NCBI GenBank assembly: GCA_001786745.1
Contig: MFTF01000018.1
Span: 23,577-87,576 of the forward strand
Direction of reading: 5' to 3'
Source of the DNA: Candidatus Nomurabacteria bacterium RIFCSPHIGHO2_01_FULL_36_23
GTDB taxonomy: Bacteria; Patescibacteriota; Minisyncoccia; Phycocordibacterales; UBA9973
DNA length: 64,000 nucleotides
Shown here: positions 1 to 64,000 of the stretch, one piece after another
How the letters are laid out: every line of letters begins with the position of its first letter
Numbering within the stretch: the stretch's first letter is position 1
Program-made: the position numbers and the translations under genes
The notes under the pieces: model-generated
Seen by the model: only the letters and a program-made list of their open reading frames with translations
What the model was told of the DNA's origin: nothing
Databases searched by the model: none

Positions 1-976
1 GTTTAAAAAAGAACAAGATGGAGAAAAAATTTCTTTTCGCGTATCAACTTTGCCAACTTTTTTTGGAGAAAAAACTGTTATGAGAATTTTAAAAGAAAAT
101 GCGCGCGGGTTTTCACTGGAGACGCTCGGTTTTCATGGTGAGGGTCTTGAAAGAATTCATGATTCATTAAAACAAAAGACGGGCATGGTTTTAGCCACCG
201 GACCTACTGGAAGCGGAAAAACGACGACTCTTTACACCATGATTGAGATTTTGAACAAGCCCGAAGTAAATATTTCCACAGTGGAAGACCCGATTGAATA
301 TCAAATGCCCAGAGTGAATCAAACACAAGTGAAACCGGAGATAGGATTATCTTTTGCCAATGGACTTCGTTCACTTCTGCGTCAAGATCCGGATATAATA
401 ATGGTGGGGGAGATTCGTGACGGTGAAACAGCCGGACTGGCCGTGAACGCTTCGCTGACAGGCCATTTGGTTCTTTCCACTATTCATACTAATTCCGCGG
501 CCGGCGCGATACCCAGAATGATAGATATGGGCGTTGAGCCCTTTTTAATAACGGCTACAGTTAAAACAATTATTGCGCAAAGATTGATTCGCAAGCTTCT
601 TCCCAATAAAGAAAAATATTTTTTATCGGCGGTTGAAATAAAAAATCTATCTAAGGTCGTAGATTTAGATAGAATGCTTGTATTGTTAAGGGATGAAAAA
701 ATCATCGGCGCAAAAGATACATGGGATAAAATTCCTTTTTACAAAGCGGTAAAAACTAGCGAATTTGAAGATGGATATTCTAATCGTATTGGCATGCATG
801 AAGTATTGACAGTGACATCTACCATAAAAGAAATGATTATCAAAGGAAGTTCTCAAAATGATTTAGAAATACAAGCGAAAAAAGAGGGGATGATGACAAT
901 GCTTGAAGATGGGGTTTTTCAAGCAGTCTTGGGCGTGACTACTTTAGAAGAAGTATTTCGTGTTGTTTCAGAGTAA
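1..976 (+). CDS. pilB: Type IV pilus/type II secretion assembly ATPase, PilB/GspE family; C-terminal part, gene starts upstream of the window
   Basis: The reading frame is open from position 2. The GspE signature FRVSTLPTFFGEKTVMRIL and Walker A GPTGSGKTTT are present. The track ORF 50..976 uses an internal TTG. Confidence 0.8.
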   Translation, partial: FKKEQDGEKISFRVSTLPTFFGEKTVMRILKENARGFSLETLGFHGEGLERIHDSLKQKTGMVLATGPTGSGKTTTLYTMIEILNKPEVNISTVEDPIEYQMPRVNQTQVKPEIGLSFANGLRSLLRQDPDIIMVGEIRDGETAGLAVNASLTGHLVLSTIHTNSAAGAIPRMIDMGVEPFLITATVKTIIAQRLIRKLLPNKEKYFLSAVEIKNLSKVVDLDRMLVLLRDEKIIGAKDTWDKIPFYKAVKTSEFEDGYSNRIGMHEVLTVTSTIKEMIIKGSSQNDLEIQAKKEGMMTMLEDGVFQAVLGVTTLEEVFRVVSE

Positions 977-2201
977 AATAAAGATGTTATTTTCATATAG
1001 GGCGAAATCAAATAATGGAGAAATTTTGGAAGGCACATTAAATGCTACAGATCGTTTTTCTCTTGCTCGTGAATTAAAATCTCGCGGGTATATTCCTTTA
1101 TCAGTTTCAGAAAAACGAGATAATTTTTTTAGTGAAATATCAAAAGTTACAAATATATTCTCAAAAGTAAGCATTGGAGAACAGATTATTTTAACAAAAA
1201 ATTTAAGCGGAATGCTCAAAGCCGGACTTTCTCTTTATCGGGCGCTGTCAGTTTTAGAAAAGCAGACAAGGAATTCAGCGCTTACTAAAATTTTAATGTC
1301 TCTGTCCAGTGATATAAATTCCGGAGAGACGCTTTCCTTCGGGCTGGCAAAATTCCCTGATGTTTTTTCCAAGCTTTTTGTGTCAATGACGCGCGCTGGC
1401 GAAGAATCAGGCAATCTCTCCGGCGCTCTCTTTGATATCGGTATGAATTTGGAAAAAGCGCATTCTTTAACAAAGAAAATACGCGGAGCGCTCATTTATC
1501 CCGGAGTAATTCTTTCCGCCATGGTTGTTATTGGCGTTTTAATGTTTGCTTTTGTGGTGCCAACTCTGGCCGGCACCTTTAAAGAGCTTGGCGTTGTTTT
1601 ACCCATATCCACTCGCATTATTGTTTGGCTTGGTAATTTTTTCTCAAACAATTTGACATTAACTTTTGTCAGTATTGTGACAGTGGCTTTTTGCATATAT
1701 TTCCTCTTTCGCGCTAGATTTATAGCAAAATATATAGATTTTATTATTTTAAGACTTCCCATCATTGGCAATATAGCAAAAGAATTAAATACTGCCCGCA
1801 CCGCTCGAACCATATCTTCCCTTTTACTTGCTGGGGTTTCTATTACTAGGGCGATTGAAATCACCGAAGATGTGGTGCAAAATATTTATTACAAACAAGT
1901 TTTAAATCAAGCGAAAACATCGGTGGAAAAGGGGACTCCATTTTTTCAAGTTTTTGGAGCTAATAACAATCTTTATCCCATAATGATGTCCGAAATGATT
2001 CAAGTTGGAGAAGAAACCGGAAAACTGTCAGATATGTTGCTTCAAATTGCTTTGTTTTATGAAGAAGAAATTGAAAATAAAACAAAAAATCTTTCGACGA
2101 TTATTGAACCAGTGCTAATGATAGTAATTGGAGCTGGGGTGGGATTTTTCGCCATATCAATGATTTCACCGCTTTATTCAGTTTTAGATAATATAAAATA
2201 A
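960..2201 (+). CDS. pilC: Type IV pilus assembly platform protein PilC (GspF family)
   Basis: 413 aa polytopic membrane protein with GspF-type repeats (EETGKLSDML). It overlaps the pilB stop, suggesting an operon. Confidence 0.8.
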   Translation: MLFQSKIKMLFSYRAKSNNGEILEGTLNATDRFSLARELKSRGYIPLSVSEKRDNFFSEISKVTNIFSKVSIGEQIILTKNLSGMLKAGLSLYRALSVLEKQTRNSALTKILMSLSSDINSGETLSFGLAKFPDVFSKLFVSMTRAGEESGNLSGALFDIGMNLEKAHSLTKKIRGALIYPGVILSAMVVIGVLMFAFVVPTLAGTFKELGVVLPISTRIIVWLGNFFSNNLTLTFVSIVTVAFCIYFLFRARFIAKYIDFIILRLPIIGNIAKELNTARTARTISSLLLAGVSITRAIEITEDVVQNIYYKQVLNQAKTSVEKGTPFFQVFGANNNLYPIMMSEMIQVGEETGKLSDMLLQIALFYEEEIENKTKNLSTIIEPVLMIVIGAGVGFFAISMISPLYSVLDNIK

Positions 2202-2656
2202 TGCTTAATTTTAAAAAGGGACTTACAATCTTGGAAGTGATAATTGTTTTATCAATTCTGGGGTTTTTGATTGCAATTGTTTTGCCTTCTTTTAAAACAA
2301 TGAGGGATAATCAGATTTTAAAGTCCGCTATTTCTAACGTATCTTCATCTCTTAATAAAGCCAAGTCACAAACGCTTGCCTCGGTAGATTCTTCAGAGTA
2401 CGGAGTGCATTTTGAGTTCGATAAAATAATAATTTTTAAAGGTCAAACCTTTTCGTCCTCTGATGCCAACAACGAAAATATACTTATTTCTCCTCCGGCA
2501 TTTATCTCCGCCATAAATCTGACGGATGGCGTGGCTGATCTTTACTTTAATAAATTGTCTGGAACACCAGATAGAACAGGAACAATTACTATATCCATAT
2601 CTTCTTTGTCAAAAATCATTACTATATCCGCTACCGGCGCAATTAGTGTAAATTAA
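2201..2656 (+). CDS. Prepilin-type N-terminal cleavage/methylation domain protein (minor pilin or pseudopilin)
   Basis: N-terminus KKGLTILEVIIVLSILGFLIA matches a class III signal (G|LTILE) followed by a hydrophobic helix. Confidence 0.6.
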   Translation: MLNFKKGLTILEVIIVLSILGFLIAIVLPSFKTMRDNQILKSAISNVSSSLNKAKSQTLASVDSSEYGVHFEFDKIIIFKGQTFSSSDANNENILISPPAFISAINLTDGVADLYFNKLSGTPDRTGTITISISSLSKIITISATGAISVN

Positions 2657-2661
2657 AATAT

Positions 2662-2706
2662 AAAAGGACGGTCCTTAAAAGAGTTTCCCCAAGGACAGTC
2701 CTTAAA
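2662..2706. repeat. Palindromic repeat element family 1, intergenic copy (AAGGACGGTCCTT-aaaagagtttcccc-AAGGACAGTCCTT)
   Basis: Two 13-nt palindromic units AAGGACNGTCCTT. A near-identical 44-nt segment lies in-frame in recJ at 8680-8722. Confidence 0.8.
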
Positions 2707-2737
2707 TTAAAGAGAAAAAGTATGATAAAATTATTAT

Positions 2738-3220
2738 ATGAAAACTGTCGGTAGTTTAGAAAAATTAAGAGGTTTTATGATGGTTGAGATACTGATTGTT
2801 ATTTCTATTATTGTCGTTTCGGTTTTAGCGGCTTTGGCTGTTGCTCAAAAATCTATTTATTTATCTAGACAATCTCTGCATCAATCTCAGGCGGCTTTTC
2901 TTCTTGAGGAAGGGGCAGAAGCGGTTAGAATTGCGCGCGATAATGCTTGGGTTAATGTTTCCAGCTTGAATCTTTCCACAGATTATTATTTATCTTTCTC
3001 CGGCGGAACTTGGACTCTGTCCACTTCTCCTTCGGGGATTGATATTTTTACCAGAAAAATTATATTTTCTTCCGCTTATAGAGATGCAAATGAAGATCTT
3101 ATTTCTTCCGGCGCATTAGATAGCCAGACAAGACTTGCGACCATAGATGTGTCTTGGCTAGAAGGCGGGCAAACTTTTTCCAAAACTATTCAATTTTATT
3201 TAGCTGATATTTTTTCGTAA
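2738..3220 (+). CDS. Minor pilin-like protein (prepilin-type N-terminus)
   Basis: N-terminus RGFMMVEILIVISIIVVSVLAAL carries a G-F-x-x-x-E motif plus a TM helix. Confidence 0.55.
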   Translation: MKTVGSLEKLRGFMMVEILIVISIIVVSVLAALAVAQKSIYLSRQSLHQSQAAFLLEEGAEAVRIARDNAWVNVSSLNLSTDYYLSFSGGTWTLSTSPSGIDIFTRKIIFSSAYRDANEDLISSGALDSQTRLATIDVSWLEGGQTFSKTIQFYLADIFS

Positions 3221-3223
3221 TCT

Positions 3224-3724
3224 ATGGAAAATAAAATACGAAAAATCAAAGGAGGTTACACATTAGTTGAAATGCTTTTTTACATTGCCCTTTTTTCCGT
3301 GCTTGCTTTGGCAATTATTACCTCTCTTATTTCCATGACCAAAGCTTTTAGAGTAACCACGGCGCAAGCCGATTTAGTTCAAAGTTCTGCTGTCATGGAA
3401 CGGATATCGCGGGAAATCCGACAAGCATATGAGATAATTTCTATCAGCGCAAACGATTTGAAACTTAATGCTAAAGATGAATCAGATAACAACAAAACCG
3501 TAGAGTTTTTACTTTTTGGCTCTAATTTACAACTTATTGAAAATAATGTATTTACAGGAGATCTAAATTCTTCAAATATTCAAATAACCGCTCTATCTTT
3601 TACGGAAATTACAACACCAGCGGGAAAAGCAGTCAAAGCAAGTTTGTCAGTAAAAAGCGTGAGAGATGCAACAGGCCGAATTGAAAATTTTTATAATACA
3701 GTCGTATTGCGAGGCGACTATTGA
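3224..3724 (+). CDS. Minor pilin-like protein (prepilin-type N-terminus)
   Basis: N-terminus KGGYTLVEMLFYIALFSVLALAII carries a G-x-T-L-x-E motif. Confidence 0.55.
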   Translation: MENKIRKIKGGYTLVEMLFYIALFSVLALAIITSLISMTKAFRVTTAQADLVQSSAVMERISREIRQAYEIISISANDLKLNAKDESDNNKTVEFLLFGSNLQLIENNVFTGDLNSSNIQITALSFTEITTPAGKAVKASLSVKSVRDATGRIENFYNTVVLRGDY

Positions 3725-5043
3725 TTAGCTATAAAGTTCATAAAGCAGAAAGTTATAAAATAAAAATGAAAGAATTAAAGGAAATTAACCCTCGCCACGA
3801 CGGGGCAAGCAAAAATAAAGGTCAAGCAATGCTGATATCGGTAATATTTTTTCTCTTCATCTCGCTTGCCATAACTTCCGGACTTGTTTCACCTTCGGTG
3901 CGTGAATTCAAAATAGCCAATGATTTAATAAAATCTCGTCAGAGTTTTTTTCTTTCCGAGTCAGCGTTAGAAGATTCATATTTTCGTCTAAAAACTGGAA
4001 AAACCATAGGTTCAACGAACACTATTACCTTGGGGAGCAACTCAGCCACAGCCGTCATAACAGATTCAGGCTATAATGAAAAAACCATTTCTTCTTTGGG
4101 AGATGTCTCTTCCAGGCAAAGAAAAAATGAAATTATATTAACTACTGGCGATGGGGTTTCTTTTAATTACGGTATTCAGTCTGGATTAGGGGGTTTTGTG
4201 ATTGGTAATGCAATAGTCAACGGTAATGTTTATTCAAACGGCACCATTACTGGAAACAATGGCGCTACCGTTACGGGGTCTGCTATTTCTGCTGGTCCCT
4301 CTGGTTTTATTGATAACATAGACATTGGACAGAATGGTATAGGAGACGCAATAGCGCGTGGGGTTACTAATTCTACTATTGCCGGTAATCTTTTCTGTCA
4401 AACCGGAACAAATAATAACAAATCTTGCAATACATCACAAACCGACCCTCCCTCGGTTGGTTTTCCTATTTCACAAGATATGCTTGATCAATGGAAACTT
4501 GACGCTGAAGCAGGAGGTGTTATTGTTGGCAATTTAACCATCTCGGTTCCAACGAGCTTGGGTCCCAAAAAAATTACTGGTGATTTGGCTATCAATAGCG
4601 ACTTAACTATCACTGATACTATTTATGTGGTCGGAAATATTACCACGAACAACAATGCTCATATTTCCTTAAGTAGTTCGTATGGTTCTATGGGCGGTAT
4701 TATCGCGACTGACGGACGAGTAATCTTATCCAACAATGCTCAATTTTTTGGTTCCGGAACGGAGGGCAGTTATATTTTACTTGTAACCACGAGTGTTTGT
4801 CCCACAGGATGTTCTGGTCAAAATGCCATAGAAATTTTAAATAATGTCGGCGCCATACTTGTAAATGCTCAAAATGGGACAGTGCATCTTAATAATAATG
4901 TTGAATTAAATGAGGTAGTAGGATATAAAATTATTATAGATAACGGCGCAGAAATTAATTACACATCAGGGTTAGCAAATAATTATTTCACTTCTGGGCC
5001 CACTGGCGGATGGAGCATTAAAAGTTGGAAAGAGGTAGAATAA
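3721..5043 (+). CDS. Large PilX-like or minor-pilin-associated protein (putative pilus tip or adhesin subunit)
   Basis: PilX_N-like segment KGQAMLISVIFFLFISLAITSGL followed by a Gly/Asn/Thr-rich beta-type region. It is last in the minor-pilin operon. The true start is probably the internal Met near 3766. Confidence 0.4.
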   Translation: MISYKVHKAESYKIKMKELKEINPRHDGASKNKGQAMLISVIFFLFISLAITSGLVSPSVREFKIANDLIKSRQSFFLSESALEDSYFRLKTGKTIGSTNTITLGSNSATAVITDSGYNEKTISSLGDVSSRQRKNEIILTTGDGVSFNYGIQSGLGGFVIGNAIVNGNVYSNGTITGNNGATVTGSAISAGPSGFIDNIDIGQNGIGDAIARGVTNSTIAGNLFCQTGTNNNKSCNTSQTDPPSVGFPISQDMLDQWKLDAEAGGVIVGNLTISVPTSLGPKKITGDLAINSDLTITDTIYVVGNITTNNNAHISLSSSYGSMGGIIATDGRVILSNNAQFFGSGTEGSYILLVTTSVCPTGCSGQNAIEILNNVGAILVNAQNGTVHLNNNVELNEVVGYKIIIDNGAEINYTSGLANNYFTSGPTGGWSIKSWKEVE

Positions 5044-5062
5044 ATAATGATATAATAAAACG

Positions 5063-5833
5063 ATGACTAAAAAAATAATTATCGGCAACTGGAAAATGAA
5101 TCCGCAAACGGAAAAAGAAGCAGAAAAGTGGTTCACCAGTATATCTCAATCAGTTGGGAGAGTTAAGAATACAGAAGTTGTAATTTGCGCGCCATTTATT
5201 TACTTAGATAAATTAACAAAAATTATAACTAGTAAAGTAAAGCTCGGCGCGCAAGATGCTTTTTGGGATGATATCGGGCCTTATACTGGAGAAATTTCTC
5301 CCGAAATGCTTTACAATATCGGCGCAAGATATGTAATCTTAGGACATTCAGAAAGACGAGCAATGGGAGAGACGAATGAACTAGTTAATAAAAAAATAAA
5401 ATCCACGCTGGCTTCCGGTCTTGTGCCCATCGTCTGTATTGGGGAAAAAGAGCGAGACCCAAATCATGAATATTTTAAAAATTTAAAAACACAAGTGAAT
5501 GAATGCTTGAAAGGAGTTGCTAAAACTTCTATCTCAAAAATTATTATTGCTTATGAACCAATTTGGGCAATTTCTTCGACTCTTAATCGGCGCGATGCCA
5601 CTTCCGCCGATTCTCGAGAAATGGCAGTATTTATTCGAAAAATACTTTCTGACATCAGTTCACCTGAAATAGTTTCCAACACCCGTGTTATTTACGGTGG
5701 TTCAGCCAACGAGCGCGATGCCGAAGATTTTCTCCAAAATGGAGGAGTAGATGGTTTGCTTCCCGGTCGAGCAAGTTTAGATCCAAAGAAGTTTTCCGAA
5801 ATTATAAAAATATGCGAGGCATTAAGCAAATAA
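5063..5833 (+). CDS. tpiA: Triosephosphate isomerase
   Basis: Motifs IIGNWKMN, AYEPIWAI and GGS..NE are present. Confidence 0.9.
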   Translation: MTKKIIIGNWKMNPQTEKEAEKWFTSISQSVGRVKNTEVVICAPFIYLDKLTKIITSKVKLGAQDAFWDDIGPYTGEISPEMLYNIGARYVILGHSERRAMGETNELVNKKIKSTLASGLVPIVCIGEKERDPNHEYFKNLKTQVNECLKGVAKTSISKIIIAYEPIWAISSTLNRRDATSADSREMAVFIRKILSDISSPEIVSNTRVIYGGSANERDAEDFLQNGGVDGLLPGRASLDPKKFSEIIKICEALSK

Positions 5834-6927
5834 AAAACATAAGAGGCAGAAAAATCTTGATAAGAGTTGATTTTAATTTGCCGATCAAAAACGGGAAAGT
5901 AGAGGACGATTTTAGAATAAAAAAAGCATTACCCACAATAAATTTTTTGCAAAAAAAAGCAGCAAAGATAATTTTAATCACCCATTTGGGTAAGGGGGGT
6001 GATACATTAGCACCGGTTGCCGAAGTTTTAAATAAATTTATAAAAATTAAATTTGTTCCAGATATTATCGGCGAAAAAACGCAAAAAGCAGTCAGAAATA
6101 TGAAGAACGGCGAGATAATTTTACTTGAAAATTTAAGGAATAATGCGGGGGAGAAAGAATGCAGTAAAATTTTTGCTGTAAATTTAGCAAAATTAGGCGA
6201 TATTTATGTAAATGAAGCCTTCCCGGTCTCACACAGAGAAGATGCATCAATTATTCTTTTACCCAAGCTTTTGCCTTCTTATGCCGGATTGCAATTAGAA
6301 AAAGAAGTAAAAAATTTATCTCATGCCTTCAATAAACCCAAACACCCTTTTTTATTTATCTTGGGAGGGGCTAAATTTTCAACAAAAATACCTTTAATTA
6401 AAAAATACTTAAAACTAGCCGACCATGTTTTTATTGGTGGAGCTCTGGCTAATGATTTCTTAAAATCTAAAGGATATGAGGTTGGACAATCTTTAGTTAG
6501 TGATACAAATTATGGAATTTCAAAAATTATAAAAAATAAGAAATTAATTTTACCAGATTATGTTGTTGTAAAATCAGGGGATAAATTAATCAACAAAAAG
6601 GCAAATGAAGTTAAAAAAGATGAAATTATTTTAGATAATGGCAGTCAAGCAGTGGGAAAACTTGCCTCATTGATTAAAACAGCTAAATTGATTCTTTGGA
6701 ATGGACCTCTTGGCAAATATGAAGTTGGTGGCGCAAGATCTACCAAAGAAGTATTAAAATTGGTTGCTTTATCAAAAGCGGAAAGCATTATCGGTGGCGG
6801 GGATACCGTTACCATGATTTCTGAAATGAATATGGAACATAAATTTTCTTTCGTATCCACTGGCGGTGGCGCCATATTGGATTTCCTCGCGAATGGCACC
6901 TTACCGGGCATTACAGCGTTGAAATAA
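5812..6927 (+). CDS. pgk: Phosphoglycerate kinase
   Basis: Motifs RVDFNLPI, ILGGAKFSTKI and GGGDT are present. It overlaps the tpiA stop by 22 nt. Confidence 0.9.
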   Translation: MRGIKQIKNIRGRKILIRVDFNLPIKNGKVEDDFRIKKALPTINFLQKKAAKIILITHLGKGGDTLAPVAEVLNKFIKIKFVPDIIGEKTQKAVRNMKNGEIILLENLRNNAGEKECSKIFAVNLAKLGDIYVNEAFPVSHREDASIILLPKLLPSYAGLQLEKEVKNLSHAFNKPKHPFLFILGGAKFSTKIPLIKKYLKLADHVFIGGALANDFLKSKGYEVGQSLVSDTNYGISKIIKNKKLILPDYVVVKSGDKLINKKANEVKKDEIILDNGSQAVGKLASLIKTAKLILWNGPLGKYEVGGARSTKEVLKLVALSKAESIIGGGDTVTMISEMNMEHKFSFVSTGGGAILDFLANGTLPGITALK

Positions 6928-7303
6928 TTTTCTTTGCTATTTCACCTGATTGCCCTTCTTGATACTTTTTGCCCGGCCATTTAGGCAGACCATCGTTAAA
7001 ATAGCGCGGTATTAAATGTATGTGAAAATGCGGAACATCTGCGCCGGCTACGGAAACATTCACATAATCGCATCCAATTCCAGTTTTCGCCGAGCGCATT
7101 AATTTTTTAACTAGTTTAAAAATACCCAATATCATTTCTTCATCAGCCTCTTGCATCCAAACCACATGAGTTTTAGGAATGACCAAAATATGCCCTTCCG
7201 AGACGGGTTCTATGTCCAAGAAAGCTAAAAAATTTTTATCTTCATAAACTTTTTCGCAAGGAATTTCTCCTTTTATAATTTTGCAAAAAATACAATTTTC
7301 CAT
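6911..7303 (-). CDS. HIT-family (histidine triad) nucleotide hydrolase
   Basis: Histidine triad HFHIHLIP. It is convergent with pgk and overlaps it by 17 nt. Confidence 0.8.
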   Translation of the reverse strand: MENCIFCKIIKGEIPCEKVYEDKNFLAFLDIEPVSEGHILVIPKTHVVWMQEADEEMILGIFKLVKKLMRSAKTGIGCDYVNVSVAGADVPHFHIHLIPRYFNDGLPKWPGKKYQEGQSGEIAKKIISTL

Positions 7304-7339
7304 AAGTATATTATAGCAAATTGTGTTAAAATTCGCTCT

Positions 7340-9073
7340 ATGGAAAAATATGGAGAATTATTGCGGAGTTTGCTCGCCAAAAGAGGAATTACTGATCCGG
7401 CGCAAGCTGAGATTTTTTTAAACCCGAATTATGAGCGTGATTTGCATGACCCCTTTTTAATGAAAGATATGGAGCGAGCTTGCGTTCGGCTTTTTGAGGC
7501 AATTGAAAATGAAGAAAAGATTATTATTTACGCGGACTATGATTGCGATGGAATTCCCGGAGCAGTTATAATTCAGGACTTATTTTCTGCCATAGGCGGA
7601 TCCGCCTTGGACGGAAAAAAAATAAATTATGAAGTCTATATGCCCCAAAGAAATTCGGAAGGATATGGGCTGAACCTTGATGCCGTTAAAAGTTTTGCCG
7701 AATCGGGAGTAAAACTTTTAATAACCATTGATCTTGGCATTACGGCTGTAGCTGAAGTAGCGCAAGCAGAGGCGGATGGTATTGATGTGATAATCACAGA
7801 TCATCACTTGCCTCGCCGAAGCGAAAGCGAAGGCGGGTTTGCCCCCCATGATCTTCCGCGCGCTTATGCAATCTTAAATCCAAAAGTAGATAACTATCCG
7901 GAGAAAATGCTATGCGGAGCCGGAGTGGTTTTTAAATTAGTACAGGGATTTGTCAAGAAATACAGTGAGTATTTTAATATAAAAAATGGTTCTGAAAAAT
8001 GGATGCTAGACATGGCGGGGCTTGCCACGTTTTCTGACATGGTTCCACTTTTAGGTGAAAATCGCGTCATTGCCTATTTTGGGATGAAGGTTTTAAGAAA
8101 ATCTCCTCGTCCGGGATTGCAAAAACTTCTGGCAAAAATGAACATTGATCAGAAATATTTAACCGAAGATGATATCGGTTTTATGATAGTCCCGCGATTG
8201 AATGCCGCTTCTCGAATGGATGATCCGATGCGCGCCTTTGAACTTCTTTCTACGCAGTCCGAGACAGAAGCCGGCGCACTCACAGAGCATTTATCAAAAA
8301 TAAATGATGAAAGGAAAAACGCTGTTATGGGAATTATGCGCGAAGTACACAAGACATTTGAAAAATTTGAAACGCGCGAAACAAGAGAAGTGATAGTCGT
8401 AGGCAATCCAAGATGGCGAGTGGGTGTTTTGGGTTTAGTGGCAGGAAAAATTTTAGACGAATACAAAAAACCTGTTTTTGTTTGGGGTAAAGATGAAAAT
8501 GATTGTATTAAAGGATCTTGTCGAAGTAATGGGTCGGTATCTGTGGTTGAACTTATGACAGAAACTAATGAATCTTTTATAGATTTTGGTGGTCATGAGC
8601 TGGCGGGCGGGTTTACAGTGCATCATGATAAAATTCACTTTTTAGAAGAAGCTCTATCGATGACTTTCGTTGAAATACAAAAAGGACAGTCCTTAAAGAA
8701 TTCCCCAGGGATTGTCCTTGGGAAGGAAGCCGACATTGCGGGCGATTTAAGTTTGGTAAACATGAAAAATTGGCGTGAAATAGAAAAACTTGCTCCTCTG
8801 GGTTTAGGAAATCCAAAACCTGTTTTTTTATTTAAAAATGTAAAAATAGAAAAAATTAAAAAGTTCGGCAAAAACGGCTCGGGAGAACATCTAGAAATTA
8901 TTTTTTCTGATGCAAACAATAAAAAAGTCAAGGCAATTTCTTTTTTTTCCAACCACAATTCTTTTAAAATACCTTTAATGGAGAAAAAAATAGTTAATCT
9001 TTTAGCCACTTTTGATTTGTCTCGTTTTCAAGGCAAAGAAGAGTTAAGATTAAGAATAGTTGATATCAAATGA
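7340..9073 (+). CDS. recJ: Single-stranded-DNA-specific exonuclease RecJ (DHH family)
   Basis: Motifs DYDCDGI, ITDHHLP and DHHA1-type GGH..AGG are present. It contains an in-frame palindromic element at 8680-8722. Confidence 0.85.
   Translation: MEKYGELLRSLLAKRGITDPAQAEIFLNPNYERDLHDPFLMKDMERACVRLFEAIENEEKIIIYADYDCDGIPGAVIIQDLFSAIGGSALDGKKINYEVYMPQRNSEGYGLNLDAVKSFAESGVKLLITIDLGITAVAEVAQAEADGIDVIITDHHLPRRSESEGGFAPHDLPRAYAILNPKVDNYPEKMLCGAGVVFKLVQGFVKKYSEYFNIKNGSEKWMLDMAGLATFSDMVPLLGENRVIAYFGMKVLRKSPRPGLQKLLAKMNIDQKYLTEDDIGFMIVPRLNAASRMDDPMRAFELLSTQSETEAGALTEHLSKINDERKNAVMGIMREVHKTFEKFETRETREVIVVGNPRWRVGVLGLVAGKILDEYKKPVFVWGKDENDCIKGSCRSNGSVSVVELMTETNESFIDFGGHELAGGFTVHHDKIHFLEEALSMTFVEIQKGQSLKNSPGIVLGKEADIAGDLSLVNMKNWREIEKLAPLGLGNPKPVFLFKNVKIEKIKKFGKNGSGEHLEIIFSDANNKKVKAISFFSNHNSFKIPLMEKKIVNLLATFDLSRFQGKEELRLRIVDIK
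8680..8722. repeat. Palindromic repeat element family 1, in-frame copy inside recJ (encodes KGQSLKNSPGIVLG)
   Basis: Sequence aaaaggacagtccttaaagaattccccagggattgtccttggg matches 2662-2706 apart from a 2-nt indel and a few substitutions. Confidence 0.75.
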
Positions 9074-9573
9074 ATAAAGATAAAATCATAATCTATACAG
9101 ACGGGGCGGCGAAAGGGAATCCAGGGAAAGCCGGTTGGGCCGCCGTCATTTTGTTCTCACAAAATTATGGTGGTCCAGGGCACGCGCATGAAATAGGGGA
9201 CAGGGTAGAACATGCGACAAATAATCAAATGGAACTTACGGCGCCGATAGAAGCACTGAAGTATTTAAGGAAGTACAAAGATACACAGGCAACGCCTGTG
9301 TATGATATAGAAATTGTCTCTGATTCTAAATATGTCATTTTAGGAATTACTGAGTGGATTTTTAATTGGCAGAAAAATAATTGGCGCAATGCCGCCAAAA
9401 AACCGGTTTTAAATCATGAACTTTGGGAAGAATTGTGTAAATTAAATATAGAATTAAAGCCCAAATGGACTTATGTAAAAGGGCACAACGGAGATAAATA
9501 CAACGATCGCGCCGATCTTATTGCCACAAGTTTTGCCGAAGGTTTTCCAGTAAAATTAAAAGATGCGAGATAA
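9070..9573 (+). CDS. rnhA: Ribonuclease HI
   Basis: Motifs IYTDGAAKGNPGKAGWAAVI, SDSKYV and KGHNGDKYNDRADLIA are present. Confidence 0.85.
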   Translation: MNKDKIIIYTDGAAKGNPGKAGWAAVILFSQNYGGPGHAHEIGDRVEHATNNQMELTAPIEALKYLRKYKDTQATPVYDIEIVSDSKYVILGITEWIFNWQKNNWRNAAKKPVLNHELWEELCKLNIELKPKWTYVKGHNGDKYNDRADLIATSFAEGFPVKLKDAR

Positions 9574-11044
9574 AATTTTTTATGTAATATGTTTCGGTTT
9601 TGTGTTTGGAGTACTTTTTCGTTCTTTTATTTTTGTGAATCTTTTTGTGGCGATATTTTTAGGTGTTATTGCGTTGGCTCTCATTTTGTTTTTTGACTTA
9701 ATTTCTAAAAACAAATGGGGAGTTATCACTGGAGTTTTTATATTGGCAATTTCACTGGGGATTTTGAGATTTCATGTAACAGACAGACTCGCGCCAGATA
9801 TTTTTGAATCACAAGTTAACCAACAGGTTTCTTTTTCTGGGAAGATAGTAGATGAATCAGATATCAGGGAAAATAATCAGAAATTAACTGTTGAAACTAT
9901 GAAAAATGACGAAAAAATTAAGATTTTAATAACCACCAATTTTAGTGAAAGTTTTAGATATGGCGATGAAATAAATTTCTCTGGTAAATTGGAAAAGCCG
10001 GGAAATTTTATCACTGATCAAGGAAAAGAATTTGATTATATAAATTATTTAAGAAAAGACGGCATTTATTACATAATGAATTACGTAAATGTTGAAATAA
10101 TTTCTTACGGCAATGGAAATTTTATAAAAAGTGCTCTATTTTCTGTTAAAGAAAAGTTTTTAGAAAAAATGAATTTTGTCATGGCAAGCCCGGAAAATCT
10201 CCTTATGGGCGGGTTAATTTTAGGAGAGAAATCTTCTTTCAGTCAAGATTTAAGGCAAAGTTTCGTTGATACTGGCACGATACATATCGTCGCGCTTTCT
10301 GGATATAATATTACGATAGTTGCTGAATGGTTTATGAAATTGTTCAGTTTTTTGCCGAAAAATCTCGGTATTGGAATGGGTATTTTAGCAATTTTACTTT
10401 TTATATTAATGACTGGGGGGAGTTCTACGGCAGTACGGGCGGGTATAATGGCAACCTTAGCATTAATTGCTCGCGCGACTGGCAGAAATTATGATGTCGC
10501 GCGGGCTCTCATTCTGGCGGGTATTTTTATGATTCTTTTTAATCCATTTATTCTTGTTTATGATGTTTCATTTCAACTTTCTTTTATTGCCACTGTCGCT
10601 GTGATATTCTTGGCGCCAAAAATTGAAAAACATTTTTTGTGGGTTACCACTCGTTTTGAATTACGAGACATCATATCGGTAACTTGCGCTGCTTATGTTC
10701 TTGTTTTACCTTTTATTCTTTACAAAATGGGCAATCTTTCTTTGGTTGCGTTACCGGCAAATATTTTAATCTTACCTTTCATTCCATTTACGATGCTTTT
10801 AGGATTCCTGACTGGCTTTATGGGGGTGTTTTGGTATGTATTTGCTGTTCCCTTGGGTTATATCTCATATTTATTTTTACATTACGAGCTTGGTGTTATT
10901 AATTTTTTTGCGAATATTCCTTTTGCGTCATTTTCCATTCCTAACTTTCCGCTTATACTTACACTCTTAATTTACGCCTATTTTATTTACAAACTTTTCG
11001 GCAGGAGTTTAAAAAGTTTTTTTAAACCCGAAAAGGAAATATAA
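9563..11044 (+). CDS. comEC: ComEC/Rec2 DNA-uptake channel protein, N-terminal DUF4131 plus competence (TM) domains only
   Basis: Polytopic membrane protein with a ComEC-type competence domain (HIVALSGYNI). It lacks the C-terminal metallo-beta-lactamase domain, which is encoded separately at 11758. Confidence 0.7.
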   Translation: MRDKIFYVICFGFVFGVLFRSFIFVNLFVAIFLGVIALALILFFDLISKNKWGVITGVFILAISLGILRFHVTDRLAPDIFESQVNQQVSFSGKIVDESDIRENNQKLTVETMKNDEKIKILITTNFSESFRYGDEINFSGKLEKPGNFITDQGKEFDYINYLRKDGIYYIMNYVNVEIISYGNGNFIKSALFSVKEKFLEKMNFVMASPENLLMGGLILGEKSSFSQDLRQSFVDTGTIHIVALSGYNITIVAEWFMKLFSFLPKNLGIGMGILAILLFILMTGGSSTAVRAGIMATLALIARATGRNYDVARALILAGIFMILFNPFILVYDVSFQLSFIATVAVIFLAPKIEKHFLWVTTRFELRDIISVTCAAYVLVLPFILYKMGNLSLVALPANILILPFIPFTMLLGFLTGFMGVFWYVFAVPLGYISYLFLHYELGVINFFANIPFASFSIPNFPLILTLLIYAYFIYKLFGRSLKSFFKPEKEI

Positions 11045-11103
11045 AAATTTTCTTGTGGGCAATACAGTAGCTTCCCACTGCGAAAACTTTTATATTTCCT
11101 TTT

Positions 11104-11697
11104 CTATTTTACTTCTATAAAATTTTTTTCCGCAACTTCCCAATTTAAATTTTCAAAAAATATTTCTATATATTGTTTTTTACCGCTTGGCTGAAAATCA
11201 AAAACAAAAGCATGTTCCCACATATCTAAAGCTAAAACAAGTGTACAATCCTGAAGTTGACCCAAATGCTGTTCATCTACCCATGCGTTTAATAATCTAT
11301 TTTCTTTTCTATCAAAATAAAGCATTACCCAGCCGATACCTCTTGTTGTCGCAATTGTTTTAAACAATGTAAGCCATTTGTCAAATGACCCCCATTCTAA
11401 CGATATGGCTTTTTTTAATTCGCTATTTTCTTTTAGTGTGTTGGCTTTACCCGATAGTGAATTGAAATAAACTTCATGGTTTCGCATACCATTATATTCA
11501 AATCCAAATCTTTTTTGCAGTCCGCTTAAGATATCCATATTTTTTTCCGCATCTACCGATAATTCTTCTATTTTAGACAAAACAAGATTTGCATGATTTA
11601 CATAACCAATATACAATTTCAAATGCTCTTCTATATTTTTAGCCGAAATGCCTTTAAGCGGTCCAATATTAAATTTCATTTCTTCAAATTTTTTCAT
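11104..11697 (-). CDS. sodA: Fe/Mn superoxide dismutase
   Basis: C-terminal ligand motif LDMWEHAFVFDFQ and second ligand region RNHEVYF are present. The N-terminal His-rich motif is partly divergent (EEHLKLY). Confidence 0.75.
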   Translation of the reverse strand: MKKFEEMKFNIGPLKGISAKNIEEHLKLYIGYVNHANLVLSKIEELSVDAEKNMDILSGLQKRFGFEYNGMRNHEVYFNSLSGKANTLKENSELKKAISLEWGSFDKWLTLFKTIATTRGIGWVMLYFDRKENRLLNAWVDEQHLGQLQDCTLVLALDMWEHAFVFDFQPSGKKQYIEIFFENLNWEVAEKNFIEVK

Positions 11698-11757
11698 GGT
11701 TCGGTCTTACTCACCATGACCCTGATTATTTTAGAAGGGTCATGCTAGTATTATAAC

Positions 11758-12627
11758 ATGACCCCAAAACGCCAGAAGTATGGTTTGTTAATATCAGTTT
11801 TCATTCTCGTAATTATAAATATTTTCCTTTTTCGCCTTGATTTACAAAGCTCTAACAGAGGTCTTACCTTTGCCATGCTGGACATAGGACAAGGCGATAG
11901 TCTTTTTATAGAGTCGCCAACGGGAACACAAATATTAGTAGATAGCGGTTCACCCAGAAAAATTTTAAGTCAGCTTGCTCGAGTAATGTCACCATTTGAT
12001 AGGAGCATAGATGCCATTATTATAACCAATCCAGACCAAGACCATATCGCTGGATTTTTAGATGTTTTAAAAGTTTACAAAGTAGATAAGGTGTTTGAGT
12101 CGGGCACTCTGAATGATTCCAAAACTTATCAAAATCTTGAAGCAGAAATAAAAAATAAAAACATTCCAAATATCTTAGCGAAAAAGGGGATGCGTCTAAA
12201 TATCGGCGGCGGCGCAAGGATTGATATTTTATTTCCCGATAGAGATGTTTTTGATTGGTCCCCAAATGATGGCTCAATTGTCGCGAAGTTAACTTATGGC
12301 AAAACCTTGGTGATGCTTACTGGTGATGCCACCACCAAAACAGAAAAAATAATTCTTGATAAAAATTCTCCGGCGCAACTCGCAAGTACTATTTTAAAAG
12401 TCGGACATCATGGTTCCCGCACTTCTACTTCTACCGAATTTGTGAAAGCCGTTTCGCCCGTATATGCTGTTATATCCAATGGCAAAGACAACAAATATGG
12501 TCATCCGCATCAAGATACGTTGGATGTCCTTTCTTTATTTGGCGCAAAGATTTTTAGAACCGATTTGCTGGGCACGATAATTATGAAATCCAATGGTGAA
12601 AAAGAAACTTTTAGTTTTCATAAATAA
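11758..12627 (+). CDS. ComEC-type metallo-beta-lactamase domain protein (stand-alone ComEC C-terminal domain with an N-terminal TM anchor)
   Basis: Motif MLDIGQGDSLFIESPTGTQILVDSG and the HxHxDH-type NPDQDHIAG, plus an N-terminal hydrophobic helix. Confidence 0.65.
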   Translation: MTPKRQKYGLLISVFILVIINIFLFRLDLQSSNRGLTFAMLDIGQGDSLFIESPTGTQILVDSGSPRKILSQLARVMSPFDRSIDAIIITNPDQDHIAGFLDVLKVYKVDKVFESGTLNDSKTYQNLEAEIKNKNIPNILAKKGMRLNIGGGARIDILFPDRDVFDWSPNDGSIVAKLTYGKTLVMLTGDATTKTEKIILDKNSPAQLASTILKVGHHGSRTSTSTEFVKAVSPVYAVISNGKDNKYGHPHQDTLDVLSLFGAKIFRTDLLGTIIMKSNGEKETFSFHK

Positions 12628-12688
12628 TAAAATTTTTTAATCAAAAAGAGTTTTGTGTAAGTAAAACAATATATGATACAATAAAATT

Positions 12689-13933
12689 ATGCGAGATAAA
12701 AATGTCGAGAAATTGATAAAAGGTGAAGAGAAAAGACAAGCAGAAGGGTTGGAATTAATCCCATCCGAGAACTATGTGTCGGAAGATGTTTTAAAAGCGA
12801 ATGGCTCTGTTTTTACCAATAAATATTCTGAAGGATATCCAGGACGTAGATATTATGGCGGACAGGAATTTACTGATCAAGTGGAACGTTTGGCCATAGA
12901 ACGTGTGTGTAAACTTTTTAAATGTAAATTTGCCAATGTGCAACCGCACTCTGGCGCTCCAGCCAATTTAGCTGTATATGCCGCGCTTCTTGAACCCGGA
13001 GATACTGTTTTAGGAATGGATCTTTCGCATGGAGGGCATTTGACTCATGGACACCCGATGACTCTTCCGGCCAAAATTTATAACTTTGTCAGATATAAAA
13101 TGAAAAATTCCAAAACTGGGGAAATTGATTATGAAGATTTACGCAAAATAGCGATAGAAAAAAAGCCGAAAATAATTTTGGCTGGATTTTCGGCCTATTC
13201 GCGCACCCTCAATTATAAAAAATTTGTAGAAATTGCTCACGAAGTGGGCGCTGTCACTATGGCGGATATGGCGCACATTGCCGGACTTATAGTCGCTGGC
13301 GTACTGCGCAATCCATTTGACGATGGTTTTGACATTATCACTTCCACTACCCACAAAACGCTTCGCGGTCCGCGCGGAGGAATAATTCTTACTCGCGAGA
13401 ATGAAGAAATTGCCAAGAAAATTGATAAATCAATTTTCCCCGGAATTCAAGGCGGACCGCATATGCACACTATCGCCGCCAAAGCTGTTGCTTTCGGAGA
13501 AGCGATGACGCCCAAATTTAAAAAATACGCCCAACAAATTTTAAAAAATGCCAAAGCAATGGAAGAAGTCTTTCACAAGAACAAAATTCGCATGATAGGT
13601 GGGGGCACGGATAATCATCTTATTTTAGCCGATGTTTTTGGGTCTCTTGGCGTGACAGGTAAAGAAGCGCAGACAGTGCTAGACGAAGTGGGTATAACTC
13701 TTAATATGAATATGATTGCTGACGATACAAGGAAACCTCTAGATCCTTCAGGAATTAGGTTTGGCACTCCGGCCATCACTACGCGCGGTTTCAAAGAAAA
13801 AGAATGCAAACAGGTTGCAGAGCTCATGATTCTAGTCCTAAAAAATAAAGATAATAAAAAAACAAAAGAAGCTGTGCGCAAAGAAATAAAATCTCTGGCA
13901 AAAAAGTTTCCGATACCAAAAAAGTTCGTGTAA
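12689..13933 (+). CDS. glyA: Serine hydroxymethyltransferase
   Basis: Motifs LELIPSENYVS, SHGGHLTHG and the PLP lysine region TTHKTLRGPRGG are present. Confidence 0.9.
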   Translation: MRDKNVEKLIKGEEKRQAEGLELIPSENYVSEDVLKANGSVFTNKYSEGYPGRRYYGGQEFTDQVERLAIERVCKLFKCKFANVQPHSGAPANLAVYAALLEPGDTVLGMDLSHGGHLTHGHPMTLPAKIYNFVRYKMKNSKTGEIDYEDLRKIAIEKKPKIILAGFSAYSRTLNYKKFVEIAHEVGAVTMADMAHIAGLIVAGVLRNPFDDGFDIITSTTHKTLRGPRGGIILTRENEEIAKKIDKSIFPGIQGGPHMHTIAAKAVAFGEAMTPKFKKYAQQILKNAKAMEEVFHKNKIRMIGGGTDNHLILADVFGSLGVTGKEAQTVLDEVGITLNMNMIADDTRKPLDPSGIRFGTPAITTRGFKEKECKQVAELMILVLKNKDNKKTKEAVRKEIKSLAKKFPIPKKFV

Positions 13934-13977
13934 AATCATAATTTTCAATTTCGGATTTTTTCTGCTATATTTTATAA

Positions 13978-14682
13978 ATGGTCAAAGGAAATAAACGAGG
14001 CAAACTCATAGTTATAGACGGCACGGATGGGAGTGGAAAGGCGACCCAGACCGAACTTCTAGTGAAGGCTCTGAAGAATGAAGGGCGGAAAGTTAAAATT
14101 ATTGATTTTCCTGAATATTACGCTAATTTTTTCGGAAAATTCATCGGGCACTGTCTTTCTGAACAGTATTATAACTTTGTAAAAGTACATCCGAAGATTG
14201 CTTCTATACTTTATGCGGCGGACCGCCTTGAGTCAAAAGATAAAATTAAAAAATGGTTAAAAAACGGCTATATCGTTGTTGCCAATAGGTATGCGAGCGC
14301 CAATCAAATTCACCAAGGCGGAAAAATTGTAAATACAAAAAAGAGGGAAGCATTTATCAGATGGCTGGCAGAAATGGAATACAAAGTTTTTAAAATTCCG
14401 AAGCCAGATGTCGTGTTTTACTTAAGTGTGCCTATTCCGATTGTGTTAAAATTAATTACCGAGCGGAATAAAAATAAAAATAGAAATTATTTGGGCAAGA
14501 AAAAAGATGTGCATGAGAAAGATGTAAAATTTCTAGAAAATTCTCGCCAAAGCGCGCTCTGGCTCACCAAGACACAAAAAGGTTGGATTAAAATTGAATG
14601 TGTAAAAAACGGGAAGCTTGATACTCGTGAAAATATTCATAATAAAATTTATGAAAAAATTAAAAAAATCATCAAAAAATAA
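13978..14682 (+). CDS. tmk: Thymidylate (dTMP) kinase-like P-loop kinase
   Basis: P-loop LIVIDGTDGSGKATQ and a DR(Y/L)-type motif YAADRLES are present. Confidence 0.65.
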   Translation: MVKGNKRGKLIVIDGTDGSGKATQTELLVKALKNEGRKVKIIDFPEYYANFFGKFIGHCLSEQYYNFVKVHPKIASILYAADRLESKDKIKKWLKNGYIVVANRYASANQIHQGGKIVNTKKREAFIRWLAEMEYKVFKIPKPDVVFYLSVPIPIVLKLITERNKNKNRNYLGKKKDVHEKDVKFLENSRQSALWLTKTQKGWIKIECVKNGKLDTRENIHNKIYEKIKKIIKK

Positions 14683-15238
14683 AAAACCCGTAGTTATTTT
14701 TATTTATGGACAAATTGCAGTAGGGAAGCTTACTGTAGCAAAAATTTTAAGTAAAAAACTTGGATATAAGTTAACGCACAACCATTCATTAAATGATTTT
14801 GTTGATGAAGTATTTACTCGAGGTATGAATGCTCATAATTCAATAATTGAAAAAATAAGATATGACTTGTTAGAAAATGCAGTTAAAGCAAAAATTAATT
14901 TTGTCACTACTCATTGCTATGCACATAATTTTGTTTCTACCACTGGGCTTTCAGATTCTAAATATGTTGAAACATTAGAGAAAAAACTTACAAAATTGGG
15001 TGCAGGATTTTATCCTATTCAGCTTAAAGCTACTGATGAGGAATTATTGCGTAGAGTAAATGCGGATTCTCGCAAAGCATTTAAAAAATTAAAAGACAAA
15101 AAAATTATGAGAGAGTTAACACTCCAACACGATTGGCAAACTTCTCCCAAATTAAAAAATAATCTTATAATTGACAATACTAATCTTTCTCCCAAAAAAG
15201 TTGCACAAATGATTATTAAACATTTCAAACTGAACTAA
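14618..15238 (+). CDS. P-loop NTPase or kinase-like protein with a deviant Walker A
   Basis: Motif IYGQIAVGKLTVAKIL is GxxxxGK followed by L instead of S/T. The likely start is the internal Met at 14651. It overlaps the tmk 3' end. Confidence 0.4.
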   Translation: MILVKIFIIKFMKKLKKSSKNKKPVVIFIYGQIAVGKLTVAKILSKKLGYKLTHNHSLNDFVDEVFTRGMNAHNSIIEKIRYDLLENAVKAKINFVTTHCYAHNFVSTTGLSDSKYVETLEKKLTKLGAGFYPIQLKATDEELLRRVNADSRKAFKKLKDKKIMRELTLQHDWQTSPKLKNNLIIDNTNLSPKKVAQMIIKHFKLN

Positions 15239-15248
15239 AAAACCTATT

Positions 15249-15282
15249 TAGCATTAATAAGCGGTCGCACACTATTGCTAAA
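15249..15282. repeat. 34-nt palindrome-containing direct repeat, copy A (tagcattaataagcggtcgcacactattgctaaa); abuts the stop codon of the 15283-15846 gene
   Basis: 32/34 identical to 15857-15890. It contains the outer inverted repeat TAGCATTA/TAATGCTA. Confidence 0.85.
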
Positions 15283-15846
15283 CTAGCATAAGTTAAATTT
15301 CTTCATTAAATGCAGTTCATTGTCTATTTTATCAGCAAGAACGAATCGCACATACCTCCTGGCATTATAAAGCTCCAAAATAAATTCAATTTCATTATCG
15401 CAAGGATAAGGGAAAACCAATACAGATTTTTGAAGTTCAATGAGACCTATTTCTCGAAAATGAAAACGCAAAGAGTCACGTAACCTTTTTAATTTCTCAG
15501 GAATATCAAACATCACTATACGCCATTTCTTGTCCCATTTTGTCGGTTTTTTAATCCCCATTTTATCAATGTTAAATTTAAGAGCTTTTTGTTTTCCTTC
15601 TTTGTTTAAAATAAGAATAGTTGTTCCGTCTTTGTGATATTGTTCTTTAACTAAATGAGAAGTATATAAAGAATTGATGGCTCTCTGTAATGCTTGACGA
15701 TTTTCTTTCTCCCATTCTTTTGGTATTTGTTTCAAAATCCACAGCTGTTTCCTGGCTGATTTAGTTAGGCCAAGTGCAAGACCGGCAAGTAAAAGTAAAA
15801 GCACTTTCCTTTTTAGATTTCCTATTCTTGGCATGTTGTGTCCCAT
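15283..15846 (-). CDS. Hypothetical DNA-binding protein, family member 1: N-terminal winged-helix-like region plus C-terminal Cas2/VapD-like motif
   Basis: C-terminal motif WRIVMFDIPEKLKRLRDSLRFHFREIGLIELQKSVLVFPYP...RYVRFVLAD is shared with ORFs at 23442 and 28481. The gene is bracketed by 34-nt repeats. Confidence 0.6.
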   Translation of the reverse strand: MGHNMPRIGNLKRKVLLLLLAGLALGLTKSARKQLWILKQIPKEWEKENRQALQRAINSLYTSHLVKEQYHKDGTTILILNKEGKQKALKFNIDKMGIKKPTKWDKKWRIVMFDIPEKLKRLRDSLRFHFREIGLIELQKSVLVFPYPCDNEIEFILELYNARRYVRFVLADKIDNELHLMKKFNLC

Positions 15847-15856
15847 CTGCTTATTA

Positions 15857-15890
15857 TAGCATTAATAAGCGGTCGCATACTAATGCTAAA
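15857..15890. repeat. 34-nt palindrome-containing direct repeat, copy B (tagcattaataagcggtcgcatactaatgctaaa); 10 nt upstream of the start codon of the 15283-15846 gene
   Basis: Direct repeat of 15249-15282. Perfect 8-bp inverted termini with a 16-nt spacer. Confidence 0.85.
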
Positions 15891-15918
15891 TTGGTTTTTG
15901 CGTGGAAAAGATATATAA

Positions 15919-16434
15919 TTGAATAACAATATGAAAATTCCCATTGTTGATGAACAAGATAATTTTTTATATTATAAAGATCCCAAAGAACGTGATCCGC
16001 GCAAGGAAATTACGCGGGGCTCTGTTCTATGGGTTGTGAATGAAAGAGGAAAAATATTGGTGGCTAAACGTTCAAAAAACAAAGAACACTTCCCGAATAT
16101 TTGGGGACCTTCAGTTGCTGGGTCCCTTGAAGAAAATGAATCTTATAGGGACAATCTCATCAAGGAGGCAAAAGAAGAGATAGGGGTTAATTTAGATACA
16201 ATTATATTAGGCTCTAAAATAAGAGAATCCGATGATCACGAATATTTTAGTCAATACTTTTTTACTAAAATTTCTTCAAATACAAAATTTACTCTTCAAG
16301 AATCAGAAGTTGATGAAGTACACTGGGTTTCCCTAAAACAATTAAAAAATTGGTATCGTAAAAATCCAGAAGAATTTCTGCCCACTTTTAGCGGAAGTTT
16401 AAAAATTATTGAAAATTATGAAAATCAGAGTTAA
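15919..16434 (+). CDS. Nudix hydrolase (IDI/MutT-like)
   Basis: Nudix box GSLEENESYRDNLIKEAKEEIGV. Confidence 0.75.
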   Translation: MNNNMKIPIVDEQDNFLYYKDPKERDPRKEITRGSVLWVVNERGKILVAKRSKNKEHFPNIWGPSVAGSLEENESYRDNLIKEAKEEIGVNLDTIILGSKIRESDDHEYFSQYFFTKISSNTKFTLQESEVDEVHWVSLKQLKNWYRKNPEEFLPTFSGSLKIIENYENQS

Positions 16435-16840
16435 AAAATTAAATAAAAATGCAAAATTGCCGAAATACCATCACCCAGGGGATATAGGGATGGATTTGTA
16501 TGCGATGGAGACAATCACCGTAAAACCTGGTGAGCATCATCGTTTTTGGCATGGGTTTGCTCTTGAGTTTCCAGAGGGCTATGGAGGGATTATAATGGAT
16601 AAGGGGAGCATTTCTAAGGCAGGTCTGCACCATATGGGTGGAGTTTATGATGCGGGCTATAGGGGCGAATACAATACACTTTTAGTAAACTTATCCGATA
16701 AGCCGTATGTTTTTGAAGAAGGGGACAAAGTCTCCCAGCTCATCATAATGCCCGTAGTAATTGGAGAGTTGGAAGAAACTGATACATTAAAAGAATCTGC
16801 CCGAGGAGAAGGAAAATTTGGGAGCACTGGCAAAAAATAA
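16409..16840 (+). CDS. dut: dUTP diphosphatase
   Basis: Motifs KLPKYHHPGDIGMDLYA, GVYDAGYRGE and GKFGSTG are present. Confidence 0.85.
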   Translation: MKIMKIRVKKLNKNAKLPKYHHPGDIGMDLYAMETITVKPGEHHRFWHGFALEFPEGYGGIIMDKGSISKAGLHHMGGVYDAGYRGEYNTLLVNLSDKPYVFEEGDKVSQLIIMPVVIGELEETDTLKESARGEGKFGSTGKK

Positions 16841-18579
16841 TGCAAGACAAAATAAAAAATTTAATAAAAAATGCTCTTAAAAATCTCGGGATTGAAGGGG
16901 TAGATTTTGTTGTAAAGCATTCAGAAGATTTGAAAAACGGGGATTACTCTACAAATGTGGCTATGGTTTGCGCCAAGAAGTTAAAAAATAATCCCAAAGA
17001 GCTTGCAGAAGAAATTACTAAAGAATTGTCAAGGGGCATCCTTGACATAATAGAAAAAATAGAAACACAAGCTGGTTTTATTAATTTCTACTTATCTCGC
17101 AAATTTTTTGCCGGAAGTATTGAAGAGATTTTAAACAATAAAAATTTTGGACAAAATAAACTTTTTTCTGGCAAGAAAATTATGGTTGAGTACACTCAAC
17201 CGAATCCATTCAAGCCTTTTCATATCGGACATTTAATGAGTAACGCCATTGGTGAGTCGATTTCGAGAATTATCGAATTTTCTGGTGCAGAAATTATTCG
17301 TGCCAACTATCAAGGAGACATAGGGCTACATATTGCTAAAGCTATTTACGGACTTTTAAAAAATGAAAAATTACAAAACAAAACAATTTCTAATACTTTA
17401 CAGTCAGAAAATATTGGGCGGGCTTACTTCGGGGGCGCAGAGGCATATGAGAACAATACTAAAGCGAAAGAAGAAATAGATGTAATAAATAAAAAAATTT
17501 ATGATAAGAGTGATGAAAAAATAAATGAAATATATGACTGGGGTTTCAAAGTAACGATGGAAGCTTTTGAAGATCTGTATAAAATGCTCGGTACGAAATT
17601 CGATTTTTACTTTTTGGAAAGCCAAATGGTGGATACTGGCAGAGAGATTGTTAATGCGAATATCGGCAAAATTTTTGAGAAGTCAGATGGCACAATTGTC
17701 TTTAAAGCCGAAAAACATGATCCTAAATTGCACACTAGGGTTTTTATAACTTCTGAGAATTTGCCCACTTATGAGACGAAAGAACTTGGTTTAACTGAAG
17801 AGAAATTTAAAAGTTATCCCAATATGAATTTATCCATCGTCGTCACCGCAAATGAACAGGCGGGTTATATGCGTGTTGTCGCGAAAGCCATATCTCTGAT
17901 TCATCCAGAATACACAGACAAAATGAAACATATTACACACGGCATGATGCGCCTCGCCCATGGGGCTACGGCCGAGGGTTTTACAGATGGGAAGATGAGC
18001 TCCAGAAAAGGGAATGTGGTGACCGGTGAAACTCTTTTGAGTGAAGTCCGTGATAGCATTTTAGAAAAAATGACTGATCGAGATTTTTCCAATATTGAGC
18101 GAGAAAAAATTGCAACGGATGTTGGCGTGTCAGCAATAAAATATTCAGTACTTAGACAAGCTACTGGCGGAGACATTATTTATAATTTTGAAAAATCAAT
18201 TTCATTTGAGGGCGATTCTGGACCATATCTTCAGTATTCCTATGCTCGGGCTAATTCAATTATAGAGAAAGCGAAAAAAGAAAATATCTTGCCAGATCTG
18301 CATCCTCAAGCTTTGCTAAAAGAAATTTTTGAAGTGGAAAAATTATTGTATAGATTTCCAGAAGTTGTTCTGCGTTCTGCATCCGAATATGAACCACATT
18401 ATATTGCAAATTACCTTATAGAACTTGCGCGGGCTTTTAATAGTTTCTATGGCAACACTGTTATTGTGGATCAAAAAGATAAAACTTCACCCCACAAAGT
18501 TGCTCTTACTTTTGCTTTTACTTTCGTAATGAAAAAAGGTCTCTGCCTACTTGGCATCGAGGCGCCGGAGAAAATGTAA
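16840..18579 (+). CDS. argS: Arginyl-tRNA synthetase
   Basis: N-terminal Arg-tRNA-binding domain, HIGH region PNPFKPFHIGHLMSNAIG, and a C-terminal DALR-type anticodon domain. Confidence 0.9.
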   Translation: MQDKIKNLIKNALKNLGIEGVDFVVKHSEDLKNGDYSTNVAMVCAKKLKNNPKELAEEITKELSRGILDIIEKIETQAGFINFYLSRKFFAGSIEEILNNKNFGQNKLFSGKKIMVEYTQPNPFKPFHIGHLMSNAIGESISRIIEFSGAEIIRANYQGDIGLHIAKAIYGLLKNEKLQNKTISNTLQSENIGRAYFGGAEAYENNTKAKEEIDVINKKIYDKSDEKINEIYDWGFKVTMEAFEDLYKMLGTKFDFYFLESQMVDTGREIVNANIGKIFEKSDGTIVFKAEKHDPKLHTRVFITSENLPTYETKELGLTEEKFKSYPNMNLSIVVTANEQAGYMRVVAKAISLIHPEYTDKMKHITHGMMRLAHGATAEGFTDGKMSSRKGNVVTGETLLSEVRDSILEKMTDRDFSNIEREKIATDVGVSAIKYSVLRQATGGDIIYNFEKSISFEGDSGPYLQYSYARANSIIEKAKKENILPDLHPQALLKEIFEVEKLLYRFPEVVLRSASEYEPHYIANYLIELARAFNSFYGNTVIVDQKDKTSPHKVALTFAFTFVMKKGLCLLGIEAPEKM

Positions 18580-18611
18580 AAATATATATTTTATGTTAAA
18601 ATCAGCCAATA

Positions 18612-21600
18612 ATGATTGAAAACGAAAAGAATAAGAAATCTGATATGGCGTTTCGCGAGGAGCGGGTTTTGGAATTCTGGCGGGAAAATAAAATTTTTGA
18701 GAAATCACTAGAAAAAGAATCACCGAAAGGGGAATTTATTTTTTACGATGGCCCAGCCACCGCAAATGCCATTCCGCCCCTTCACTCGCTAGTGCCGCGT
18801 GTTTTCAAAGACGCTATTCCTCGTTATAAAACAATGCGTGGCTATCATGTCCGTCGCAAAGTTGGTTGGGATACTCATGGCTTGCCGGTGGAACTGCAAA
18901 TAGAAAAAAAACTTGGTTTAAAATCCAAAAAAGAAATTGAAGAATATGGAATCGCAGCTTTCAATAAGCTTTGCAAAGACAGCGTATGGGAATTTATTGG
19001 AGCGTGGAATAAGTTTACTGCTCGGAGCGGTTACTGGATAGATTTTAAAAATCCATACATTACTTACGAGAATCCATATATTGAATCCATTTGGAATATT
19101 GTAAAAAAAATAAATGATCAAGGACTTTTATACAAAGACTATAGAGTAGTACCCTGGTGTCCGCGTTGTGGTACGGTTTTGTCCTCGCATGAGCTTGCGC
19201 AAGGATATGAAGACGTGAAAGATTTGTCGGTTTATATAAAATTTAAAGCAAAAGGGCAAGACAATACTTATATCCTCGCATGGACGACGACACCCTGGAC
19301 ATTACCTGGAAATGTTGCACTTGCGATTGGTGAAAAGATTGAATATGTAAAAATAAAAGTTGGAAATGAAATATTAATTTTAGCTAAAGCGCGACTTCCA
19401 ATACTCACTGATCCATATGAAATTATTGATGAAGTTAAGGGCAAAGATTTGGTTGGTTTAGAATACGAACCACTTTTTCCATATTTAAAAGAACAAATTG
19501 AGCAAAAGGGAGAAAAAACAGACAAAGCATTCAAGGTTTATTCAGCGAATTTTGTAAATACGGAAGAAGGAACCGGGATTGTGCATACCGCCGTTATGTA
19601 TGGTCAAGACGATTTTGAACTTGGCGCAAAAATTGGTCTGCCCAAATATCACCTGGTAAATCCTGAAGGAAAATTTATAAAAGGCACAGGGTTTTTAGAA
19701 GATAGATTTGTCAAAGAAAAAGATGAAAATGGCAAACCTACTTTAGATGTGGATATTATTAAATACCTGACAGACAAAAATCTATTTTTAAAAAAAGAAA
19801 ATTACGAGCATCCGTATCCACATTGCTGGCGTTGCTATACAGCGCTCATATATTATGCGCGCGATTCTTGGTATATCAAAATGTCTGATCCGAAAATTAA
19901 GAAACAATTAATCAGCGAAAATAAAAAAATAAATTGGGAACCAGCGCATATTAGAGATGGTCGTTTCGGCGAATGGCTAAGAGAGATTAAAGATTGGGCA
20001 ATATCCCGCGAACGTTATTGGGGCACGCCCCTACCTGTCTGGATAAATCAAAACGATGAAAAATTAATAATCGGCTCAATTGATGAATTAAGAAAATATT
20101 CCCAAAAATCCGGCAATGAATATTTTGTATTGCGTCACGGAGAAGCGGAAAACATTATCCTTAATATCACTACTTCAAATAAATCCGAATATGACAAGTA
20201 TCATTTGACCGAAAAAGGAAAAAAAGAGGTACTAGCTTCAGCTGGGAATTTAAAAAATAAAAAAATTGACCTAATTATTTCATCTCCCCTTATTCGCACG
20301 AAAGAGACGGCGGAGATCATCGCTGAAGCAATAGGATTTTCCAAAAGTGATGTTATTTATGATGAACGACTTCGCGAGGTGGATACGGGGGATTTTCGCG
20401 ATAGAAAAAACACCGAGTATCACTCTTTCTTTTTTTCACTAGAAGAAAAATTCACCAAAAGACCGCCCAATGGGGAAAATTTGACTGAGCTTCGGCGTCG
20501 AATAATGGAATTTCTCTATGAAACTGAAAAAAAATATCAAGAAAAAAAGATTTTAATTGTATCTCACGAATATGCTGTTTGGATGATGTTTACTGGAACC
20601 TTCGGTTGGAGTAATAAGCAAAGCGCAGAAGAAAAAAGCCATAAAGATGATTTTATTAAAACAGGGGAAGTGCTGGGTTTACCTTTTGTGCCATTACCAC
20701 ATGATGATAATTTTGAACTTGATTTACATCGTCCATACATTGACGATATTGTGCTAGAAAAAAACAATAAAGAATTTTATCGCACAAAAGAAGTGATGGA
20801 TGTTTGGTTTGACTCCGGGACAATGCCTTTTGCGCAAGATCACTATCCTTTTTCCGCCAGAAACGAACTCGCCTCTGGCGGAGACAATCAAAAATCACAA
20901 AAACTTCTTTACCCTGCAGATTTTATCTCTGAAGGAATTGATCAAACTCGGGGGTGGTTTTATACTTTGCACGCCGTTGGAGTGCTTATGGGTCGTGGCA
21001 AGGCGTATAAAAACGTCATCTGTCTGGGGCATTTACTGGATGCTATGGGCAAAAAAATGTCTAAATCTCTCGGCAATATCGTTGATCCGTGGGTAATGAT
21101 GGATAAATATGGCGTGGATACGCTTCGTCTCTGGATGTATTCAATCAATCAACCGGGCGAGTCTAAAAATTTTAATGAAAAAACAGTATCTTTACTGCAT
21201 CAACAAGTTTTCACTCTATTGTATAATGTGCTTGCTTTTTATGAATTATACAGAGATAAAGAATTAGAAAATAATGACAGACCTAAATCAAAAAATATTT
21301 TAGACCAATGGATTTTGGCGCGATTAACCGAATTAATTAGTGAATCCACAAAAAAAATGGAAGATTATAAATTACTTGAGCCGACTAGAGCAATTAGAGA
21401 TTTTATCGGAGATCTCTCCACTTGGTATTTGCGCCGTTCTCGCGAGCGAATTAAAGAGGAGGCAACAAATCCCGAACTAGAGCAAGCTCAATACGGGGCA
21501 AGAGCAACTTTATATTTTGTTCTAAAAAATTTAACAAAAGTTATGGCACCACTAGCACCATTTGCAGCCGAAGATATTTGGTTAAAACTCAAGAATGGCA

Positions 21601-22142
21601 ATGATACAGAGAGTGTCCATCTAACAAAATGGCCCCTCGCTTTCGCTCGGGACCTTCGGTCAAAAGTTTTGAGAAATATGTCAGAAGTTAGGAAAATAGT
21701 TTCACTTGGCTTTGAAGCTCGGCAAAAAGCAAAAATTCAAGTTCGTCAGCCACTGGTCAAACTGGAAGTGAAGAATTTTGATTTAAGTCAAGAATATATT
21801 GAGCTCATAAAAGAAGAACTCAATGTGAAAGAGATAAAACAGAATAAAAATCTTAATAACGATGTTATTCTTGATGTAAATATTACTCCAGAATTGAAAC
21901 AAGAAGGGAGCTATCGCGAGCTTTTGCGGGCGATTCAAAATATGCGCAAAAAGATGGAATTAACGCCAAATGATATAATTTTACTTACTTTGGACACAAA
22001 CAATGAGGGCAAAAAATTGGTCCAAAAATTTAAATCTGACATGAAAAAAGTTGTATTAGCTTCTAAAATAGAATTCGGGGAAAATGACGGTGATGAAGTA
22101 AAAATAGATGAACTGGTGTTTAAGGTTAAAATTGATAAATGA
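18612..22142 (+). CDS. ileS: Isoleucyl-tRNA synthetase with an inserted histidine-phosphatase (PGAM-like) domain
   Basis: IleRS motifs are present: FIFYDGPA...RYKTMRGYHV..GWDTHGLPVE, WCPRCGT, GTGIVHTAVMYGQDDF, DVWFDSG, DQTRGWFY and KMSKS. An extra block of about 180 aa carries VLRHGE...SHE. Confidence 0.85.
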   Translation: MIENEKNKKSDMAFREERVLEFWRENKIFEKSLEKESPKGEFIFYDGPATANAIPPLHSLVPRVFKDAIPRYKTMRGYHVRRKVGWDTHGLPVELQIEKKLGLKSKKEIEEYGIAAFNKLCKDSVWEFIGAWNKFTARSGYWIDFKNPYITYENPYIESIWNIVKKINDQGLLYKDYRVVPWCPRCGTVLSSHELAQGYEDVKDLSVYIKFKAKGQDNTYILAWTTTPWTLPGNVALAIGEKIEYVKIKVGNEILILAKARLPILTDPYEIIDEVKGKDLVGLEYEPLFPYLKEQIEQKGEKTDKAFKVYSANFVNTEEGTGIVHTAVMYGQDDFELGAKIGLPKYHLVNPEGKFIKGTGFLEDRFVKEKDENGKPTLDVDIIKYLTDKNLFLKKENYEHPYPHCWRCYTALIYYARDSWYIKMSDPKIKKQLISENKKINWEPAHIRDGRFGEWLREIKDWAISRERYWGTPLPVWINQNDEKLIIGSIDELRKYSQKSGNEYFVLRHGEAENIILNITTSNKSEYDKYHLTEKGKKEVLASAGNLKNKKIDLIISSPLIRTKETAEIIAEAIGFSKSDVIYDERLREVDTGDFRDRKNTEYHSFFFSLEEKFTKRPPNGENLTELRRRIMEFLYETEKKYQEKKILIVSHEYAVWMMFTGTFGWSNKQSAEEKSHKDDFIKTGEVLGLPFVPLPHDDNFELDLHRPYIDDIVLEKNNKEFYRTKEVMDVWFDSGTMPFAQDHYPFSARNELASGGDNQKSQKLLYPADFISEGIDQTRGWFYTLHAVGVLMGRGKAYKNVICLGHLLDAMGKKMSKSLGNIVDPWVMMDKYGVDTLRLWMYSINQPGESKNFNEKTVSLLHQQVFTLLYNVLAFYELYRDKELENNDRPKSKNILDQWILARLTELISESTKKMEDYKLLEPTRAIRDFIGDLSTWYLRRSRERIKEEATNPELEQAQYGARATLYFVLKNLTKVMAPLAPFAAEDIWLKLKNGNDTESVHLTKWPLAFARDLRSKVLRNMSEVRKIVSLGFEARQKAKIQVRQPLVKLEVKNFDLSQEYIELIKEELNVKEIKQNKNLNNDVILDVNITPELKQEGSYRELLRAIQNMRKKMELTPNDIILLTLDTNNEGKKLVQKFKSDMKKVVLASKIEFGENDGDEVKIDELVFKVKIDK

Positions 22143-22145
22143 AAT

Positions 22146-22745
22146 ATGAAACTAATTCTTTTTGATTTTGATGGGGTGCTGATTGATACCTTTATTATTA
22201 GTTTGAAAATTAGCAGAGAAGTTAATAAAAAAATGTCCCTTAATTTATTCCGTTCTATTTTTAATGGTAATATTTATGATTCATTAAAAAATAATACTAA
22301 AGTAAAGCAACATCCAGAATTTTTTAAACTATATGAAAAACAATCCCGAAAACTTGAAATTCCAAAAAAATTAAAAGATTTAATTTGTAAATTAAGTAAA
22401 AATTATACACTTGCTATCATTTCAGCGACTCCTTCAACGCTCATCGCAACAATTTTAAAACAAGCGAATGTATTTAAGTATTTTTCCGATATATTGGGAG
22501 GCGATATTCACACGAGTAAGGTCGTAAAAAATAAAATGCTTTTAGAAAAATATAAAATTGAACCCAAAGACGCAGTTTTTATTACGGATACTACAGGCGA
22601 TATTCTTGAAGCGCGAGAATGTGGCATAGAATCTATTGCCGTAACCTGGGGTTTTCACGAAAAAGAAACATTGCAAAAGGAGAAACCCTTTAAAATCGTT
22701 AGTACTCCTGAAGATTTAGAAAAAGCCATAGAAGAAATTTTGTGA
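22146..22745 (+). CDS. HAD-superfamily hydrolase
   Basis: Motif I LILFDFDGVLIDT, motif II SATPS, and a C-terminal D..GD. Confidence 0.75.
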   Translation: MKLILFDFDGVLIDTFIISLKISREVNKKMSLNLFRSIFNGNIYDSLKNNTKVKQHPEFFKLYEKQSRKLEIPKKLKDLICKLSKNYTLAIISATPSTLIATILKQANVFKYFSDILGGDIHTSKVVKNKMLLEKYKIEPKDAVFITDTTGDILEARECGIESIAVTWGFHEKETLQKEKPFKIVSTPEDLEKAIEEIL

Positions 22746-22757
22746 TAAAATAGAGTC

Positions 22758-23396
22758 ATGAAAATTAAAAAACTTGGGCATTGTTGCTTGATTATAAAGG
22801 TAAATAGCAAAAGAGTAATGACAGATCCGGGATCTTATACAATTTCTGAACAAGAGATAGAAAAAAATATTGACCTAATTCTTATTACGCATGAACATTC
22901 AGATCATCTCCACGTTGATTCGCTAAAAAATATTTTAGTCAATAATCCTAATGCAATAGTTGTGACAAATAGTGCAGTGGGGAAAATTATAGCCGAAGCC
23001 GGAATTAAATATAAAAAGTTAGAAGATGGTCAATCAGGTGAATTTGCCGGAGTTTTCCTTGAAGCTCACGGAGATAAGCATGCGGAAATTTACGAAGAGT
23101 TTGGACAAGTTCAGAATACAGGATATTTTATAGGTCAAGATTTATTTTATCCCGGTGATGCTTTTACTAATCCAAATAAAAAAGTTGAAGTATTAGCACT
23201 TCCTGTTTTGGCACCGTGGCTTAAAATTAAAGAATCAATAAATTATGCTATTTTATTAAAACCTCACATATGTTTTCCTGTTCATGATTGGAATATTAAA
23301 ATACCCGGCATTGTGCACAAAACTCCAAGTATTGTCTTAGCAGAGCACAACATCAGTTTTAAAGTTTTAGAAATCGGCAAAGAGGAAGAAATTTAA
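22758..23396 (+). CDS. Metallo-beta-lactamase-fold hydrolase
   Basis: Motif LITHEHSDHLH (HxHxDH). Confidence 0.65.
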   Translation: MKIKKLGHCCLIIKVNSKRVMTDPGSYTISEQEIEKNIDLILITHEHSDHLHVDSLKNILVNNPNAIVVTNSAVGKIIAEAGIKYKKLEDGQSGEFAGVFLEAHGDKHAEIYEEFGQVQNTGYFIGQDLFYPGDAFTNPNKKVEVLALPVLAPWLKIKESINYAILLKPHICFPVHDWNIKIPGIVHKTPSIVLAEHNISFKVLEIGKEEEI

Positions 23397-23398
23397 GT

Positions 23399-23432
23399 AT
23401 AACAAACTATCGCGGCCGCGAAAATATGTTAT
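23399..23432. repeat. 34-nt palindrome-containing direct repeat (ataacaaactatcgcggccgcgaaaatatgttat); 9 nt upstream of the 23442 gene
   Basis: 28/34 identical to 23912-23945. It has inverted termini ATAACA/TGTTAT and a central perfect palindrome CGCGGCCGCG. Confidence 0.85.
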
Positions 23433-23441
23433 GATAAATCT

Positions 23442-23915
23442 ATGGAACTGACAACACTAGATCACTTAATAGCGTTTTTGCTTTCTGCTCGTTCAACGAG
23501 GATATATAGAAAAATATTATGGTCAAGAGTGTATATGAGACAAAAAAACTTAAGCACCGAAGCTTTTCGCCAGCATATTTACCGTTTACATAAAAAGGGA
23601 ATTATTGAAGCAAAAGGTAATAAAGTTTATATTTATCGAGAAAATCTTTTAAAGTTTTCAGTCAAAAGGAATTCAATAATGAAAAACATTTTTCCAGACA
23701 AAACAGAAAAAGTTCTCATATCTTTTGATATACCCGAGAAAAAGAAAAAAATGAGAGATTGGTTACGGAATCAAATAAAGTATTGGGATTTTGAAATGAT
23801 TCACGAAAGTTTATGGCTTGGGTATGGGCCACTACCCAAAGCGTTTAATGATAGATTAAAACATCTTGGTATTTATAAAAATGTTCGGGTATTTAGAGTT
23901 AGAAAAATAGCATAA
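23442..23915 (+). CDS. Hypothetical DNA-binding protein, family member 2 (winged-helix plus C-terminal Cas2/VapD-like motif)
   Basis: N-terminus FRQHIYRLHKKGIIEAKGNKVYIY is wHTH-like. The C-terminus VLISFDIPEKKKKMRDWLRNQIKYWDFEMIHESLWLGYGP...VRVFRV is paralogous to 15283 and 28481. Confidence 0.6.
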   Translation: MELTTLDHLIAFLLSARSTRIYRKILWSRVYMRQKNLSTEAFRQHIYRLHKKGIIEAKGNKVYIYRENLLKFSVKRNSIMKNIFPDKTEKVLISFDIPEKKKKMRDWLRNQIKYWDFEMIHESLWLGYGPLPKAFNDRLKHLGIYKNVRVFRVRKIA

Positions 23916-23945
23916 CAATATATCGCGGTTACGAAAAAATGTTAT
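23912..23945. repeat. 34-nt palindrome-containing direct repeat (ataacaatatatcgcggttacgaaaaaatgttat); overlaps the stop codon of the 23442 gene
   Basis: Direct repeat of 23399-23432. Confidence 0.85.
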
Positions 23946-23984
23946 ATATGGATTTATGAAGGAAAAGTGTAGTAAAATAAATAA

Positions 23985-24566
23985 ATGCACCACATTTATC
24001 ACACGGAAGGAATAATATTGGGGAGCAAGAACTTCGGAGAAACGGAAAGATATTATTCCATATTTACCAAAAATCTGGGAATGATTTATGCTTCGGCGCA
24101 AGGGGTGCGTAAAATGTCTTCAAAATTGCGTTTCATGTTGCAGGATTTTGCCTACCTTAAAATTGATCTGGTGCAGGGCAAAGATTTCTGGCGCGTGACA
24201 AATGTGTCAAAGACAAATAAATTAGAACAGATTGCTAAACAGTCAGAACATTTTGTAGTTTTTTTTAATATTGCGCGGTTATTGAAACGTTTGCTGGCTG
24301 GCGTTGAACCTAATCCAGCTTTATTTCTTGATCTTTTAAACGGTTTATTTATTTTAGAAAAATCAGAAACGAAGGAAGAGTTGCATAACATTGAAGTAAT
24401 TATTGTTTTGCGCATACTTAATAATTTGGGATATATTGGTGAAAATGAGACGTTGCAAAATATAATTAAATCGCCCTTTGAAAAAGATTTAATCTTTGAA
24501 GTTTCAAGAAGTAGAACTAAAATACTCTCGGCAATTAATAAGGCGCTAAAAGAGACACATCTGTAA
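23985..24566 (+). CDS. recO: DNA repair protein RecO
   Basis: RecO N-terminal OB pattern IILGSKNFGETERYYSIFTKNLGMIYASAQGVRK. Confidence 0.75.
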   Translation: MHHIYHTEGIILGSKNFGETERYYSIFTKNLGMIYASAQGVRKMSSKLRFMLQDFAYLKIDLVQGKDFWRVTNVSKTNKLEQIAKQSEHFVVFFNIARLLKRLLAGVEPNPALFLDLLNGLFILEKSETKEELHNIEVIIVLRILNNLGYIGENETLQNIIKSPFEKDLIFEVSRSRTKILSAINKALKETHL

Positions 24567-24586
24567 ATTATGCTATAATTCCTCAT

Positions 24587-26530
24587 ATGTCGTTGAATGA
24601 TGGAGATAAATTAAACAGAATAGAGGAACTTAAAAGCAAGCTCTTCAGTAAAAACTATCAGACAAAAATAGAACATCAAGATAATTTTACTCATTTAAGT
24701 AATAAGAATGATGTACCAGATTTTTGGCAAGATAATACCAGAAAGAGATTTAACTCTGGAGAAAAATTTTTTATGAAAACCCCCATATTTAAGAATTTTT
24801 TTATCTTTTCAGTAGTTTTTTTTATTTTAACTCTAGGATATGCTTCTTATGTGTTTTTTGTTGGAAGCAACACTATCTCTAAAGATAATATTGATATCTC
24901 TATACTGGGAAATACTTTTACTGCTGGGGGAGAAGAGCTTTCGCTTGTTGTTGGAGTTACAAATAGAAATAGTTCTTCCTTAGATTTAGTTGATCTTGTT
25001 ATAGAATATCCTAAAAGTTCTTTGAATTCCCAAATTGATTCGTCTAATCAAACTGAGAGACTTCGCATGTCATTGGGAATGATTCCCACTGGAGCAATAC
25101 GAAATGAGAATGTGAAAATAGTGCTTTTCGGTGAACAAGGAAGTATTCTTCCCATAAAAATTTTTATTGAGTATCGGGTGGAAGGGTCAAATGCTATTTT
25201 TGTGAAAGAAAAGCTCTACGAAGTCACTATAAACTCTACACCCATAAATCTTTCTGTTGATGCTCCTATGTCAACAAGCCCCAACCAAGATATCGTTCTT
25301 AATATAAAATCAACATTAAATGCCACTAAACCAATCTCCAAAATACTTCTGAAACTTGATTATCCAGCCGGATTCCAATTTATGTCATCCAAGCCAGCGC
25401 CTTCCCTCGGTAATAATATTTGGAATTTAGGAGATCTTGCTCCCGGCGCAGAGCGTAATATTTCTATAACAGGTAAAATGCTTGATGTTTTTGAGGGAGA
25501 AGAAAAAACATTCCAAATATGGAGCGGATCGCAATCCAAGTCAGATAAGTCCATGATTGATGTTATTTTTAATTCTTTGGCGCATACTATTATGATAAAA
25601 AAACCCTTTATTGAAGCAAAACTTTTTGTAAATGGTGAATATCAGAAAGAATATGCGATAGATTCAAGAACTATGGTTAATGGAGAAATTCGTTGGATAA
25701 ATAATTTAGATACAAATATAAATGACCTGGAAATTCGGGCAAAAATTCTCGGAAATGCGGTTAATCGCAAAACCATAAACGCGATGCAAGGTTTTTATAA
25801 CTCATCCGATGATATAATAATTTGGGACAAAAATTCTTATAGCCAATTTAAAGAAGTAAATCCTGGTGATTCTGGGTCTGTTGATTTTTCTTTCTCCCCG
25901 CTGTCATTATTCTCGGTCTCGGGCGGAGTGCTTTCTAACCCTTCCATTGATATAGAAATAAATATTGCCGGGAAACAAGCGCTTGAAGGTTATGATCTCA
26001 AAGATTTGAATAATTCAGGATCCTCAATAATTCGTATTATTTCTGATGTTGGGTTTGGGACCAAAGCCTTGTATTACTCCGGACCTTTTAAAAATGCTGG
26101 TCCTACATCCCCAACAGTTGAAAAAGAAACAACCTATACTGTTATTTGGACTCTTTCCAATAGCGCAAACAATATTTCAAAAGCGCAAATACGTTCTACT
26201 CTTCCATCGTGGATGCGTTTTGTGGGACCTTTTTCTCCCGCAGTAGAAGATTTGACTTACAATTCTTCTACCAAAGAAATAACTTGGAATGTGGGGAATA
26301 TTCCCAAGGGCACCGGTATTACCGGGGCAGAGAAAGAAATTGCCTTTCAAATAGCGTTTATTCCTTCGCTCTCTCAAATCGGTTCTCTTCCTGTTATTAT
26401 CAACGATAGCATTTTGACTGGACACGATGATTTTGCTAATGTGGATGTGAGAGTAAGTAAAACATCATTAAATACCAGACTTGATAATGACCCGTTATTT
26501 CCTTCTTCTGAGGGAGTAGTCACAGAATAA
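24587..26530 (+). CDS. Hypothetical membrane-anchored protein with a large extracytoplasmic beta-rich domain
   Basis: Single N-terminal TM (IFKNFFIFSVVFFILTLGYASYVFFVG) followed by about 560 aa of Ser/Thr/Asn-rich sequence. No recognisable catalytic motif. Confidence 0.5.
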   Translation: MSLNDGDKLNRIEELKSKLFSKNYQTKIEHQDNFTHLSNKNDVPDFWQDNTRKRFNSGEKFFMKTPIFKNFFIFSVVFFILTLGYASYVFFVGSNTISKDNIDISILGNTFTAGGEELSLVVGVTNRNSSSLDLVDLVIEYPKSSLNSQIDSSNQTERLRMSLGMIPTGAIRNENVKIVLFGEQGSILPIKIFIEYRVEGSNAIFVKEKLYEVTINSTPINLSVDAPMSTSPNQDIVLNIKSTLNATKPISKILLKLDYPAGFQFMSSKPAPSLGNNIWNLGDLAPGAERNISITGKMLDVFEGEEKTFQIWSGSQSKSDKSMIDVIFNSLAHTIMIKKPFIEAKLFVNGEYQKEYAIDSRTMVNGEIRWINNLDTNINDLEIRAKILGNAVNRKTINAMQGFYNSSDDIIIWDKNSYSQFKEVNPGDSGSVDFSFSPLSLFSVSGGVLSNPSIDIEINIAGKQALEGYDLKDLNNSGSSIIRIISDVGFGTKALYYSGPFKNAGPTSPTVEKETTYTVIWTLSNSANNISKAQIRSTLPSWMRFVGPFSPAVEDLTYNSSTKEITWNVGNIPKGTGITGAEKEIAFQIAFIPSLSQIGSLPVIINDSILTGHDDFANVDVRVSKTSLNTRLDNDPLFPSSEGVVTE

Positions 26531-26567
26531 GTTATAAAATTTCTAAAGTAAAAAGTTATAAAGTAAA

Positions 26568-27959
26568 ATGAAAGAAGAAAAATTAGATAAAAATAATTTA
26601 ATGGAAAAAATAGTTTCACTTTGCAAAAGGCGAGGCTTTGTTTTTCAAGGTTCGGAGATTTACGGAGGATTTGCCGGAACCTATGATTGGGGTTCGCTTG
26701 GTGTTGCCCTTAAAAGAAATATTACTGATACTTGGAATAAGGCGATGCAAGATCATCCAAATATGACTTTCCTTGACTCAAGTATTTTTACTTCTGGAAA
26801 AGTTTGGGAAGCGAGTGGGCATGTCTCAGGATTTTCAGATCCTCTCATTGTTTGTAATAAATGCAAAGAAAAATCTCGCGCTGATCATTTACTGGAAAAT
26901 ATTGGAATAAAAGCTGATGAAAAATTGAGCGAATTAGAAATCAACAAGATTTTTAACGAGAGTAGAAATAAAATAAAATGTCCAGGATGTGGTGCTAAAG
27001 ATTTTGGAAAAGTTCATGCTTCAAATTTACTTGCTACCTCTAATCTCGGAATGCTCGATGAAAATGAACAGCAAGTATATCTTCGTGGAGAAACTGCGCA
27101 AGGTATTTATATAAATTATAAAAATGTTTTAGATACTGGTTTTGTGTCTATTCCTTTTGGTATTGCTCAAATAGGGAAGGCTTTTCGTAATGAAATTAGT
27201 CCACGTCAGTTTTTATTTCGTAAGCGTGAATTTGAGCAGATGGAAATGCAGTATTTTTGTAATCCAAATGAAGCAATGGATAATTATGAAATTTGGAAAA
27301 AAGAAAGAATGGAATATTATCAAATGTTGGGAATAAATCCTAAAAAGCTTAGATTTAAACCACACGAAAACCTTGTTTTTTATGCGAAAGCCGCCTGTGA
27401 CATAGAATATGAATTTCCTTTCGGTTGGAATGAGCTTGAAGGAATACATTATCGTGGAGATTATGATCTAACTCAGCATCAAAAATTCTCTGGTGTAGAT
27501 ATGAAATTTTGTGACGAAGAAACAAAAGAAAAATATATTCCACATATAGTTGAAACATCAGTTGGGGTGGACCGAACAGTACTTATGGTTTTATGTGATG
27601 CTTATTGTGAGGACAAAATAGGAGAAAGTGAAAGAGTTGTTTTAAAATTTCCTCCCAAACTTGCTCCGATAGTATGCGCCGTATCTCCATTACTTAAAAA
27701 CAAGCCAGAACTTATTAGTAAAGCCAAAGATGTTTTTGATGTTCTCAAAGCCGAGTTCGGTCGTGTGGCGTGGGACGACAATGGCAATATCGGCAAACGT
27801 TATCGCCGTCAAGATGAAATCGGCACGCCATATTGCATTGTGGTTGATTTTGATACTCTTGCTGACAATACTGTGACCGTGCGAGATCGTGATACTGGAG
27901 AACAAGAGAGAATAAAAGTAGAAAATTTGAAAAGTTATATAAAAGAGAAAATACAATGA
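26568..27959 (+). CDS. glyQS: Glycyl-tRNA synthetase (alpha2 homodimeric type)
   Basis: Motifs RRGFVFQGSEIYGGFAGTYDWGSLG and class II motifs 2 and 3 are present, with a C-terminal anticodon-binding domain. Confidence 0.85.
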   Translation: MKEEKLDKNNLMEKIVSLCKRRGFVFQGSEIYGGFAGTYDWGSLGVALKRNITDTWNKAMQDHPNMTFLDSSIFTSGKVWEASGHVSGFSDPLIVCNKCKEKSRADHLLENIGIKADEKLSELEINKIFNESRNKIKCPGCGAKDFGKVHASNLLATSNLGMLDENEQQVYLRGETAQGIYINYKNVLDTGFVSIPFGIAQIGKAFRNEISPRQFLFRKREFEQMEMQYFCNPNEAMDNYEIWKKERMEYYQMLGINPKKLRFKPHENLVFYAKAACDIEYEFPFGWNELEGIHYRGDYDLTQHQKFSGVDMKFCDEETKEKYIPHIVETSVGVDRTVLMVLCDAYCEDKIGESERVVLKFPPKLAPIVCAVSPLLKNKPELISKAKDVFDVLKAEFGRVAWDDNGNIGKRYRRQDEIGTPYCIVVDFDTLADNTVTVRDRDTGEQERIKVENLKSYIKEKIQ

Positions 27960-28387
27960 AAAAAGGAGAAGATTACACTGGCATTGCTGTAGTATATTTA
28001 TATCATGATGGTAAGGGTAATGTACTACTTGCTAAAAGAAGTAATAACGCTAGAGATGAACAAGGTAGATGGGATATTAGTGGCGGTGGAGTAGAGTTTG
28101 GAGATACTATTGAAAATACTTTAAGAAAAGAAATTAAAGAAGAATACTGTACTGATGTTTCTGATTATCAATTTTTGGGGTATAGAGATGTGCATAGAGA
28201 ACATGATGGTGGAAAAACACACTGGATTGCCCTCGATTTTAAAGTTCTTATAAATAAAGAAAAAGCTAAAATTGGCGAACTACATAAATTTGATGCTTTG
28301 GAATGGTTTACCTTAAAAAATTTGCCCAGTCCAGTGCATTCTCAATTTCCAAATTTTTTAGAAAAATATAAAGATAAATTACCGTAA
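27956..28387 (+). CDS. Nudix hydrolase (MutT-like)
   Basis: Nudix box GGGVEFGDTIENTLRKEIKEEY. Confidence 0.75.
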   Translation: MKKGEDYTGIAVVYLYHDGKGNVLLAKRSNNARDEQGRWDISGGGVEFGDTIENTLRKEIKEEYCTDVSDYQFLGYRDVHREHDGGKTHWIALDFKVLINKEKAKIGELHKFDALEWFTLKNLPSPVHSQFPNFLEKYKDKLP

Positions 28388-28422
28388 AACCCCCTTGTTT
28401 TAACTTGAACAACTTTTTAACT

Positions 28423-28457
28423 ATTTACTTAACATACGCTATAGCGTGAGTCTAGTA
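28423..28457. repeat. 35-nt palindrome-containing direct repeat (atttacttaacatacgctatagcgtgagtctagta); 23 nt upstream of the 28481 gene
   Basis: 29/35 identical to 29104-29138. Core ATACGCTATAGCGT (13/14 palindrome). Confidence 0.8.
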
Positions 28458-28480
28458 AATTATGATAAGATAATTAAATT

Positions 28481-29070
28481 ATGGGGAATATAGAAAAAGA
28501 AGTAAAAAAAAGAGACAAAAGAGCAAGGTTGCAAAAGATTATTTTATCCACTATTTTTGCTCTTGGTGGCTTAAGTGTCGCTTTAATAGCTCCGAAAATG
28601 ACAAAAGTATTGGTAAAGTTTGAACCGGAATTTATGAAAGATAAGTATAGAAAATACTCTTTTAATAGATCACTGGTTAGACTCAAAGATGCTGGTTTTA
28701 TTGTTTTTGAAAAAACAGAAAGAGGGAATTTTGCCTGTCTGACCCCAAAAGGAAAAGAAAAGTTGCGCCAGCTAACAATTCATAATTTTAAAATAAAAAA
28801 ACCTAAAAATGGGATGGAAAATGGAGATTACTCATGTTTGATATTAAAGAAAAAAGAAAAAGCACTAGAGATAAAATTCGGCATAATTTATTTAAAATTG
28901 GATTTATAAGATTGCAAGATAGCGTCTGGGTATATCCTTATGATTGTGAAGATTTTATTAACTTAATGAAAGCTGATTTTAAAATAGGGAAAGACTTGTT
29001 GTATGTAGTAGCGGATAAAATTGAAAATGATAAATTCCTCGCCCAACATTTTAAATTATTTAATAGTTAA
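28481..29070 (+). pseudogene. Family member 3 of the wHTH plus Cas2/VapD-like family, disrupted by a -1 frameshift in an A5 run near 28805-28809 (track ORFs 28481..28909 and 28834..29070)
   Basis: Frame 1 upstream of 28834 reads KWDGKWRLLMFDIKEK, matching KWDKKWRIVMFDIPEK of member 1. The upstream frame carries the wHTH part. It could be a sequencing error in a homopolymer. Confidence 0.5.
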
Positions 29071-29103
29071 TTTTTTTATATTTTTCTTATTTACATATTT
29101 CAG

Positions 29104-29138
29104 ATTTACATAAGATACGCTATAGCGTAGTTATAGTA
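29104..29138. repeat. 35-nt palindrome-containing direct repeat (atttacataagatacgctatagcgtagttatagta); 33 nt downstream of the 28481-29070 gene
   Basis: Perfect 14-bp palindrome TACGCTATAGCGTA. Direct repeat of 28423-28457. Confidence 0.8.
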
Positions 29139-29180
29139 GATTTGAGTTCAATAAAAAACTTTAGTATAATACTTATTATG

Positions 29181-30446
29181 CGATTTTCAAAAAAGGTTTT
29201 AAAAAACGGATTGCGGGTTGTTATTGTGCCGATGAAGGATAATCCAACGGTCACGGTTTTGGTTTTAGTAGAAGCAGGATCAAAATATGAAACAAAAAAG
29301 GTAAATGGCATCTCCCATTTTCTAGAACATATGTGTTTTAAGGGGACAATAAAAAGACCCAAAGCCATTGATATTTCAAAAGAACTGGATGCCTTAGGGA
29401 GTCAATACAATGCCTTTACTGCGCAAGAATATACGGGATATTATGCGAAGTCCGATGCTTGGCATTTCAAGCAAATTTTTGATATTGTGTCGGATATATA
29501 TCTTAACTCTACTTTTCCTGAGGCAGAAATGCAGAGAGAAAAAGGCGTAATCACAGAGGAGATAAATATGTATAAAGATATGCCCCAGAGACACGTTCAG
29601 GATTTAATGACAAAGTTGCTTTATAAAAATCAGCCAGCTGGATGGAATGTTGCCGGTGAAAAGACAAATATTTTAAAAATGAAGCGCAATGATTTTGTGA
29701 AATATAAAAAGGAGCATTATGTTCCAGAAGCCACCGTATTAATAATAGCTGGACAGGTAACAGAGAAAGAAGTAATGAGCAAGATAAATAAAATTTTTGG
29801 CAAAATTCCACGAGGAAAGAAAGGTCATAAAATAAAAGTAAAAGAAAAACAAATAAAACCGCAAGTATTAATTAATTTTAAAAAAACAGACCAGACGCAT
29901 TTTGTTTTGAGTGTACGTACCTATGATTTATTTAATAAAAAAAATGCAATTCTTTCTGTTCTTGGCGGAGTGCTTGGTGGGGGAATGAGCTCACGCTTTT
30001 TTCAAAAACTTCGCGAAGAAATGGGTGTTGGTTATTATGTTCATGCGCACAATGATTCTTTTACTGACCATGGGTTTTTTCAAATTTCAGCCGGAGTGGA
30101 TAATAAAAGAATAAATGAAGTTGTCGGGGTTATTCTTGATGAATGTAATAAATTAAAAAAAGAAAAAATTAGCGCAGAAGAATTAAATAAAGTAAAAGAG
30201 TACTTGATAGGTAACATGAAACTATCTTTAGAATCGACTGACGATATAGCTAATTTTTATGGTGGGCAGGAACTTTTAAAACATGAACTGAAAAATGTGA
30301 AAGAAAAAGCAAAAGAAATCCGTAAAGTCACCGCCAGCCAAATCCAAAATCTGGCCAAAAATATTTTCCAAAACAAAAAGCTCAATTTAGCGCTCATTGG
30401 GCCTTTTAAAGAAAAATCAAAATTCTTAAAATTACTTAAATTTTAA
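29181..30446 (+). CDS. M16-family (insulinase/pitrilysin-like) zinc peptidase
   Basis: Inverted zincin motif HFLEHMCFKGT. The track ORF starts at 29142; the Met at 29181 (MRFSKKVLKNGLRVV) is the more likely start. Confidence 0.75.
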   Translation, partial: RFSKKVLKNGLRVVIVPMKDNPTVTVLVLVEAGSKYETKKVNGISHFLEHMCFKGTIKRPKAIDISKELDALGSQYNAFTAQEYTGYYAKSDAWHFKQIFDIVSDIYLNSTFPEAEMQREKGVITEEINMYKDMPQRHVQDLMTKLLYKNQPAGWNVAGEKTNILKMKRNDFVKYKKEHYVPEATVLIIAGQVTEKEVMSKINKIFGKIPRGKKGHKIKVKEKQIKPQVLINFKKTDQTHFVLSVRTYDLFNKKNAILSVLGGVLGGGMSSRFFQKLREEMGVGYYVHAHNDSFTDHGFFQISAGVDNKRINEVVGVILDECNKLKKEKISAEELNKVKEYLIGNMKLSLESTDDIANFYGGQELLKHELKNVKEKAKEIRKVTASQIQNLAKNIFQNKKLNLALIGPFKEKSKFLKLLKF

Positions 30447-30456
30447 ATTAAACCCC

Positions 30457-30488
30457 CCCCAACGAGGGGTTGGGGAGGAGTGTTTTTT
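30457..30488 (+). terminator. GC-rich hairpin (ccccaac-gaggg-gttgggg) followed by a T-run; putative intrinsic terminator after the peptidase gene
   Basis: 7-bp G/C stem at 30457-30475 and TTTTTT at 30483-30488. The 7-nt gap to the U-tract is longer than ideal. Confidence 0.5.
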
Positions 30489-31578
30489 GTGCTATTATAT
30501 TTCTATGTTTGAAAAAAATGAAATTACCCCTATTTCTATATCCACCGATACAATGATTCGAGTCATCTTAATTGCGCTTGGCGTGTTTTTATTGTGGTTC
30601 TTGCGAGATTTAGTTCTTATTGTTTTGACCTCTATCGTGATAGCTTCTTTTGTAGAATCAGCTGTTCCTCATTTTAGAAAAATAGGAATTGGTAGAGTTT
30701 TTGGAATTGTGATTGTGTACGTCTTTTCTATCCTTATTTTGGCCGGACTTTTTTATCTTTTTGCTCCTCTTCTTATAACTGAACTTTATAATTTTTCCAG
30801 TTTTCTCTCCTCCTACATTCCAGATGTCTCATTTTTACGTTTTTTTCAAAATGAAGCTTTTTCTGGCGCTAAAGATATAGTCGGCGCTCTTTCCAATGAT
30901 TTTTCAGTGACTACGCTTATGTCAGTATCAAAAGCTTTCATTTTAAATCTTTCCGGGGGATTTTTTACGGCGTTTTCAATTGCCTTCGGCAGCATTTTTA
31001 ATTTTATATTGATTATCCTTATTTCCTTCTATCTCTCAATTCAAGAAAAGGGAATAGAAAATTTACTTCGACTTATTTTCCCAATTCACCACGAAGATTA
31101 TGTGGTGGATTTATGGGAACGTTCAAGTAGAAAAATAGCTCTTTGGATGAAAGGGCAAATGCTCTTAGGTTTGGTTGTTGCCGTTTTAATTTATTTAACG
31201 CTCTCACTTTTAGGCATAGAATACGCGCTTCTTCTTTCTCTTATCGCCGGAATAATGGAACTTGTGCCTTATGGTATTTTAATCGCCTTAATTCCGGCTT
31301 TTTCTTTTTCCTATATTTCTGGGGGGATAGCTAATGCATTAATGGTCACCGGAGCTTATATAATCGTCCACCAATTTGAAGTTTTTCTTTTTGCTCCATT
31401 GATTATCAAAAAAATAGTCGGTCTTTCGCCTATTGTCATAATTTTATCTGTTTTAATAGGTTTTGAGTTGGGCGGAATATGGGGAGGGGTGCTTGCTATT
31501 CCAGTAGCCGTTGTTGTAATGGAATTTTTGAGTGATATTGAAAAAAATAAAACTTTAGCCAGAACAAATATTAAATAA
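30487..31578 (+). CDS. Polytopic membrane protein, AI-2E (UPF0118/PerM)-family transporter-like
   Basis: 363 aa with about 8 TM helices and a central loop, typical of that family. Assigned from architecture only. Confidence 0.45.
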   Translation: MCYYISMFEKNEITPISISTDTMIRVILIALGVFLLWFLRDLVLIVLTSIVIASFVESAVPHFRKIGIGRVFGIVIVYVFSILILAGLFYLFAPLLITELYNFSSFLSSYIPDVSFLRFFQNEAFSGAKDIVGALSNDFSVTTLMSVSKAFILNLSGGFFTAFSIAFGSIFNFILIILISFYLSIQEKGIENLLRLIFPIHHEDYVVDLWERSSRKIALWMKGQMLLGLVVAVLIYLTLSLLGIEYALLLSLIAGIMELVPYGILIALIPAFSFSYISGGIANALMVTGAYIIVHQFEVFLFAPLIIKKIVGLSPIVIILSVLIGFELGGIWGGVLAIPVAVVVMEFLSDIEKNKTLARTNIK

Positions 31579-33017
31579 TGACCGAAAAAAGACCTTTCTA
31601 TATTACGAGTACTATTCCTTATGTGAATGCAGAGCCCCATATTGGTTTTGCATTTGAACTTGTGCAATCAGATGCAATCGCGCGTTATAAGCGTCTTATG
31701 GGAAAAGATGTTTTTTTTAGTACAGGCACGGATGAATATGGTCAAAAGATTTGGGAAGCAAGTCAAAAAGAAGGTAAAACTGTTCAAAATTACGTTGATT
31801 ATTATGCGCAAAAATTTTTAGATCTCAAAACCACCTTGAATCTTTCCTGTGATAATTTTATTAGAACTACAAGCCAAGAACATATTTTAGCCACGCAAGA
31901 ATTTTGGCGTCTTTGTGATGCCAAGGGTGACATTTATAAAAAGATATATAAAGGGCTTTATTGTGTTGGCTGTGAAAAATTTATTACTAAAAAAGATCTT
32001 ATAAATGACAAATGTCCGTTTCATTTGACTGGCGAGCTTGAGACAGTTGAAGAAGAAAATTATTTTTTTAAGTTGGAGAATTATCAAAAACAACTGCTAG
32101 AATATCTTTCTAATGAAAAAGTAATCTTTCCAGAATGGAGAAGAAAAGAAGCTATTGATTTTGTGCAAAATGCACTAGAAGACTTTTCAATTTCTCGTTG
32201 CAAAGAGCGTGTTTCTTGGGGAATACCAATACCAGATGATGATAAGCAAGTTATGTATGTTTGGTTCGGCGCTTTTGTAAATTATATTTCAACTTTAGGC
32301 TGGCCGGACAGCAAAGGATCTTTTGAAAAATTTTGGCTACGAGGAGAAAAAGTTCAAACTGCCGGCAAAGATATGGTAAAGTTTCAATCAGTCATGTGGC
32401 AAGGCATGCTTATGTCGGCCGGTTTTCCGACAACCGATACTATTATCTACCATGGTTTCATTACCGGTGAAGGTGGCATCAAAATGTCTAAATCTCTTGG
32501 CAATGTAATTAGTCCCAATGACATTGTGAAAGAATATGGCACGGATGCCCTGCGTTATTTTCTTTTGCGTGAAATTTCCCCATTTGAAGACAGTCCGTTT
32601 ACAATGGAACGTTTTAAAGAAGCCTACAATGCCAATCTAGCGAATGGATTAGGGAATTTGATTTCGCGCATACTAACACTTTCAGAGAAATATTTAGATA
32701 AATGTCCAAAGATTCCAGAAAAGTCCGATTTCACTGAGTTCTTTGGTTTTTTTGAAAAATTTGATATTAAACAAACGATGGATTATATTTGGAATGAAAT
32801 AGGAGAACTTGATAAATTTATACAAAAAACTGAACCATTTAAGGTTGTAAAAGTTAATGAGAAAAAGGGAAAAGAATTAATTTCTGATATAGTTATTCGT
32901 TTGTACAGGATTGCTGGGATATTAAACCCGATAATGCCAGAGACAAACATTTTACTAAAGAAGTTGATTAAAGAAAATAAAAAACCAGAAAAACCTTTAT
33001 TTCCTCGCAAAAATTAA
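31578..33017 (+). CDS. metG: Methionyl-tRNA synthetase
   Basis: Motifs YITSTIPYVNAEPHIGFAF, zinc knuckle CVGCEKF...CPFH and KMSKS are present. Confidence 0.9.
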   Translation: MTEKRPFYITSTIPYVNAEPHIGFAFELVQSDAIARYKRLMGKDVFFSTGTDEYGQKIWEASQKEGKTVQNYVDYYAQKFLDLKTTLNLSCDNFIRTTSQEHILATQEFWRLCDAKGDIYKKIYKGLYCVGCEKFITKKDLINDKCPFHLTGELETVEEENYFFKLENYQKQLLEYLSNEKVIFPEWRRKEAIDFVQNALEDFSISRCKERVSWGIPIPDDDKQVMYVWFGAFVNYISTLGWPDSKGSFEKFWLRGEKVQTAGKDMVKFQSVMWQGMLMSAGFPTTDTIIYHGFITGEGGIKMSKSLGNVISPNDIVKEYGTDALRYFLLREISPFEDSPFTMERFKEAYNANLANGLGNLISRILTLSEKYLDKCPKIPEKSDFTEFFGFFEKFDIKQTMDYIWNEIGELDKFIQKTEPFKVVKVNEKKGKELISDIVIRLYRIAGILNPIMPETNILLKKLIKENKKPEKPLFPRKN

Positions 33018-33018
33018 A

Positions 33019-33837
33019 ATGCAACCTAAATACATAGACATACACAGTCATATTAATTTTAAGGCTTTTGACAAAGATAGAGATGAGGTAATAAGGCGCG
33101 CTTTGGAGAATAATACTTGGATTATAAATGTCGGTACGCAAATAGATACTTCCCAAAAAGCTGTTGAAATTGCCAATCAATATAAGGGAGGCGTGTATGC
33201 AACAATTGGATTACATCCAATACATACAGATGTTTCTTTTCACGATAAACAAGAATTGAGCAGTGAAGGTCAAGAATTTACTTCGCGGGGAGAAGTGTTT
33301 AATAGAGAAGAGTATAAAAAACTTTTAAGCAATACCAAGGTGGTTGGAATAGGCGAATGTGGGTTGGATTATTATCATTGTACTAAAGAATCAATCTCAA
33401 AACAAAAGAATGCTTTTATTGAACAGATAAAACTGGCGAATGAATTTAATAAACCCTTGATGCTTCACATTAGAAATGCTTATAAAGATGCCTTAGAAAT
33501 TTTAAAAGCATACGCCAAAGTGAAGGGCAATGCGCATTTCTTTGCTGGCAATTTAGAAGATGCAAAAAATTTTTTGAATTTTGGTTTTACGCTTTCTTTT
33601 ACGGGAGTCATTACCTTCACCCATGATTATGATGAAGTTATAAAAAATACTCCACTGAATATGATTATGTCTGAAACAGATTCCCCATATGTTACTCCTG
33701 TTCCTTATCGTGGTAAACGAAACGAACCCTTTTATGTAAAAGAAGTTGTGAAAAAAATCGCCGAGATTAAAAATTTGCCTGAAGAAGAAGTTGCGAAAGC
33801 AATTATAGAGAATACTAAACGAGTCTTTACTTTATAA
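33019..33837 (+). CDS. tatD: TatD-family metal-dependent hydrolase/DNase
   Basis: Motifs IDIHSHINF, GECGLDY and a C-terminal SETDSPY are present. Confidence 0.85.
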   Translation: MQPKYIDIHSHINFKAFDKDRDEVIRRALENNTWIINVGTQIDTSQKAVEIANQYKGGVYATIGLHPIHTDVSFHDKQELSSEGQEFTSRGEVFNREEYKKLLSNTKVVGIGECGLDYYHCTKESISKQKNAFIEQIKLANEFNKPLMLHIRNAYKDALEILKAYAKVKGNAHFFAGNLEDAKNFLNFGFTLSFTGVITFTHDYDEVIKNTPLNMIMSETDSPYVTPVPYRGKRNEPFYVKEVVKKIAEIKNLPEEEVAKAIIENTKRVFTL

Positions 33838-33852
33838 AAATTTTTTGTTAGT

Positions 33853-34359
33853 ATGGAATCCATGCAAGATGCGGAAAAAGAAGTAGAACAAAATGCAAAT
33901 TCTAGGGTCTATGAACTCGGTTATCTTTTAGTTCCTACTATCAAAGAAGAAGATATCGTGATTAGCTACGGCAATCTTAAAGAACTCATTTTATCTTTCG
34001 GTGGTGAGATTGTTTCTGATGAAATGCCCAAAATAATTTCCTTAGCTTATACCATGCGAAAAGTTGCATCTAATGTGCGTAGCAAATTTAATACCGCCTA
34101 TTTTGGCTGGATTAAATTCACAATGAATGCTCAAAAAGTTTTGGAGTTGAAAAAAAAGATTGATTTAGACCCAAATTTTGTTCGATTTTTTATATTAAAA
34201 ACAGCGAAAGAAAATACCATCGCTGCGAAAAGATTTGTTCGTGGGAATATGGTACATCGAAAAAGTCCAACCATAAAGAGAAGTGGAGACAATAAAGAAG
34301 TTATTTCTATCAATAAAGATGAAATAGACAAAGAAATAGACGCTATGGTTGCAGTGTAG
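33853..34359 (+). CDS. rpsF: 30S ribosomal protein S6 (extended)
   Basis: YELGYLLVPT and KIISLAYTMRK align to the S6 core. It sits in the conserved rpsF-ssb-rpsR arrangement. Confidence 0.7.
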   Translation: MESMQDAEKEVEQNANSRVYELGYLLVPTIKEEDIVISYGNLKELILSFGGEIVSDEMPKIISLAYTMRKVASNVRSKFNTAYFGWIKFTMNAQKVLELKKKIDLDPNFVRFFILKTAKENTIAAKRFVRGNMVHRKSPTIKRSGDNKEVISINKDEIDKEIDAMVAV

Positions 34360-34409
34360 AATAGTAATAAAGTCGAAAGTTTATAAAGTTATAAAGTAAA
34401 ATCAAAGAT

Positions 34410-34865
34410 ATGTATTTAAATAAAGCAATAATAATAGGAAATCTTACTCGTGATCCGGAACTTCGCTCACTTCCCTCAGGAGTAAAAGTCTGTTCATTTT
34501 CTCTCGCCACAAACCGTGTTTGGAAAGATAAAAATGGCGTACGGCAAGAATCTGCCGATTATCATAATGTTGTGGTTTTTGGACGTCAGGCGGAAACAGT
34601 TGCGCAATACATGAAAAAAGGCAGCTCTATGTTAGTTGAAGGCAGAATACAGACAAGAAGCTGGGAAGACAAGACAAGCGGAGAAAAAAAATATCGCACA
34701 GAAATTGTCGCTGATCGCACGCAATTTGGACCTAAAGGTTCGGGGGGAAATGCAAGTACTGGAACCTCAAATACTTCATCTCCTAAAACATCATCAGATT
34801 CTGAAGAAATAGATACTATAGAATATCCAGAAGAAGATATTAATCCCGAAGATATTCCATTTTAA
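34410..34865 (+). CDS. ssb: Single-stranded DNA-binding protein
   Basis: OB-fold N-terminus NKAIIIGNLTRDPELR and an acidic tail ending DIPF. Confidence 0.85.
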   Translation: MYLNKAIIIGNLTRDPELRSLPSGVKVCSFSLATNRVWKDKNGVRQESADYHNVVVFGRQAETVAQYMKKGSSMLVEGRIQTRSWEDKTSGEKKYRTEIVADRTQFGPKGSGGNASTGTSNTSSPKTSSDSEEIDTIEYPEEDINPEDIPF

Positions 34866-34870
34866 TTTTT

Positions 34871-35071
34871 ATGAAACAAGACTACTTTTCAGCTAATAAT
34901 ATAAAATATATAGACTATAAGGATATTGAAATCCTAAAGAAATTTTTGAATCCCAATGGCAAAATAATGAATCATAAACGTACCGGTGTTACTTCTAAAA
35001 ATCAACGAGAACTGGCTTCAGCCATCAAACACGCGCGATTTCTAGGTCTTTTGCCTTTTATGGTTAAATAA
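34871..35071 (+). CDS. rpsR: 30S ribosomal protein S18
   Basis: Motif KRTGVTSKNQRELASAIKHARFLGLLPF. Confidence 0.8.
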   Translation: MKQDYFSANNIKYIDYKDIEILKKFLNPNGKIMNHKRTGVTSKNQRELASAIKHARFLGLLPFMVK

Positions 35072-35099
35072 CTTTTTACTCATCTTTTTTAATACAAGA

Positions 35100-36374
35100 T
35101 TATCTTGGTTGTAAGTTTTGAGTAATACTGTAAATCGGTGTAATGATTGAAATGGCGATAAAACCAACAAGTATCCCCATTATAATCATTAGCACAGGTT
35201 CTATCATACTTGAGAGATTTTTAGTGAAATCATCAACTTCAGTTTCATATAATTCAGATAGATAAATAAGGGAGTTTGATAGATTTCCACTGCGTTCTCC
35301 CACCGAGATTATTTGAGTCAAGATGTCAGGAAAAAGATTTCTGGATGTTGTGAGATAGACCGACATCCTTTCTCCGCGATTGACAATTTCTGCCATAGAC
35401 TTGAATTCTTCTTTATAAACTAAATTTCCCGACACTTTTGTTGTAATTGATAAAGTTTCACCTAGCGTAATACCGCTTTTTAAAAGTAATCCCATGGTGC
35501 GGGTAGAATTAGCTAGATTATAATTTTTTATAACGTTTCCAATCATCGGAATTTTCATAATAATTTTATCAAAATTAAAATGGAACATTTCACTTTTTTT
35601 AAGGGTAATAATTATAATCACAACTAGGATTATTAATCCTGCAATCAATATTAATCCATGATGATTTAGGAAATTACTCAGAAAAATGACGATTCTAGTG
35701 GAAAGAGGAAGAATTATATGCAGACTTGAAAATACGGGCATAATTTTAGGAAAAAGATAAACCATCAGAAATCCCGTGATGCCGATAGTGGCGATGGTTA
35801 TAATGATAGGATAAATAAAAGCGCTAATAATTTTTTTACGTAAAGCATCTTTCTTTTTTAATTCACTTGCGAGATATTCAAGGTTGTCGCTTAACATTCC
35901 GGTGGATTCTCCGAACGAAATTATATTTATGGAAAAATCACCAAACGTCTTGCGAAATTTTGCCAGACTAGCGGATAAATCTTGTCCCCTTGAAACATCC
36001 GCAATAATTGTTTTAAGAATTAAAACATGGCTTTTTTTACGTGTTTGCTCTTGTATCATCGCCAAGCTTTCTAGTACAGGCACGCCGGCTTTTATAAGGA
36101 ATGATAATCGTTTTACAAAAAAGGTTTGTTCTTTTATGGACATGCGGGACAATGAAATATTTTTAAATATACTTTTTAAATTATCCCAAAATTTACCAGC
36201 GAATTTTTTTATTTTTGCCTCATCCGCAGGTCTATGGCCGAGAGAAAGGTCTTTATTTACAGATTTACTGTTTTCTTTTGGTATTTTTTTAACGGTTGCT
36301 TGGATAAATTTAGCTTTCTTCTCTATTTTACGAAGAGCAATATCAAATATTTTTTTATTCTTTTTTATTTCCAT
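35100..36374 (-). CDS. pilC: Type IV pilus/T2SS platform protein PilC (GspF family), second copy
   Basis: GspF repeats (GERSGNLSNSLIYLSELYE) and a polytopic TM profile. Confidence 0.8.
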   Translation of the reverse strand: MEIKKNKKIFDIALRKIEKKAKFIQATVKKIPKENSKSVNKDLSLGHRPADEAKIKKFAGKFWDNLKSIFKNISLSRMSIKEQTFFVKRLSFLIKAGVPVLESLAMIQEQTRKKSHVLILKTIIADVSRGQDLSASLAKFRKTFGDFSINIISFGESTGMLSDNLEYLASELKKKDALRKKIISAFIYPIIITIATIGITGFLMVYLFPKIMPVFSSLHIILPLSTRIVIFLSNFLNHHGLILIAGLIILVVIIIITLKKSEMFHFNFDKIIMKIPMIGNVIKNYNLANSTRTMGLLLKSGITLGETLSITTKVSGNLVYKEEFKSMAEIVNRGERMSVYLTTSRNLFPDILTQIISVGERSGNLSNSLIYLSELYETEVDDFTKNLSSMIEPVLMIIMGILVGFIAISIITPIYSITQNLQPR

Positions 36375-36375
36375 A

Positions 36376-37608
36376 TTATTCGTGTACGACGCGCAAAATT
36401 TCTTCTATCGTAGTGTCGCCAGTTTTTACTTTATGGAAACCATCTTCAAGCATAGTAGTCATACCACGGCTTATGGCTAAATTTTTTATTTCACTGGCTG
36501 ATGCTTTGCGCAAAATAGCTTCACGAATAACTTCATCTGCTACCAGCACTTCATTAATGCATAATCGGCCGGAATATCCGCTCATATTGCATTTTTGGCA
36601 TCCTTTGCCCTTATAAAATTCATGATTGTTTTTCATAAGTTTCCCAAGTGGCGTGTTTTCTAGGCTCTCTTTGAGAGCCGGAGTTATTTTTTGCTTTTCT
36701 TTACAATGCGGGCAAATTTTTCGTACCAATCTTTGACCTATAGCTATGGAGACCGTAGAGGCCACCAAATATTCTTCTATGCCCATGTCAAGTAGACGTG
36801 GTAGGGTAGTAGCGGCGTCGTTGGTGTGTAGTGTTGAAAGTAACAAATGTCCAGTCAGAGCGGTGTTGACAGCTATATTTGCGGTTTCGGCGTCACGAAT
36901 TTCACCAACCATAATAATGTTTGGATCTTGTCTTAGAATACTTCGCAGACCGTTGGCAAAGTTCAGACCCTTGTGTCCGTTGACCTGTATCTGTTTAATG
37001 GCATCTATCGCGTATTCGATAGGGTCCTCAATAGTAATAATTGAAACTTCCGGAGAGTTTAACATTTTTATAAGAGTATAAAGAGTGGTAGTTTTTCCGC
37101 TTCCCGTCGGACCGGTGGCTAAAATCATGCCGTTTGTTTTTTTAAGGGCAGTCATGATTTTTTTCTGGTTATTCTCACTAAAGCCGAGATTTTCTAAATT
37201 AAACTGCTCCGCTTTATCCGAAAGCAGTCGCATCATAGTATTTTCACCGTGATAAGTGGGCGCAATAGAGACACGAAGATCTATAAATTCATTAGTTTCG
37301 GGAAAGATATATCGAAATCGACCGTCTTGAGTAGCTTGATGTTCGTCTGAACGCAATTTAGAGAGGACTTTAATTCGGGAAATTATTTCACCGTGAATTT
37401 GTTTTGGAAATTTATAGACTTCCTGAAGAACACCATCTATGCGAAATCTCACACGAATGTCGCGCGCTTCCGGATCAATATGAATATCAGAAGATCTATT
37501 TTTGTGAGCTTTTTCTATTAAACAATCAACAAGATTAATAATGGAAATATTTTTTCCGAGAGATATTTCTTGCTCCAATGTGTCTTGTTTTTCTTGTGTT
37601 GTTGTCAT
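36376..37608 (-). CDS. PilB/GspE-family secretion ATPase (short form with a C-terminal zinc knuckle)
   Basis: Walker A TGPTGSGKTTTLYT, GspE motif RFRIDGVLQEV, and a tetracysteine CPHCK...CQKCN. Confidence 0.75.
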   Translation of the reverse strand: MTTTQEKQDTLEQEISLGKNISIINLVDCLIEKAHKNRSSDIHIDPEARDIRVRFRIDGVLQEVYKFPKQIHGEIISRIKVLSKLRSDEHQATQDGRFRYIFPETNEFIDLRVSIAPTYHGENTMMRLLSDKAEQFNLENLGFSENNQKKIMTALKKTNGMILATGPTGSGKTTTLYTLIKMLNSPEVSIITIEDPIEYAIDAIKQIQVNGHKGLNFANGLRSILRQDPNIIMVGEIRDAETANIAVNTALTGHLLLSTLHTNDAATTLPRLLDMGIEEYLVASTVSIAIGQRLVRKICPHCKEKQKITPALKESLENTPLGKLMKNNHEFYKGKGCQKCNMSGYSGRLCINEVLVADEVIREAILRKASASEIKNLAISRGMTTMLEDGFHKVKTGDTTIEEILRVVHE

Positions 37609-37612
37609 AAAT

Positions 37613-37704
37613 TGGCGGAGCCGGCTGGATTCGAACCAGCGGAGGGGTTTAAAGCCCTCACCTCTTTAGCAAAGAGGCACCTTAGACCGCTCAGACACGG
37701 CTCC
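37613..37704 (-). tRNA. tRNA-Ser (anticodon GCU), type II, CCA encoded
   Basis: Minus-strand fold: acceptor GGAGCCG/CGGCTCC, D-loop GAGCGGTCTAA, anticodon stem CCTCT/AGAGG with loop TTGCTAA, a long variable arm, and T-arm GCTGG-TTCGAAT-CCAGC. Discriminator G plus CCA. Confidence 0.75.
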
Positions 37705-37852
37705 AACTTTTACTTTATTACTCTAGCATATTTTTACTATTTCTCCACCGTTTTCTATTTATTGATTTTTACATTGTATGATATAATTATTATGGTCGCT
37801 TATTATGAATTTTTTAAAAGTAATTTTTATGATTAAAGGAGACCACTAAGAA

Positions 37853-39097
37853 GTGACTTACTTACCCAAAAAGACAGCATTAAGCTGTTTTTTTGGTATT
37901 GTTATGCAACAAAAAAATGAACCGTTGGTAAAAAAAAGTTTCTGTTCTTATTGTGGAGATGCTCCCATTAACCATTCTTTTTCTTTCCTAGAGAGTTTTA
38001 TTTCAATTACGCTAGAAACTCATGCAATCAAGATTATAAAATATGTTCCCAAGTTTATAAAAAACTTTGTTGATTTAATTCCTAAATTTTTATTTGAAAC
38101 ATTGGCACTTTTTAAACTGGTGAAATTTTCTGGAGACATTGACGGGGCGCATACATTTCGCTCTAGAGTTATCTGGGAAGAAGCAAAAAAGAGAGGAATA
38201 ATAATGGAACAAGTAATATTTCTGAACAAACCTCTAGATTTCTATCGTGCGACGCTAAACGGCAAAAATATTTACTTTGAAAGTATGCCCATAAGGTCAG
38301 AATTTTTAGAAATGAGAAAAAATTGGGATGATAAAATTGTGCTCAAGCGAGAATTTAAAAAGCATAATATTCCGGTTCCATCTTGTTTTGAACTATTATT
38401 TTGGAACTTTAAAAATAGAGAAGAAATATTTTTCAAACTTACAAAACCCATAATTGTTAAACCAAGAGTGGGCTCTCGCGGCCGGCATACCATTACTAAC
38501 ATTAATACCCTACAACAATTTCGCGAGGGCATTAATATTGCCGGACAAATATGTTCCCATTTGGTTGTTGAAGAGCATTTAAAAGGCAGTGTTTGCAGGG
38601 TAACTCTAGTGGGCGGAGTTCTAGCGGGATTTTACAGAGGGCAAGCTCCAGCTATCATAGGTGACGGCAAAAAAACAATTAAAGAACTCATAGAAGAAAA
38701 AGATAATAAACGCCAGAATCGAGTCGAGCCCATACGTATTTCAAAAGAATTACACGAGCATATTCTACGGTCGGGATTTGTCGTTGATGATATTTTACCT
38801 GAAGGAGTTTCTTTGTCTCTTTCTCATCGTATCGGTAGATTATTTGGAGGCACAACCAAAGAAATGCTTAATAATCTCCATCCAAGCTTTATTCCTATTT
38901 TAAAAGAGGCTGCGAAAATAGTGAGTTTATTAGTAGTGGGTTTTGACTGCATAATTCCTGATCCGACAAAAGAAGCTAGTTCACAAAAATGGGGGATTAT
39001 TGAATGCAACTCTTTGCCATTTATAGATTTACACTATTATGCGTTGGAAGGAAAACCGAAAAATATCGCTGGTATGATTTGGGATATGTGGAATTAA
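37853..39097 (+). CDS. ATP-grasp domain protein (RimK/cyanophycin-synthetase-like ligase)
   Basis: ATP-grasp signature IIVKPRVGSRGRHTI and a downstream Gly-rich loop. The N-terminal region carries CSYCGD. Confidence 0.55.
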   Translation: MTYLPKKTALSCFFGIVMQQKNEPLVKKSFCSYCGDAPINHSFSFLESFISITLETHAIKIIKYVPKFIKNFVDLIPKFLFETLALFKLVKFSGDIDGAHTFRSRVIWEEAKKRGIIMEQVIFLNKPLDFYRATLNGKNIYFESMPIRSEFLEMRKNWDDKIVLKREFKKHNIPVPSCFELLFWNFKNREEIFFKLTKPIIVKPRVGSRGRHTITNINTLQQFREGINIAGQICSHLVVEEHLKGSVCRVTLVGGVLAGFYRGQAPAIIGDGKKTIKELIEEKDNKRQNRVEPIRISKELHEHILRSGFVVDDILPEGVSLSLSHRIGRLFGGTTKEMLNNLHPSFIPILKEAAKIVSLLVVGFDCIIPDPTKEASSQKWGIIECNSLPFIDLHYYALEGKPKNIAGMIWDMWN

Positions 39098-39153
39098 TTA
39101 TTATTTGTATAATTTTCTAGCATATGCGGAAATCTTATACATTGGTAAATTTT

Positions 39154-39804
39154 CTAATGCGCCACGGTAAAAGCTATTATTTTTCTTGCGCCGGCGCGCT
39201 TGAGGATTTTTCTTGCTTCACTTAAAGTTGCGCCAGTGGTGGTAACATCGTCTATAAGAATTATATTTTTATTTTTTATTTTTTCTGTATTTTTCACTAC
39301 AAAAGAATCAATAATATTTTTCAGGCGTTCACTACGGTTTTCAATGCGCGCTTGATGTTTTGTATCTTTTATTTTGATTAAAATATTATTCTCAAGCTTA
39401 AAATTCACGTTATTATCTAACTTTGTCAATTCTTTACATATCAATTCTGCTTGATTGAATCCCCGTTCTCGGTATCGGTCAGAAGAAAGTGGAATGGGGA
39501 TTAGAATAATATCCGTAAAGTTTTCCATTATAGATAAATCAGACAATTCTTCTAAAATCCTTCCATAAACAACTTCCGCAAAAACGCTCGCAAGAAGTTT
39601 TTTACCTTTATATTTCAAAAACCACACAGCTTTTTTTATCGGCGGATACCGATAGTCAAAAATAGGGAAAATCCAATTGGCGCTTTCACGCTCGGCGGGA
39701 GGAGAATCTAGGAGACATTTTACACATAAAAATGTCCCACTTTTTGAGCAGGATAGACAATACGTAGGGAAAACTAAATCTAATATAGCGCTTAAAAAGC
39801 TCAT
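39154..39804 (-). CDS. comFC: Competence protein ComFC (phosphoribosyltransferase-type, N-terminal zinc finger)
   Basis: Motif CLSCSKSGTFLCVKCL and PRTase motif IILIDDVTTTGATL. Confidence 0.75.
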   Translation of the reverse strand: MSFLSAILDLVFPTYCLSCSKSGTFLCVKCLLDSPPAERESANWIFPIFDYRYPPIKKAVWFLKYKGKKLLASVFAEVVYGRILEELSDLSIMENFTDIILIPIPLSSDRYRERGFNQAELICKELTKLDNNVNFKLENNILIKIKDTKHQARIENRSERLKNIIDSFVVKNTEKIKNKNIILIDDVTTTGATLSEARKILKRAGARKIIAFTVAH

Positions 39805-39825
39805 TATGATATAATATTAGCACAA

Positions 39826-40974
39826 ATGAACAATTCATTGAAAAATTTTTTTGCAAAAATAAAGAGTATTGTCAGTGACCCAGAGAGTAGTGCTGTCGGT
39901 ATTGATATTGGCTCTTCGGCAATTAAAGTGGTTGAAATTAAAAAAAAAAGAGGCAAAGTGATACTTGAAACTTATGGAGCAATAGCGCTTGGTCCCTATG
40001 CCAGTCTTGATGCAGGACAAGTTACCAATCTTTCAGTTGAAAAAATAGCAGAAGCTTTAAAGGAAGTTTTAAAGCAATCCGGCGTATCTAGTTCTTCTTT
40101 AGCTTTTTCTATTCCAGTGCAAGCAAGTTTAATTTTTACCATTGAACTTCCGGCGCAAATAAAGGAAAATGAAGTGGCGGTGATTATTTCCACAGAAGCG
40201 CGTAAATATATTCCAGTGCCAATTACGGAAGTTTCTCTTGATTATTTTATATTGCCGAAAAAAGAATCTTCTTTTGAAGAAGCAAACACTGACATAGCTG
40301 ATATAAAAAATGCCAATCTTCCACCAGCGCAAAAAGAAAAAACAAATGTGCTTGTCGTTGCTACACAAAATGATGCAGTTTCCAGGTTTCGTTCCATTGT
40401 TTCTCAATCTGCTCTTTCCGCTTCTTTCTTTGAAATTGAAATATTTTCTTCAATTAGAGCTAATTTTGAACATGAACTTTCCCCTGTCCTTTTAATGGAT
40501 TTTGGCGCATCGCGTACTAAACTTTCTATTGTTGAATTCGGCATGATTAAGGGTTATCATTCAATAGAAAGAGGCGGAGCTGATATATCTTTGTCCATTT
40601 CTCAATCTTTAGGTGTTCCTTTTTTTGAAGCAGAAAAAATGAAAAAAGAATTTGGTCTTTTTGAAAATCCCGCAGAAAAAAGTTTATCTGATATTATTAA
40701 AATTCATACTAATTATATTTTTTCTGAGACAAATAATCTATTATTGGGGTATGAAAAGAAATATAATAGAACGATAAGCAAGGTAATATTTTCGGGCGGA
40801 GGCTCTCTTTTAAAAGGATTAACAGAAGAAGCGGTCAATAATTTTCGAGCTGAAATAGTAATTGGTCATCCATTTAATAAAGTGGGCGCGCCGGCATTTT
40901 TAGAGAGAGTTCTTGGGGCGATTGGTCCTGAATTCGCGGTTGCCCTCGGTTTAGCATTGCGAAAATTACAATAA
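39826..40974 (+). CDS. pilM: Type IV pilus assembly protein PilM (actin-like ATPase)
   Basis: Motif VGIDIGSSAIKVVEI and an actin-fold phosphate loop. Confidence 0.8.
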   Translation: MNNSLKNFFAKIKSIVSDPESSAVGIDIGSSAIKVVEIKKKRGKVILETYGAIALGPYASLDAGQVTNLSVEKIAEALKEVLKQSGVSSSSLAFSIPVQASLIFTIELPAQIKENEVAVIISTEARKYIPVPITEVSLDYFILPKKESSFEEANTDIADIKNANLPPAQKEKTNVLVVATQNDAVSRFRSIVSQSALSASFFEIEIFSSIRANFEHELSPVLLMDFGASRTKLSIVEFGMIKGYHSIERGGADISLSISQSLGVPFFEAEKMKKEFGLFENPAEKSLSDIIKIHTNYIFSETNNLLLGYEKKYNRTISKVIFSGGGSLLKGLTEEAVNNFRAEIVIGHPFNKVGAPAFLERVLGAIGPEFAVALGLALRKLQ

Positions 40975-41066
40975 AAACTATTAACAAGAACAGTTCTTGC
41001 CAATAGTAAAGTTATACACAATATACTTCATTAAAAGTTGTTTTTGTAATATAATAATATGGTAAA

Positions 41067-41720
41067 ATGGAGCAAAATTTTCAAACATCATTTATACCTA
41101 AAAAATCTATAGTCAAAGAACGCGCTGTTGTGGCGCGACCTGTTAGTTTTTTGGTTATTATTTCCATTTTTATTTTATTTTCTATGTTAATCGGGACAGG
41201 TGGTCTTTATTTCTATAAAAAAATTATGGAAAAAAATATCACAGAAATGGAAAACAGCCTAAACGCAGCCAAAAATCGCTTTGAACCTTCTAGAATAACA
41301 GAACTTCAGGTGCTAGACAAGCGTTTGCGCGCGTCAAGTGAAATTTTATCTAAACACATAGCAGTAACGCCTATTTTTAAGGCATTGCAACTAATTACTA
41401 TGAAAACTGTTCGTTATATTAAATTTAGTTATGATTTTACAAATGAAATAAATTCTAAAGTGCTTGTAAAAATGAATGGACACGCAGTCGGGTATCGTTC
41501 TATCGCCCTTCAGGCGGATCTCTTTACTAAAAATAAAAACTTAATTGATCCAATTTTTTCCAATCTTACACTTGACGACAAAGGCAGTGTCCTATTTGAT
41601 TTGGAGTTTTCGGTCGATCCAAGTTTTGTTGGTTATAAACAGACACTCTTAACAGAAAATGAGAGTGGCCAAAATGATAATTCTTTTAATCCTCTTGCGG
41701 AAGTTGGCACGGAAAATTAA
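41067..41720 (+). CDS. pilN: PilN-like bitopic membrane protein
   Basis: Single TM near the N-terminus followed by a coiled-coil. Gene order is pilM-N-O. Confidence 0.55.
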   Translation: MEQNFQTSFIPKKSIVKERAVVARPVSFLVIISIFILFSMLIGTGGLYFYKKIMEKNITEMENSLNAAKNRFEPSRITELQVLDKRLRASSEILSKHIAVTPIFKALQLITMKTVRYIKFSYDFTNEINSKVLVKMNGHAVGYRSIALQADLFTKNKNLIDPIFSNLTLDDKGSVLFDLEFSVDPSFVGYKQTLLTENESGQNDNSFNPLAEVGTEN

Positions 41721-41729
41721 TTTATTTTT

Positions 41730-42332
41730 ATGATTAGATACATTATAGCGATTATTTTAATGGGAATCAGTCTTGTCGGGTTCTTTTCTTTTTCCAGTCC
41801 TCTTTACAAAGATATATCCGATCTAAAGATGCAAATAGCATCTTACAATGAAGCGCTTGATAATTCTAAAGCGCTTGAAAACGAGCGAGACAAATTGACT
41901 GCTAAGTATAATGCTATTAACCCGGAAAATTTAGTAAGAATTCAAAAACTTTTGCCCGATAATATTGACAATATACGTTTGATTCTTGAAATAGAAAAAG
42001 TAGCTTTGCCTTATGATATGGTCTTAAAAAATGTTAAATTTAATACAGTAAAAAAGGAAAATACAACACCAGAAACAGGAGCAACCCAAGGGGGTGGAAC
42101 TCAAGTGGATCAATCTTTTAACAAAGATTATGGATCATGGGATCTAGAATTTTCTACGAGTGGCACTTATAATAATTTCATTAACTTTACAAAAGATTTA
42201 GAAAGCAATCTAAGAATTGTGGATATATCATCAATTCAATTTTCATCCGGTCCAGACACGAAACTGAATCCCTCCTTGCCTGAAGTTTATAAATTTGATT
42301 TTAAAATTAAAACTTATTGGCTAAAAAATTAA
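41730..42332 (+). CDS. pilO: PilO-like bitopic membrane protein
   Basis: N-terminal TM, a coiled-coil, and gene order. Confidence 0.5.
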   Translation: MIRYIIAIILMGISLVGFFSFSSPLYKDISDLKMQIASYNEALDNSKALENERDKLTAKYNAINPENLVRIQKLLPDNIDNIRLILEIEKVALPYDMVLKNVKFNTVKKENTTPETGATQGGGTQVDQSFNKDYGSWDLEFSTSGTYNNFINFTKDLESNLRIVDISSIQFSSGPDTKLNPSLPEVYKFDFKIKTYWLKN

Positions 42333-42378
42333 AATAATTTTGCCCGAGCTTAAAAAGCTTTAGGGCTAAAAAACTAAA

Positions 42379-42744
42379 ATGTCTCCAAAAATAAAAAACA
42401 TCATAATATTTGTAGGAATTGCAGCAGTTTTTATTTTGATTTATATTTTTTTTATAAAAAAGCCCCAACCCCAGGCTGATTTAGTTTCTTCTTCCAACCC
42501 CACATTTTCTTCTTTTTCCAGTATACCCGATACAATGATTTCAAACCAGAGACCCCTGATTGCCAAAGATTTTCTTTCTTTGCTTTTGAATGTTAAAAAT
42601 ATAAAATTAGACGATGCTATTTTCTCTGACAGCGCATTTAATAATTTGCGCGATTCTAGTATCATACTTATACCTGATGGAAATGAGGGGCGGCCCAATC
42701 CATTTGCTCCGCTTGGAACCGATAATGTTGAGGCACCCATATGA
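42379..42744 (+). CDS. Small bitopic membrane protein associated with the pilus cluster (PilP-position)
   Basis: One N-terminal TM helix. No assignable domain. Confidence 0.4.
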   Translation: MSPKIKNIIIFVGIAAVFILIYIFFIKKPQPQADLVSSSNPTFSSFSSIPDTMISNQRPLIAKDFLSLLLNVKNIKLDDAIFSDSAFNNLRDSSIILIPDGNEGRPNPFAPLGTDNVEAPI

Positions 42745-44489
42745 GTTTTTTAGAAGAATTAAGTAAAAAAGGCGTAATCAATGAGAGCCAAATAGGTGAA
42801 ATTAAAAATCGCGCAAAAGAGAAGTATAATGGAAATATTGACGAAGCCCTTATTGAATCTGGCGTTTCAGAAGAAAAAATTCTTGAAGTAAAAGGGGAGT
42901 ATTTGCGAATACCAGTGAAGAAAATAAATGTTCAAGATGTGTCTTTTGACGTTCTTCAATATATTTCAGAAGATTCGGCGACACATTATCATTTTGTTCC
43001 AATTGATCTTAAGGAAGGAGTATTGGAAGTGGGCATTACAGATCCAGAGAATACACAGGCGATGGATGCCTTACAGTTTATTTCAGCCAAGCTCGGTATT
43101 CCTTTTAAAATTTTTCTCATTTCGGAAAGTGACTATAAAAATATAATAGAAACCTATAAAGGCATATCGAGCCAGGTAGAAGAAGCGCTTAAAGAATTAA
43201 ACCAAGATGAAGCAATTGATGCAAAAAGTTTAAGCAAGGAAAATTTAGATAAAGAGATAAAAGATATAAAACCGGGAGAGGAAGCCAAAATAATAGAAGA
43301 TGCGCCAGTTATAAAAATTGTTGCTGTAATGCTGAGTAATGCCATAGAGGGGAATTCTTCTGATATCCATATTGAGCACGGAGGAGACAAGATAAAAGTA
43401 CGTTATCGCGTAGATGGCTCCCTTTACACTAGCATAGTATTACCCCTCAATGTTTATAGTGGAATAATTGCGCGTATAAAAATTCTTGCCAAATTGCGAT
43501 TAGACGAGAAAAGAAAACCCCAAGACGGGTCTTTTAGCGCAACTATTAATGGACGCAAGGTTGATTTTCGTGTTTCTACAATGCCGGCATATTATGGCGA
43601 GAAAATTGTTATGCGTATTTTAGATTCTGAAAAGGGAGTTAAGCCTCTGGATCAATTAGGTCTATCAGAAACAAATCTCAAAATGACCAGAGAGGCGCTT
43701 GCCCAGCCGTATGGAATTATTCTTATCACTGGTCCGACAGGGTCTGGAAAATCCACCACTCTATATTCAATGATGAATGAACTTGATCAGGAAAAAAACA
43801 ATATTGTATCCTTGGAAGATCCAGTAGAATATCATATGCCCAATATTAATCAATCTCAAGTAATGCCCGAAATCGGATATACTTTTGCGACGGGGCTACG
43901 TTCTATTTTTCGTCAAGATCCGGACATAATAATGGTTGGAGAAATTCGTGATAAAGAAACAGCCCAACTTGCTATTCAAGCGGCTTTGACTGGACACCTC
44001 GTTCTTTCAACTCTCCATACAAATAGCGCTATTGGCGCAATTCCTCGTCTTATTGATATGGGTATTGATCCGTATCTTATCGCGCCAACCCTAATTCTCT
44101 CTATAGCTCAACGTTTGGCTAAAACGATTTTTCCCGCTTCTAGAAAGCTTATATCAATGGATCCAAGTACTAAAATTCAAATTGAAGAGCAATTTAAAGA
44201 TTTGCCGGATGAATATAGAAAAAAAATTATTTTCAAAGATAAAATGTATGAAGTTGTTCCATCTCCCGAATGTCCTTCTGGCACAAAGGGTCGTATTGCT
44301 ATTTTTGAAATGTTTAAAGTAGATAAGGAAATGGAGGCTACAATACTAAAAAATCCCACCAATGCGGAAATTTACAAAATAGCCCGCAGAAAGGGAATGC
44401 TGATGATGAAAGAAGATGCCATATTGAAATCTCTACAAGGCATTATTCCTTTTAGGGAAGTATATAATTTTAGCAATGAAAATGAGTAA
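42741..44489 (+). CDS. pilB: Type IV pilus assembly ATPase PilB (full length with N-terminal GSPII_E_N domain)
   Basis: Walker A ITGPTGSGKSTTLYS, GspE motif VRYRVDGSLYT, and the N-terminal domain. Confidence 0.85.
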   Translation: MSFLEELSKKGVINESQIGEIKNRAKEKYNGNIDEALIESGVSEEKILEVKGEYLRIPVKKINVQDVSFDVLQYISEDSATHYHFVPIDLKEGVLEVGITDPENTQAMDALQFISAKLGIPFKIFLISESDYKNIIETYKGISSQVEEALKELNQDEAIDAKSLSKENLDKEIKDIKPGEEAKIIEDAPVIKIVAVMLSNAIEGNSSDIHIEHGGDKIKVRYRVDGSLYTSIVLPLNVYSGIIARIKILAKLRLDEKRKPQDGSFSATINGRKVDFRVSTMPAYYGEKIVMRILDSEKGVKPLDQLGLSETNLKMTREALAQPYGIILITGPTGSGKSTTLYSMMNELDQEKNNIVSLEDPVEYHMPNINQSQVMPEIGYTFATGLRSIFRQDPDIIMVGEIRDKETAQLAIQAALTGHLVLSTLHTNSAIGAIPRLIDMGIDPYLIAPTLILSIAQRLAKTIFPASRKLISMDPSTKIQIEEQFKDLPDEYRKKIIFKDKMYEVVPSPECPSGTKGRIAIFEMFKVDKEMEATILKNPTNAEIYKIARRKGMLMMKEDAILKSLQGIIPFREVYNFSNENE

Positions 44490-44559
44490 AACCCCTCCCG
44501 ACCTCCCCTTATCAGAGGAGGTGGAAAAAGTCCCCCTGACAAGGGGGATTAGAGGGTTG
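44490..44559. repeat. GC-rich palindromic repeat element family 2, intergenic copy (CCCCTCCCGACCTCCCC...CCCCCTGACAAGGGGGATT)
   Basis: About 75% identical to the segment at 53221-53299 inside ligA. It forms a long imperfect hairpin. Confidence 0.8.
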
Positions 44560-44586
44560 TATTAAAACTGGCTTGTAGTACAATTA

Positions 44587-45033
44587 GTGTGTATGGAAGG
44601 AGAAAAAACAAAAATTTTAATAATTGATGACGATAATTTTCTTTTAGATATGTATGCGCTTAAATTTAGCCAAAATAATTTTGAGGTGTACACGGCCTTA
44701 AGTGGCATACAGGCAATAAAAAAACTTCAAGGCGGACTTAACCCTAATATTATTTTAATGGATGTAATTATGCCTGAAATGGATGGCTTTGAAATGTTAG
44801 AAAAAATGAACACTAATCAATTATCTCCAAATTCTATAAAAATAATTTTATCCAACAAAAGTCAACAGGAGGATATTGATCGAGGCAACGCATTGGGAGT
44901 AGCAGGTTACATTGTAAAGGCAAATTCCACTCCAATGGAAGTGATAAACCAGGTGACAAGCATTTTAACTAAGAAAGTTAACCCCGACGCAAAGTCAGGA
45001 TCCCGACCTGAAAGCGTCGGGATTAAAAAATAA
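44587..45033 (+). CDS. Stand-alone response-regulator receiver domain (CheY/PilH-like)
   Basis: Motifs ILIIDDD...LMDVIMPEMDGFE...K are present. It sits inside the pilus gene cluster. Confidence 0.7.
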   Translation: MCMEGEKTKILIIDDDNFLLDMYALKFSQNNFEVYTALSGIQAIKKLQGGLNPNIILMDVIMPEMDGFEMLEKMNTNQLSPNSIKIILSNKSQQEDIDRGNALGVAGYIVKANSTPMEVINQVTSILTKKVNPDAKSGSRPESVGIKK

Positions 45034-45038
45034 ACATT

Positions 45039-46097
45039 ATGAACCATAAGGAAAAACTTGCAGAACTTATTTTAACTGTTATCCGCGAAGGGGGATCGGA
45101 TTTGCATTTGGGCGCAGGGCGGGTACCAGCTATTCGTGTCACTGGTGAACTTATCTTTCTTGTAAAGAATTCGGTTTTTACTCAAGAAGATATGATTGGA
45201 ATTTTGAGTGAAGTATTGGATAAAGTAAAAGTTGATAGATTCATGGAAAATCAAGAAGCGGATTTTTCTTATGATTTCCGTGGAGAAGCGCGACTGCGTG
45301 GCAACGCTTTTTTTCAAAAAGGATTAATTAATATTGCTTTTCGGTTATTACCGAAAGTAAAAACTCTGGCAGAGTTGCATTTACCTCCCATCCTCGCAGA
45401 TTTGACTCGTAAAAGACAAGGTTTTTTTCTGGTGGTTGGTCCTGTCGGACAAGGTAAGTCAACCACTATCTCATCAATGATTAATTTAATCAATAATGAA
45501 CAAACACGTCATATTATAACAATTGAAGATCCGATTGAATATTTATTTGTTCCTAATAAATCCATAATTAATCAACGAGAAGTCGGTATTGACACTAAAG
45601 ATTTTCATACGGGGCTTAAGTCAGTTTTTCGCGAGGATGTGAATGTGATAATGATCGGCGAGATGCGCACGCCTGAGACCATAGCAACTGCCGTAACTGC
45701 CGCGGAAACTGGGCATTTGGTGTTTTCAACCTTGCACACTAACAATGCTTCTCAAACAATAGATAGAATAATTGATTCTTTCCCGGGTGATCAACAGGAC
45801 CAAATTCGCGCTCAACTTTCATCCAGTCTGCTGGCCATTTTTTCAGAAAGGCTCATTCCCAGAATTGCCGGAGGGCTTATTCCCGCTTATGAACTTCTTT
45901 TAAATAATAATGCGGTAGCGAATTTAATTCGCGAAAAACGCACGCACGAGATTGATGTAGTTATAGAAACAGGCACGGAATCCGGGATGGTGGATTTAAA
46001 TCATTCACTTATAGAACTTGTGCGTACCGGAGAAATTTCAATAGAAAATGCCTATCAATATTCACTTAATCCTAAAGGGCTTGAACGGATGATTTAA
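45039..46097 (+). CDS. pilT: Twitching-motility retraction ATPase PilT
   Basis: Motifs GPVGQGKSTT and GHLVFSTLHTNNA, with a length typical of PilT. Confidence 0.85.
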   Translation: MNHKEKLAELILTVIREGGSDLHLGAGRVPAIRVTGELIFLVKNSVFTQEDMIGILSEVLDKVKVDRFMENQEADFSYDFRGEARLRGNAFFQKGLINIAFRLLPKVKTLAELHLPPILADLTRKRQGFFLVVGPVGQGKSTTISSMINLINNEQTRHIITIEDPIEYLFVPNKSIINQREVGIDTKDFHTGLKSVFREDVNVIMIGEMRTPETIATAVTAAETGHLVFSTLHTNNASQTIDRIIDSFPGDQQDQIRAQLSSSLLAIFSERLIPRIAGGLIPAYELLLNNNAVANLIREKRTHEIDVVIETGTESGMVDLNHSLIELVRTGEISIENAYQYSLNPKGLERMI

Positions 46098-46113
46098 TAC
46101 TTTATAAATAACC

Positions 46114-47322
46114 ATGTTATTTAAATATAAAGCGGTAGATGATGAAGGAATAAACAAGGAAGGAGAAATTGATGCGCCGAGTCGCGATATGGCGATAAGC
46201 GGACTTCAGCACAGGGGGCTTGTTATTATTTCCATAAAAAATGAAGAAGAAAAGAAATCATTTCTTTCAATTTCTTTTTTTAACAGGGTGTCGACGAAGG
46301 ATATTGTGATTCTTTCCCGTCAGATTTCAACTTTATTTGAAGCGCAAGTGTCTGCCTTAAAAGCTTTCGGCATGCTCGCAACTAATGTAGAAAATAAATT
46401 TTTAGGTCTCAAGCTTGTTCAAATTTGCGATGATCTTAAAGCGGGAGTTTCTATTTCCGGCTCCTTGGCCAAGCACCCCGATGTCTTTTCAAGTTTTTAT
46501 TTGAATATGGTAAAGGTGGGAGAAGAAACCGGAAAACTCAATCAAATTTTTTTGAACTTGGCAGAATATTTAGATCGTCAATATGCTCTTACATCCAAGA
46601 CCAGAAACGCGCTCATTTATCCGATATTCGTTATTATCACTTTTTTTGTTGTCATGGGTCTTATGTTTGTAGTTGTGATTCCAAAACTTTCCGCCATTAT
46701 ATTGGATTCTGGCCAAGCAGTGCCTATTTATACTTCTATCATCATTGCGCTTTCAAATTTTTTCGTTCATTATGGTTTTTTTGTTATAATCTTTTTGGTA
46801 TTTTTAGCTATTTGGCTTTGGAGAATATCCACAACAGAGAAAGGGAAAACATATCTTGACAAAATGCGTCTCTCTATGCCATATGTGGGTAATTTATATA
46901 AACAGCTCTATCTCTCCAGAATAGCCGACAATATGGAAATAATGCTTTCTTCAGGCGTTCAAATTCTTCGGGCAATAGACATCACTTCAGAAGTAGTTGG
47001 CAGTCGCGTCTATAAAGAAATTTTAAATGAAGCGGCGGATGGCGTAAAATCAGGATTGGCTCTTTCGGTTGCGCTGGAAAAACATCAAAAAGAAATACCG
47101 TCTATTTTGATACAGATGGTGAAGGTGGGTGAAGAGACGGGTTCTTTGGATGTTATTTTAAAAACTCTAGCTATTTTTTACAAGCGTGAAGTGGATGATG
47201 CGGTTGATACATTAATTGGTCTAATAGAACCGGTAATGATTGTGGTTTTGGGTTTAGGCGTCGGACTGCTTTTAGTTTCTATCTTAGTGCCGATTTATAA
47301 TATCGCCGGGGGGATTAGTTAG
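46114..47322 (+). CDS. pilC: Type IV pilus platform protein PilC, third copy
   Basis: GspF repeats (GEETGKLNQIF / GEETGSLDVIL). Confidence 0.8.
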   Translation: MLFKYKAVDDEGINKEGEIDAPSRDMAISGLQHRGLVIISIKNEEEKKSFLSISFFNRVSTKDIVILSRQISTLFEAQVSALKAFGMLATNVENKFLGLKLVQICDDLKAGVSISGSLAKHPDVFSSFYLNMVKVGEETGKLNQIFLNLAEYLDRQYALTSKTRNALIYPIFVIITFFVVMGLMFVVVIPKLSAIILDSGQAVPIYTSIIIALSNFFVHYGFFVIIFLVFLAIWLWRISTTEKGKTYLDKMRLSMPYVGNLYKQLYLSRIADNMEIMLSSGVQILRAIDITSEVVGSRVYKEILNEAADGVKSGLALSVALEKHQKEIPSILIQMVKVGEETGSLDVILKTLAIFYKREVDDAVDTLIGLIEPVMIVVLGLGVGLLLVSILVPIYNIAGGIS

Positions 47323-47325
47323 ATT

Positions 47326-47348
47326 CTAGTTGTTAGTAACTAGTTTTT
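47326..47348 (+). terminator. Putative intrinsic terminator after pilC (ctagtt-gttagt-aactag plus TTTTT)
   Basis: 6-bp inverted repeat followed by a T-run. Confidence 0.5.
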
Positions 47349-47393
47349 AGGAAATGATAGAGTATGGGCAGGTGTGGATAACTTTATTAATTT

Positions 47394-47404
47394 TGTGATA
47401 TAAT
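47394..47404 (+). promoter_or_regulatory. Extended -10 promoter element (TGtGaTATAAT) 6 nt upstream of the 47411 start; possible leaderless transcript
   Basis: Sequence tgtgatataat at 47394-47404. Confidence 0.35.
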
Positions 47405-47410
47405 AGAATT

Positions 47411-47653
47411 ATGATTAGTAAAAAGAAAAAAATAATAGCAATAGATGAATTAGCGGTCATGGTTGCAAAGGGTTTTGAAGGTGTTGATAGAAAACTTGAA
47501 GAGGCAAGCAGAAACATGGCCAGAGTTGAAAATAATTTGCTTTACCATATCGGAAGTATAAATAGAAGGCTTGACGATATATCATTTAATAAAGTAAAAT
47601 ATGAAGACCATGATGCTTTGAAGAAGCGAGTGAGTATTTTGGAAAAAGTTTAA
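47411..47653 (+). CDS. Small hypothetical coiled-coil protein
   Basis: 80-aa ORF that is intergenic with respect to other calls. Confidence 0.35.
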   Translation: MISKKKKIIAIDELAVMVAKGFEGVDRKLEEASRNMARVENNLLYHIGSINRRLDDISFNKVKYEDHDALKKRVSILEKV

Positions 47654-47719
47654 TGTTTGTTTATTATTAATCAAGTCGAAATTATTATAAGTTAATATTA
47701 TTAAATAAAAAAATAGGTT

Positions 47720-48205
47720 ATGAAAAAAATAAGTTTCAAAAAAGGTTTCACCTCGGCTTGCCGAAGGCGAGACGGATTTACATTAATTGAACTCTTGGTC
47801 GTGGTTGCCATCATCGGTATTTTAGCTTCCGTTGTGCTCGCTAGCCTAAACAGCGCTAGAACGAAAGGTGCTGACGCGGCCGTTAAATCTAGTATGGCTA
47901 ACTCTCGTGCTCAGGCAGAGCTATTCTATGATACTGGACAGACTTACGCTGGTGTTTGTGCTGTTGGCGCGACTACTATTAATGCAATCTTAGCTGGTGC
48001 TGTCAAGCAAAGTGCTGATGCAGACCAAGTTGTTGGTGATGATGCAGCTGCTACGGCAACCGTAGCTGTCTGTAATGACAGTGCTGCCGCTTGGGCATCC
48101 GAAATGCCACTCAAGGGTGGAAGTTTCTTCTGTGTGGATAGTAGTGGAAAAAGTCAGGTTAATACCGCTGTTGGCCTGGCGGCTGCTGCAGACTACGCTT
48201 GTTAA
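47720..48205 (+). CDS. Type IV major pilin (PilA-like), paralog 1
   Basis: Motif GFTLIELLVVVAIIGILASVVLASLNSAR and a Cys-containing C-terminal D-region. Confidence 0.8.
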   Translation: MKKISFKKGFTSACRRRDGFTLIELLVVVAIIGILASVVLASLNSARTKGADAAVKSSMANSRAQAELFYDTGQTYAGVCAVGATTINAILAGAVKQSADADQVVGDDAAATATVAVCNDSAAAWASEMPLKGGSFFCVDSSGKSQVNTAVGLAAAADYAC

Positions 48206-48338
48206 TAACTATTAACATATTTAATTGTTGCAATAAAAAACAAAAACTACCCTTTTGATTTATCCACAGGGTGTTTTTTGTTTTTATGAATGTGCTATAA
48301 TATAAAAGTTCATTATAAATTTTAACTTTTTTATAAAT

Positions 48339-48851
48339 ATGTTAAAAAATTCTAAAGGTTTGGTCTTGGGGGATTCGAAAGGTTTTACATTAATTGAGCT
48401 CTTGGTCGTGGTTGCTATCATCGGTATTTTGGCGTCGGTTGTACTGGCTAGTTTAAACAGCGCCAGAAACAAAGCTGTTGATGTCGCTATAAAGTCCGCA
48501 ATGGCTAACTCTCGCGCGCAAGCAGAGCTATATTACTTTCCAGATGAAACATATAATAATCTCTGCACCGCTGTCGGTGGTGTTGGCCCTATGGTTTTAA
48601 ATGCTGCGCAGAAATTAAATATAGCCGCAGTTGTGGGTGATAATACTCAGCCATTTATTTATGATGATACAGGTACTCTTGCTGGTGCTTCCGTTTGTCA
48701 CGACAGTGATACTGCTTGGGCAGCTGTTACATCCTTAAAGAATCCTACGCTTCCCCCTGGCGGTCCTTTTGCCGGCGGATGGTGTGTTGATTCTACTGGG
48801 GCCTCTAAGGAAGCAACTGCTCTTCTTTCTGGCGAATATGTTTGTCCGTAA
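48339..48851 (+). CDS. Type IV major pilin, paralog 2
   Basis: Motif KGFTLIELLVVVAIIGILASVVLASLNSAR and a variable C-terminus with Cys residues. Confidence 0.8.
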   Translation: MLKNSKGLVLGDSKGFTLIELLVVVAIIGILASVVLASLNSARNKAVDVAIKSAMANSRAQAELYYFPDETYNNLCTAVGGVGPMVLNAAQKLNIAAVVGDNTQPFIYDDTGTLAGASVCHDSDTAWAAVTSLKNPTLPPGGPFAGGWCVDSTGASKEATALLSGEYVCP

Positions 48852-48889
48852 TAAAAATTAATTTTTATTAATTTTAATATTGTAAAAAA

Positions 48890-49438
48890 ATGAATTTCAC
48901 GGAAAATTTTAAGAAAGGTTCCGCCTCGGCTTGCCGAAGGCGAGACGGGTTTACATTAATTGAACTCTTGGTCGTAGTTGCCATCATTGGCATTTTAGCT
49001 TCAGTGGTTTTGGCTTCGCTTAATTCAGCCCGAGGCAAGGGCGCTGATGCTACTATAAAATCAAACCTAGTCAATATGCGTCCGCAAGCGGAGATTCTTT
49101 ATGATTCATGGGGAAATTATGCTGTGGACGCCACGCCTACATACTTTGCTCTTGGTCAATGTACAAATGTTGGTACTGGAGCGGATACCCTTTTCTCTAA
49201 TCCTACCATCTGGAGTCAGATAACATCTGCTTATAATGCTGGTGCCGGAATTGCATCTACTAGGTGTTATTCATCATCTGGAGCTTATGCAGTTGCAGTA
49301 CAGCTTAAAACTAGTGATGGGAACACAGCTCCATTACCAGATTCTTGGTGTGTAGATAGCACAGGAGCAAGTAAGGCATATACCTGGGCTGCAGCTGAGA
49401 CAATCGCTACTTCCATCAACGCTACTTTTTGCCGATAG
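48890..49438 (+). CDS. Type IV major pilin, paralog 3
   Basis: Motif DGFTLIELLVVVAIIGILASVVLASLNSAR. Its leader is shared with paralog 1. Confidence 0.8.
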   Translation: MNFTENFKKGSASACRRRDGFTLIELLVVVAIIGILASVVLASLNSARGKGADATIKSNLVNMRPQAEILYDSWGNYAVDATPTYFALGQCTNVGTGADTLFSNPTIWSQITSAYNAGAGIASTRCYSSSGAYAVAVQLKTSDGNTAPLPDSWCVDSTGASKAYTWAAAETIATSINATFCR

Positions 49439-49453
49439 TTTAAGGAAGGCAAG

Positions 49454-49478
49454 CAAGGATACTCCTTGATATTTTTTA
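49454..49478 (+). terminator. Intrinsic terminator after the pilin triplet (caagga-tac-tccttg plus TTTTTT)
   Basis: Perfect 6-bp stem and a U-tract 3 nt downstream. Confidence 0.6.
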
Positions 49479-49519
49479 TTAAATTAGTTTTTTAGTTTAT
49501 ATATTGTTATAATACGGAA

Positions 49520-50353
49520 ATGGAAAGTCTTGTAGTATTTATCTTTTTTATCTTTGGCCTGATTATTGGGAGTTTTTTAAATGTTGTAATTTACCGATAT
49601 AATACGCAAAAATCCTTCGGTGGGCGGAGCGCGTGTATGTCTTGCCAAAATAAACTTTACTGGTATGAACTTATGCCGCTTATTAGTTTTTTAGGGTTGA
49701 AGGGGAGATGCCGAAGTTGTAAAACTAAAATTTCAATTCAGTATCCGCTGGTGGAGTTGGCTACTGGATTAATTTTTGCCTTACTTTTTCTAAAACTTTC
49801 CGCCCAAGACGGATCTGCCTATGGCGGACAAAATATTTATAATTTTTTTAATTTAGCATTCATCGCTACTTATGCTTATTACTCCACAATGTTTTCACTG
49901 CTTATAATCATCGCAGCCTATGACCTTCGGCATAAAATAATTCCAGATGCTCTTTCTCTGGTTTTTGGTATTCTCGCATTTTTAGGCCTATTTTTTTTCA
50001 TTAGTTATAGTCTGCCTGCGCAGACAGGTTTTTATCTGCATCTTCCATCAATTTTTGAATTCTTGTCGGGCGGATTGATCGCTTTGCCCTTTGCTTTATT
50101 TTGGCTTATATCAAGGGGTACTTGGATGGGGCTGGGAGATGCTAAGCTGGCAGTGGGTTTGGGTTGGCTCCTCGGTTTATCTCGGGCGCTCTCTGGTCTA
50201 GTGGTCGCTTTTTGGTCCGGGGCTATAATAGGGCTTTTTCTTATTATTTTTTCAAAAAAGTATGGAATGAAAAGTGAAATTCCTTTTGCTCCGTTTTTAG
50301 TTTTGGGCGCGCTTTTAGCATTTCTTTTTGAATTACACCTTTTTGCTTTTTAA
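49520..50353 (+). CDS. pilD: Prepilin peptidase PilD (A24 family)
   Basis: N-terminal tetracysteine CMSCQNK...CRSCKTK and a polytopic TM domain with conserved Asp residues. Confidence 0.8.
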   Translation: MESLVVFIFFIFGLIIGSFLNVVIYRYNTQKSFGGRSACMSCQNKLYWYELMPLISFLGLKGRCRSCKTKISIQYPLVELATGLIFALLFLKLSAQDGSAYGGQNIYNFFNLAFIATYAYYSTMFSLLIIIAAYDLRHKIIPDALSLVFGILAFLGLFFFISYSLPAQTGFYLHLPSIFEFLSGGLIALPFALFWLISRGTWMGLGDAKLAVGLGWLLGLSRALSGLVVAFWSGAIIGLFLIIFSKKYGMKSEIPFAPFLVLGALLAFLFELHLFAF

Positions 50354-50979
50354 TGACAATATTTAATAAAAAAATAAAGAAAAATGCGGGAATGACTTAT
50401 GTGGAGCTTATTGTTGTTTTAAGTATTTTTGCTGTATTATCTTCTGTGATTATTTTTAATCATGGCAAATTTCAAGCAAAAGTGGACCTAAAAAATTTGG
50501 CCAGCGATATCGCTTTAAAAATTGTTGAAGCGCAAAAATCGGCTCTTTCCGGCAAATGGAATTCAAACGCTCTCACGAACTGGAAACCCTCCTATGGCGT
50601 TTTTTTGACTTCATCCCTGTTACAAGATTATTCTGATAATATTTATCTTAACAAAAAATTTATTTATTTTGCCGATTTAGATCAAAACAATTCTTTTGAC
50701 GATTCTCCAAGTTGCACAACAACGGAATGTTTGGAAAAAATTACCATAACGAAAGGTAATTATATAGACCGGATAGATCGTTATTCAGGCATTACTTCCA
50801 CTCAAATTCTAAACCCTCTATCTGTTACTTTTAAAAGACCAGATTCAAGCGCGGTTTTCAAAGACTCAAATGGTGTAACATTGACTGGTTTTGATTATAT
50901 GCAAATTACAATTAAATCACCCAAAGAAGTAGTGGCTTTTATAAAAATCTATCCTTCCGGCAGAGTGCAGGTGAATTAG
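50353..50979 (+). CDS. Minor pilin or pseudopilin
   Basis: N-terminus AGMTYVELIVVLSIFAVL. Confidence 0.6.
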   Translation: MTIFNKKIKKNAGMTYVELIVVLSIFAVLSSVIIFNHGKFQAKVDLKNLASDIALKIVEAQKSALSGKWNSNALTNWKPSYGVFLTSSLLQDYSDNIYLNKKFIYFADLDQNNSFDDSPSCTTTECLEKITITKGNYIDRIDRYSGITSTQILNPLSVTFKRPDSSAVFKDSNGVTLTGFDYMQITIKSPKEVVAFIKIYPSGRVQVN

Positions 50980-51019
50980 GTTTTAGATTATAGTTGCTAA
51001 GTTCTAGGAATACAAAAAA

Positions 51020-51649
51020 ATGCAAAATAACAACAACAAAAATGGATATACGATAATAGAAACAATGATTGCAGTTTCTCTTTTTTTAGTTATTGCCATA
51101 ACGGGCATGGGCACGCTTTTAAACGCCAATGTACTTCACAATAAATCACAAAATATGCGTTCCATTATGGATGATTTAAATTTTATTATGGAAGATATGT
51201 CCAGAAATATAAGAACGGGATATAGTTATCGTTGTTTTGCCTCTGGTCAATCAATTCCAACTGGCAGTAATGACCCTACTATGGACGATCCAAGAAGTTG
51301 CGCCAATGGCTGGGCAATAGCTTTTGAATATGCCTCTGGTAATTCTGATCCTACTGTTACCAATGATCAATGGGTTTATTATATAGACAATACTGGCAAG
51401 ATTTTTAAATCAACCCAAGGTCCTTACATTGCTTCTAATTTTGTTCAACTAACTCCTGATGAAGTTGTTATCAATACGACGGCTTCTGGTTTTTCAGTAT
51501 TAGGAGCAGGACCATCACCAGACCAACAACAATCTTTTGTTAGCATTAGATTGGTTGGAACGATAACTTATAAACCTGGTACTTCGAGCAGTGTTGTTAC
51601 CCCTTTTTCTTTACAAACTTCAGTGTCTCAAAGGTTGATAGATATTTAA
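51020..51649 (+). CDS. Minor pilin or pseudopilin
   Basis: N-terminus NGYTIIETMIAVSLFLVIAI. Confidence 0.6.
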   Translation: MQNNNNKNGYTIIETMIAVSLFLVIAITGMGTLLNANVLHNKSQNMRSIMDDLNFIMEDMSRNIRTGYSYRCFASGQSIPTGSNDPTMDDPRSCANGWAIAFEYASGNSDPTVTNDQWVYYIDNTGKIFKSTQGPYIASNFVQLTPDEVVINTTASGFSVLGAGPSPDQQQSFVSIRLVGTITYKPGTSSSVVTPFSLQTSVSQRLIDI

Positions 51650-51653
51650 AATT

Positions 51654-52268
51654 ATGAAAATTTTTTTAAAACAAAAGAATAAAGGTCGTCAGATTCTGAG
51701 CTTGTCAAAGGGCTTTACTTTAGTGGAAACACTTGTTGCCATTTCTATTTTTACTACATCCATTTTGGCTTTACTGGTGATTTTATCTGGAAGTATTTCT
51801 AATACCGGTTACGCTAAAAAGAAAATAATAGCTTCATATCTAGCGCAAGAAGGTATTGAGTATATTAGGAATATGCGAGATACTTTTGTACTTTATGGCG
51901 CCACTAGTCAAGCTGGCTGGAATGCATTTAATACCAAAGTTGCGGGACCTTCGGGTAATACTGTTTGCGCAAGCGCAGATGGTTGTTATTTCGGTGATCT
52001 TAATGCGGGGGACTTTACCAATCCTTCGCAACCCATGGCAGGAATTGCAGTTACTGCTTGTGTTGGAGCATGCCCGGAGCTTAAATATGATATTACAACA
52101 GGTAAATATAATTATACCACAGGGGCATCTTCTGGATATATTAGAAAGATTATAGTGAGTCCGATTAGCGTCTATGAAACAAAAATCTCCTCTACTGTTT
52201 ATTGGACGCAAGGTTCTGGTAATTACAATATGGTTTTTTCAGAGAATTTATTTAATTGGGTAGAATAA
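51654..52268 (+). CDS. Minor pilin or pseudopilin
   Basis: N-terminus KGFTLVETLVAISIFTTSILAL. Confidence 0.6.
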   Translation: MKIFLKQKNKGRQILSLSKGFTLVETLVAISIFTTSILALLVILSGSISNTGYAKKKIIASYLAQEGIEYIRNMRDTFVLYGATSQAGWNAFNTKVAGPSGNTVCASADGCYFGDLNAGDFTNPSQPMAGIAVTACVGACPELKYDITTGKYNYTTGASSGYIRKIIVSPISVYETKISSTVYWTQGSGNYNMVFSENLFNWVE

Positions 52269-52269
52269 G

Positions 52270-52731
52270 ATGATAAAAGAAATCAAAAAACTTAATATTT
52301 TTAAAAAAGGGCCTGCCCCGCACGCCCCGACGATACGTCGGGGTCGTTCGGGGTTTGTGATACTCTTTGCGGTTACGCTTTCAAGTATTCTTTTAGCAAT
52401 AGCGTTAGGAGTTGCCAATATAGCGCTTAAAGAAGTGAAATTTGGCACTTCAGCCCGAGATACTAATAACGCTTTTTTTGCAGCTGACACCGGTATAGAA
52501 CTTACGCTTTTTAATGATAAATCTCCTGGCAGTATTTATACACCAGCCCCGGGATTTTGGAGTTTTGTTTTATCTGGCTTGAACTCTAGTGGGCAAGGCT
52601 GTGCCAAGGTGACTGTGGATAAAACTGTTCCACCAGCGACCAAAATTATTTCAAAAGGATACAACGATGGAGGCGCTTCTTGTACTCAGGGATCAAATAG
52701 CGTAGAACGACAGCTAGAAGTAAATTACTGA
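52270..52731 (+). CDS. PilX-like minor pilin
   Basis: PilX_N-like N-terminus RRGRSGFVILFAVTLSSILLAIALG. Confidence 0.5.
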   Translation: MIKEIKKLNIFKKGPAPHAPTIRRGRSGFVILFAVTLSSILLAIALGVANIALKEVKFGTSARDTNNAFFAADTGIELTLFNDKSPGSIYTPAPGFWSFVLSGLNSSGQGCAKVTVDKTVPPATKIISKGYNDGGASCTQGSNSVERQLEVNY

Positions 52732-52735
52732 TTGA

Positions 52736-54880
<2,145 letters not shown>

Positions 54881-54890
54881 ATTTCCTAAC

Positions 54891-54978
54891 TGGCGGAGGG
54901 TAGGAGATTCGGACTCCTGATGGATTTCTCCATACACGCTTTCCAAGCGTGCGCACTAGACCTCTATGCGAACCCTCC
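54891..54978 (-). tRNA. tRNA-Ser (anticodon GGA), type II, CCA encoded; T-loop has C at position 55
   Basis: Minus-strand fold: acceptor GGAGGGT/ACCCTCC, D-stem GCA/TGC with loop TAGAGGTCTAG, anticodon stem CACGC/GCGTG with loop TTGGAAA, variable arm ATGGA-GAAA-TCCAT, T-arm AGGAG-TCCGAAT-CTCCT, then G-CCA. Confidence 0.65.
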
Positions 54979-55039
54979 TTATTCTTAATTTACATTATTT
55001 TCAGCAAAAAGAAAGTTCTCCATGTTATAATTAGTACAA

Positions 55040-58000
55040 ATGAAGCAAAAACTTGAAGGAGAATTTAATGTTGAATATAAAAAGCTGAATAAAGAACAGA
55101 AAGAAGCTGTGGATACCATAGAGGGTCCAGTCATGGTGGTTGCCGGACCTGGCACAGGCAAAACGCAAATATTGGCGTTGCGCATCGGCAACATTCTGCT
55201 CAAAACAGACACTCCGGCAGACGGTATTTTATGTCTTACTTTTACCAATGCAGGAGTTTTCGCGATGAAAGAACGTTTAAGTAAATATATTGGCGCCACA
55301 AGTTCCAAGATAAATATTTTCACTTTTCACAGTTTTGGAATGAAAATCATTGAAGAGTATTATGGCATACTTGAACTGGAAACTGCGCCGAAGCTTCTGG
55401 ATGATACAGATATAATCATACTCTATGATGAACTTCTTTTTGATCACGAGTGGGAATATTTGCGTTCACGCGCCGACTCCACTAGGCATTTTGGAGACTT
55501 AAAATCTTTAATTTCAATTTTTAAAAAAGATCGTATCAGCCCCCAAAATTTTTTGAAAGAAATAGAGAACGATATTTATAATCTAAAAAACGATCCTAAA
55601 AGTATCTCTATCCGCGGGGAAAGCAAGGGAGAAATAAAAAAAGATATTTTACGGAAAATTGAAGGACTGAACCGCACGCTTGAGGTGGCAAAATTTTTTG
55701 AACTCTATGAAAAAACAAAAAAAGAAAAAAATGTTTTTGATTATGATGATGTTTTAGAAAATCTGGTAAGGATTGCGGAGATTTCTCCGAGTTTCTGCGC
55801 CGACATTAGAGAAAAATACATTTATGTTTTGATTGATGAGCATCAAGATTCGAGCGGGGTACAGAATGAATTTTTAGAGAAAATTTGGGGAGAAGTTGAA
55901 AAGCCGAATATTTTTGTGGTTGGAGACGATCGCCAGCTAATATACGGCTTTGGCGGGGCTTCTATCGCTTATTTTGAGGGTTTTAAGCATTCTTTTGGCA
56001 AAGCAAAGCTTATTACGCTAGTAGATAATTATCGCTCTACGCAAGTCATTTTAGACGCATCTGATTCTCTCTTAAAAAGCTCTCTGTCAACGGAAAAACT
56101 TTTAAGTCACCGAAAAGAAACTCATCCTGTTCGCCTAGTGGAAGCCGACTATCCCAGAGATGAAATTATTGCTTGCGCATTGGATATACAAAAAAAAATA
56201 TCCGCCCAAAGCAGGAAAAATAAAATAAATGTAAATGATTGCGCTATTCTTGTACCCAAAAATAAACAAGCGCGTAGCGCCGCCTTAATTCTTCGCGATA
56301 TGTCTTTGCCGGTTTCCAGCTTGAATGCTTTTCTTTTTTTTGATTCTGATGAAGCGCAATCTTATTTGCGGGTTTTAAAAATAATCGGCAATCCTTATGA
56401 CAGCGGAAACCTAGCTTTATCTTTTTTTGATAAACTGTCCGGTCTTGATTTGATTTCGGCGCATAAATTTATTACCGAGAATGATATGAAAAAATTTTCC
56501 TTAATTAATCTAGCGGAACAAAAAACTTCTTTGTTTAAAGATACCAACCCCGCGAATAGCTGGACAAACAAACTCCTTTTTTGGTTAAAAGAGTCGCAAA
56601 AATTGAATGTCTATTCTCTGACCCAATTAATCGGCGATGAGTTGCTCTTAAAAAACGCTTCTGACCACGAAACCTTGATTTCTCGAGTAGAAATAGTCCG
56701 CACCGTTTTAAATTTAATTCTTTCACAAATAGAAAAAAATCCCAAACTCACTCTTTCTGAATTTTTATCTTTTATTGATCGGCTGGAAGCCTATGGGGAA
56801 AATATACCGCTTGCCATATTTTCTGCTGACGAGGGAGTAAAAGTTTTAACTTTGCATGGATCAAAGGGGCTTGAGTTTGACTATGTATGGATCGCGCATA
56901 TGGATGAAAGATCTTTAATGTCTGGAAAAAGGCCGGGTTTTGTTTTGCCGGAGATGATTGAAAAAAATATGGAAAAAAAAGATGAAGAAGTGGTAAAACG
57001 GCAGCTCTATGTGGCGATAACTCGAGCCAGACGTTTTTGCGCTATTTCTTTTGCCAAGCATTCTTATACCGGGGGAGATCAAGAACTTGCTCATGTTGTG
57101 GCGGATTTACCGGAAGGAATTTTAGAGAAACAAGACAGCGCTAAAACAGAAAAATCTATTTTAAAACATAACCCAAAAGCTTATGTCAGCAAAAAATCCC
57201 AAGCGAAAGAACATTTTGATATTAAGACTCTCAAAAAAATAGTGGCGAAGAAATATGAAAAAAGAAAAGTTTCCGTCTCGCTTCTAAATAATTTTTTTGA
57301 ATGTCCGTGGAAGTGGTATTTTAGAAATTTATTGCAATTACCGGAACCAAAAAGAGAGAGTTTAGAGTTCGGGAACGCCGTACATGCTTCTATTGATAAA
57401 ATTTTAAAAATGAATAGCCGACCCTCTCTAAAAGAAATTGAAAATATAGTGAAAATTGAAGTTTCTAAAAGAAAATATGGAAATGAAAAGATACAAAAGC
57501 AAATGCAAAAAGATGTTCTAAAAATAATTTCTAAATGGGTAACAAATCGTTTGCCCCAAATAAAATCAAACAGGGAAAATGAAAAAAGTGTTTCATGTAA
57601 GTATGAAAAGTTACCACATCTAAATATTTATGGGAAAATAGATTTAGTAGAAAAACTTGATGCAAAAACTTTAAGAGTTACCGATTTTAAAACCGGAGGC
57701 ATAAGAAAAAAGAATGATATGGAGAAAATGGATGAAGAAGGAAGAATGAGCGCATATTTACGCCAACTTGCGATGTATTCTTATTTATTGGAACATAGTT
57801 CAAGGGGTAAATTAAATGTGCGAAAGAGCCGACTAGAATTTTTGGAATCTAAAAACAAAGAAGAAACTTTTTACGATAGAATAATTACAAAAAAGGAAAT
57901 TGAGCTTTTAATGAAAGATATCGTAGATTATGATACTTTTGTAAAAAGTGGAAAATGGTTAGAGCGTGATTGTTATTACAATTCATATGGTAAAGACAGC

Positions 58001-58063
58001 GAGTGCGAATATTGCAAATTAGCGAAAATTTACACTGGGCCATTATCTAGCCAACCAAGATAA
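55040..58063 (+). CDS. UvrD/PcrA-family helicase fused to a C-terminal RecB-like (Cas4/AddB-type, Cys-cluster) nuclease domain
   Basis: Helicase motifs VMVVAGPGTGKTQ, DEHQD and VGDDRQ. The C-terminal PD-(D/E)xK carries GKIDLVEK...VTDFKTG plus Cys residues CPWKW...CYYNSYGKDSECEYC. Confidence 0.75.
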   Translation: MKQKLEGEFNVEYKKLNKEQKEAVDTIEGPVMVVAGPGTGKTQILALRIGNILLKTDTPADGILCLTFTNAGVFAMKERLSKYIGATSSKINIFTFHSFGMKIIEEYYGILELETAPKLLDDTDIIILYDELLFDHEWEYLRSRADSTRHFGDLKSLISIFKKDRISPQNFLKEIENDIYNLKNDPKSISIRGESKGEIKKDILRKIEGLNRTLEVAKFFELYEKTKKEKNVFDYDDVLENLVRIAEISPSFCADIREKYIYVLIDEHQDSSGVQNEFLEKIWGEVEKPNIFVVGDDRQLIYGFGGASIAYFEGFKHSFGKAKLITLVDNYRSTQVILDASDSLLKSSLSTEKLLSHRKETHPVRLVEADYPRDEIIACALDIQKKISAQSRKNKINVNDCAILVPKNKQARSAALILRDMSLPVSSLNAFLFFDSDEAQSYLRVLKIIGNPYDSGNLALSFFDKLSGLDLISAHKFITENDMKKFSLINLAEQKTSLFKDTNPANSWTNKLLFWLKESQKLNVYSLTQLIGDELLLKNASDHETLISRVEIVRTVLNLILSQIEKNPKLTLSEFLSFIDRLEAYGENIPLAIFSADEGVKVLTLHGSKGLEFDYVWIAHMDERSLMSGKRPGFVLPEMIEKNMEKKDEEVVKRQLYVAITRARRFCAISFAKHSYTGGDQELAHVVADLPEGILEKQDSAKTEKSILKHNPKAYVSKKSQAKEHFDIKTLKKIVAKKYEKRKVSVSLLNNFFECPWKWYFRNLLQLPEPKRESLEFGNAVHASIDKILKMNSRPSLKEIENIVKIEVSKRKYGNEKIQKQMQKDVLKIISKWVTNRLPQIKSNRENEKSVSCKYEKLPHLNIYGKIDLVEKLDAKTLRVTDFKTGGIRKKNDMEKMDEEGRMSAYLRQLAMYSYLLEHSSRGKLNVRKSRLEFLESKNKEETFYDRIITKKEIELLMKDIVDYDTFVKSGKWLERDCYYNSYGKDSECEYCKLAKIYTGPLSSQPR

Positions 58064-58162
58064 AAACCCAAAATCATAAAGAGGATTATTAAAATAATTA
58101 AAATCCAATAGGTTTTTTGCACCTTTTTATTGTATCAAATTTTTGATATAGTTTAACTATTA

Positions 58163-58879
58163 ATGAATTCAGAAATTAAAAAAGGCACGGAACATCCGCT
58201 TTCAATGGTTATAAATGAAGCAGTAAAGATTTTTATTGACTTGGGTTTTGAAGTTGCTACAGGACCAGAACTTGAAGATGTTTGGCATAATTTTGATGCG
58301 CTAAATATTCCCAAAGATCATCCAGCGCGAGACATGCAAGACACCTTTTTTATTAAGGATAAGAAAGAATCTGTGCTTCGTACACATACTACGACTGTGA
58401 CAGTTCGTTCCATAGAACAAGCAGGAAAAGAAGAGAGACTACCTTGTGCTTTTATTTCTATCGGCAAAGTTTTTAGAAATGAAGCCACAGACATAACGCA
58501 CGAAATGCAATTTTATCAAATAGATGGAATAATGGTGGGTAATATAGATGACGATATTTCGCTTGCTGATTTAAAAGGCGTGCTCATGCGATTTTATAAA
58601 AAGATGCTTGGAGAAAATACTGATATTGAGTTTCGTCCAAGTTTTTTTTCTTTTACTGAGCCCTCCATCGAAGTGTATGTAAAATTTAATGGCAAATGGT
58701 TGGAAATGATGGGCGCAGGAATGATTCATCCGAATGTTTTACGCAATTGCGGGCTAGATCCGGCGAAAGTTCAAGGTTTCGCTTTCGGTGGAGGACTTGA
58801 TCGCATCGCTATGATTAAATGGGGCATTCCTGACGTCCGTCTTTTTTATCAAGGGGATTTAAGGCTCAATCAGTTCTAG
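58163..58879 (+). CDS. pheS: Phenylalanyl-tRNA synthetase alpha subunit (catalytic core, short N-terminus)
   Basis: Motif 2 FRPSFFSFTEPSIEV and motif 3 GFAFGGGLDRIAMIKWGIPDVRLF. Confidence 0.85.
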   Translation: MNSEIKKGTEHPLSMVINEAVKIFIDLGFEVATGPELEDVWHNFDALNIPKDHPARDMQDTFFIKDKKESVLRTHTTTVTVRSIEQAGKEERLPCAFISIGKVFRNEATDITHEMQFYQIDGIMVGNIDDDISLADLKGVLMRFYKKMLGENTDIEFRPSFFSFTEPSIEVYVKFNGKWLEMMGAGMIHPNVLRNCGLDPAKVQGFAFGGGLDRIAMIKWGIPDVRLFYQGDLRLNQF

Positions 58880-58895
58880 TTTTAAATTTTTATTT

Positions 58896-59288
58896 ATGGA
58901 GTATAAAAAACATTTTGATTCTTGGAATAAAAAGAAAAAAGTTCTTGACCAGAAAGAAGTTTCTGAGCAAATGTTTTTTAACGAACGAGAAATTTGGTGG
59001 GGTTCAATTGGTGTAAATATTGGTTATGAGCAAGATGGAAAAAATGATAATTTTGAAAGGCCACTTTTAATTGTTAAAAAATTTAATAGATCTATAGTAT
59101 GGATTGTACCACTTACGACAATTGCAAAAGACAATAAATTTCATCACAAGTTGAAAAAGAGTGGTTCTTTTGTCATACTTTCACAGATACGACTTGTTAG
59201 TACAAAAAGATTCTTGCGTTTAGTTGAGACGATCAACGAGAATGAATTCAGGGATATTATCAGTAAAATAAAGAATTTTCTGCCATAA
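58896..59288 (+). CDS. PemK/MazF-like protein (putative endoribonuclease toxin fold) with an N-terminal extension
   Basis: Pattern EIWWGSIGVNIGYEQDGK..RPLLIV, IVPLTT and ILSQIRLVSTKRF aligns with the MazF/Kid core (IWxVDFDPxxGxEQxGxRPAVVLS, CVPCTT). No adjacent antitoxin ORF was seen. Confidence 0.45.
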   Translation: MEYKKHFDSWNKKKKVLDQKEVSEQMFFNEREIWWGSIGVNIGYEQDGKNDNFERPLLIVKKFNRSIVWIVPLTTIAKDNKFHHKLKKSGSFVILSQIRLVSTKRFLRLVETINENEFRDIISKIKNFLP

Positions 59289-59454
59289 AAGCGAAACCCC
59301 GCCTTTCAGCGGGGAATCTCGGAGGGCTAACGCCCATTTACCTCATGAGTATATACCCAATGGAAACAAAAGTCAAGCAAGTAAATATGGAGTCATTTAA
59401 CATCAATTTTGGCCTTTTTATCGGCGAGACTTAAGACTTAATCAATTTTAGTAT

Positions 59455-60078
59455 ATGGTAAATCCCATAGAACAGGGCAATATAAAAGATTTCAAAGAAA
59501 AGAAAGATAGCATTCAGCGCTCTTTGTTTATTGCTGTCACTGTATATGCGACCTTTTTGTTAACTTACTATTTATTGCTTAATTTTTTCTGTTTTAATTT
59601 TCTATTAGAAATAAAAAAAGCTTTTTGGATAATATTTATCTCAAACTCTATTATTGTTTTAATTAATCATATATTTCATTTTTGCATCAGCATCAAACTT
59701 TCTTATAAAACTTATCTCAAGGATCATGTTTTTGAATCGTTTTCTGACTGCTATGCTAGGTGTATAGCCGGATTTCTTGAGATGGTTTTTTACACAATAT
59801 CTTTTGCTACAGGACACTATGAGTTAGTTGTTGGATATTTGGTGTTAAAAACTATTTCTGCATGGGGTAAGGGTGAGGCAGTCACTGTTCCTTTTGATAA
59901 AAAAACTAATGACGAACAAGAGACAATAAAAAATGAAGAAAAAATTATGAGTAATAGGAAAAAAGGAGGGCTTTCTACTACTATCCTTAGGATCGCAACT
60001 GTGATTGCTCTAATGTCTTCTTTAATTGCTGCTCAATTTATACCTTTGTCTATTATTAATTTTTTAAAACCAATTTAA
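59455..60078 (+). CDS. Hypothetical polytopic membrane protein
   Basis: 4-5 predicted TM helices. No motif. Confidence 0.4.
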   Translation: MVNPIEQGNIKDFKEKKDSIQRSLFIAVTVYATFLLTYYLLLNFFCFNFLLEIKKAFWIIFISNSIIVLINHIFHFCISIKLSYKTYLKDHVFESFSDCYARCIAGFLEMVFYTISFATGHYELVVGYLVLKTISAWGKGEAVTVPFDKKTNDEQETIKNEEKIMSNRKKGGLSTTILRIATVIALMSSLIAAQFIPLSIINFLKPI

Positions 60079-60081
60079 TTT

Positions 60082-60336
60082 ATGAAAGAAACATTCAGAA
60101 GAATATTAATAGTTGTAGACATTATAATTTCTATTGGATTATTAATAATTCCAATATTTGTAGTATTTAATAGAGGTAACTCAGAAGGTTTTTTTGAAAT
60201 GTTATTTCTGTCTCTTTTGTCCGTAAGTATAATTTATGTATTTTATTCGACGATAGTTTGGATTATACAACCGACACTGAAAAGATTCAATATACAGTTT
60301 GTTCAATTATTTTTTAAATTCTTAAGAAGAGATTAA
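60082..60336 (+). CDS. Small hypothetical membrane protein (two TM helices)
   Basis: 84-aa ORF with two hydrophobic helices. Tight spacing suggests an operon with 59455 and pheT. Confidence 0.35.
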   Translation: MKETFRRILIVVDIIISIGLLIIPIFVVFNRGNSEGFFEMLFLSLLSVSIIYVFYSTIVWIIQPTLKRFNIQFVQLFFKFLRRD

Positions 60337-60337
60337 T

Positions 60338-62242
60338 ATGAAGGTCTCTTTTAATTGGCTTAAGTGGTATATACCTGACGTACCTGAGGCAAATAAGCTC
60401 GCAGATATTTTCACCCATCATGTTGTAGAAGTGGAGAGTGTGGAGAAGAGCGCAGATGACGATAATATTTTCGATATAAATGTTTTACCAAACAGGGCGC
60501 ATGATTTACTTTCTCACCTCGGTATAGCAAAAGAAATTTCTTCGCTTTTAGATATTAAATTTATTGACCCGACGCCCAAATATAAAATTCCAGAATCTCA
60601 ACCGACTAAATTAAAAATAGAAATAGAAAGTGATAAATGTCGTCGATATATGGGAAGAATTGTGCGAAATATAAAAGTTGGTCCTAGTCCAGAATGGGTA
60701 GTCAAACACCTAGAATCAATCGGACAGAGAAGCGTAAATAACATTGTAGATGCAGCAAATATTGTGATGTTTGATTGCGGTCAGCCATGTCATGCGTTTG
60801 ATTTGGATAAAATTAAAGATGACATAATTATTCGTAGTGCAAAGGATGGCGAAGAGATAACTACGCTAGATAATAAGCAGATAAAACTAAAATCTCCCAA
60901 TGTTGTAATTGCTGATAAAAAGAATATCTTAGCTATTGCCGGGATAAAAGGAGGGAAAATTGCGGAAGTAGATAATAATACAAAAAATATCATTATTGAA
61001 GTGGCAAATTTTGATCCGACGAGCATAAGAAAGACTGGTAAAGACATAGGAATTTTTACAGATGCATTAAAAAGATTTGAAAATGATTTATCTCCAAAGC
61101 TTTGTGATTTTGCTATGTTGGAAACTTCTGGTCTTTTAGCTGAATATGGCTTTAATGATTTTGAAGATATTATAGATATTTATCCCCAAAAACAAGCAGA
61201 GCGCCAACTCTCTTTTTCAGCTGAAAGAATATCTAAAATTTTAGGTTTAAATGTTTCTATAAAAGAAATTGAAGATATTTTAAAAAGATATAATTTTGAG
61301 TATAAAAAAAATAATGGTAAATTTAAAATTATTGTGCCATTTATGCGCCTTGATTTAATTATAGAAGAAGATATAGCAGAAGAGGTGGGTAGAATTTTGG
61401 GTTATGATAAAGTAAAACCAAAAATTCCAAAAATCAATTTTAAACCCAAAACTGATGAAACACATGCGAAAATTTCTTGGGTGAGAAATAAATTACTAAC
61501 GGATGGATACTCTGAAGTTATGACTTATGTATTTTGCGAAAAAGGGGAAATGGAAGTAGAAAAGAGTGCAAGCGATAAAAAGTTTTTGAGAACAAATTTG
61601 ACGGATGGGTTGAAAGAAAGCTTGAAATTAACTCAAATAAATGCGTCACTACTTGGCTTAGATGAAGTAAAAATCTTTGAAATTGGAACAGTTTTTCAGA
61701 AAAATGGAGAAGAAATTCATGTTGCGTATAATGAAAAACCTGCCCGCAATGCTTCGCCCGCCAGCAACGCTTCGCGTAGCGATTCGGGCTGGCATAGCGA
61801 TGCAGGCGGGGAAAAAATAAAAGAAATGAGTTTGGAGGATTTTTGTAAATCAGCTGAGCCTGATGCTTTTGTTCAAGATCTCCTACTTCGCAACGGAGAC
61901 CATTCACAAAAGCATTCAGATTCAGCTTTAATTTCTCAAAAGTTTAAAATGTGGTCTCTATTTCCTTTCATTGCGCGCGATATAGCGGTGTGGGTGCCAC
62001 AGGAATTAAAAAGCAGTAAAGTCAAAGAGAACATACAGCAAATTATAAATAAAAATGCAGGGGAATTGCTAATCAGGGGTCCGGAACTTTTTGATGAATT
62101 CAAAAAAGGAGATAAAATTTCATATGCTTTTAGATTAGTTTTTCAGTCTTATAATAGGACTCTTACAGACACAGAAGTAAATGAAATTATGACTAAAATA
62201 ACCAATAAAATCAAGGAGAATAATGATTGGCAAGTGAGGTAA
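60338..62242 (+). CDS. pheT: Phenylalanyl-tRNA synthetase beta subunit (short form)
   Basis: N-terminus MKVSFNWLKWYI, B3/4 and B5 (FDINVLPNRAHDL) domains, and a C-terminal FDX-ACB-like region. It carries a GC-rich in-frame insertion at 61739-61810. Confidence 0.8.
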   Translation: MKVSFNWLKWYIPDVPEANKLADIFTHHVVEVESVEKSADDDNIFDINVLPNRAHDLLSHLGIAKEISSLLDIKFIDPTPKYKIPESQPTKLKIEIESDKCRRYMGRIVRNIKVGPSPEWVVKHLESIGQRSVNNIVDAANIVMFDCGQPCHAFDLDKIKDDIIIRSAKDGEEITTLDNKQIKLKSPNVVIADKKNILAIAGIKGGKIAEVDNNTKNIIIEVANFDPTSIRKTGKDIGIFTDALKRFENDLSPKLCDFAMLETSGLLAEYGFNDFEDIIDIYPQKQAERQLSFSAERISKILGLNVSIKEIEDILKRYNFEYKKNNGKFKIIVPFMRLDLIIEEDIAEEVGRILGYDKVKPKIPKINFKPKTDETHAKISWVRNKLLTDGYSEVMTYVFCEKGEMEVEKSASDKKFLRTNLTDGLKESLKLTQINASLLGLDEVKIFEIGTVFQKNGEEIHVAYNEKPARNASPASNASRSDSGWHSDAGGEKIKEMSLEDFCKSAEPDAFVQDLLLRNGDHSQKHSDSALISQKFKMWSLFPFIARDIAVWVPQELKSSKVKENIQQIINKNAGELLIRGPELFDEFKKGDKISYAFRLVFQSYNRTLTDTEVNEIMTKITNKIKENNDWQVR

Positions 62243-62254
62243 ATTCTGATATAA

Positions 62255-64000
<1,746 letters not shown>

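What the first reader, a model, noticed from the sequence alone, without database searches (positions are those of the whole stretch)
8680..8722. Second palindromic element family (AAGGACNGTCCTT units) found in-frame in recJ and intergenically after a pseudopilin gene
A 44-45-nt unit built from two 13-nt palindromes occurs intergenically at 2662-2706 (AAGGACGGTCCTT-aaaagagtttcccc-AAGGACAGTCCTT). It also occurs in the recJ coding sequence at 8680-8722 (AAGGACAGTCCTT-aaagaattcccc-AGGGATTGTCCTT), where it encodes KGQSLKNSPGIVLG, 15 codons in frame. This is a second, unrelated example of the same phenomenon as in ligA.
Basis: partly seen in the sequence, partly recalled or inferred. Interest (0 to 1): 0.7.

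Follow-up and report, generated by a model that had tools for sequence, protein, structure and literature searches.

The report
REP-like palindrome doublet inside recJ
A 38-40-base hairpin-forming repeat (two copies of AAGGACNGTCCTT) sits both between two pilin genes and, translated in frame, inside the essential repair gene recJ; it belongs to a family of such repeats spread through the tiny 'candidate phyla radiation' bacteria, where the same palindrome flanks a dedicated transposase-like gene, so it is a REP/REPIN-type selfish repeat that these genomes tolerate inside proteins.

Summary
Paired AAGGACNGTCCTT cores lie at 2664-2703 (intergenic) and 8682-8719 (recJ codons 448-460). Both fold as 13-bp hairpins.

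Most RecJ orthologues lack the segment. It falls in a disordered loop between the DHHA1 and OB domains. Its synonymous sites are far more conserved than those of flanking codons (0.875 vs 0.51). Ten orthologous pilin intergenic gaps are empty.

A truncated scan of one genome per species gave at least 120 loci, about 80% labelled Patescibacteria. In 98 of 116 doublets the two arms are exact inverted repeats. 61% lie inside long ORFs, including LigA, UvrB, UvrC, GyrB, PolA, RecG, SecA and tRNA synthetases.

In other Patescibacteria the same core, or the compensated variant AAGAACNGTTCTT, directly flanks genes for HUH/Tyr Y1 transposases. These proteins are closest to E. coli TnpA-REP (RAYT). This held in 4 of 4 homologues picked by protein similarity alone.

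Best reading: a REP/REPIN family with a cognate RAYT-like enzyme. It tolerates in-frame insertion because the core has no stop codon in any of six frames. Intragenic REPs are already described in other phyla, so this is a new member of a known kind, apparently undescribed in this superphylum. No RAYT gene lies in the window, and mobility is inferred.

The parts
2664..2703 (.). Intergenic REP doublet (REPIN-like). The arms are 2664-2676 (AAGGACGGTCCTT) and 2691-2703 (AAGGACAGTCCTT), with the loop AAAAGAGTTTCCCC between them. It starts 7 nt after the stop codon of the pseudopilin ORF 2201-2656.
   Evidence: The sequence and core matches are. It folds as a hairpin of -15.2 kcal/mol, z -3.7. The orthologous gap is empty in 10 related loci. 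No T-run terminator lies on the + strand.
8682..8719 (+). REP doublet inside recJ, translated in frame (codons 448-460, within the peptide KGQSLKNSPGIVLG). Arm 1 is exact (8682-8694). Arm 2 is decayed (AGGGATTGTCCTT, 8707-8719) but still pairs through two G-U pairs in the sense strand.
   Evidence: Searches give the sequence, reading frame and fold. Most orthologues lack the segment. AlphaFold2 confidence is below 50 for residues 449-462. Synonymous-site identity is 0.875 in the element against 0.51 in the flanks.
7340..9073 (+). The host gene recJ (577 aa), with the DHH motif intact. The element sits in the linker between DHHA1 (aa 352-440) and RecJ_OB (aa 465-575).
   Evidence: Pfam domains are. 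A 100% identical protein, P0001, and Nomurabacteria/Paceibacterota orthologues at 72-78% identity are. The structure model has pTM 0.84.
40978..41006 (.). Single REP of the variant 'dialect'. The core AAGAACAGTTCTT (40986-40998) sits at the apex of the imperfect palindrome CTATTaaCAAGAACAGTTCTTGccAATAG, just after the stop codon of the PilM-like ORF 39826-40974.
   Evidence: The same variant core flanks RAYT-like genes in L209, L210 and L211.
2201..2656 (+). Upstream pseudopilin gene (N-terminal methylation motif). It gives the context for the intergenic copy.
   Evidence: Pfam N_methyl match.

Best explanation
The unit is a REP doublet (REPIN-like element). Two inverted copies of the 13-nt core AAGGACNGTCCTT are separated by a 12-14-nt loop and fold into a 13-bp hairpin in single-stranded nucleic acid.

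It belongs to a family dispersed through Patescibacteria (CPR) genomes. In other CPR genomes the same core flanks genes for RAYT-like HUH/Tyr (Y1) transposases.

By analogy with characterised REP-RAYT systems, the enzyme probably recognises the hairpin in single-stranded DNA. It would cut and rejoin it, and so occasionally place copies at new sites without target duplications.

A copy that lands in a gene survives only if it stays in frame, has no stop codon, and falls in a tolerant loop. The core has no stop codon in any of its six frames. It reads as RTVL, G(Q/R/P/L)S(L/F) or KD(C/G/R/S)P. Many such insertions therefore persist.

In this window one copy sits just downstream of a pilin gene; this gain is specific to the lineage. 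An older copy sits in the disordered DHHA1-OB linker of RecJ. It is shared with a subset of related species, and its second arm is partly decayed here.

**Shown:** the repeat family, the hairpin, the presence/absence across orthologues, the nucleotide-level conservation, and the adjacency to RAYT-like genes in other genomes.

**Inferred:** that the RAYT-like enzyme mobilises the repeat, that the intermediate is single-stranded DNA, and that the recJ copy has no function of its own.
For: **Family and hairpin**
- The genome scan gave at least 120 loci, 97 of them labelled as Patescibacteria lineages.
- The central N of the two arms is complementary in 98 of 116 doublets, against about 25% by chance.
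- Loop subfamilies are shared between genomes, for example AAGAGAGTTTCCCC in about 23 copies.

**Insertion**
- Most RecJ orthologues lack the segment.
- Ten orthologous intergenic gaps are empty.
- LigA from three genomes carries inserts at three different sites.

**Constraint at the DNA level**
- Third-position identity at identical residues is 0.875 in the element and 0.51 in the flanks.

**Tolerance**
- The insertion coincides with a coil of pLDDT below 50 between domains.
- The core is open in 6 of 6 frames.

**Link to RAYT**
- Y1 transposase homologues in L112, L041, L083 and L025 are flanked by the exact core.
- Four further homologues were chosen by protein similarity only. L212 is flanked by AAGGACGGTCCTT and AAGGACCGTCCTT. 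L209, L210 and L211 are flanked by the compensated variant AAGAACNGTTCTT.
- The proteins pass the Pfam Y1_Tnp threshold.
- Their best NCBIfam match is REP_Tyr_transpos.
- HUH and Tyr are invariant.
- A profile of them hits PDB 4ER8 (TnpA-REP) at 1.9e-5, ahead of ISDra2 TnpA at 0.009.
- RAYT-like genes flanked by other palindromes (L208, L011, L143, L100) show cognate REP-RAYT pairing.

**Precedent**
- Intragenic REPs, often in replication and repair genes, are described in PMC3733652.
Against: - No RAYT-like ORF lies in the 64-kb window, even at E of 10 or less. The rest of this genome was not available.
- Copy number is low. The window has 3 loci, positive genomes have about 1 per 30 kb, and about 400 kb of related RecJ loci have almost none. 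Classical REPs number in the hundreds per genome.
- The RAYT-like proteins score 25-51 bits against the 80-bit cut-off of the NCBIfam equivalog. They are also longer (about 210-250 aa) than E. coli TnpA-REP (165 aa).
- The window's doublets carry no GTAG or CGTC tag.
- Orientation of the REPs that flank RAYT genes, judged by the central base, is mixed. It is inverted in L212 and L083 and direct in L210 and L211.
- The recJ 'insertion' adds a net 7-9 codons, not 13.
- No transposition event or enzymatic activity has been observed.
Confidence: 0.72

Rival explanations
1. The hairpin is a host-functional element, and its sequence is conserved for that reason rather than through mobility. Candidate roles are mRNA stabiliser or attenuator, or a binding site for a conserved nucleoid, regulatory or RNA-binding protein. 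On this view the RAYT association would be secondary.
For: - The core is conserved across many CPR classes.
- The intergenic copies in the window lie 3-11 nt after stop codons. This is typical of REPs that act on mRNA (PMC3733652).
- Synonymous sites in the recJ copy are conserved.
- The recJ copy keeps its pairing through G-U pairs in the sense strand.
Against: - The element is absent from most orthologous sites. It is therefore not required at any given locus.
- Host genes are unrelated to one another.
- No Rfam family matches.
- No terminator-like T-run lies on the coding strand.
- Intergenic copies of the main subfamily show no orientation bias relative to genes, 5 vs 5.
- The core flanks a transposase-like gene on both sides in 8 genomes.
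Confidence: 0.12
2. The Y1 genes are ordinary autonomous IS200/IS605-type insertion sequences. The doublets would then be their solo ends or MITE derivatives, not a domesticated single-copy RAYT with REPINs.
For: - The gene plus its flanking palindromes is about 0.8 kb, the size of an IS200.
- Pfam places the proteins in Y1_Tnp, 'Transposase IS200 like'.
- The NCBIfam RAYT equivalog cut-off is not reached.
- Many homologues sit on very short contigs, as repeated insertion sequences do.
Against: - The profile is closer to TnpA-REP (4ER8) than to the IS200/IS605 TnpA of ISDra2.
- The best NCBIfam match is the RAYT model.
- The flanking sequences are the same short palindrome on both sides, not distinct left and right ends. 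That palindrome is also dispersed without the gene.
Confidence: 0.1
3. The core is a DNA-uptake-type or chromosome-organising signal. These organisms are naturally competent, and comEC and type IV pilus genes lie next to it.
For: - ComEC and pilus genes lie in the window.
- The palindromic core is conserved across the superphylum.
- Inverted pairs and enrichment in genome-maintenance genes (17 of 44 identified hosts) recall Neisseria uptake sequences (my own knowledge).
Against: - Density is about 1 per 20-30 kb, not about 1 per kb.
- Many related genomes have none in 20-kb stretches.
- Cores occur as hairpin doublets with complementary central bases. A duplex-binding signal would not need this.
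- The association with a transposase.
Confidence: 0.03
4. The match is coincidental. The RecJ linker is simply hypervariable and happens to resemble the intergenic sequence.
For: The linker is hypervariable and carries several different peptides in different lineages.
Against: - An exact 13-mer plus a homologous loop.
- Zero of 100 shuffles reach the observed count.
- Perfect doublets lie at the same recJ site in other species despite saturated synonymous divergence.
Confidence: 0.02

Closest known systems
REP / REPIN elements with their RAYT (REP-associated tyrosine transposase), as in E. coli and Pseudomonas (Nunvar 2010; Bertels & Rainey 2011, PMC3116915; Messing 2012, PDB 4ER8)
   Same: - It is a short palindromic unit that forms a hairpin.
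- It occurs mostly as inverted doublets.
- It is dispersed without a coding gene of its own.
- The same palindrome flanks an HUH/Tyr Y1 transposase-like gene.
- Different RAYT-like genes are flanked by different cognate palindromes.
- No target-site duplication is seen.
   Different: - The majority of doublets (61%) lie inside ORFs, in frame.
- Copy number is low.
- The doublets have no GTAG or CGTC tag.
- The core is itself a perfect palindrome with one central base.
- The associated proteins are longer and score below the NCBIfam RAYT cut-off.
- The host is Patescibacteria, for which I found no report.
Intragenic GTAG/CGTC REPs (Di Nocera, De Gregorio & Rocco 2013, BMC Genomics 14:522, PMC3733652)
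   Same: REP monomers or dimers are inserted in frame in known proteins and encode about 10-30 residues. Many lie in replication and repair genes such as uvrA, uvrB, the DNA ligase gene and dnaE, and in tRNA synthetase genes.
   Different: Those are a minority of the REPs in Opitutus, Rickettsia, Thauera and others, and they carry the tetranucleotide tags. Here intragenic copies predominate, and the core sequence is unrelated.
Rickettsia palindromic elements (RPE; Ogata et al. 2000)
   Same: A selfish palindromic repeat tolerated as an in-frame insertion in essential genes, and located in loops that do not disturb the fold.
   Different: RPEs are 100-150 bp, encode 30-50 residues and are restricted to Rickettsia, and no dedicated transposase is known for them. 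This unit is 38-45 nt and is linked to a RAYT-like gene.
IS200/IS605 insertion sequences (TnpA Y1 transposase acting on subterminal hairpins in single-stranded DNA)
   Same: The same enzyme superfamily, hairpin recognition, and the absence of target duplications.
   Different: The dispersed units carry no gene. Both flanks of the gene carry the same palindrome. The protein profile is closer to TnpA-REP.

Membership tests
REP / REPIN | Short (20-40 nt) palindromic unit able to form a stem-loop | tested here: met
   Both window copies form 13-bp stems with z-scores of -3.7 and -2.5. Stems are often extended by copy-specific pairs.
REP / REPIN | Two REPs in inverted orientation forming a doublet hairpin | tested here: met
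   The central bases of the two arms are complementary in 98 of 116 doublets. In the recJ copy the central pair is A/T. In the intergenic copy it is a G/A mismatch.
REP / REPIN | Many dispersed copies within one genome | tested here: inconclusive
   The 64-kb window has 3 loci. Genomes that have the element carry about 1 extra cluster per 30 kb. One MAG, JBAXYM01, gave at least 7 loci in a truncated scan. The whole source genome was not available.
REP / REPIN | A cognate RAYT gene flanked by the same REP | tested here: inconclusive
   This is met in other CPR genomes: L112, L041, L083, L025 and L212 with the exact core, and L209-L211 with the variant core. No such gene lies in the window.
REP / REPIN | Extragenic location | tested here: not met
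   70 of 115 doublets lie in ORFs of at least 120 codons, against 84% for random positions. One of the window's copies is inside recJ.
REP / REPIN | Conserved GTAG or CGTC tetranucleotide at one end | tested here: not met
   The tag is absent from both window doublets. It appears only in some copies that flank RAYT genes, such as GCGTAGC-core in L083 and core-GTAGG in L112.
RAYT (the associated protein, in other genomes) | Y1 HUH transposase domain with conserved HUH and catalytic Tyr | tested here: met
   Pfam PF01797 scores 28-36 bits against a cut-off of 23. H76, H78 and Y136 are invariant in 11 sequences.
RAYT (the associated protein, in other genomes) | Reaches the NCBIfam REP_Tyr_transpos equivalog cut-off | tested here: not met
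   It is the best-scoring family, but at 25-51 bits against a cut-off of 80.
RAYT (the associated protein, in other genomes) | Closer to TnpA-REP than to IS200/IS605 TnpA | tested here: met
   The profile hits 4ER8 at E 1.9e-5 and 2XM3/2XMA at about 0.009.
RAYT (the associated protein, in other genomes) | Single copy per genome, inherited vertically, and able to cleave its REP | not testable with these tools
   This needs complete genomes and biochemistry.
Rickettsia palindromic elements | In-frame insertion in conserved protein genes | tested here: met
   Seen in RecJ, LigA, UvrB, PolA, SecA and others.
Rickettsia palindromic elements | Consensus of about 100-150 bp belonging to the RPE-1 to RPE-10 families | tested here: not met
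   The unit is 38-45 nt. The host is Patescibacteria.
MITE of a DDE transposon | Terminal inverted repeats plus a target-site duplication | tested here: not met
   No direct repeat flanks either window copy. The filled-versus-empty comparison shows no duplication.
DNA uptake sequence | Very high genomic density, about one per kb | tested here: not met
   The window has 3 exact cores in 64 kb. Most 20-kb stretches of related genomes have none.
Intrinsic terminator | GC-rich hairpin followed by a T-run on the transcribed strand | tested here: not met
   No site was found on the + strand at 2664-2703.

The most novel reading that the evidence does not exclude
A single REP core and its co-varying RAYT-like enzyme family have been maintained across the whole Patescibacteria superphylum. 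Its doublets are a systematic source of in-frame peptide insertions, preferentially in DNA replication, repair and translation genes. This would make it the main generator of the lineage-specific loops seen in CPR housekeeping proteins. It could also act in cis, as an ssDNA or mRNA hairpin, on the expression or repair of those genes.
Probability: 0.15. Interest if true: 0.7.

Novelty: new member of a known kind. Interest (0 to 1): 0.5.

Why it matters
**Annotation.** CPR/Patescibacteria genomes are very small, and their proteins are known for unexplained lineage-specific insertions. This result gives a concrete, testable source for some of them: REP-type hairpin repeats, with an associated Y1 transposase family, that survive inside essential genes. 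These short hairpin-encoded peptides should not be read as functional motifs.

**REPIN-RAYT biology.** The result extends these systems to a superphylum where I found no report of them. It also supplies natural 'dialects' of the core that co-vary with the enzyme: AAGGAC, AAGAAC and AAGGTC. These could be used to study recognition specificity.

**Assembly.** These repeats may explain why many of the transposase homologues sit on very short contigs.

Tried and rejected
- **Rfam.** The whole window at gathering threshold gave only one tRNA. The element region at E of 10 or less gave only noise.
- **Phage origin.** The doublet pattern has 0 matches in 2.9 million viral contigs.
- **Terminator.** No T-run site lies on the coding strand.
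- **Target-site duplication.** None was seen.
- **Selection on loops to avoid stop codons.** Doublets have 4.18 open frames and loop-shuffled controls have 4.11, so there is no signal.
- **Strand or orientation bias of the main loop subfamily.** Intergenic copies split 5 vs 5 and coding copies 11 vs 4, which is not significant.
- **RNA-level versus DNA-level pairing.** G-U versus A-C changes in decayed recJ copies gave too few cases (inspection).
- **Monophyly of the recJ insertion.** A neighbour-joining tree of 120 RecJ proteins shows a patchy distribution but is poorly resolved. I could not decide between one ancient insertion with losses and several insertions. P0113/L204 carries a doublet in a different reading phase and of a different subfamily at the same site, which argues for at least two events.
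- **Literature.** Searches combining palindromic element, in-frame insertion or RAYT with Patescibacteria or Candidate Phyla Radiation found nothing relevant.

**Limits of the data.**
- The 120 loci are not a defined random sample.
- Taxon labels of some automated bins (14 labelled as non-CPR) were not verified.
Full report
**1. The observation**

The window is AT-rich, at about 35% GC. It carries type IV pilus genes, recJ, an RNase H gene and comEC. The RecJ protein is 72-78% identical to RecJ of Candidatus Nomurabacteria and Paceibacterota.

Exact AAGGACNGTCCTT cores lie at 2664-2676, 2691-2703 and 8682-8694. A two-mismatch partner lies at 8707-8719. None of 100 shuffles reached the observed number of matches.

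The two units align over about 45 nt, loop included. Each folds into a 13-bp hairpin.

The second unit is inside ORF 7340-9073, which has DHH, DHHA1 and RecJ_OB domains. It is read in frame as residues 448-461, KGQSLKNSPGIVLG. The peptide has 14 residues, not 15, and the coordinates are off by about 2 nt.

**2. Is the recJ segment an insertion?**

In an alignment of 120 RecJ homologues most have a short linker at this position, for example KVKRDKTENEIIFDIKSDL. A subset of about 16 clusters carries GQSLKNS.RTVL. Other clusters carry quite different peptides at the same site, such as TPSALGTSPYVGGGQVG and KRSDLKGAQGLSLK.

DNA from related loci shows that the GQSL...RTVL peptides are encoded by perfect AAGGACAGTCCTT...AAGGACTGTCCTT doublets in several species (L122, L008, L091, L207). 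In others the copies are decayed or compensated (L201, L203, L205, L202).

L204 has a doublet of another subfamily, read in a different phase, at the same place. L208 has a doublet with the coordinated core variant AAGGTCNGACCTT.

At residues that are identical between species, third-codon positions agree in 51% of comparisons in the flanking 100 codons. Inside the element they agree in 87.5%. The nucleotide sequence is therefore maintained, not just the peptide.

The net length gain relative to 'empty' orthologues is only 7-9 codons, so the original boundaries are blurred.

An AlphaFold2 model (pTM 0.84) places residues 449-462 in a coil with pLDDT below 50. The coil lies between the last DHHA1 helix and the OB domain. 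That is where an insertion should be tolerated.

**3. The intergenic copy**

It begins 7 nt after the stop codon of a pseudopilin gene. The orthologous gap between the same two pilin genes in ten related loci lacks it. Those gaps are 20-92 nt long, and some hold unrelated hairpins. This copy is therefore a gain specific to this lineage.

L202 and L207 have the recJ element but not the intergenic one. The two copies are independent events of different age.

There is no T-run terminator on the coding strand and no Rfam match.

**4. The family**

I scanned one genome per prokaryotic species for two cores 8-20 nt apart. Of these, 97 are labelled as Patescibacteria lineages: Nomura-, Kaiser-, Zambryski-, Adler-, Vogel-, Berkel-, Beckwith-, Roizman-, Saccharibacteria and others. 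The pattern has no match in viral contigs.

The central bases of the two arms are complementary in 98 of 116 doublets. The arms are therefore inverted repeats. The stem is often lengthened by copy-specific pairs.

Loops fall into subfamilies shared between genomes. The window's loops belong to the commonest one, AAGAGAGTTTCCCC.

Single cores also occur, at the apex of longer palindromes.

Density is modest. In genomes that have the element there is about one extra cluster per 30 kb. In about 400 kb around the RecJ genes of relatives there are almost none, and in non-CPR loci there are none.

**5. Location in genes**

70 of 115 doublets (61%) lie in ORFs of at least 120 codons. For random positions in the same loci the figure is 84%.

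The host ORFs are ordinary housekeeping genes. They include PheT, PurH, LigA (three different sites), SMC, UvrB, UvrC, GyrB, PolA, RecG, Fpg, SecA, SecDF, MetRS, ArgRS, RF, TsaD and CTP synthase.

Aligning LigA from the window, L049 and L087 shows that each insert is private to its lineage.

Seventeen of the 44 identified hosts act in DNA replication or repair. I did not compute a baseline, and some of these are orthologous sites.

The core has no stop codon in any of six frames. The loops show no extra depletion of stop codons.

**6. The associated enzyme**

Next to recJ in L208 is a gene that hits Pfam Y1_Tnp. It is flanked, and interrupted in frame, by another palindrome, CACTTGGGAGCnnnGCTCCCAAGTG.

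A tblastn search with this protein found homologues in ten of my loci. In L112, L041, L083 and L025 the gene is bracketed by exact AAGGACNGTCCTT cores. In three of these (L112, L083, L025) cores lie within tens of nucleotides of both ends. In L041 one core is about 60 nt from one end and the nearest on the other side is about 180 nt away. In L011, L143 and L100 the gene is bracketed by other palindromes.

Those loci had been selected for containing the core, so I made an independent test. The L025 protein has 3,376 homologue clusters at E of 1e-10 or less. Where they are named, the name is 'transposase' of Nomura-, Staskawicz-, Zambryski- or Parcubacteria.

Four of these were chosen only for having long contigs. 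All four are flanked on both sides, within about 50 nt, by the core or a close variant:
- L212 is flanked by AAGGACGGTCCTT and AAGGACCGTCCTT.
- L209, L210 and L211 are flanked by the doubly compensated variant AAGAACNGTTCTT.

The same variant occurs once in the window, at 40986-40998. It sits in a palindrome just after the stop codon of a PilM-like gene.

The evidence on the protein family is as follows:
- The proteins pass the Pfam Y1_Tnp threshold.
- Their best NCBIfam family is REP_Tyr_transpos, though below its cut-off.
- HUH and Tyr are invariant.
- As a profile they hit E. coli TnpA-REP (4ER8) at 1.9e-5, ahead of ISDra2 TnpA.

No such gene is present in the window.

**7. Interpretation**

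A short palindrome occurs mostly as inverted doublets. It is dispersed without a gene of its own. The same palindrome brackets an HUH/Tyr transposase-like gene. Different enzymes are paired with different palindromes. This is the defining architecture of REP/REPIN-RAYT systems (PMC3116915, PMC5581495).

By analogy, the enzyme recognises the hairpin in single-stranded DNA and moves it. That step is inferred, not shown.

In-frame REPs, often in replication and repair genes, were already described for GTAG- and CGTC-tagged REPs in other phyla (PMC3733652). They are conceptually the same as Rickettsia RPEs (PMC10969869).

This family differs in several ways:
- The host is Patescibacteria.
- Most copies are intragenic.
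- Copy number is low.
- The doublets lack the tetranucleotide tag.
- The core is self-palindromic.
- The enzyme subfamily is divergent.

I found no paper linking REPs or RAYTs to this superphylum.

**8. Verdict**

The element is best filed as a new member of the REP/REPIN-RAYT kind, notable for living inside essential genes.

Open points are whether this genome has the enzyme, whether the repeats still move, and whether the bias towards genome-maintenance genes is real.

Noticed in passing
window 53204-53317 (ligA, ORF 52739-54880): LigA carries a lineage-specific insert, [27 protein letters not shown]. It is encoded by a long hairpin of -48.8 kcal/mol with arms CCTCCCCCTTATCAAGGGGAGG and TCCCCTTGATAAGGGGGG. 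This is a different palindrome family from the one studied here. A second 13-residue insert, [13 protein letters not shown], lies at about 54290-54330 and has no strong hairpin.
   Followed up: partly
window 7598-7624 and 7814-7852 (recJ): The same RecJ has two more lineage-specific insertions in AlphaFold2 low-confidence loops. GGSALDGKK contains the perfect palindrome GGCGGATCCGCC. RRSESEGGFAPHD is encoded by a weaker GC-rich hairpin. Similar inserts are seen in a few orthologues.
   Followed up: partly
L208 6520-7250: A RAYT-like gene next to recJ is flanked on both sides by CACTTGGGAGCnnnGCTCCCAAGTG and interrupted in frame by the same sequence. Its catalytic motif looks degenerate (VYVNLNY instead of YIHLNP).
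   Followed up: partly
L011 ~2830-3580; L143 ~20250-21000; L100 ~1780-2620: Other RAYT-like genes are bracketed by their own palindromes: TGCGATGAGATAACATCTCATCGCA, AGAGGGGGAGGTTGAGCCTCCCCCTCT, and GGGGACAGGCACAATTATT paired with its complement. This suggests several cognate REP-RAYT pairs in Patescibacteria.
   Followed up: no
L025 4656-4720; L089 3703-3807; also L001, L017, L109, L086: The core also occurs in head-to-tail arrays with periods of 20 nt (AGGACGGTCCTTGCTACATT) or 31 nt. In L025 the array lies directly beside the RAYT-like gene.
   Followed up: no
RecJ linker in homologues (P0029, P0036, P0062, P0071 and others; P0043, P0095): The same DHHA1-OB linker holds at least three other palindrome-encoded peptides in other lineages, for example TSPYVGGG, which back-translates to a palindrome such as TCCCCCTACGTAGGGGGA (DNA not checked). 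It is a hot spot for hairpin insertions.
   Followed up: partly
window 15238-15285 and 15852-15899: Two 34-48-nt copies of TAGCATTAATAAGCGGTCGCAYACTAWTGCTAAA, 94% identical, bracket a 187-aa ORF on the minus strand that has a PaaX_M (Cas2-like) domain. They may be operators or another small mobile unit.
   Followed up: partly
window 28423-28461 and 29104-29142: A 39-nt repeat, ATTTACWTAASATACGCTATAGCGT..., 82% identical between copies, lies on either side of ORF 28481-28909, which has no Pfam match.
   Followed up: no
L208 139-198; L139 and L142 pilin intergenic gaps: The orthologous pilin1-pilin2 gap holds unrelated hairpins in other species: TTCCCGAGGGTTAGCCTC paired with GAGGCTAACCCTCGGGGAA, and ATGACCC paired with GGGTCAT. 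Different palindromes therefore occupy the same intergenic spot.
   Followed up: no
one search hit list: Many RAYT-like homologues are found only on contigs of 1-3 kb. This fits assemblies breaking at these repeats.
   Followed up: no

Follow-up and report, generated by a model that had tools for sequence, protein, structure and literature searches.

Why would a small bacterial gene lie between two nearly identical palindromes? The question is raised by a locus in a 64-kb stretch of DNA (analysed as a whole and called the window below) from a genome of Candidatus Nomurabacteria, within the Patescibacteria. These bacteria are ultra-small and have tiny genomes with few recognisable regulators. 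An earlier note, made from the sequence alone, had described a 187-aa minus-strand open reading frame between two near-identical 34-nt palindromic repeats, with two paralogs of the same architecture elsewhere in the window. We reproduced the coordinates and the repeat identity (32 of 34 positions) and located both paralogs, each with its own pair of sites (Table 1). The arrangement had not been recognised as a described system, and we likewise found no published description of such a site–gene–site unit in the literature searched.

Table 1 Positions of genes, sites and promoter-like elements of the three cassettes
Feature	Position	Strand	Remarks
Cassette 1, mini-PaaX gene	15283..15846	-	187 aa, ATG start; supported by ORF call, Pfam and fold
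Cassette 1, mini-PaaX protein			winged-helix-like N-terminal half, ~aa 1-95; Cas2-like ferredoxin-fold C-terminal half, ~aa 102-187
Cassette 1, upstream (promoter-proximal) 34-nt palindromic site	15857..15890		+ strand: TAGCATTA-ATAA-GCGGTCGC-ATAC-TAATGCTA-AA
Cassette 1, downstream 34-nt palindromic site	15249..15282		abuts stop codon of mini-PaaX gene
Extended -10-like element TGCTATAAT	15853..15861	-	made by gene-proximal arm of upstream site; 6 nt to ATG
Promoter-like block TTGGTT, 17 nt, TATAAT	15891..15919	+	for divergent NUDIX-dUTPase-ArgRS genes; read from sequence, promoter function putative
Cassette 2, upstream site	23399..23432		ATAACA-N-CGCGGCCGCG-N-TGTTAT
Cassette 2, gene	23442..23915	+	divergent 157-aa paralog; PaaX_M (PF20803), E 2.5e-10
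Cassette 2, downstream site	23912..23945		degenerate core (CGCGGTTACG); overlaps stop codon
Cassette 3, upstream 39-nt site	28423..28461		core CGCTATAGCG
Cassette 3, gene, frameshifted	28481..29070	+	two ORFs: 28481-28909 and 28834-29070
Cassette 3, downstream 39-nt site	29104..29142		82% identical to upstream copy

A PaaX-like protein with a predicted Cas2 fold

The cassette 1 protein is 100% identical to one from Candidatus Nomurabacteria RIFCSPHIGHO2_02_FULL_37. Its residues 102–174 match the Pfam family PF20803, 'PaaX protein central Cas2-like domain' (E 7.2e-19, 68 bits against a cut-off of 24), and the WDxKW motif is common to this region and the central domain of PaaX. Structure prediction from the single sequence was unusable (pLDDT 37); an AlphaFold rerun with a 63-sequence alignment reached a pLDDT of ~90 in the Cas2-like domain and 54–74, that is, moderate confidence, in the N-terminal half. 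The best PDB matches of this model in Foldseek are the Cas2 proteins 2ivy, 3exc, 5zyf and 8ia4 (probability ~1.0, target TM 0.5–0.66), and PaaX is also a structural match, over 146 columns. The ferredoxin-like β-α-β-β-α-β fold of Cas2 and VapD is common to the modelled protein. Within the limits of a predicted model, we regard the fold as established, and the Cas2-like C-terminal domain that had been read from the sequence is borne out.

Residues D114, R123 and S141 are invariant across the family and align with the Cas2 signature YD..R..QxSVF. D114 falls on the Cas2 catalytic aspartate, including that of 3exc, as the earlier note had inferred from spacing. Because the Asp/Arg/Ser signature is invariant, a catalytic role is not excluded. 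Unlike Cas2, the domain is fused to a winged helix and scores below the curated thresholds of the Cas2 models: 18 bits against 24.5 for TIGR01573 (cassette 1 protein) and 18–19 bits against 23.8 for PF09827 (window paralogs). Some relatives do carry a precomputed PF09827 match, and NCBI or JGI label some members 'CRISPR-associated endonuclease Cas2'.

The assignment of the N-terminal half as winged-helix-like rests on weak MarR/SlyA-type profile matches only (E 0.01–0.2), and Pfam gives no match to the N-terminal winged helix of PaaX (PF07848) at E ≤1. PaaX itself (PF07848 + PF20803 + PF08223; PDB 8a39 and 3l09) has a homologous central domain, likewise preceded by a winged helix. It is ~310 aa long and carries an effector domain; the cassette 1 protein stops ~13 aa beyond the Cas2-like domain and lacks this C-terminal phenylacetyl-CoA effector domain (PF08223). 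The full-length PaaX equivalog model TIGR02277 gives 21 bits against a cut-off of 264.55. The protein thus looks like a truncated PaaX type, predicted to combine a MarR-type winged helix with a Cas2-fold domain, and we call it mini-PaaX. Genes for a kinase, thymidylate kinase, SHMT, NUDIX, dUTPase and ArgRS surround it, and no paa catabolic genes are found near cassette 1.

The upstream site coincides with a putative leaderless promoter

The upstream site of cassette 1 has the form TAGCATTA-N16-TAATGCTA and ends 10 nt from the ATG; one arm position is mismatched in the downstream copy (TATTGCTA), which a convergent kinase gene (14618–15238) approaches from the other side, stopping 10 nt before it. 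The 34-mer has only these two matches in the 64 kb at ≤3 mismatches (none expected, 100 shuffles), so the window holds no solo copy. Three strong palindromes (≥13 of 16 pairs) occur in the window, two of which are cassette sites; shuffled sequence contains none. As single-stranded DNA, the window's own sites form weak hairpins of -3 to -6.6 kcal/mol.

The upstream site is conserved in all family-1 cassettes regardless of genomic context. In 9 of 9 such cassettes from different contexts, GCTATAAT is followed by 6–7 nt and the start codon, and 26 nt is the most frequent distance from palindrome centre to ATG across subfamilies. The element TGCTATAAT lies so close to the ATG that a leaderless mRNA is implied, if it does act as a promoter. 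At the level of sequence the palindrome overlaps this promoter; read in this way, the site predicts autorepression. In none of the nine family-1 cassettes would the gene's transcript then include the upstream palindrome, a point in favour of action at the DNA level. The promoter-like block on the NUDIX side starts 1 nt past the site and is conserved beside the palindrome in occupied as well as empty orthologous loci. Its -35 matches at just 3 of 6 positions, which is why a promoter scan does not list it.

Two further cassettes, decaying in the window and absent from relatives

The paralogs of cassettes 2 and 3 match PF20803 with E-values of 2.5e-10 and 1.3e-12. The reading frame of cassette 3 breaks in an A-rich stretch at ~28795–28835. 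The repeats of the three cassettes had been called entirely different; this does not hold, as all three pairs have a G+C-rich palindromic centre (GCGGTCGC, CGCGGCCGCG and CGCTATAGCG) that agrees with the family core described below. No site resembling those of cassettes 2 and 3 was found in any fetched locus at ≤7 substitutions. Both cassettes are missing as whole units from related genomes, where the neighbouring genes overlap or abut and the empty position has no palindrome. Such whole-unit absence is as compatible with an inserted element as with a regulator. NUDIX genes lie beside cassettes twice in the window; a general association was rejected, as a Nudix box occurs in just 2 of 150 immediate neighbours.

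Bracketing by cognate palindromes is family-wide

The locus search used a 13-sequence alignment, a 38-sequence one (A1) being too diverse. Among 82 diverse Patescibacteria homologues (42–80% identity), at least 62 are flanked on both sides by cognate core-centred palindromes, and in about ten others each flank holds a diverged site. The strict test was core-anchored with a cross-locus null, whose 99th percentile is 24/34 identical; it replaced an automated test of the best palindrome per flank, which missed true cases such as L001–L004 and cassette 3. Bracketing of the gene by its own palindromes, which the earlier note had asked to see in homologues, is real and family-wide. In 1.2 Mb of fetched loci we count 158 core-centred palindromes, compared to none in shuffles, and 107 of them adjoin a family gene. 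At 50% identity the family falls into at least 2,900 clusters, and it has several copies per genome and three in the window. A phage-borne family was rejected: IMG/VR yields 1 locus, leaving the family essentially absent from viral contigs.

Comparison of the sites reveals a core, RCKA|TMGY, common to all subfamilies, and arms that differ between them. Across 124 sites, C-3 is present in 100% and G+3 in 99%, and the arms are variable. Arm similarity tracks identity of the N-terminal domain (rho 0.20; 0 of 500 permutations reach it) and core similarity tracks the C-terminal domain (rho 0.31). The suggested co-evolution of each protein with its own palindromes is supported in this sense.

Paralogous family-1 cassettes occur in at least six contexts that have the palindromes in common and nothing beyond them, and the unit boundaries are exactly the outer ends of the palindromes. 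Synteny is retained in ~18 family-1 loci. The family-1 sites are internally asymmetric, with non-complementary inner arms, a feature that a simple homodimer does not explain.

Solo and empty sites

Sites also occur alone. Of 131 pattern matches in metagenomes, 47 have no family gene in reach, and the cassette 1 34-mer itself is present as solo copies in related genomes, mostly directly past stop codons. The genes next to solo sites are convergent in 18 cases, co-directional in 20 and divergent in 1, and the solo site is often the sole sequence separating convergent genes. A classical repressor regulon would not predict sites in that position. Solo sites are kept at orthologous positions even where the flanks have diverged, with neighbouring proteins 60–80% identical. 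In some cases a solo site shares its contig with a cassette (L147 with L158, L105 with L112, and L176); whole-genome counts were not made. Pseudogene remnants next to solo sites were not found; a single candidate, in L098, proved to be ScpB and was rejected.

An orthologous locus without cassette 1 contains exactly one palindrome, and its flanks match exactly. This is the single-copy empty site that had been proposed as a check. Like the solo sites and their positions, the gain-or-loss behaviour of the cassettes is directly observed in the loci compared.

Relation to known systems

The closest known regulator is PaaX, which binds TGATTC-N27-GAATCA, a widely spaced palindrome of 39 bp, and autorepresses through steric hindrance at its own promoter; the region corresponding to the Cas2-like domain is its dimerisation motif (PMC9493321). 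The 34-nt palindrome of cassette 1, whose arm forms TGCTATAAT, fits this sequence pattern, in the absence of binding data. Unlike PaaX, the mini-PaaX family has the invariant Cas2-type Asp, two bracketing sites, and solo sites at gene 3' ends. Autoregulated winged-helix repressors whose operators lie on both sides of a promoter or gene, such as AbiEi-type antitoxins and the MarR family, offer a second parallel, through the weak MarR/SlyA and AbiEi N-terminal matches and the palindrome over the gene's own putative promoter. They differ in that mini-PaaX has a second site beyond the stop codon, no partner toxin gene, a Cas2-fold dimerisation domain, and a site of 34–40 bp with a family-wide core. 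PADLOC returned no more than weak Cas2 matches (E 1e-5 to 4e-3) and a single match to an AbiEi winged helix, without partner genes.

No CRISPR array is present in the window, where repeat families have 2 copies each except for one with 3 in pilin genes. No cas genes lie beside the loci inspected (the window, L001 and L002, all with housekeeping neighbours; no cas1 model search was run over all loci). Unlike CRISPR repeats, the mini-PaaX repeats are two copies ~600 bp apart around the gene itself.

In layout, the cassettes resemble REP/RAYT systems. A RAYT gene always lies between two cognate palindromes, often right at its stop codon; protein and repeat co-vary, complementary changes preserve palindromy, inheritance is vertical with stable synteny, and further palindromes are extragenic (PMC2817692). 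All three window cassettes and 62 of 82 loci share the placement of a single gene between two cognate palindromes of 20–40 nt, and the mini-PaaX family shows the same co-variation, complementary changes and vertical inheritance with stable synteny, and has extragenic copies in related genomes though none in the window. In contrast to REP/RAYT, where asymmetric REPs form an inverted pair, the sites are near-symmetric; they have no GTAG head and number a few per genome at most (no whole-genome counts) instead of tens to hundreds, with solo positions conserved. The ~650–720-bp unit, with one small ORF, a palindrome at each end and whole-unit absence in some relatives, also recalls minimal IS200/IS605 insertion sequences, from which it differs by the lack of TnpA/TnpB homology, the same palindrome at both ends, and no evidence of recent transposition. 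The mini-PaaX protein has no match to HUH/Y1 (IS200-like) transposases; the Pfam, NCBIfam and fold searches return nothing besides PaaX_M and Cas2.

A dimeric DNA binder and the alternatives

We give an even chance to the following reading: mini-PaaX binds DNA site-specifically as a dimer, its operators being widely spaced palindromes like that of PaaX, and the gene and its sites form one module with a REP/RAYT-like layout. A symmetric dimer would bind double-stranded DNA over 34–40 bp, the two winged helices reading the variable outer arms and the Cas2-fold dimer, as dimerisation domain, sitting over the conserved centre. The gene would form one evolutionary unit with the two sites that flank it. 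Since the upstream site overlaps the gene's own presumed extended -10 leaderless promoter, the protein is proposed to repress itself; in cassette 1 this site also directly adjoins the presumed -35 of the divergent NUDIX/dUTPase operon. At downstream and solo sites, bound protein may mark or insulate the boundaries of transcription units; acting as a roadblock where genes converge would be one example. No binding experiment has been done: binding itself, dimer geometry, repression and boundary function are inferred, and it is unresolved whether the protein's role stops at regulation or includes moving or cutting DNA.

A possible, if unlikely, alternative is a REP/RAYT-like or IS200-like palindrome system with a different enzyme, in which a Cas2-fold nuclease or nickase recognises its cognate palindromes, perhaps in hairpin or cruciform form, and spreads, maintains or excises them; gene and palindromes would be the autonomous unit and solo palindromes non-autonomous copies or footprints. 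The agreement with the defining RAYT traits (PMC2817692), including bracketing and compensatory changes, speaks for it, as do the extragenic solo copies, mostly at 3' ends, the unit edges at the outer palindrome ends, the one-palindrome empty site, the whole-unit absence of cassettes 2 and 3, the decaying window copies (one frameshifted, one with a degenerate site) and the invariant Asp. However, copy number is low, with no solo copy in the window, and solo sites are old, their positions kept across genomes without recent proliferation. Family-1 synteny is retained, viral contigs have 1 match, the protein has no recognisable chemistry of HUH, DDE, tyrosine or serine recombinases, and nuclease activity has not been shown. 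A bolder version, to us a long shot, makes the cassettes an unrecognised class of palindrome-associated element whose Cas2-fold protein recognises, and perhaps cuts or duplicates, palindromes of ~34–40 bp. Set against the single-site state, the site–gene–site state formally equals what repeat duplication produces in CRISPR spacer integration. If this version were true, the element would be a free-living relative of the Cas2–repeat partnership, bearing on the origin of CRISPR repeats and the adaptation module, and the Candidate Phyla Radiation would have an analogue of REP/RAYT whose enzyme is unrelated.

The occupied and empty states with exactly matching flanks would also be the expected products of a host site-specific recombinase acting on lox/dif/attC-type sites, with a circle of gene and one site integrating at a chromosomal solo site to give site–gene–site. 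The geometry of 13 + 8 + 13 nt, inverted arms around an 8-bp centre, is like that of tyrosine-recombinase sites, and solo sites could be landing pads. We nevertheless consider this very unlikely. In many sites the centre is fully symmetric, and asymmetric centres can point opposite ways in the two copies, so the centre sets no direction; arm sequence follows the protein of its own cassette rather than a common host recombinase; the empty positions of cassettes 2 and 3 have no palindrome; no recombinase gene lies beside the cassettes in the loci inspected, which was not a systematic search; and plain deletion between direct repeats likewise leaves one site. Little credence, too, goes to the view that the palindromes are RNA hairpins (terminators or 3'-end stabilisers), with the gene association secondary or the protein a Cas2/VapD-like factor that binds or cleaves RNA. 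Solo sites directly past stop codons, often alone between convergent genes, would suit it, some Cas2 and VapD proteins are RNases (PDB entry descriptions 3exc and 3ui3), and RNA folding gives the sites a mean of -14 to -17 kcal/mol (z ~ -5 to -6.5). Downstream cassette copies show a moderate bias of G:T over A:C arm mismatches (50 vs 24), but this is absent from co-directional solo sites (19 vs 20) and upstream copies. Moreover, a T-run (≥5 T in 8 nt past the stem) follows in just 17% of 94 tails (47 solo sites, both directions) and a terminator scan leaves the window's sites unflagged, on which grounds a canonical intrinsic terminator was rejected. No Rfam 15 family matches the sites at the gathering score (the sole window match is a tRNA, 37616–37704), family-1 inner arms cannot pair, the upstream copy lies outside the predicted transcript, and subfamily-specific arms are hard to reconcile with a generic terminator. 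Finally, the objection that a chance or generic dispersed repeat merely flanks the gene is right in that the 34-mer does occur elsewhere in related genomes, as solo copies; to this extent the dispersed-repeat condition that the earlier note had named as refuting is fulfilled. The low copy number and the absence of further matches in the window, where none is expected by chance, speak against it, and it is already refuted by the excess of core-centred palindromes over shuffles and their position beside family genes, and by the bracketing of diverse homologues across subfamilies, each with its own arms.

Implications and sequence change at paired sites

The mini-PaaX family is widespread in Patescibacteria, and for each member the predicted 34–40-bp target follows directly from the sequence on either side of its gene. 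Provided that the inferred binding holds, this offers, without experiments, a large natural set of cognate protein–site pairs with a common core and variable arms, usable for deriving a recognition code of PaaX-type and Cas2-fold DNA binders. Many members now bear the label 'CRISPR-associated endonuclease Cas2' or 'PaaX', names by which surveys of CRISPR or of aromatic catabolism in the Candidate Phyla Radiation would be misled. Should the Cas2-fold domain act on the palindromes, Cas2 would be linked to palindromic repeats outside CRISPR.

An observation that counts against the reading as a dimeric DNA binder concerns how the two copies at one locus, which often differ, change relative to each other. 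Symmetric compensatory changes between them number 57, compared to ~14 expected and 5–11 in slid controls. One protein reading both sites does not obviously predict such changes; they hint at selection or mutational bias for self-complementarity, through hairpin or cruciform formation or template switching.

Domain architecture of the cassette 1 protein

Residues 102–174 of the cassette 1 protein match PF20803, 'PaaX protein central Cas2-like domain', in Pfam (E 7e-19), and the cassette 2 and 3 paralogs match it too; NCBIfam gave only sub-threshold PaaX and Cas2 matches for the cassette 1 protein. AlphaFold, given an alignment of 63 sequences, models the C-terminal domain with a pLDDT of about 90 and in the order beta-alpha-beta-beta-alpha-beta. 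The best PDB matches of the model are Cas2 proteins (SSO1404, SSO8090 and S. pyogenes Cas2), and E. coli PaaX (8a39) aligns to it over 146 columns. In the family profile, D114, R123 and S141 align with the Cas2 signature and do not vary across the family, while the N-terminal half gives weak MarR/SlyA matches. The domain, structural and MarR/SlyA matches together identify a mini-PaaX: a winged helix and a Cas2-fold domain, without the PaaX C-terminal effector domain. The earlier note had inferred both halves from sequence; the Cas2-like domain is borne out by Pfam and the PDB, and the winged helix is weakly supported by profile matches. A protein 100% identical to another in the databases assigns the window to a Candidatus Nomurabacteria MAG.

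The family comprises 2,908 representatives (50% identity, E up to 1e-3), nearly all of 180–200 aa, and 80/80 retrieved genome loci are Patescibacteria-type MAGs. Database annotations include 'PaaX', and six members (P0273, P0278, P0282, P0325, P0342 and P0074) are labelled 'CRISPR-associated endonuclease Cas2' by NCBI or JGI. CRISPR context is absent from the inspected loci of family members, and the Cas2 label is likely a systematic misannotation in Patescibacteria.

Cognate palindromes bracket family genes

Coordinates and a mismatch search confirm a minus-strand ORF between two near-identical palindromic repeats, as the earlier note described for cassette 1, and tblastn recovered the two paralogs it had placed elsewhere in the window, each between repeats. 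The cassette 1 copies differ at 2 positions and are the only matches to the repeat in the 64-kb window (≤3 mismatches), where shuffles predict none; a degenerate family pattern finds the same two sites only. The upstream copy reads TAGCATTA-N16-TAATGCTA, and the downstream copy carries a single arm mismatch. Only three palindromes with at least 13/16 pairs occur in the window, two being cassette sites. The sole other strong palindrome (53501-53536, AAGAAGCAGAACCTCTACTGAGAGGTTCTGCTTCTC) lies within a 713-aa ORF (52739-54880) and lacks the family core.

Coordinates of cassette genes and sites in the window
Feature	Position	Strand	Remarks
Cassette 1 gene	15283-15846	minus	187 aa, ATG start
Cassette 1 downstream site	15249-15282		34-nt repeat; abuts the stop codon of the gene
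Cassette 1 upstream site	15857-15890		34-nt repeat; ends 10 nt before the ATG
Cassette 2 gene (paralog)	23442-23915	+	tblastn
Cassette 2 sites	23399-23432 and 23912-23945
Cassette 3 gene (paralog)	28481-29070	+	tblastn; reading frame broken
Cassette 3 repeats	28423-28461 and 29104-29142		39 nt

Cassette 2 looks decayed, judging from its short protein (157 aa, 24% identity to the cassette 1 protein) and the degenerate core of its downstream site (CGCGGTTACG versus CGCGGCCGCG). The cassette 3 frame breaks at 28795-28835, inside an A-rich stretch (aaaataaaaaaacctaaaaatggg), so that its N-terminal half is read in one frame (28481-28909) and its Cas2-like half in another (28834-29070). A pseudogene, slippage or a homopolymer assembly error could each explain the break.

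Matching repeats flank most genes in a set of 80 genome loci at 42–80% identity plus two more and, once centred, prove to be palindromes sharing an 8-nt centre. A core-anchored test against a cross-locus null (99th percentile, 24/34 identical) found cognate sites on both flanks in 62 of the 82 evaluable loci; homologues elsewhere are thus bracketed by their own palindromes, and in about ten of the 20 failing loci both flanks carry a site that has diverged further. Across 124 sites, the logo has the centre R-C-K-A:T-M-G-Y, with C-3 conserved in 100% and G+3 in 99%, A/T-rich positions at ±9–11, CA and TG at ±12–13, and otherwise variable arms. Core-centred palindromes are essentially confined to family-gene context: the fetched loci (1.2 Mb) contain 158, shuffles 0, and a family gene lies ≤250 nt away for 107. 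Arm similarity rises with N-terminal domain identity (Mantel rho 0.20, reached by 0/500 permutations), and core similarity tracks the C-terminal domain (rho 0.31). Winged helices on the arms and a Cas2-fold dimer over the core would fit these correlations.

Sites of family-1, the subfamily of the cassette 1 protein and its 34-mer, are built of two half-site types, AGCATTA-GTGY-RCGA and, as reverse complement, AGCAATA-AGAA-RCGG, which pair as ab, aa or bb (for example, L158 5111, L107 7339, window 15249 and 15857). Some genomes encode two family-1 paralogs, 75–80% identical, as at homologue loci L001 and L002 of a single 813-kb contig, which would allow heterodimers or two specificities.

Gain and loss

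In about 18 loci, the canonical family-1 cassette has Tmk/kinase on one side and (NUDIX)/dUTPase-ArgRS on the other. Empty sites with one repeat copy, for which the earlier note proposed a search, were found at this junction in two further loci (L196 and L187): each has exactly one palindrome; where a cassette is present, its left flank is matched by the left flank of the downstream copy and its right flank by the right flank of the upstream copy. Related genomes without cassettes 2 and 3 lack both palindromes as well; in counterparts without a cassette, MBL and RecO overlap as TAATG (L108) and GlyRS and M16 abut (L100). Because cassettes 2 and 3 are absent together with both palindromes, site-gene-site behaves as one unit that is gained or lost whole. 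A NUDIX gene adjoins the upstream site in two of three window cassettes (15919-16434; 27956-28387), and genomes that are otherwise syntenic may have or lack the one beside cassette 1; NUDIX genes show no general enrichment among 150 neighbours.

Predicted promoter overlap

The upstream site ends in GCTATAAT (gene orientation) in 9/9 family-1 cassettes examined, whatever the genomic context, with the start codon 6–7 nt further on; the downstream site has a GCTAAAT end. Across subfamilies, the centre-to-ATG distance has a mode of 26 nt. Read by consensus rather than measured, TGCTATAAT would be an extended -10, its distance to the start codon implying a leaderless transcript that starts downstream of the palindrome. 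Directly adjoining the upstream site on its other side is a conserved TTGGTT-17-TATAAT block that precedes the divergent NUDIX/dUTPase genes and is likewise read as promoter elements from consensus alone. A simple promoter scan of the window listed neither element. TATAAT-like hexamers also stand 6–11 nt before the start codons of NUDIX, M16 peptidase and RecO genes, without a Shine-Dalgarno (15914-15931, 29166-29181, 23970-23985); the genome may make frequent use of leaderless or near-leaderless transcripts.

Solo sites

Scanned against metagenomes, the family-1 pattern AGCAWTA-N4-RCGRYCGY-N4-TAWTGCT matched at least 118 loci. The matches listed contain 131 sites: 40 adjoin a family gene, 47 are solo (without a family gene, although each side extends for ≥700 nt) and 44 are too near a contig end to judge. 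No gene remnants were found beside solo sites. Among the matches listed, solo sites lie between convergent (18), co-directional (20) or divergent (1) genes or inside ORF calls (8); co-directional ones typically sit 3–40 nt past the upstream stop and about 38–64 nt ahead of the next start. Judged by their conserved positions in otherwise diverged adjacent DNA, with neighbour proteins only 60–80% identical, solo sites are old and under constraint. Conserved positions include those between the convergent Fpg and SpoU genes, after RluA in five loci, and between RnpA and YidC. One locus without a family gene nearby carries a tandem pair (L146 4035-4113), two core-centred palindromes 58 nt apart with different arm types. 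Two distant genomes, whose ArgRS is 34% identical, carry a family-1-type palindrome without a cassette at the ArgRS–SHMT junction (L136 about 9469, L145 about 10879), an operon boundary occupied by a cassette in Nomurabacteria.

Proposed duplex binding and relation to known systems

Differences between the paired copies of a locus are often symmetric, so that self-complementarity is retained within each copy. Such double changes exceed expectation (57 observed versus about 14 expected and 5–11 in slid controls), which suggests that selection or a mutational bias favours self-complementarity. Duplex binding leaves this compensatory pattern unexplained. Several results nevertheless speak against a purely structural role for the palindromes: the window's sites fold only weakly as single-stranded DNA hairpins, and the family-1 inner arms are non-complementary yet themselves conserved. 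Solo sites lack a G:U bias, T-runs after the stem are rare, and no Rfam family matched. We take duplex binding as the primary model, in the absence of binding data.

The middle region of PaaX is described as its dimerisation motif; the protein has the operator TGATTC-N27-GAATCA and shuts off its own promoter through steric hindrance (PMC9493321). The best-supported reading, with binding inferred, is that the mini-PaaX binds DNA site-specifically as a dimer, in the manner of PaaX, at a palindromic operator with widely spaced arms. It would repress itself at the upstream site: since this site overlaps the predicted promoter and the transcript is read as beginning downstream of the palindrome, bound protein would occlude the promoter. 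It would also occupy the second site at the 3' end of its own gene and a few sites at other gene ends. Sequence does not decide whether the Cas2-fold domain is a mere dimerisation scaffold or catalytic, whether the units move autonomously or what convergent-gene sites do.

By analogy, the organization most resembles REP/RAYT loci, in which a gene lies between cognate palindromes, with extragenic copies, protein–repeat co-variation and stable synteny (PMC2817692). The family shares the bracketing, the co-variation, the stable synteny and occasional unit gain and loss, and has extragenic copies in related genomes; in contrast, its protein is unrelated to RAYT and its sites are low in copy number. 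Our literature search found no paper on the mini-PaaX family or the gene-between-palindromes arrangement. The overall reading of the earlier note is supported and the bracketed gene is real; we rate it as a PaaX-type regulator in a REP/RAYT-like layout, known kinds in a new combination. The more radical reading, in which a Cas2-fold protein acts on palindromic repeats outside CRISPR, cannot be ruled out, though we hold it improbable.

Elsewhere in the window (47720-50353), a 221-nt 5' repeat encoding the GFTLIELLVVVAIIGILA prepilin N-terminus recurs in three tandem type IV pilin-like genes, after which comes a PilD-like multi-pass membrane ORF.

Follow-up and report, generated by a model that had tools for sequence, protein, structure and literature searches.

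The window analysed here, a stretch of 64,000 nucleotides, comes from a Nomurabacteria (CPR) genome and encodes an isoleucyl-tRNA synthetase (IleRS) with a complete histidine-phosphatase domain nested within it (Table 1). The ileS gene is preceded by argS and by overlapping NUDIX hydrolase and dUTPase genes, with the dUTPase stop codon abutting the start of argS. These four genes appear to form one tightly packed transcription unit. The product of the HAD-family phosphatase gene downstream of ileS resembled phosphoglycolate phosphatase and PpaX only weakly, with no score reaching its cut-off. Within the window we found no second His_Phos gene and no family I pyrophosphatase signature, a result that applies to the window and not to the whole genome. 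The predicted IleRS is identical to GenBank entry OGI57115.1 (UniRef100_A0A1F6W7J5), and the same protein, letter for letter, was present on 10 recorded contigs.

Table 1. Genes and features of the ileS region. Nucleotide positions refer to the window; aa, residue numbers of the IleRS; invariance refers to 120 orthologues.
Feature	Position	Strand	Evidence or remark
NUDIX hydrolase and dUTPase genes, mutually overlapping	15919..16840	+	PF00293 2.2e-17; PF00692 2e-22
argS, directly upstream of ileS	16840..18579	+	TIGR00456, 384.3 bits
ileS	18612..22142	+	1176-aa type-2 isoleucyl-tRNA synthetase with nested phosphatase
Degenerate class I signature PLHS, aa 56-59, replacing HIGH/GXHH	18777..18788	+	H58 invariant
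CP1 editing domain (~aa 198-404)	19203..19823	+	Matches isolated IleRS editing-domain structures 1wk8/1ue0
WGTPLPVW block and first zinc-knuckle half	20019..20060	+	INQNDE in the window; C-x-x-C in 80% of orthologues
Histidine-phosphatase insert (His_Phos_1, branch 1), aa 498-700, ~200 aa	20103..20711	+	PF00300, AF2 model, Foldseek
R508-H509-G510, phosphate-binding Arg and nucleophilic His	20133..20141	+	Invariant, 120/120
I515, position of the canonical Asn of RHGxxxxN	20154..20156	+	Asn in 117/120 orthologues
R562, second phosphate-pocket Arg (S-x3-R-T-x-E-T motif)	20295..20297	+	Invariant
E589, putative general acid/base	20376..20378	+	Invariant
H652, second catalytic His	20565..20567	+	Invariant; SHE in the window, SHG in most orthologues
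Second zinc-knuckle half, degenerate (LEKNNKEFYR)	20754..20783	+	C717 present in 96/120 orthologues
KMSKS motif, aa 815-819, intact	21054..21068	+	K815, M816, S817, K818 and S819 invariant
Anticodon-binding domain and type-2 C-terminal domain (DUF5915)	21303..22139	+	PF08264 aa 898-1048; PF19302 aa 1040-1176
HAD-family phosphatase gene, start 4 nt past the ileS stop	22146..22745	+	PF13419 2.5e-18

The host protein was assigned to the isoleucyl-tRNA synthetases by a score of 856.7 bits against the NCBIfam equivalog TIGR00392 (cut-off 621.4). Its best solved relative was the Priestia megaterium IleRS2 (PDB 8C8W; E 1.6e-228), which scored 764.5 bits compared with 306.2 bits for the Staphylococcus aureus IleRS1 (1ffy), and it ends in a DUF5915 domain and lacks the IleRS1 zinc-binding domain, placing it in type 2. 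Type-2 bacterial IleRSs are eukaryote-like and mupirocin-resistant. The window IleRS is collinear with the P. megaterium enzyme over its full length except for the insert, and the two have the DUF5915 domain and the CP1 editing motifs in common; the window protein differs in its additional 200-aa phosphatase in the knuckle loop, in its PLHS signature and in its lack of knuckle cysteines. The editing motifs TTTPWT and GTGIVH...DD are retained, with W224, T225-T227, G320, G322, H325 and D334 invariant in 120 orthologues, and together with the intact KMSKS motif they indicate that IleRS function has been kept. The class I signature is degenerate: in place of HIGH (HXGH, or GXHH in IleRS2) the PLHS of the window protein keeps the third-position histidine only, and the orthologues carry GIHH (75 of 120), VLHT (29), ALHH (8) or PLHS (3). 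Most CPR orthologues have the non-canonical GXHH signature of P. megaterium IleRS2 described by Brkic et al. 2023 (10.1101/2023.01.31.526100).

Alignment of the window IleRS to 8C8W with phmmer paired query residues 6-497 with chain residues 4-478, and query residues 701-1099 with chain residues 484-869, leaving approximately 200 aa where 8C8W has about 5. The insert occupies a surface loop that separates the halves of the zinc knuckle downstream of WGTPLPVW, where relatives without it have 7-12 residues; from the domain order we take this knuckle-loop element, which follows CP2, to be CP3. The first-pass annotation had proposed that a PGAM-like histidine-phosphatase domain is inserted into the IleRS of a CPR organism, citing its signature motifs and a stretch of about 250 aa between WGTPLPVW (aa 470-477; 20019..20042) and DVWFDSG (aa 730-736; 20799..20819), and had suggested a profile check of residues ~500-700. 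The TIGR00392 match and the 8C8W alignment bear the proposal out, the spacing is 252 aa by count, and PF00300 covers aa 505-670 with an E-value of 9.4e-29 and 100.9 bits (gathering cut-off 21.7). The span it had marked (20120..20700) corresponds to aa 504-697, the phosphatase domain itself, within which FVLRHGEAEN occupies aa 505-514 and ILIVSHEYAVW aa 647-657.

A chance motif match is ruled out by this E-value and by the fold, and an assembly chimera or recent horizontal insertion is likewise ruled out by the presence of the identical protein on 10 contigs, by the occurrence of the architecture across the clade in hundreds of related species, and by a GC content that equals that of the host gene (0.361 in the insert, 0.369 in the rest of ileS); the reading frame is unbroken. 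The junctions in the window protein are ...KSGN/EYF... and ...PHDDN/FELD..., and across orthologues the C-terminal one, ...PLPH(N/D)-E/D..., superficially resembles an intein HN motif, as would be expected of a selfish element removed from the mature protein. However, the +1 position is not Cys, Ser or Thr, and no intein (Hint) or endonuclease domain was matched in Pfam; the probability that the insert is an artefact or intein-like element is negligible.

The branch-1 catalytic set of RHG, second Arg, second His and acidic proton donor is present in the insert, and R508, H509, G510, S558, R562, E589, R630 and H652 are all invariant across 120 orthologues, in agreement with the earlier suggestion that the RHG and SH(E) motifs supply the catalytic histidines (H509 and H652). 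The Asn of RHGxxxxN is the exception, the window protein having I515, with N at 514. An AF2 model of the insert alone was of high confidence (pLDDT 91.4, pTM 0.89), and Foldseek matched it to PspA, PhoE, dPGM and GpgP at TM 0.7-0.75, consistent with an alpha/beta PGM-like fold; the model of the full-length IleRS had a pTM of 0.53, with pLDDT <50 in the Rossmann core. On its residues the insert is apparently an active histidine phosphatase, although the window copy, with I515 and PLHS, may have a lower activity than related copies.

That catalysis has instead been lost, leaving a structural brace that replaces the zinc knuckle or a ligand-sensing regulator of IleRS, would accord with the position of the insert at the usual structural zinc site and with the window protein, which has none of the knuckle cysteines and lacks the RHGxxxxN Asn. 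Yet insert and cysteines coexist in 80% of orthologues (96 of the 120 have Cys at both 479 and 482), and the catalytic residues are invariant while the rest of the domain drifts: the insert is the least conserved region of the IleRS (mean consensus frequency 0.55, compared with 0.77-0.87 in the core), and some orthologues lack the flap region of the phosphatase domain. Free-standing and tandem copies keep the catalytic residues too, and we consider a pseudo-enzyme very improbable.

None of the curated phosphatase families accommodated the insert. Its top NCBIfam phosphatase match was the small archaeal dPGM model (dPGM_arch), at 78.9 bits against a cut-off of 225, with PRK01295 at 34.2 against 316, and inspection of the orthologue alignments showed that the insert lacks the ERHYG motif, which we take to be typical of dPGM. 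Scores were also below cut-off for GpmB (57.6, cut-off 261), the phosphoserine phosphatase PspA (59.9, cut-off 350; 26-28% identity to 4IJ5/4IJ6), the phosphohistidine phosphatase SixA (32.7, cut-off 74.5, with the match limited to the N-terminal 75 aa), CobC (well under its curated cut-off) and RNase H/acid phosphatase (NF005567; 68.8 bits for the insert, cut-off 326). With PhoE/YhfR of B. stearothermophilus (1H2E, 1EBB) and Hydrogenobacter PspA (4IJ5) the insert shares its fold (Foldseek E ~1e-13, TM 0.71-0.75), size (~190-210 aa) and catalytic R-H-G, R, E and H, whereas it has only 20-28% identity to them, falls under every curated family cut-off and differs in being nested in, or encoded beside, an aminoacyl-tRNA synthetase (aaRS).

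Partial precedents exist for such a combination. NCBIfam NF040702 (ileS_w_GNAT) is a curated case of an extra small-molecule enzyme domain on an IleRS, of another fold and chemistry than the insert; the window protein scored 308.8 against its cut-off of 1999 and shows no GNAT domain in a Pfam scan, and one other IleRS (P0294) has GNAT and phosphatase together. In the Rv2228c-type RNase H/acid phosphatase a CobC-like histidine phosphatase is fused to a nucleic-acid enzyme, as the insert is to an aaRS, but that fusion is end-to-end whereas the insert is nested. The bacterial CCA-adding enzyme likewise has a phosphohydrolase, its HD domain, attached to an enzyme of the tRNA 3' end; this domain differs in fold, is metal-dependent and is fused terminally, and contact of the insert with tRNA is only conjectural. 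We found nothing relevant in the literature on IleRS with a histidine phosphatase, His_Phos_1 or Nudix domain, or on CPR aaRS insertions.

PF00300 was present in all 120 of the best full-length homologues of the window IleRS. We scanned genomes for the phosphatase family with a profile made from 12 close free-standing proteins; the fused arrangement was seen in 68 of 80 GTDB loci, and 105 of the best 148 representatives of 50%-identity clusters were fused to a class Ia aaRS. The nested arrangement, which the first-pass annotation had called unusual, is so for aaRSs in general but is the norm in Parcubacteria/Paceibacteria. The closest free-standing homologues of the insert come from sister Patescibacteria lineages, and the genes for three of them (P0007, P0005 and P0009; 39-42% identity) each lie 2-25 nt from their neighbours, argS on one side and an ileS without insert on the other. 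Two further loci (L009 and L080) have the phosphatase gene in the same place. This favours the earlier suggestion of a domain captured by insertion, and the adjacent and nested forms together constitute a Rosetta-stone link that points to a functional tie.

Other members of the family are attached elsewhere: at the homologous knuckle of one ValRS (L074) and a different loop of another (L075), at a second site in two IleRSs (P0297 and P0319; a loop at aa ~885 is among the insertion sites), and at the C-termini of an ArgRS (P0273) and a TsaC (P0235). One phosphatase gene directly follows lysS (L008). Tandem arrays of 2-4 phosphatase copies, each with its catalytic residues, were also found. Every multi-domain partner was an adenylate-forming tRNA enzyme (IleRS, ValRS, ArgRS or TsaC), and the best 148 representatives included none fused to a ribosomal, chaperone or metabolic protein. 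The same 148 contained no N-terminal phosphatase-IleRS fusion of the kind expected from stop-codon loss between adjacent genes. Since most of the fused proteins descend from one or few insertion events, we count only ~6-7 independent partner choices; captures by related enzymes were independent, and argS-phosphatase-ileS adjacency alone could be enough for the ArgRS and IleRS cases. Patescibacterial IleRSs also carry NUDIX, HD, GNAT and IS200-like Y1 transposase domains as inserts. The NUDIX domain of one such IleRS (L007) was considered as a recent copy of the upstream NUDIX gene and rejected, the similarity being at motif level only.

A somewhat unlikely alternative is an ordinary phosphatase or mutase of metabolism (for example a phosphoserine phosphatase, small dPGM-type mutase or sugar-phosphate phosphatase) with no functional link to aminoacylation. 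Its gene would have become nested only because it lay next to ileS and insertions are tolerated in the knuckle loop, with fusion doing no more than securing its expression in a reduced genome. The nearest solved relatives (PspA, S. pombe PGM, PhoE and GpgP), the archaeal dPGM model as best NCBIfam match and the variable attachment geometry are consistent with such an origin, and the unrelated NUDIX, HD, GNAT and transposase inserts suggest a permissive IleRS scaffold. Against it stand the restriction of multi-domain partners to adenylate-forming tRNA enzymes, with LysRS as a direct neighbour, and the specific-enzyme models, which fall far under their cut-offs and include a dPGM family whose ERHYG motif is missing here.

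We favour, with a probability of roughly 40% for the reading as a whole, a bifunctional protein in which a working type-2 IleRS carries an autonomous, active phosphomonoesterase that clears a small phosphorylated by-product, either pyrophosphate or a nucleoside phosphate (for example AMP). The nested module would be the fused form of the gene found between argS and ileS in sister Patescibacteria, passed on vertically with ileS across Parcubacteria/Paceibacteria, and would fold and act independently of the IleRS. R508, R562 and H652 would bind a terminal phosphate for attack by His509, E589 would serve as the acid/base, and the phosphatase would play no role in isoleucine activation, transfer or editing. 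The first-pass annotation had considered an editing or aminoacyl-adenylate-directed activity; the non-equivalent attachment sites in IleRS, ValRS, ArgRS and TsaC and the tandem arrays argue against this and against a function that depends on exact placement at the site of synthesis or editing. All multi-domain partners found are tRNA enzymes that convert ATP to an adenylate and PPi, and their attachment points are not conserved, from which we infer that a small soluble by-product of adenylate-forming reactions would be removed, with fusion probably serving to keep the two activities expressed and located together, not to position the phosphatase precisely. The tandem copies and flap deletions are both compatible with a small substrate and an activity governed by dosage. 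Both candidate substrates are guesses: dephosphorylation of AMP would be wasteful where nucleotides must be salvaged, which counts against AMP, and we found no branch-1 histidine phosphatase in the literature with pyrophosphatase activity.

Repair of the tRNA 3' end would place the tethered phosphatase differently, stripping the CCA end of a 3'-phosphate, or of the outermost phosphate where a 3'-pyrophosphate is present, after damage by ribotoxins or toxSAS-type pyrophosphokinases and so restoring a chargeable substrate. Pyrophosphorylation of tRNA by toxSAS enzymes is reversed by small alarmone hydrolases, HD and NUDIX domains hydrolyse 3'-(pyro)phosphorylated nucleotides in other systems, and a 2',3'-cyclic phosphodiesterase/phosphatase activity resides in the HD domain of the bacterial CCA-adding enzyme. 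Most partners of the phosphatase (IleRS, ValRS, ArgRS and LysRS) bind the tRNA acceptor end, and HD and NUDIX domains too occur inside Patescibacterial IleRSs. However, TsaC does not bind the tRNA 3' end, an IleRS-borne site would serve tRNAIle alone unless it acted in trans, and the scattered sites (CP3, the aa ~885 loop and the C-terminus) and tandem arrays are unlike a positioned 3'-end station, making this explanation quite improbable.

The domain plan of bacterial aaRSs is usually regarded as fixed, and the gain of further enzymatic domains is seen mostly as a trait of eukaryotes. In the case described here, an essential synthetase of a large bacterial radiation contains, within its catalytic domain, a second and apparently active catalytic centre. 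The phosphatase is coupled to ileS in three ways (neighbouring gene, nested domain and multiple copies) and recurs in ValRS, ArgRS and TsaC, a genomic pattern that speaks strongly for a functional link with adenylate-forming tRNA enzymes. If the substrate is pyrophosphate or a nucleotide, the finding bears on the drive and balance of aminoacylation in ultra-small symbiotic bacteria; if it is a tRNA end, it would represent a new route of tRNA repair. A broader proposal, which we regard as rather unlikely, is that class I aaRSs and other adenylate-forming tRNA enzymes of Patescibacteria are scaffolds on which phosphohydrolase modules are mounted (histidine phosphatase here; NUDIX and HD in other lineages) in an unrecognised synthetase-coupled housekeeping system, in which the nested phosphatase would hydrolyse pyrophosphate or nucleotide by-products, replacing or supplementing PPase, or repair tRNA 3' ends, and so directly affect aminoacylation flux. 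The nested phosphatase also explains why many orthologues are named "class I tRNA ligase family protein" or "hypothetical protein" at NCBI.

The 1176-residue product of ileS was identified as an isoleucyl-tRNA synthetase by the NCBIfam model TIGR00392 (856.7 bits; cut-off, 621.4), with the Pfam domains tRNA-synt_1, Anticodon_1 and the C-terminal DUF5915 of type-2 enzymes, and its nearest solved structure was Priestia megaterium IleRS2 (8c8w, phmmer E 1.6e-228). The KMSKS and editing motifs and the anticodon domain are all kept. The phmmer alignment to 8c8w stops at query residue 497 (chain 478) and restarts at 701 (chain 484), and thus about 200 residues stand in place of about five between the WGTPLPVW and DVWFDSG blocks; in insert-less Patescibacterial IleRSs the same loop, between ...IGSxEEL... 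and HRPYID, has just 7-12 residues. The insert matches His_Phos_1 (PF00300) at aa 505-670 (Pfam, E 9.4e-29). The first-pass annotation had described an IleRS with an inserted PGAM-like domain carrying an RHG...SHE pair; its motifs were verified by translation, its structural interpretation was right, and the observation proved real, reproducible and accurate in every detail. A Candidatus Nomurabacteria MAG is the source of the exact protein, which is deposited as GenBank OGI57115.1 / UniRef100_A0A1F6W7J5 under the names 'hypothetical protein' and 'isoleucine--tRNA ligase', and sequences with the nested phosphatase are already public with precomputed Pfam annotations.

Coordinates of the synthetase, its motifs and other features in the window
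Feature	Position	Strand	Remark
PaaX central Cas2-like ORF	15283..15846	-	PF20803, 7.1e-19; amid otherwise co-directional cluster
NUDIX	15919..16434	+	packed run
dUTPase	16409..16840	+	packed run
argS	16840..18579	+	directly upstream of ileS
ileS, 1176 aa	18612..22142	+	ORF; IleRS by TIGR00392
PLHS, aa 56-59	18777..18788	+	class I HIGH position; sequence
WGTPLPVW	20019..20042	+	translation
Insert, aa 498-700	20103..20711	+	between two zinc-knuckle halves after WGTP(L/I)PVW block
RHG	20133..20141	+	translation
H652	20565..20567	+	translation
DVWFDSG	20799..20819	+	translation
KMSKS	21054..21068	+	translation
HAD phosphatase	22146..22745	+	4 nt downstream of ileS
MBL-fold hydrolase	22758..23396	+	packed run
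tRNA-Ser (GCT)	37613..37704	-
tRNA-Ser (GGA)	54891..54978	-

By the domain order CP core, CP1, CP2, CP3 in a yeast IleRS-tRNA paper (PMC11685878), the element carrying the insert would be CP3. The insert and the remainder of ileS match in GC content (0.361 and 0.369). AF2 modelled the insert alone with a pLDDT of 91.4 and a pTM of 0.89; in the full-length model (pTM 0.53) the insert was confident (pLDDT 88-96) but the Rossmann core was not. Foldseek placed the insert among small branch-1 phosphatases and mutases (PspA 4IJ5/4IJ6, S. pombe PGM 1FZT, PhoE 1H2E/1EBB, GpgP 4PZ9 and CobC 6E4B) at a TM of about 0.7-0.75 and 18-28% identity, and no curated enzyme-specific NCBIfam model reached its cut-off on it. 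The guest domain is a member of branch 1 of the histidine-phosphatase superfamily, outside every curated enzyme family.

Conservation was assessed by aligning 120 full-length homologues (60-68% identity) with MAFFT; in every one of them PF00300 occupies this site. Conservation is lowest in the insert (mean consensus frequency 0.55 versus 0.77-0.87 in the IleRS core), although no variation is seen at R508, H509, G510, T533, G536, S558, R562, E589, R630 and H652, and E622 is conserved at 97%; this drift around fixed catalytic residues indicates selection on catalysis and not on the fold alone. The flap region between E589 and R630 is deleted in some orthologues. The alignment and models show an intact histidine-phosphatase active site inside the synthetase, and a pseudo-enzyme is very improbable. 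One caveat applies to the window copy: the Asn of RHGxxxxN is present in 117 of the 120 orthologues but is Ile in this protein. The zinc knuckle has the pattern C-x-x-C ... C-x-x-C, and its cysteines at 479, 482 and 717 are kept in 96/120 orthologues; in the window protein they are replaced by N, D and K (20046..20056 and 20760..20762). Together with I515, these lost cysteines mark the window IleRS as a faster-evolving member of the family.

The nested phosphatase is an ancient feature shared across the clade and no isolated case. An exhaustive HMMER search of 1.84 billion cluster representatives with the insert only gave 57 matches at E<=1e-30 and 674 at E<=1e-10; among the 148 best representatives, 105 were fused to class Ia synthetases and 40 were free proteins of <=260 aa, and no fusion of the phosphatase to the IleRS N-terminus was seen. 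Scanning of GTDB species genomes gave 395 relatives; 68 of the 80 best loci had the order IleRS(N)-phosphatase-IleRS(C), and the nested architecture is therefore the norm within Parcubacteria/Paceibacteria. MAGs with fused loci bore the names Wildermuth-, Wolfe-, Terry-, Taylor-, Sung-, Colwell-, Yonath-, Jorgensen-, Yanofsky-, Lipton-, Zambryski-, Kaiser- and Nomurabacteria, Paceibacterota and Minisyncoccia.

For each of the nearest free-standing homologues of the insert (P0007, P0005 and P0009; 39-42% identity), the gene sits immediately after argS and 2-25 nt before an insert-less ileS (957-976 aa). A Staskawiczbacteria locus (L009) has the same gene order, and at locus L080 argS is followed by the phosphatase and, about 1.2 kb beyond it, by ileS; in the window, no gene lies between argS and ileS. 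Adjacent and nested forms are intermixed in both the phosphatase and the IleRS trees (crude NJ, no support values), with the fused locus L012, for instance, clustering with the free L001/L005 in each, which suggests that the two states have switched more than once.

Other tRNA enzymes carry the same phosphatase family. Two valyl-tRNA synthetases, L074 (2568..5339) and L075 (4600..7722), scored 857 and 925 bits with NF004349; in L074 the phosphatase separates the two CxxC halves of the knuckle that corresponds to the IleRS site, and it lies about 20 residues further on, after DTWFSSGLWTFSTLGWP (...LGWP), in L075, and both domains branch outside the IleRS-linked group in a crude NJ tree. Class Ia synthetases with two to four phosphatase domains, in tandem or at two sites, comprise P0297 and P0319 (second copy at a different IleRS site, near aa 880-895 of the window protein), P0240 (four copies in tandem on a ValRS-like fragment) and P0286 (at least two), and RH(G/A), S..R, E and H are kept in each complete copy. 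C-terminal His_Phos domains were found on an ArgRS (P0273) and on TsaC, the threonylcarbamoyl-AMP synthase (P0235, TIGR00057; RHA in place of RHG), and a free, more distant His_Phos gene overlaps the lysS stop by one base (L008, 3520..5540).

The roles of His, Arg and Glu are established in the histidine-phosphatase superfamily; by analogy, His509 would take the terminal phosphoryl group, R508, R562 and H652 would hold it, and E589 would be the acid/base. All multi-domain partners found form an adenylate, releasing PPi and later AMP, and we tentatively read the nested phosphatase (probability about 0.4) as a freely acting hydrolase of such a small phosphorylated by-product, either a nucleoside phosphate or PPi. 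Because the partners are all adenylate-forming, the attachment points non-equivalent and the copy number variable, this is more likely than an additional station that handles Ile-AMP or the 3' end of the tRNA, and repair of tRNA ends by the domain is judged improbable. A hitch-hiking metabolic phosphatase, functionally unrelated to IleRS, is a somewhat less likely alternative to by-product hydrolysis. Precedents of kind are the NCBIfam IleRS-with-GNAT model, in which an accessory enzyme domain is joined to a synthetase, and the RNase H/acid-phosphatase fusion, although both differ in architecture from a phosphatase nested in IleRS. Neither full-text searches nor a targeted reading of two IleRS papers turned up an aminoacyl-tRNA synthetase with a phosphatase nested inside it. 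The comparative-genomic signature of the nested phosphatase is unusually rich, and the predicted function is readily testable.

The fourth-position His of the HIGH signature is normally a catalytic contact. Most of the 120 orthologues have GIHH as this signature, 29 have VLHT and three have PLHS, and in a subgroup the fourth-position His is therefore dispensable or replaced. The host belongs to IleRS2, in which Brkic et al. (2023, 10.1101/2023.01.31.526100) tie the GXHH motif to mupirocin hyper-resistance; GXHH occurs in most orthologues, whereas PLHS, a rarer form, stands in the window protein.

In the window, ileS lies in a tightly packed, mostly same-strand run (13978..23396) with several overlapping or abutting stops and starts, in the order thymidylate kinase (Tmk), kinase-like ORF, PaaX/Cas2-like ORF (-), NUDIX, dUTPase, argS, ileS, HAD and MBL. 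The HAD gene shows weak similarity to phosphoglycolate phosphatase and to PpaX, a pyrophosphatase of the HAD type, with every score (46.8-77.5 bits) under its cut-off. Synthetase genes amid nucleotide house-cleaning genes agree only weakly with a nucleotide-related role of the phosphatase. Apart from the two tRNA-Ser genes, no tRNA was found in the 64-kb window.

Further guest domains were observed in Patescibacterial IleRSs. An IleRS from another Patescibacteria MAG (L007, 7066..10515; also L076) has a NUDIX domain within its CP1 region (aa 327-452); its locus has a separate NUDIX gene directly upstream of the IleRS, which is not a close paralogue of the internal domain, and a free His_Phos gene after argS. 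Eight fused IleRSs of 1306-1361 aa (P0065, P0142, P0146, P0149, P0153, P0156, P0161 and P0174) also carry an HD phosphohydrolase domain (PF01966, weak PF13023), located within the C-terminal DUF5915 at about aa 1140-1300 in the four of them to which the Pfam scan was applied. A truncated IleRS of 1066 aa (P0294) combines in one frame an IS200-like Y1 transposase (340-461), His_Phos (680-854) and GNAT (935-1063).

Follow-up and report, generated by a model that had tools for sequence, protein, structure and literature searches.

Introduction

PaaX, the phenylacetyl-CoA-responsive repressor of paa operons, is represented by structures from E. coli W (PDB 8A39) and Jannaschia (PDB 3L09). In E. 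coli its operator has the form TGATTC-N27-GAATCA, its own promoter is repressed by steric hindrance of RNA polymerase, and effector binding has been placed at the C-terminus of the protein (PMC9493321). Within the window analysed here, the whole stretch of 64,000 nucleotides from a patescibacterial contig, we examined a gene, c2 (23442-23915), that has two features in common with PaaX, namely a wHTH at the N-terminus with the Cas2-fold middle domain PaaX_M behind it, and widely spaced inverted hexamers, more than 20 bp apart, at a promoter, here ATAACA-N22-TGTTAT in a putative operator. In contrast to PaaX, the protein has 157 residues rather than about 305 and is without PaaX_C, the site carries an additional GC-rich conserved centre and is matched by a second site at the 3' end of the gene, and several paralogues occur per genome, each with a private site.

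Other known systems resemble the locus in part. The C-terminal domain of the c2 protein has the fold of Cas2 and VapD. A typical CRISPR repeat is about 34 nt long, and the repeats flanking c2 are likewise of about 34 nt and partly palindromic; unlike in a Cas2 context, however, a wHTH is fused to the domain, no more than two repeats are present, and the "spacer" is the 474-nt gene itself. The looping repressors LacI (O1/O2), GalR (OE/OI) and DeoR use a pair of cognate operators separated by hundreds of bp, one over the promoter and the other at a promoter-free position, which is the likeness to c2, whereas here the second site lies at the regulator's own stop codon, the pair brackets the regulator, and looping is only proposed. 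In REP/RAYT systems a tyrosine transposase gene lies between cognate, clade-specific REP palindromes with variable copy orientation, which recalls c2, but the c2 protein differs from those of REP/RAYT and IS200/IS605 in not being HUH/Y1, and its palindromes are not dispersed (2 in 64 kb). Finally, integron attC cassettes and Xer pdif modules are genes bounded by imperfect palindromic sites with variable neighbour order, as at c2, which differs from them in having the same site on both sides, its own promoter, site-protein co-variation, no array and no empty-site footprint. The literature yielded no paper joining PaaX with Cas2, PaaX with CPR, or Cas2-like domains with wHTH regulators; work on transcription factors and leaderless transcription in Patescibacteria held nothing on the c2 family, and the PaaX operator data used here come from a single review (PMC9493321).

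Results

A truncated PaaX-like protein between two palindromic sites

The features of the c2 locus are as follows.

23399-23432, unstranded: upstream palindromic site, a putative operator, ATAACAAACTATCGCGGCCGCGAAAATATGTTAT, laid out as ATAACA-N6-CGCGGCCGCG-N6-TGTTAT
23427-23435, plus strand: extended -10 element TGTTATGAT of c2, predicted from sequence, with TG at 23427-23428 and the hexamer TATGAT at 23430-23435
23442-23915, plus strand: c2 gene, encoding a truncated PaaX-like protein of 157 aa, with a wHTH at about residues 1-75 (23442-23666) and a Cas2-fold PaaX_M domain at about residues 89-152 (23706-23897)
23912-23945, unstranded: downstream palindromic site, ATAACAATATATCGCGGTTACGAAAAAATGTTAT, with the TAA stop codon (23913-23915) inside A-TAA-CA
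23968-23978, plus strand: promoter-like element of recO, TGTAGTAAAAT, followed by 6 nt and the ATG at 23985, 22 nt past the downstream site

The first-pass annotation of this DNA had described the product as a wHTH plus Cas2-like protein, and this description holds. The c2 protein scores 40.7 bits against PF20803 (PaaX_M; Pfam cut-off 24), and its paralogues c1 and c3b score 68.1 and 48 bits, respectively. The AF2 model comprises a wHTH and a beta-alpha-beta-beta-alpha-beta domain, and its best PDB match by Foldseek is PaaX 8A39 over both domains, in an alignment of only 168 columns against a chain of 305 residues. The C-terminal domain alone matches Cas2 and VapD structures (5ZYF, 8IA4, 3EXC, 3UI3; Foldseek), with a Cas2-like beta1 motif, FDIP, whose aspartate is invariant, and a beta-strand motif S[LV]W. 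There is no Pfam match to PaaX_C, and the chain stops at residue 157, right after the Cas2-fold domain. Because a PDB sequence search with the family profile returned nothing significant, the link to PaaX required fold comparison. Profile searches gave c1 21 bits against a cut-off of 264.55 for the NCBIfam PaaX equivalog TIGR02277, which did not hit c2, and the Cas2 profiles stayed under their cut-offs (PF09827, 18.1 against 23.8; TIGR01573, 13.7 against 24.5). Defence-system and NCBIfam models gave nothing above cut-off, with a weak AbiEi-like wHTH match at 5e-5, and the Pfam scan of the cassette ORFs, which covered four segments, found no HUH transposase domain. The c2 product is a truncated PaaX-like regulator, consisting of a winged helix and a Cas2-fold PaaX_M domain without the PaaX C-terminal domain.

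The two 34-nt repeats that had been reported around this ORF, with inverted termini ATAACA/TGTTAT in both copies, were recovered in full, with 28/34 identity between them and 9 nt between the end of the upstream copy and the ATG; a repeat search stretches the pair to 37 nt at 81%. Read from the sequence, the conserved blocks of the c2 sites are the outer arm ATAACA, a GC-rich centre CGCGGYCGCG and the mirrored arm TGTTAT, with AT-rich spacers between them. The centre is CGCGGCCGCG in the upstream copy and the degenerate CGCGGTTACG in the downstream copy, with CGCGGTCGCG as the clade consensus. A count of four conserved blocks per site exceeds what one wHTH dimer obviously explains.

Upon searching the 64 kb with ATAACA-N6-CGCGG-N3-CG-N6-TGTTAT, allowing up to two mismatches, we obtained two matches, which are the two sites themselves, against an expectation of 0 from 100 shuffles. 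The next-best matches to either full 34-mer reach 21-22/34, which is the AT-rich background, and among 180 loci scanned the c2-type motif is confined to c2 flanks. A REP-like dispersed element or shared terminator was considered and rejected, with no extra copies in the window and the motif found only at c2 flanks.

Paralogous units, orthologues and the wider family

Two further units of the same kind lie in the window.

15249-15890, minus strand: unit 1 (c1), with the downstream site at 15249-15282, the gene at 15283-15846 and the upstream site at 15857-15890
28423-29142, plus strand: unit 3 (c3), with the upstream site at 28423-28461, the gene at 28481-29070 and the downstream site at 29104-29142

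The c1 protein has 187 aa (PaaX_M, E=7e-19) and its two sites are identical at 32/34 positions, with the right arm and flank of the upstream site reading TGCTATAAT, followed by 6 nt and the ATG. The c3 gene is broken by a frameshift in an A-run, and its site pair is identical at 32/39 positions. As had been proposed, the three paralogous units each carry their own pair of palindromes, unrelated in sequence between units. The suggested resemblance of c2 to the gene at 15283 stands at the domain level, where both pass the PaaX_M cut-off, but the sequence similarity itself is weak (tblastn E=1e-3, 41% over 44 aa).

Next, we examined the sites in 12 close orthologues of c2, all of which carry the pair. 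Conservation averages 1.55 bits per position in the upstream site and 1.69 in the downstream site, whereas the neighbouring non-coding DNA reaches about 0.6 (5' flank, 0.58). The end of the upstream site lies at a constant offset from the start codon, and in 11 of the 12 the downstream site lies at offset -4 relative to the stop codon's end, so that the repeat-to-gene distances are kept. The palindrome had initially been described as degraded in the downstream copy; that copy is no decaying remnant in general, being the more conserved of the two in the orthologue group.

When extending the analysis to other Patescibacteria, we found a bracket by strict criteria in at least 97 of 133 relatives, in addition to 3/3 paralogues in the window. 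The score of upstream against downstream sites has a median of 19, compared with a cross-locus null mean of 9.6, and 71 of 139 genes lie above the 99th percentile. About 14 shorter proteins (120-136 aa), which match the Cas2-fold domain alone, have no such site pairs. Upstream and downstream sites share 85% identity within a gene and 37-40% between distant paralogues, and across 86 family members protein identity and site identity are correlated (Mantel rho 0.59; 0/999 permutations as high). These observations favour the proposal that the repeats are protein-specific recognition sites rather than common transposon ends or shared terminators, as suggested by their occurrence at their own gene only, their retention in orthologues and their co-variation with the protein. 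Across the family, positions C15 and G20 of the site are 95-96% invariant and the centre follows RC-N4-GY. The family is large, with 1049 clusters at 50% identity (E<=1e-10) and several copies per genome; no relatives were found on viral contigs.

Overlap with a promoter-like element and a probable role in autorepression

The -10 element of c2 overlaps the upstream site in its right arm and is followed by AAATCT (6 nt) and then the ATG, an arrangement (TGTTATGAT-N6-ATG) suggesting that the c2 mRNA is leaderless. Of 62 genes in the window, at least 21 are preceded by TGnTAnAAT with 6 nt between it and the ATG, and 5 by an SD-like motif. TGTTAT[A/G]AT-N6-ATG is kept in 11 of the 12 orthologues, with locus L090 reading TGTTATTAT, and across the family a -10-like hexamer marks the right edge in 54/88 upstream sites versus 34/88 downstream sites.

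The best reading, and one that we consider probable, is that c2 encodes a minimal PaaX-type transcription factor whose own putative binding sites are the two 34-bp palindromes, and that it represses itself. By analogy with PaaX and Cas2, the Cas2-fold domain would serve as a dimerisation, and possibly sensing, module. Since the extended -10 element takes in the right arm of the upstream site, a protein bound there should exclude RNA polymerase, and its own gene would thereby be repressed. The downstream site would most likely cooperate with the upstream one in a loop of about 510 bp bridged by the protein, or act as a roadblock or boundary against neighbouring transcription. Looping is without positive support, because the distance between the sites shows no helical phasing at 10-11 bp (n*R^2 < 1.3). 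Within the c2 clade, the downstream site may also affect the next promoter, about 22 nt away, and a TGTGaTAAAAT-type element is found about 20-31 nt past the downstream site whatever gene comes next. As a general role, that of an operator for the next gene was rejected, as about half of the downstream sites have a convergent neighbour (42 against 38; 42 of 82 downstream neighbours). Overall, the bracket most likely serves repression, perhaps insulation, of the regulator's own gene.

It counts against this reading that a factor with detectable sites only beside its own gene has no obvious target. Third copies were seen at just 3 of 88 loci of about 10 kb each, all at convergent gene ends and not at promoters. 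The surroundings of c2 are housekeeping genes (IleRS, HAD, MBL hydrolase, RecO, GlyRS; labels from precomputed Pfam hits), and no paa genes are apparent among the window ORF translations and the few Pfam labels.

Hairpins, boundaries and recombination sites as alternatives

The sites could instead act as RNA or ssDNA hairpins, serving as terminators, 3'-end stabilisers or processing sites, and maybe being read by the VapD/Cas2-like RNase domain; in a variant, the Cas2-fold domain would trim its own message from read-through transcripts or control translation. A low probability is assigned to this account, which draws on the nuclease-like character of the VapD/Cas2 domain with its invariant FDIP aspartate, and on the evolution of the palindromes. 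Changes in upstream and downstream sites that are compensated so as to preserve a perfect palindrome number 60 against 20.7+-3.7 expected, spread over many paralogues, and at L117 and L140 the arms pair at 34-38/38 in both copies despite 8 differing positions. Such changes are not predicted by a plain dimer-operator, and they are suggestive of pairing between bases, in a hairpin or cruciform, or of arm homogenisation by template switching.

The hairpins of c1 and c3 are predicted to be stable (-13 to -15 kcal/mol, z -3.2 to -6.4), whereas the sense-strand folds of c2 are weak (-9.1 and -4.5 kcal/mol, z -1.8 and -0.8), no better than shuffles, and its clade's spacers are conserved in sequence yet not complementary. 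Terminator-like surroundings occur in places: T6 directly follows the downstream copy of c1, and the third copies all lie at convergent gene ends, with those at L067 flanked by A5/T5 as in a bidirectional terminator. T-runs nevertheless come after just 9 of 88 downstream copies, divergent genes flank 25 of 79 upstream copies, leaving no 3' end there, and no terminator-like site or Rfam match was found in 23300-24100. Among mismatches, G.T (127) and A.C (95) are near balance and transversion mismatches dominate, unlike in selected RNA stems. Furthermore, the upstream c2 copy overlaps the -10 box and ends before the leaderless ATG, with 6 nt between box and ATG, and would thus, provided that the promoter is correctly identified, lie outside its own mRNA. 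For c2, a role as RNA hairpin or terminator therefore appears unlikely, and the near balance of G.T and A.C, the weak c2 hairpins and the position of the upstream site outside its own transcript suggest that the sites function at the level of DNA and not of RNA.

A quite unlikely alternative is that a dimer of the Cas2-fold protein reads the pair of ~34-bp repeats as boundaries, either as roadblock terminators or insulators in a leaderless, terminator-poor genome, or as recombination-prone borders along which the unit and its neighbours could be shuffled. If true, this would be a free-living counterpart of the way in which repeats are recognised in CRISPR adaptation, and the two may be related by evolution. 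The 64 kb hold no CRISPR array, in that regularly spaced repeats are absent, and no cas1-like gene was seen by ORF inspection.

Likewise quite unlikely is that the sites are recombination sites or mark the two ends of a cassette that moves or is shuffled (att/dif/attC-like, or a target duplication), with the protein as an accessory or directionality factor. The sites of tyrosine recombinases have an arm-spacer-arm layout, which the 34-bp sites recall, and the site-gene-site unit retains both sites while its neighbours change. The MBL gene lies upstream of c2 in the window and at L003, L004 and L092, and downstream at L002, L007, L089, L093 and L108, and a 168-aa gene ("geneX") follows c2 at L091 and precedes it in the strain variant L163/L168. 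The L163/L168 sequence ceases to be homologous to the window at the midpoint of the upstream site, the left half of which is replaced, with the other ~570 nt from c2 to the start of recO being 100% identical; among these near-identical strains the only other difference, and the sole point substitution in 610 bp, is a T/C polymorphism in the centre of the downstream site (L161, L177). The asymmetric core is also reversed in orientation between the copies in 22 of 88 pairs.

Against this, a lone breakpoint can be explained by homologous recombination, for which the conserved site would supply a patch of identical sequence. An inserted cassette would leave a single 34-mer between the MBL and recO genes where it is missing, as had been proposed for a check, and the data do not support this: where MBL directly abuts recO and the gene is absent, the junction measures 0-3 nt and has no 34-mer, and we observed no presence/absence polymorphism, with the gene found in 23/23 contigs that carry an identical RecO or MBL protein. 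Down to about 39% identity, the orthologues adjoin recO-(647-aa gene)-glyRS, and neutral duplications would decay over such distances, whereas these sites outlast their flanks. Each paralogue's distinct site tracks its own protein, which fits the encoded wHTH and not a shared recombinase. Additionally, nothing dispersed or multicopy was found in the 64 kb, the family is absent from viral contigs, and no integrase is evident among the window ORFs by inspection. Lastly, chance similarity in AT-rich intergenic DNA (genome GC 35.5%), where short AT-rich matches of 21-25/34-39 are common, or a generic terminator of unrelated genes has a negligible probability, being refuted by the 0 expected hits, the pair in 12/12 close orthologues and the recurrence of the bracket, with other sequences, around ~100 relatives, and by the absence of the site beside unrelated genes in the window.

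Discussion

The genomes of Patescibacteria (CPR) are very small and contain few regulators that can be recognised, no member serves as a cultured model, and next to nothing has been established about their transcriptional control. The family offers an entry point: it is large, it occurs in several copies per genome, the probable DNA site of each copy can be read straight from the flanks of its gene, and the ~100 ready-made protein-site pairs may be used towards a wHTH recognition code, for validation by DAP-seq or EMSA, and for orthogonal repressors. The bracket and the compensated evolution of the palindromes are unexplained by textbook operator models, and may point to a boundary- or hairpin-based mechanism. 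Finally, the family places a Cas2-fold domain outside CRISPR beside repeats of CRISPR length, which bears on how Cas2 was recruited.

Palindrome pairs around a PaaX-like gene and its paralogues

We found that c2, which encodes a protein of 157 aa, is bracketed by two 34-nt palindromes, and that the repeats and the reading frame match exactly those reported in the first-pass annotation. The two further units named there exist as well, each with its own palindromic pair.

23399-23432, upstream copy of the c2 site, ATAACAAACTATCGCGGCCGCGAAAATATGTTAT
23442-23915, plus strand, c2 ORF between both copies, 157 aa
23912-23945, downstream copy of the c2 site, ATAACAATATATCGCGGTTACGAAAAAATGTTAT
15249-15282 and 15857-15890, sites of the c1 unit, flanking the gene at 15283-15846, minus strand
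28423-28461 and 29104-29142, sites of the c3 unit, flanking the gene at 28481-29070

The two c2 copies are identical at 28 of 34 positions, and in a repeat search the match extends over 37 nt (81%). The c2 ATG lies 9 nt past the end of the upstream copy, and the stop codon falls inside the downstream copy (TAA within A-TAA-CA). A degenerate c2 motif allowing up to two mismatches matched just these two places in 64 kb, with none expected from shuffles, and a full-length site comparison across the window returned nothing else above AT-rich background. The c2 palindrome finding is real. Between the c1, c2 and c3 pairs the sequences are unrelated, and within each pair they are palindromic. Among near-identical strains (12 contigs, 610 bp), the sole point substitution is a T/C at window position 23932, in the downstream-site centre, which reads CGCGGTTACG or CGCGGTCACG (relative-encoding loci L161 and L177), the C allele being nearer the clade consensus.

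Additionally, we observe that c3 is broken into ORFs of 142 and 78 aa by a -1 frameshift in the A-run CCTAAAAATGGG (about 28795-28806), which may reflect pseudogenisation, slippage or misassembly; one extra A would give ...KKPKKWDGKW..., and the flanking palindromes are intact. The neighbourhood of c1 (12689-16840) is a thymidylate-related cluster with glyA, tmk, NUDIX and dut, and its positional counterpart in locus L067 (3077-10257) carries thyA and folA too, with a third, near-identical palindrome at the convergent junction past folA. Elsewhere in the window, three tandem paralogous small genes (47720-49438; 161, 170 and 182 aa) have a common 221-nt repeat at 67-71% identity, and the isoleucyl-tRNA synthetase (18612-22142, 1176 aa) contains an inserted histidine-phosphatase domain (PF00300, His_Phos_1), as taken from precomputed Pfam hits of an identical protein.

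All three paralogues pass the Pfam gathering score of PaaX_M, the "central Cas2-like domain" of PaaX, and all stay under the threshold of the Cas2 Pfam model. The AlphaFold2 model of c2 (27 homologues, pLDDT 87.6) pairs a winged helix at residues 1-75 with a C-terminal beta-alpha-beta-beta-alpha-beta domain, in agreement with the original description of a wHTH plus Cas2-like protein. In Foldseek, the sole match at E<1e-3 is PaaX of E. coli W (8A39), aligned over both domains, and the C-domain alone matches Cas2 (5ZYF, 8IA4, 3EXC) and VapD (3UI3). Since c2 ends where the PaaX C-terminal domain would start, and the NCBIfam PaaX equivalog model stays far under its cut-off, c2 is PaaX-like but truncated, not an orthologue of PaaX. 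The family comprises 1049 clusters (50% identity) at E<=1e-10, with all homologues in Patescibacteria (Paceibacterota, Nomurabacteria, Zambryskibacteria); no relatives were found in the viral contigs searched, and searches of the accessible literature returned no account of the family.

Paired sites across the family track their protein

Next, we compared upstream and downstream DNA for 139 non-redundant genes from 160 fetched loci encoding relatives. The best ungapped match had a median score of 19, against a cross-locus null mean of 9.6 and a 99th percentile of 18.8. Direct-repeat scoring alone placed 71 of the 139 above that percentile, a joint search for two palindromes alike in either orientation passed 88, and one or the other held for 97 of the 133 genes scoring above 60 bits. 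Most other wHTH-containing genes have visibly paired sites with scores just under the thresholds. About 14 shorter relatives (120-136 aa; L035, L037, L048, L053, L066, L074, L078, L146, L150, L155 and others) match the Cas2-fold domain only and have no palindrome pair, indicating that the pairs go with the full wHTH architecture. The relative in L110 is flanked by a direct repeat of another type, 50 nt long (about 4840-4890 and 5510-5560; 48/50; TTTACTAGTCCGGCCTTAAGGAGGGTGGCGTAAATGCCGTTTTTTTTCAT), which is terminator-like and lacks a palindrome in the family style.

In the 12 closest orthologues (68-80% protein identity to c2), the upstream site holds 1.55 bits per position versus 0.58 in the adjoining 5' non-coding flank, and the downstream site 1.69 versus 0.62 in the 3' flank. 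The repeat-to-gene distances are constant: 9 nt separate the upstream site from the ATG in 12/12, and the downstream site starts 4 nt ahead of the stop-codon end in 11/12. Across 86 family members, site identity correlates with protein identity (Spearman 0.59; 0/999 permutations as high), with a mean of 85% for two copies of one gene versus 37-40% between distant paralogues. Each site type is confined to the flanks of its own gene, with third copies in 3 of 88 loci. The earlier proposal of protein-specific recognition sites is thus well supported by the comparative sequence evidence.

Site anatomy and the case for DNA over RNA

Upon aligning 169 distinct sites on their dyad, we observe conserved outer arms (..AACA / TGTT..), T-rich and A-rich spacers, and an RC-N4-GY centre in which C15 and G20 are 95-96% invariant, including paralogues whose sites are otherwise unrelated. 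When the two copies flanking a gene are compared, positions 1-6 (outer arm) and 13-17 (centre) are almost always the same and the spacer differs; the asymmetric core is flipped in orientation in 22 of 88 pairs. The PaaX operator, TGATTC-N27-GAATCA (PMC9493321), shares the layout of distant inverted hexamers, whereas the GC-rich centre is an addition of the family sites.

The sense-strand hairpins at c2 have little stability (-9.1 and -4.5 kcal/mol; z -1.8 and -0.8), and a terminator scan and an Rfam search found nothing at these sites. Across the family, mismatches are near balance between G.T (127) and A.C (95) and transversions dominate, which argues against a selected RNA stem. A simple operator model leaves one pattern unexplained: 60 compensated double changes between copies of one gene, each copy still a perfect palindrome (for example in L117 and L140), against 20.7±3.7 expected and at most 33 in any of 500 shuffles, concentrated in the spacer. 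Three readings are possible: a functional role of hairpins or cruciforms, homogenisation of the arms by template switching between them, or symmetric recognition of spacer shape by the protein.

The upstream site overlaps a putative leaderless promoter

At least 21 of 62 window genes are preceded by TGnTAnAAT + 6 nt + ATG (for example at 2738, 5063, 7340, 12689, 22758, 23985, 24587, 49520 and 55040), and SD-like motifs precede 5 of 62, so that most messages of this organism are probably leaderless and driven by extended -10 promoters. The promoter-like element of c2 reads TGTTATGAT-AAATCT-ATG, its TGTTAT being the right arm of the upstream site, and TGTTAT[A/G]AT-N6-ATG recurs in 11 of 12 orthologues. 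Similarly, in c1 (TGCTATAAT-AAGCAG-ATG) the site arm lies within the box. Family-wide, 54/88 upstream copies have a -10-like hexamer at their right edge, versus 34/88 downstream copies. A protein on the upstream site would be expected to cover the -10 region, and PaaX is reported to act on its own promoter by such occupancy (PMC9493321). Separately, a 42-nt segment of tandem AAAGTTATAAAGTAAAA units occurs three times (3724-3765, 26527-26568, 34360-34401), at least two of them immediately 5' of start codons; by sequence, these look like duplicated promoter elements.

The downstream site and the fate of the unit

The downstream copy, first described as degraded, is not a decaying remnant and is the better conserved of the two in orthologues. 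Of 82 downstream neighbours, 42 are convergent, so it cannot in general serve as operator of the following gene. Whatever gene follows in the c2 clade (recO, MBL-hydrolase or other), the downstream site is succeeded after ~20-31 nt by a TGTGaTAAAAT-type promoter, making a local effect on that promoter possible. The three third copies are all found at convergent gene ends, the L067 ones having A5/T5 flanks like bidirectional terminators, so that the sites may still have a boundary or roadblock function. Helical phasing is absent from the up-down spacing (510-713 bp); at that distance, its absence says nothing for or against looping.

A recombination role for the sites is unlikely. The unit does retain both sites while neighbours swap sides: the MBL-hydrolase gene precedes c2 in some genomes and follows it in others, and a 168-aa gene is downstream of c2 in L091 (5552-6058) and upstream of it in the strain variant L163/L168. 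In this variant, similarity to the window stops at the upstream-site centre, with the L163 scaffold gap beginning 5 nt into that site, and the other ~570 nt compared (c2 to recO start) are identical; apart from this, near-identical strains differ only by the T/C in the downstream-site centre.

L163 2293-2460, variant segment, compared with window 23380-23432
L168 1-135, variant segment, compared with window 23380-23432

However, down to about 39% identity c2 orthologues keep recO, a 647-aa gene and glyRS as neighbours, and c2 is present on 23/23 contigs with an identical RecO or MBL-hydrolase protein. Where the MBL-hydrolase gene and recO are direct neighbours, 0-3 nt lie between them, and the single 34-mer that the first-pass annotation suggested looking for is not there. 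The L163/L168 breakpoint can be explained by homologous recombination with the conserved site as an identity island.

Overall, the best explanation is that a minimal PaaX-type regulator would repress its own leaderless promoter via the upstream palindrome, with the second palindrome at the stop codon serving as a putative auxiliary or boundary site. Such a repressor and operator would be a known type of system; what is unusual in c2-type units is the bracket layout, a private site for each of several paralogues per genome, and site evolution that keeps the palindromes.
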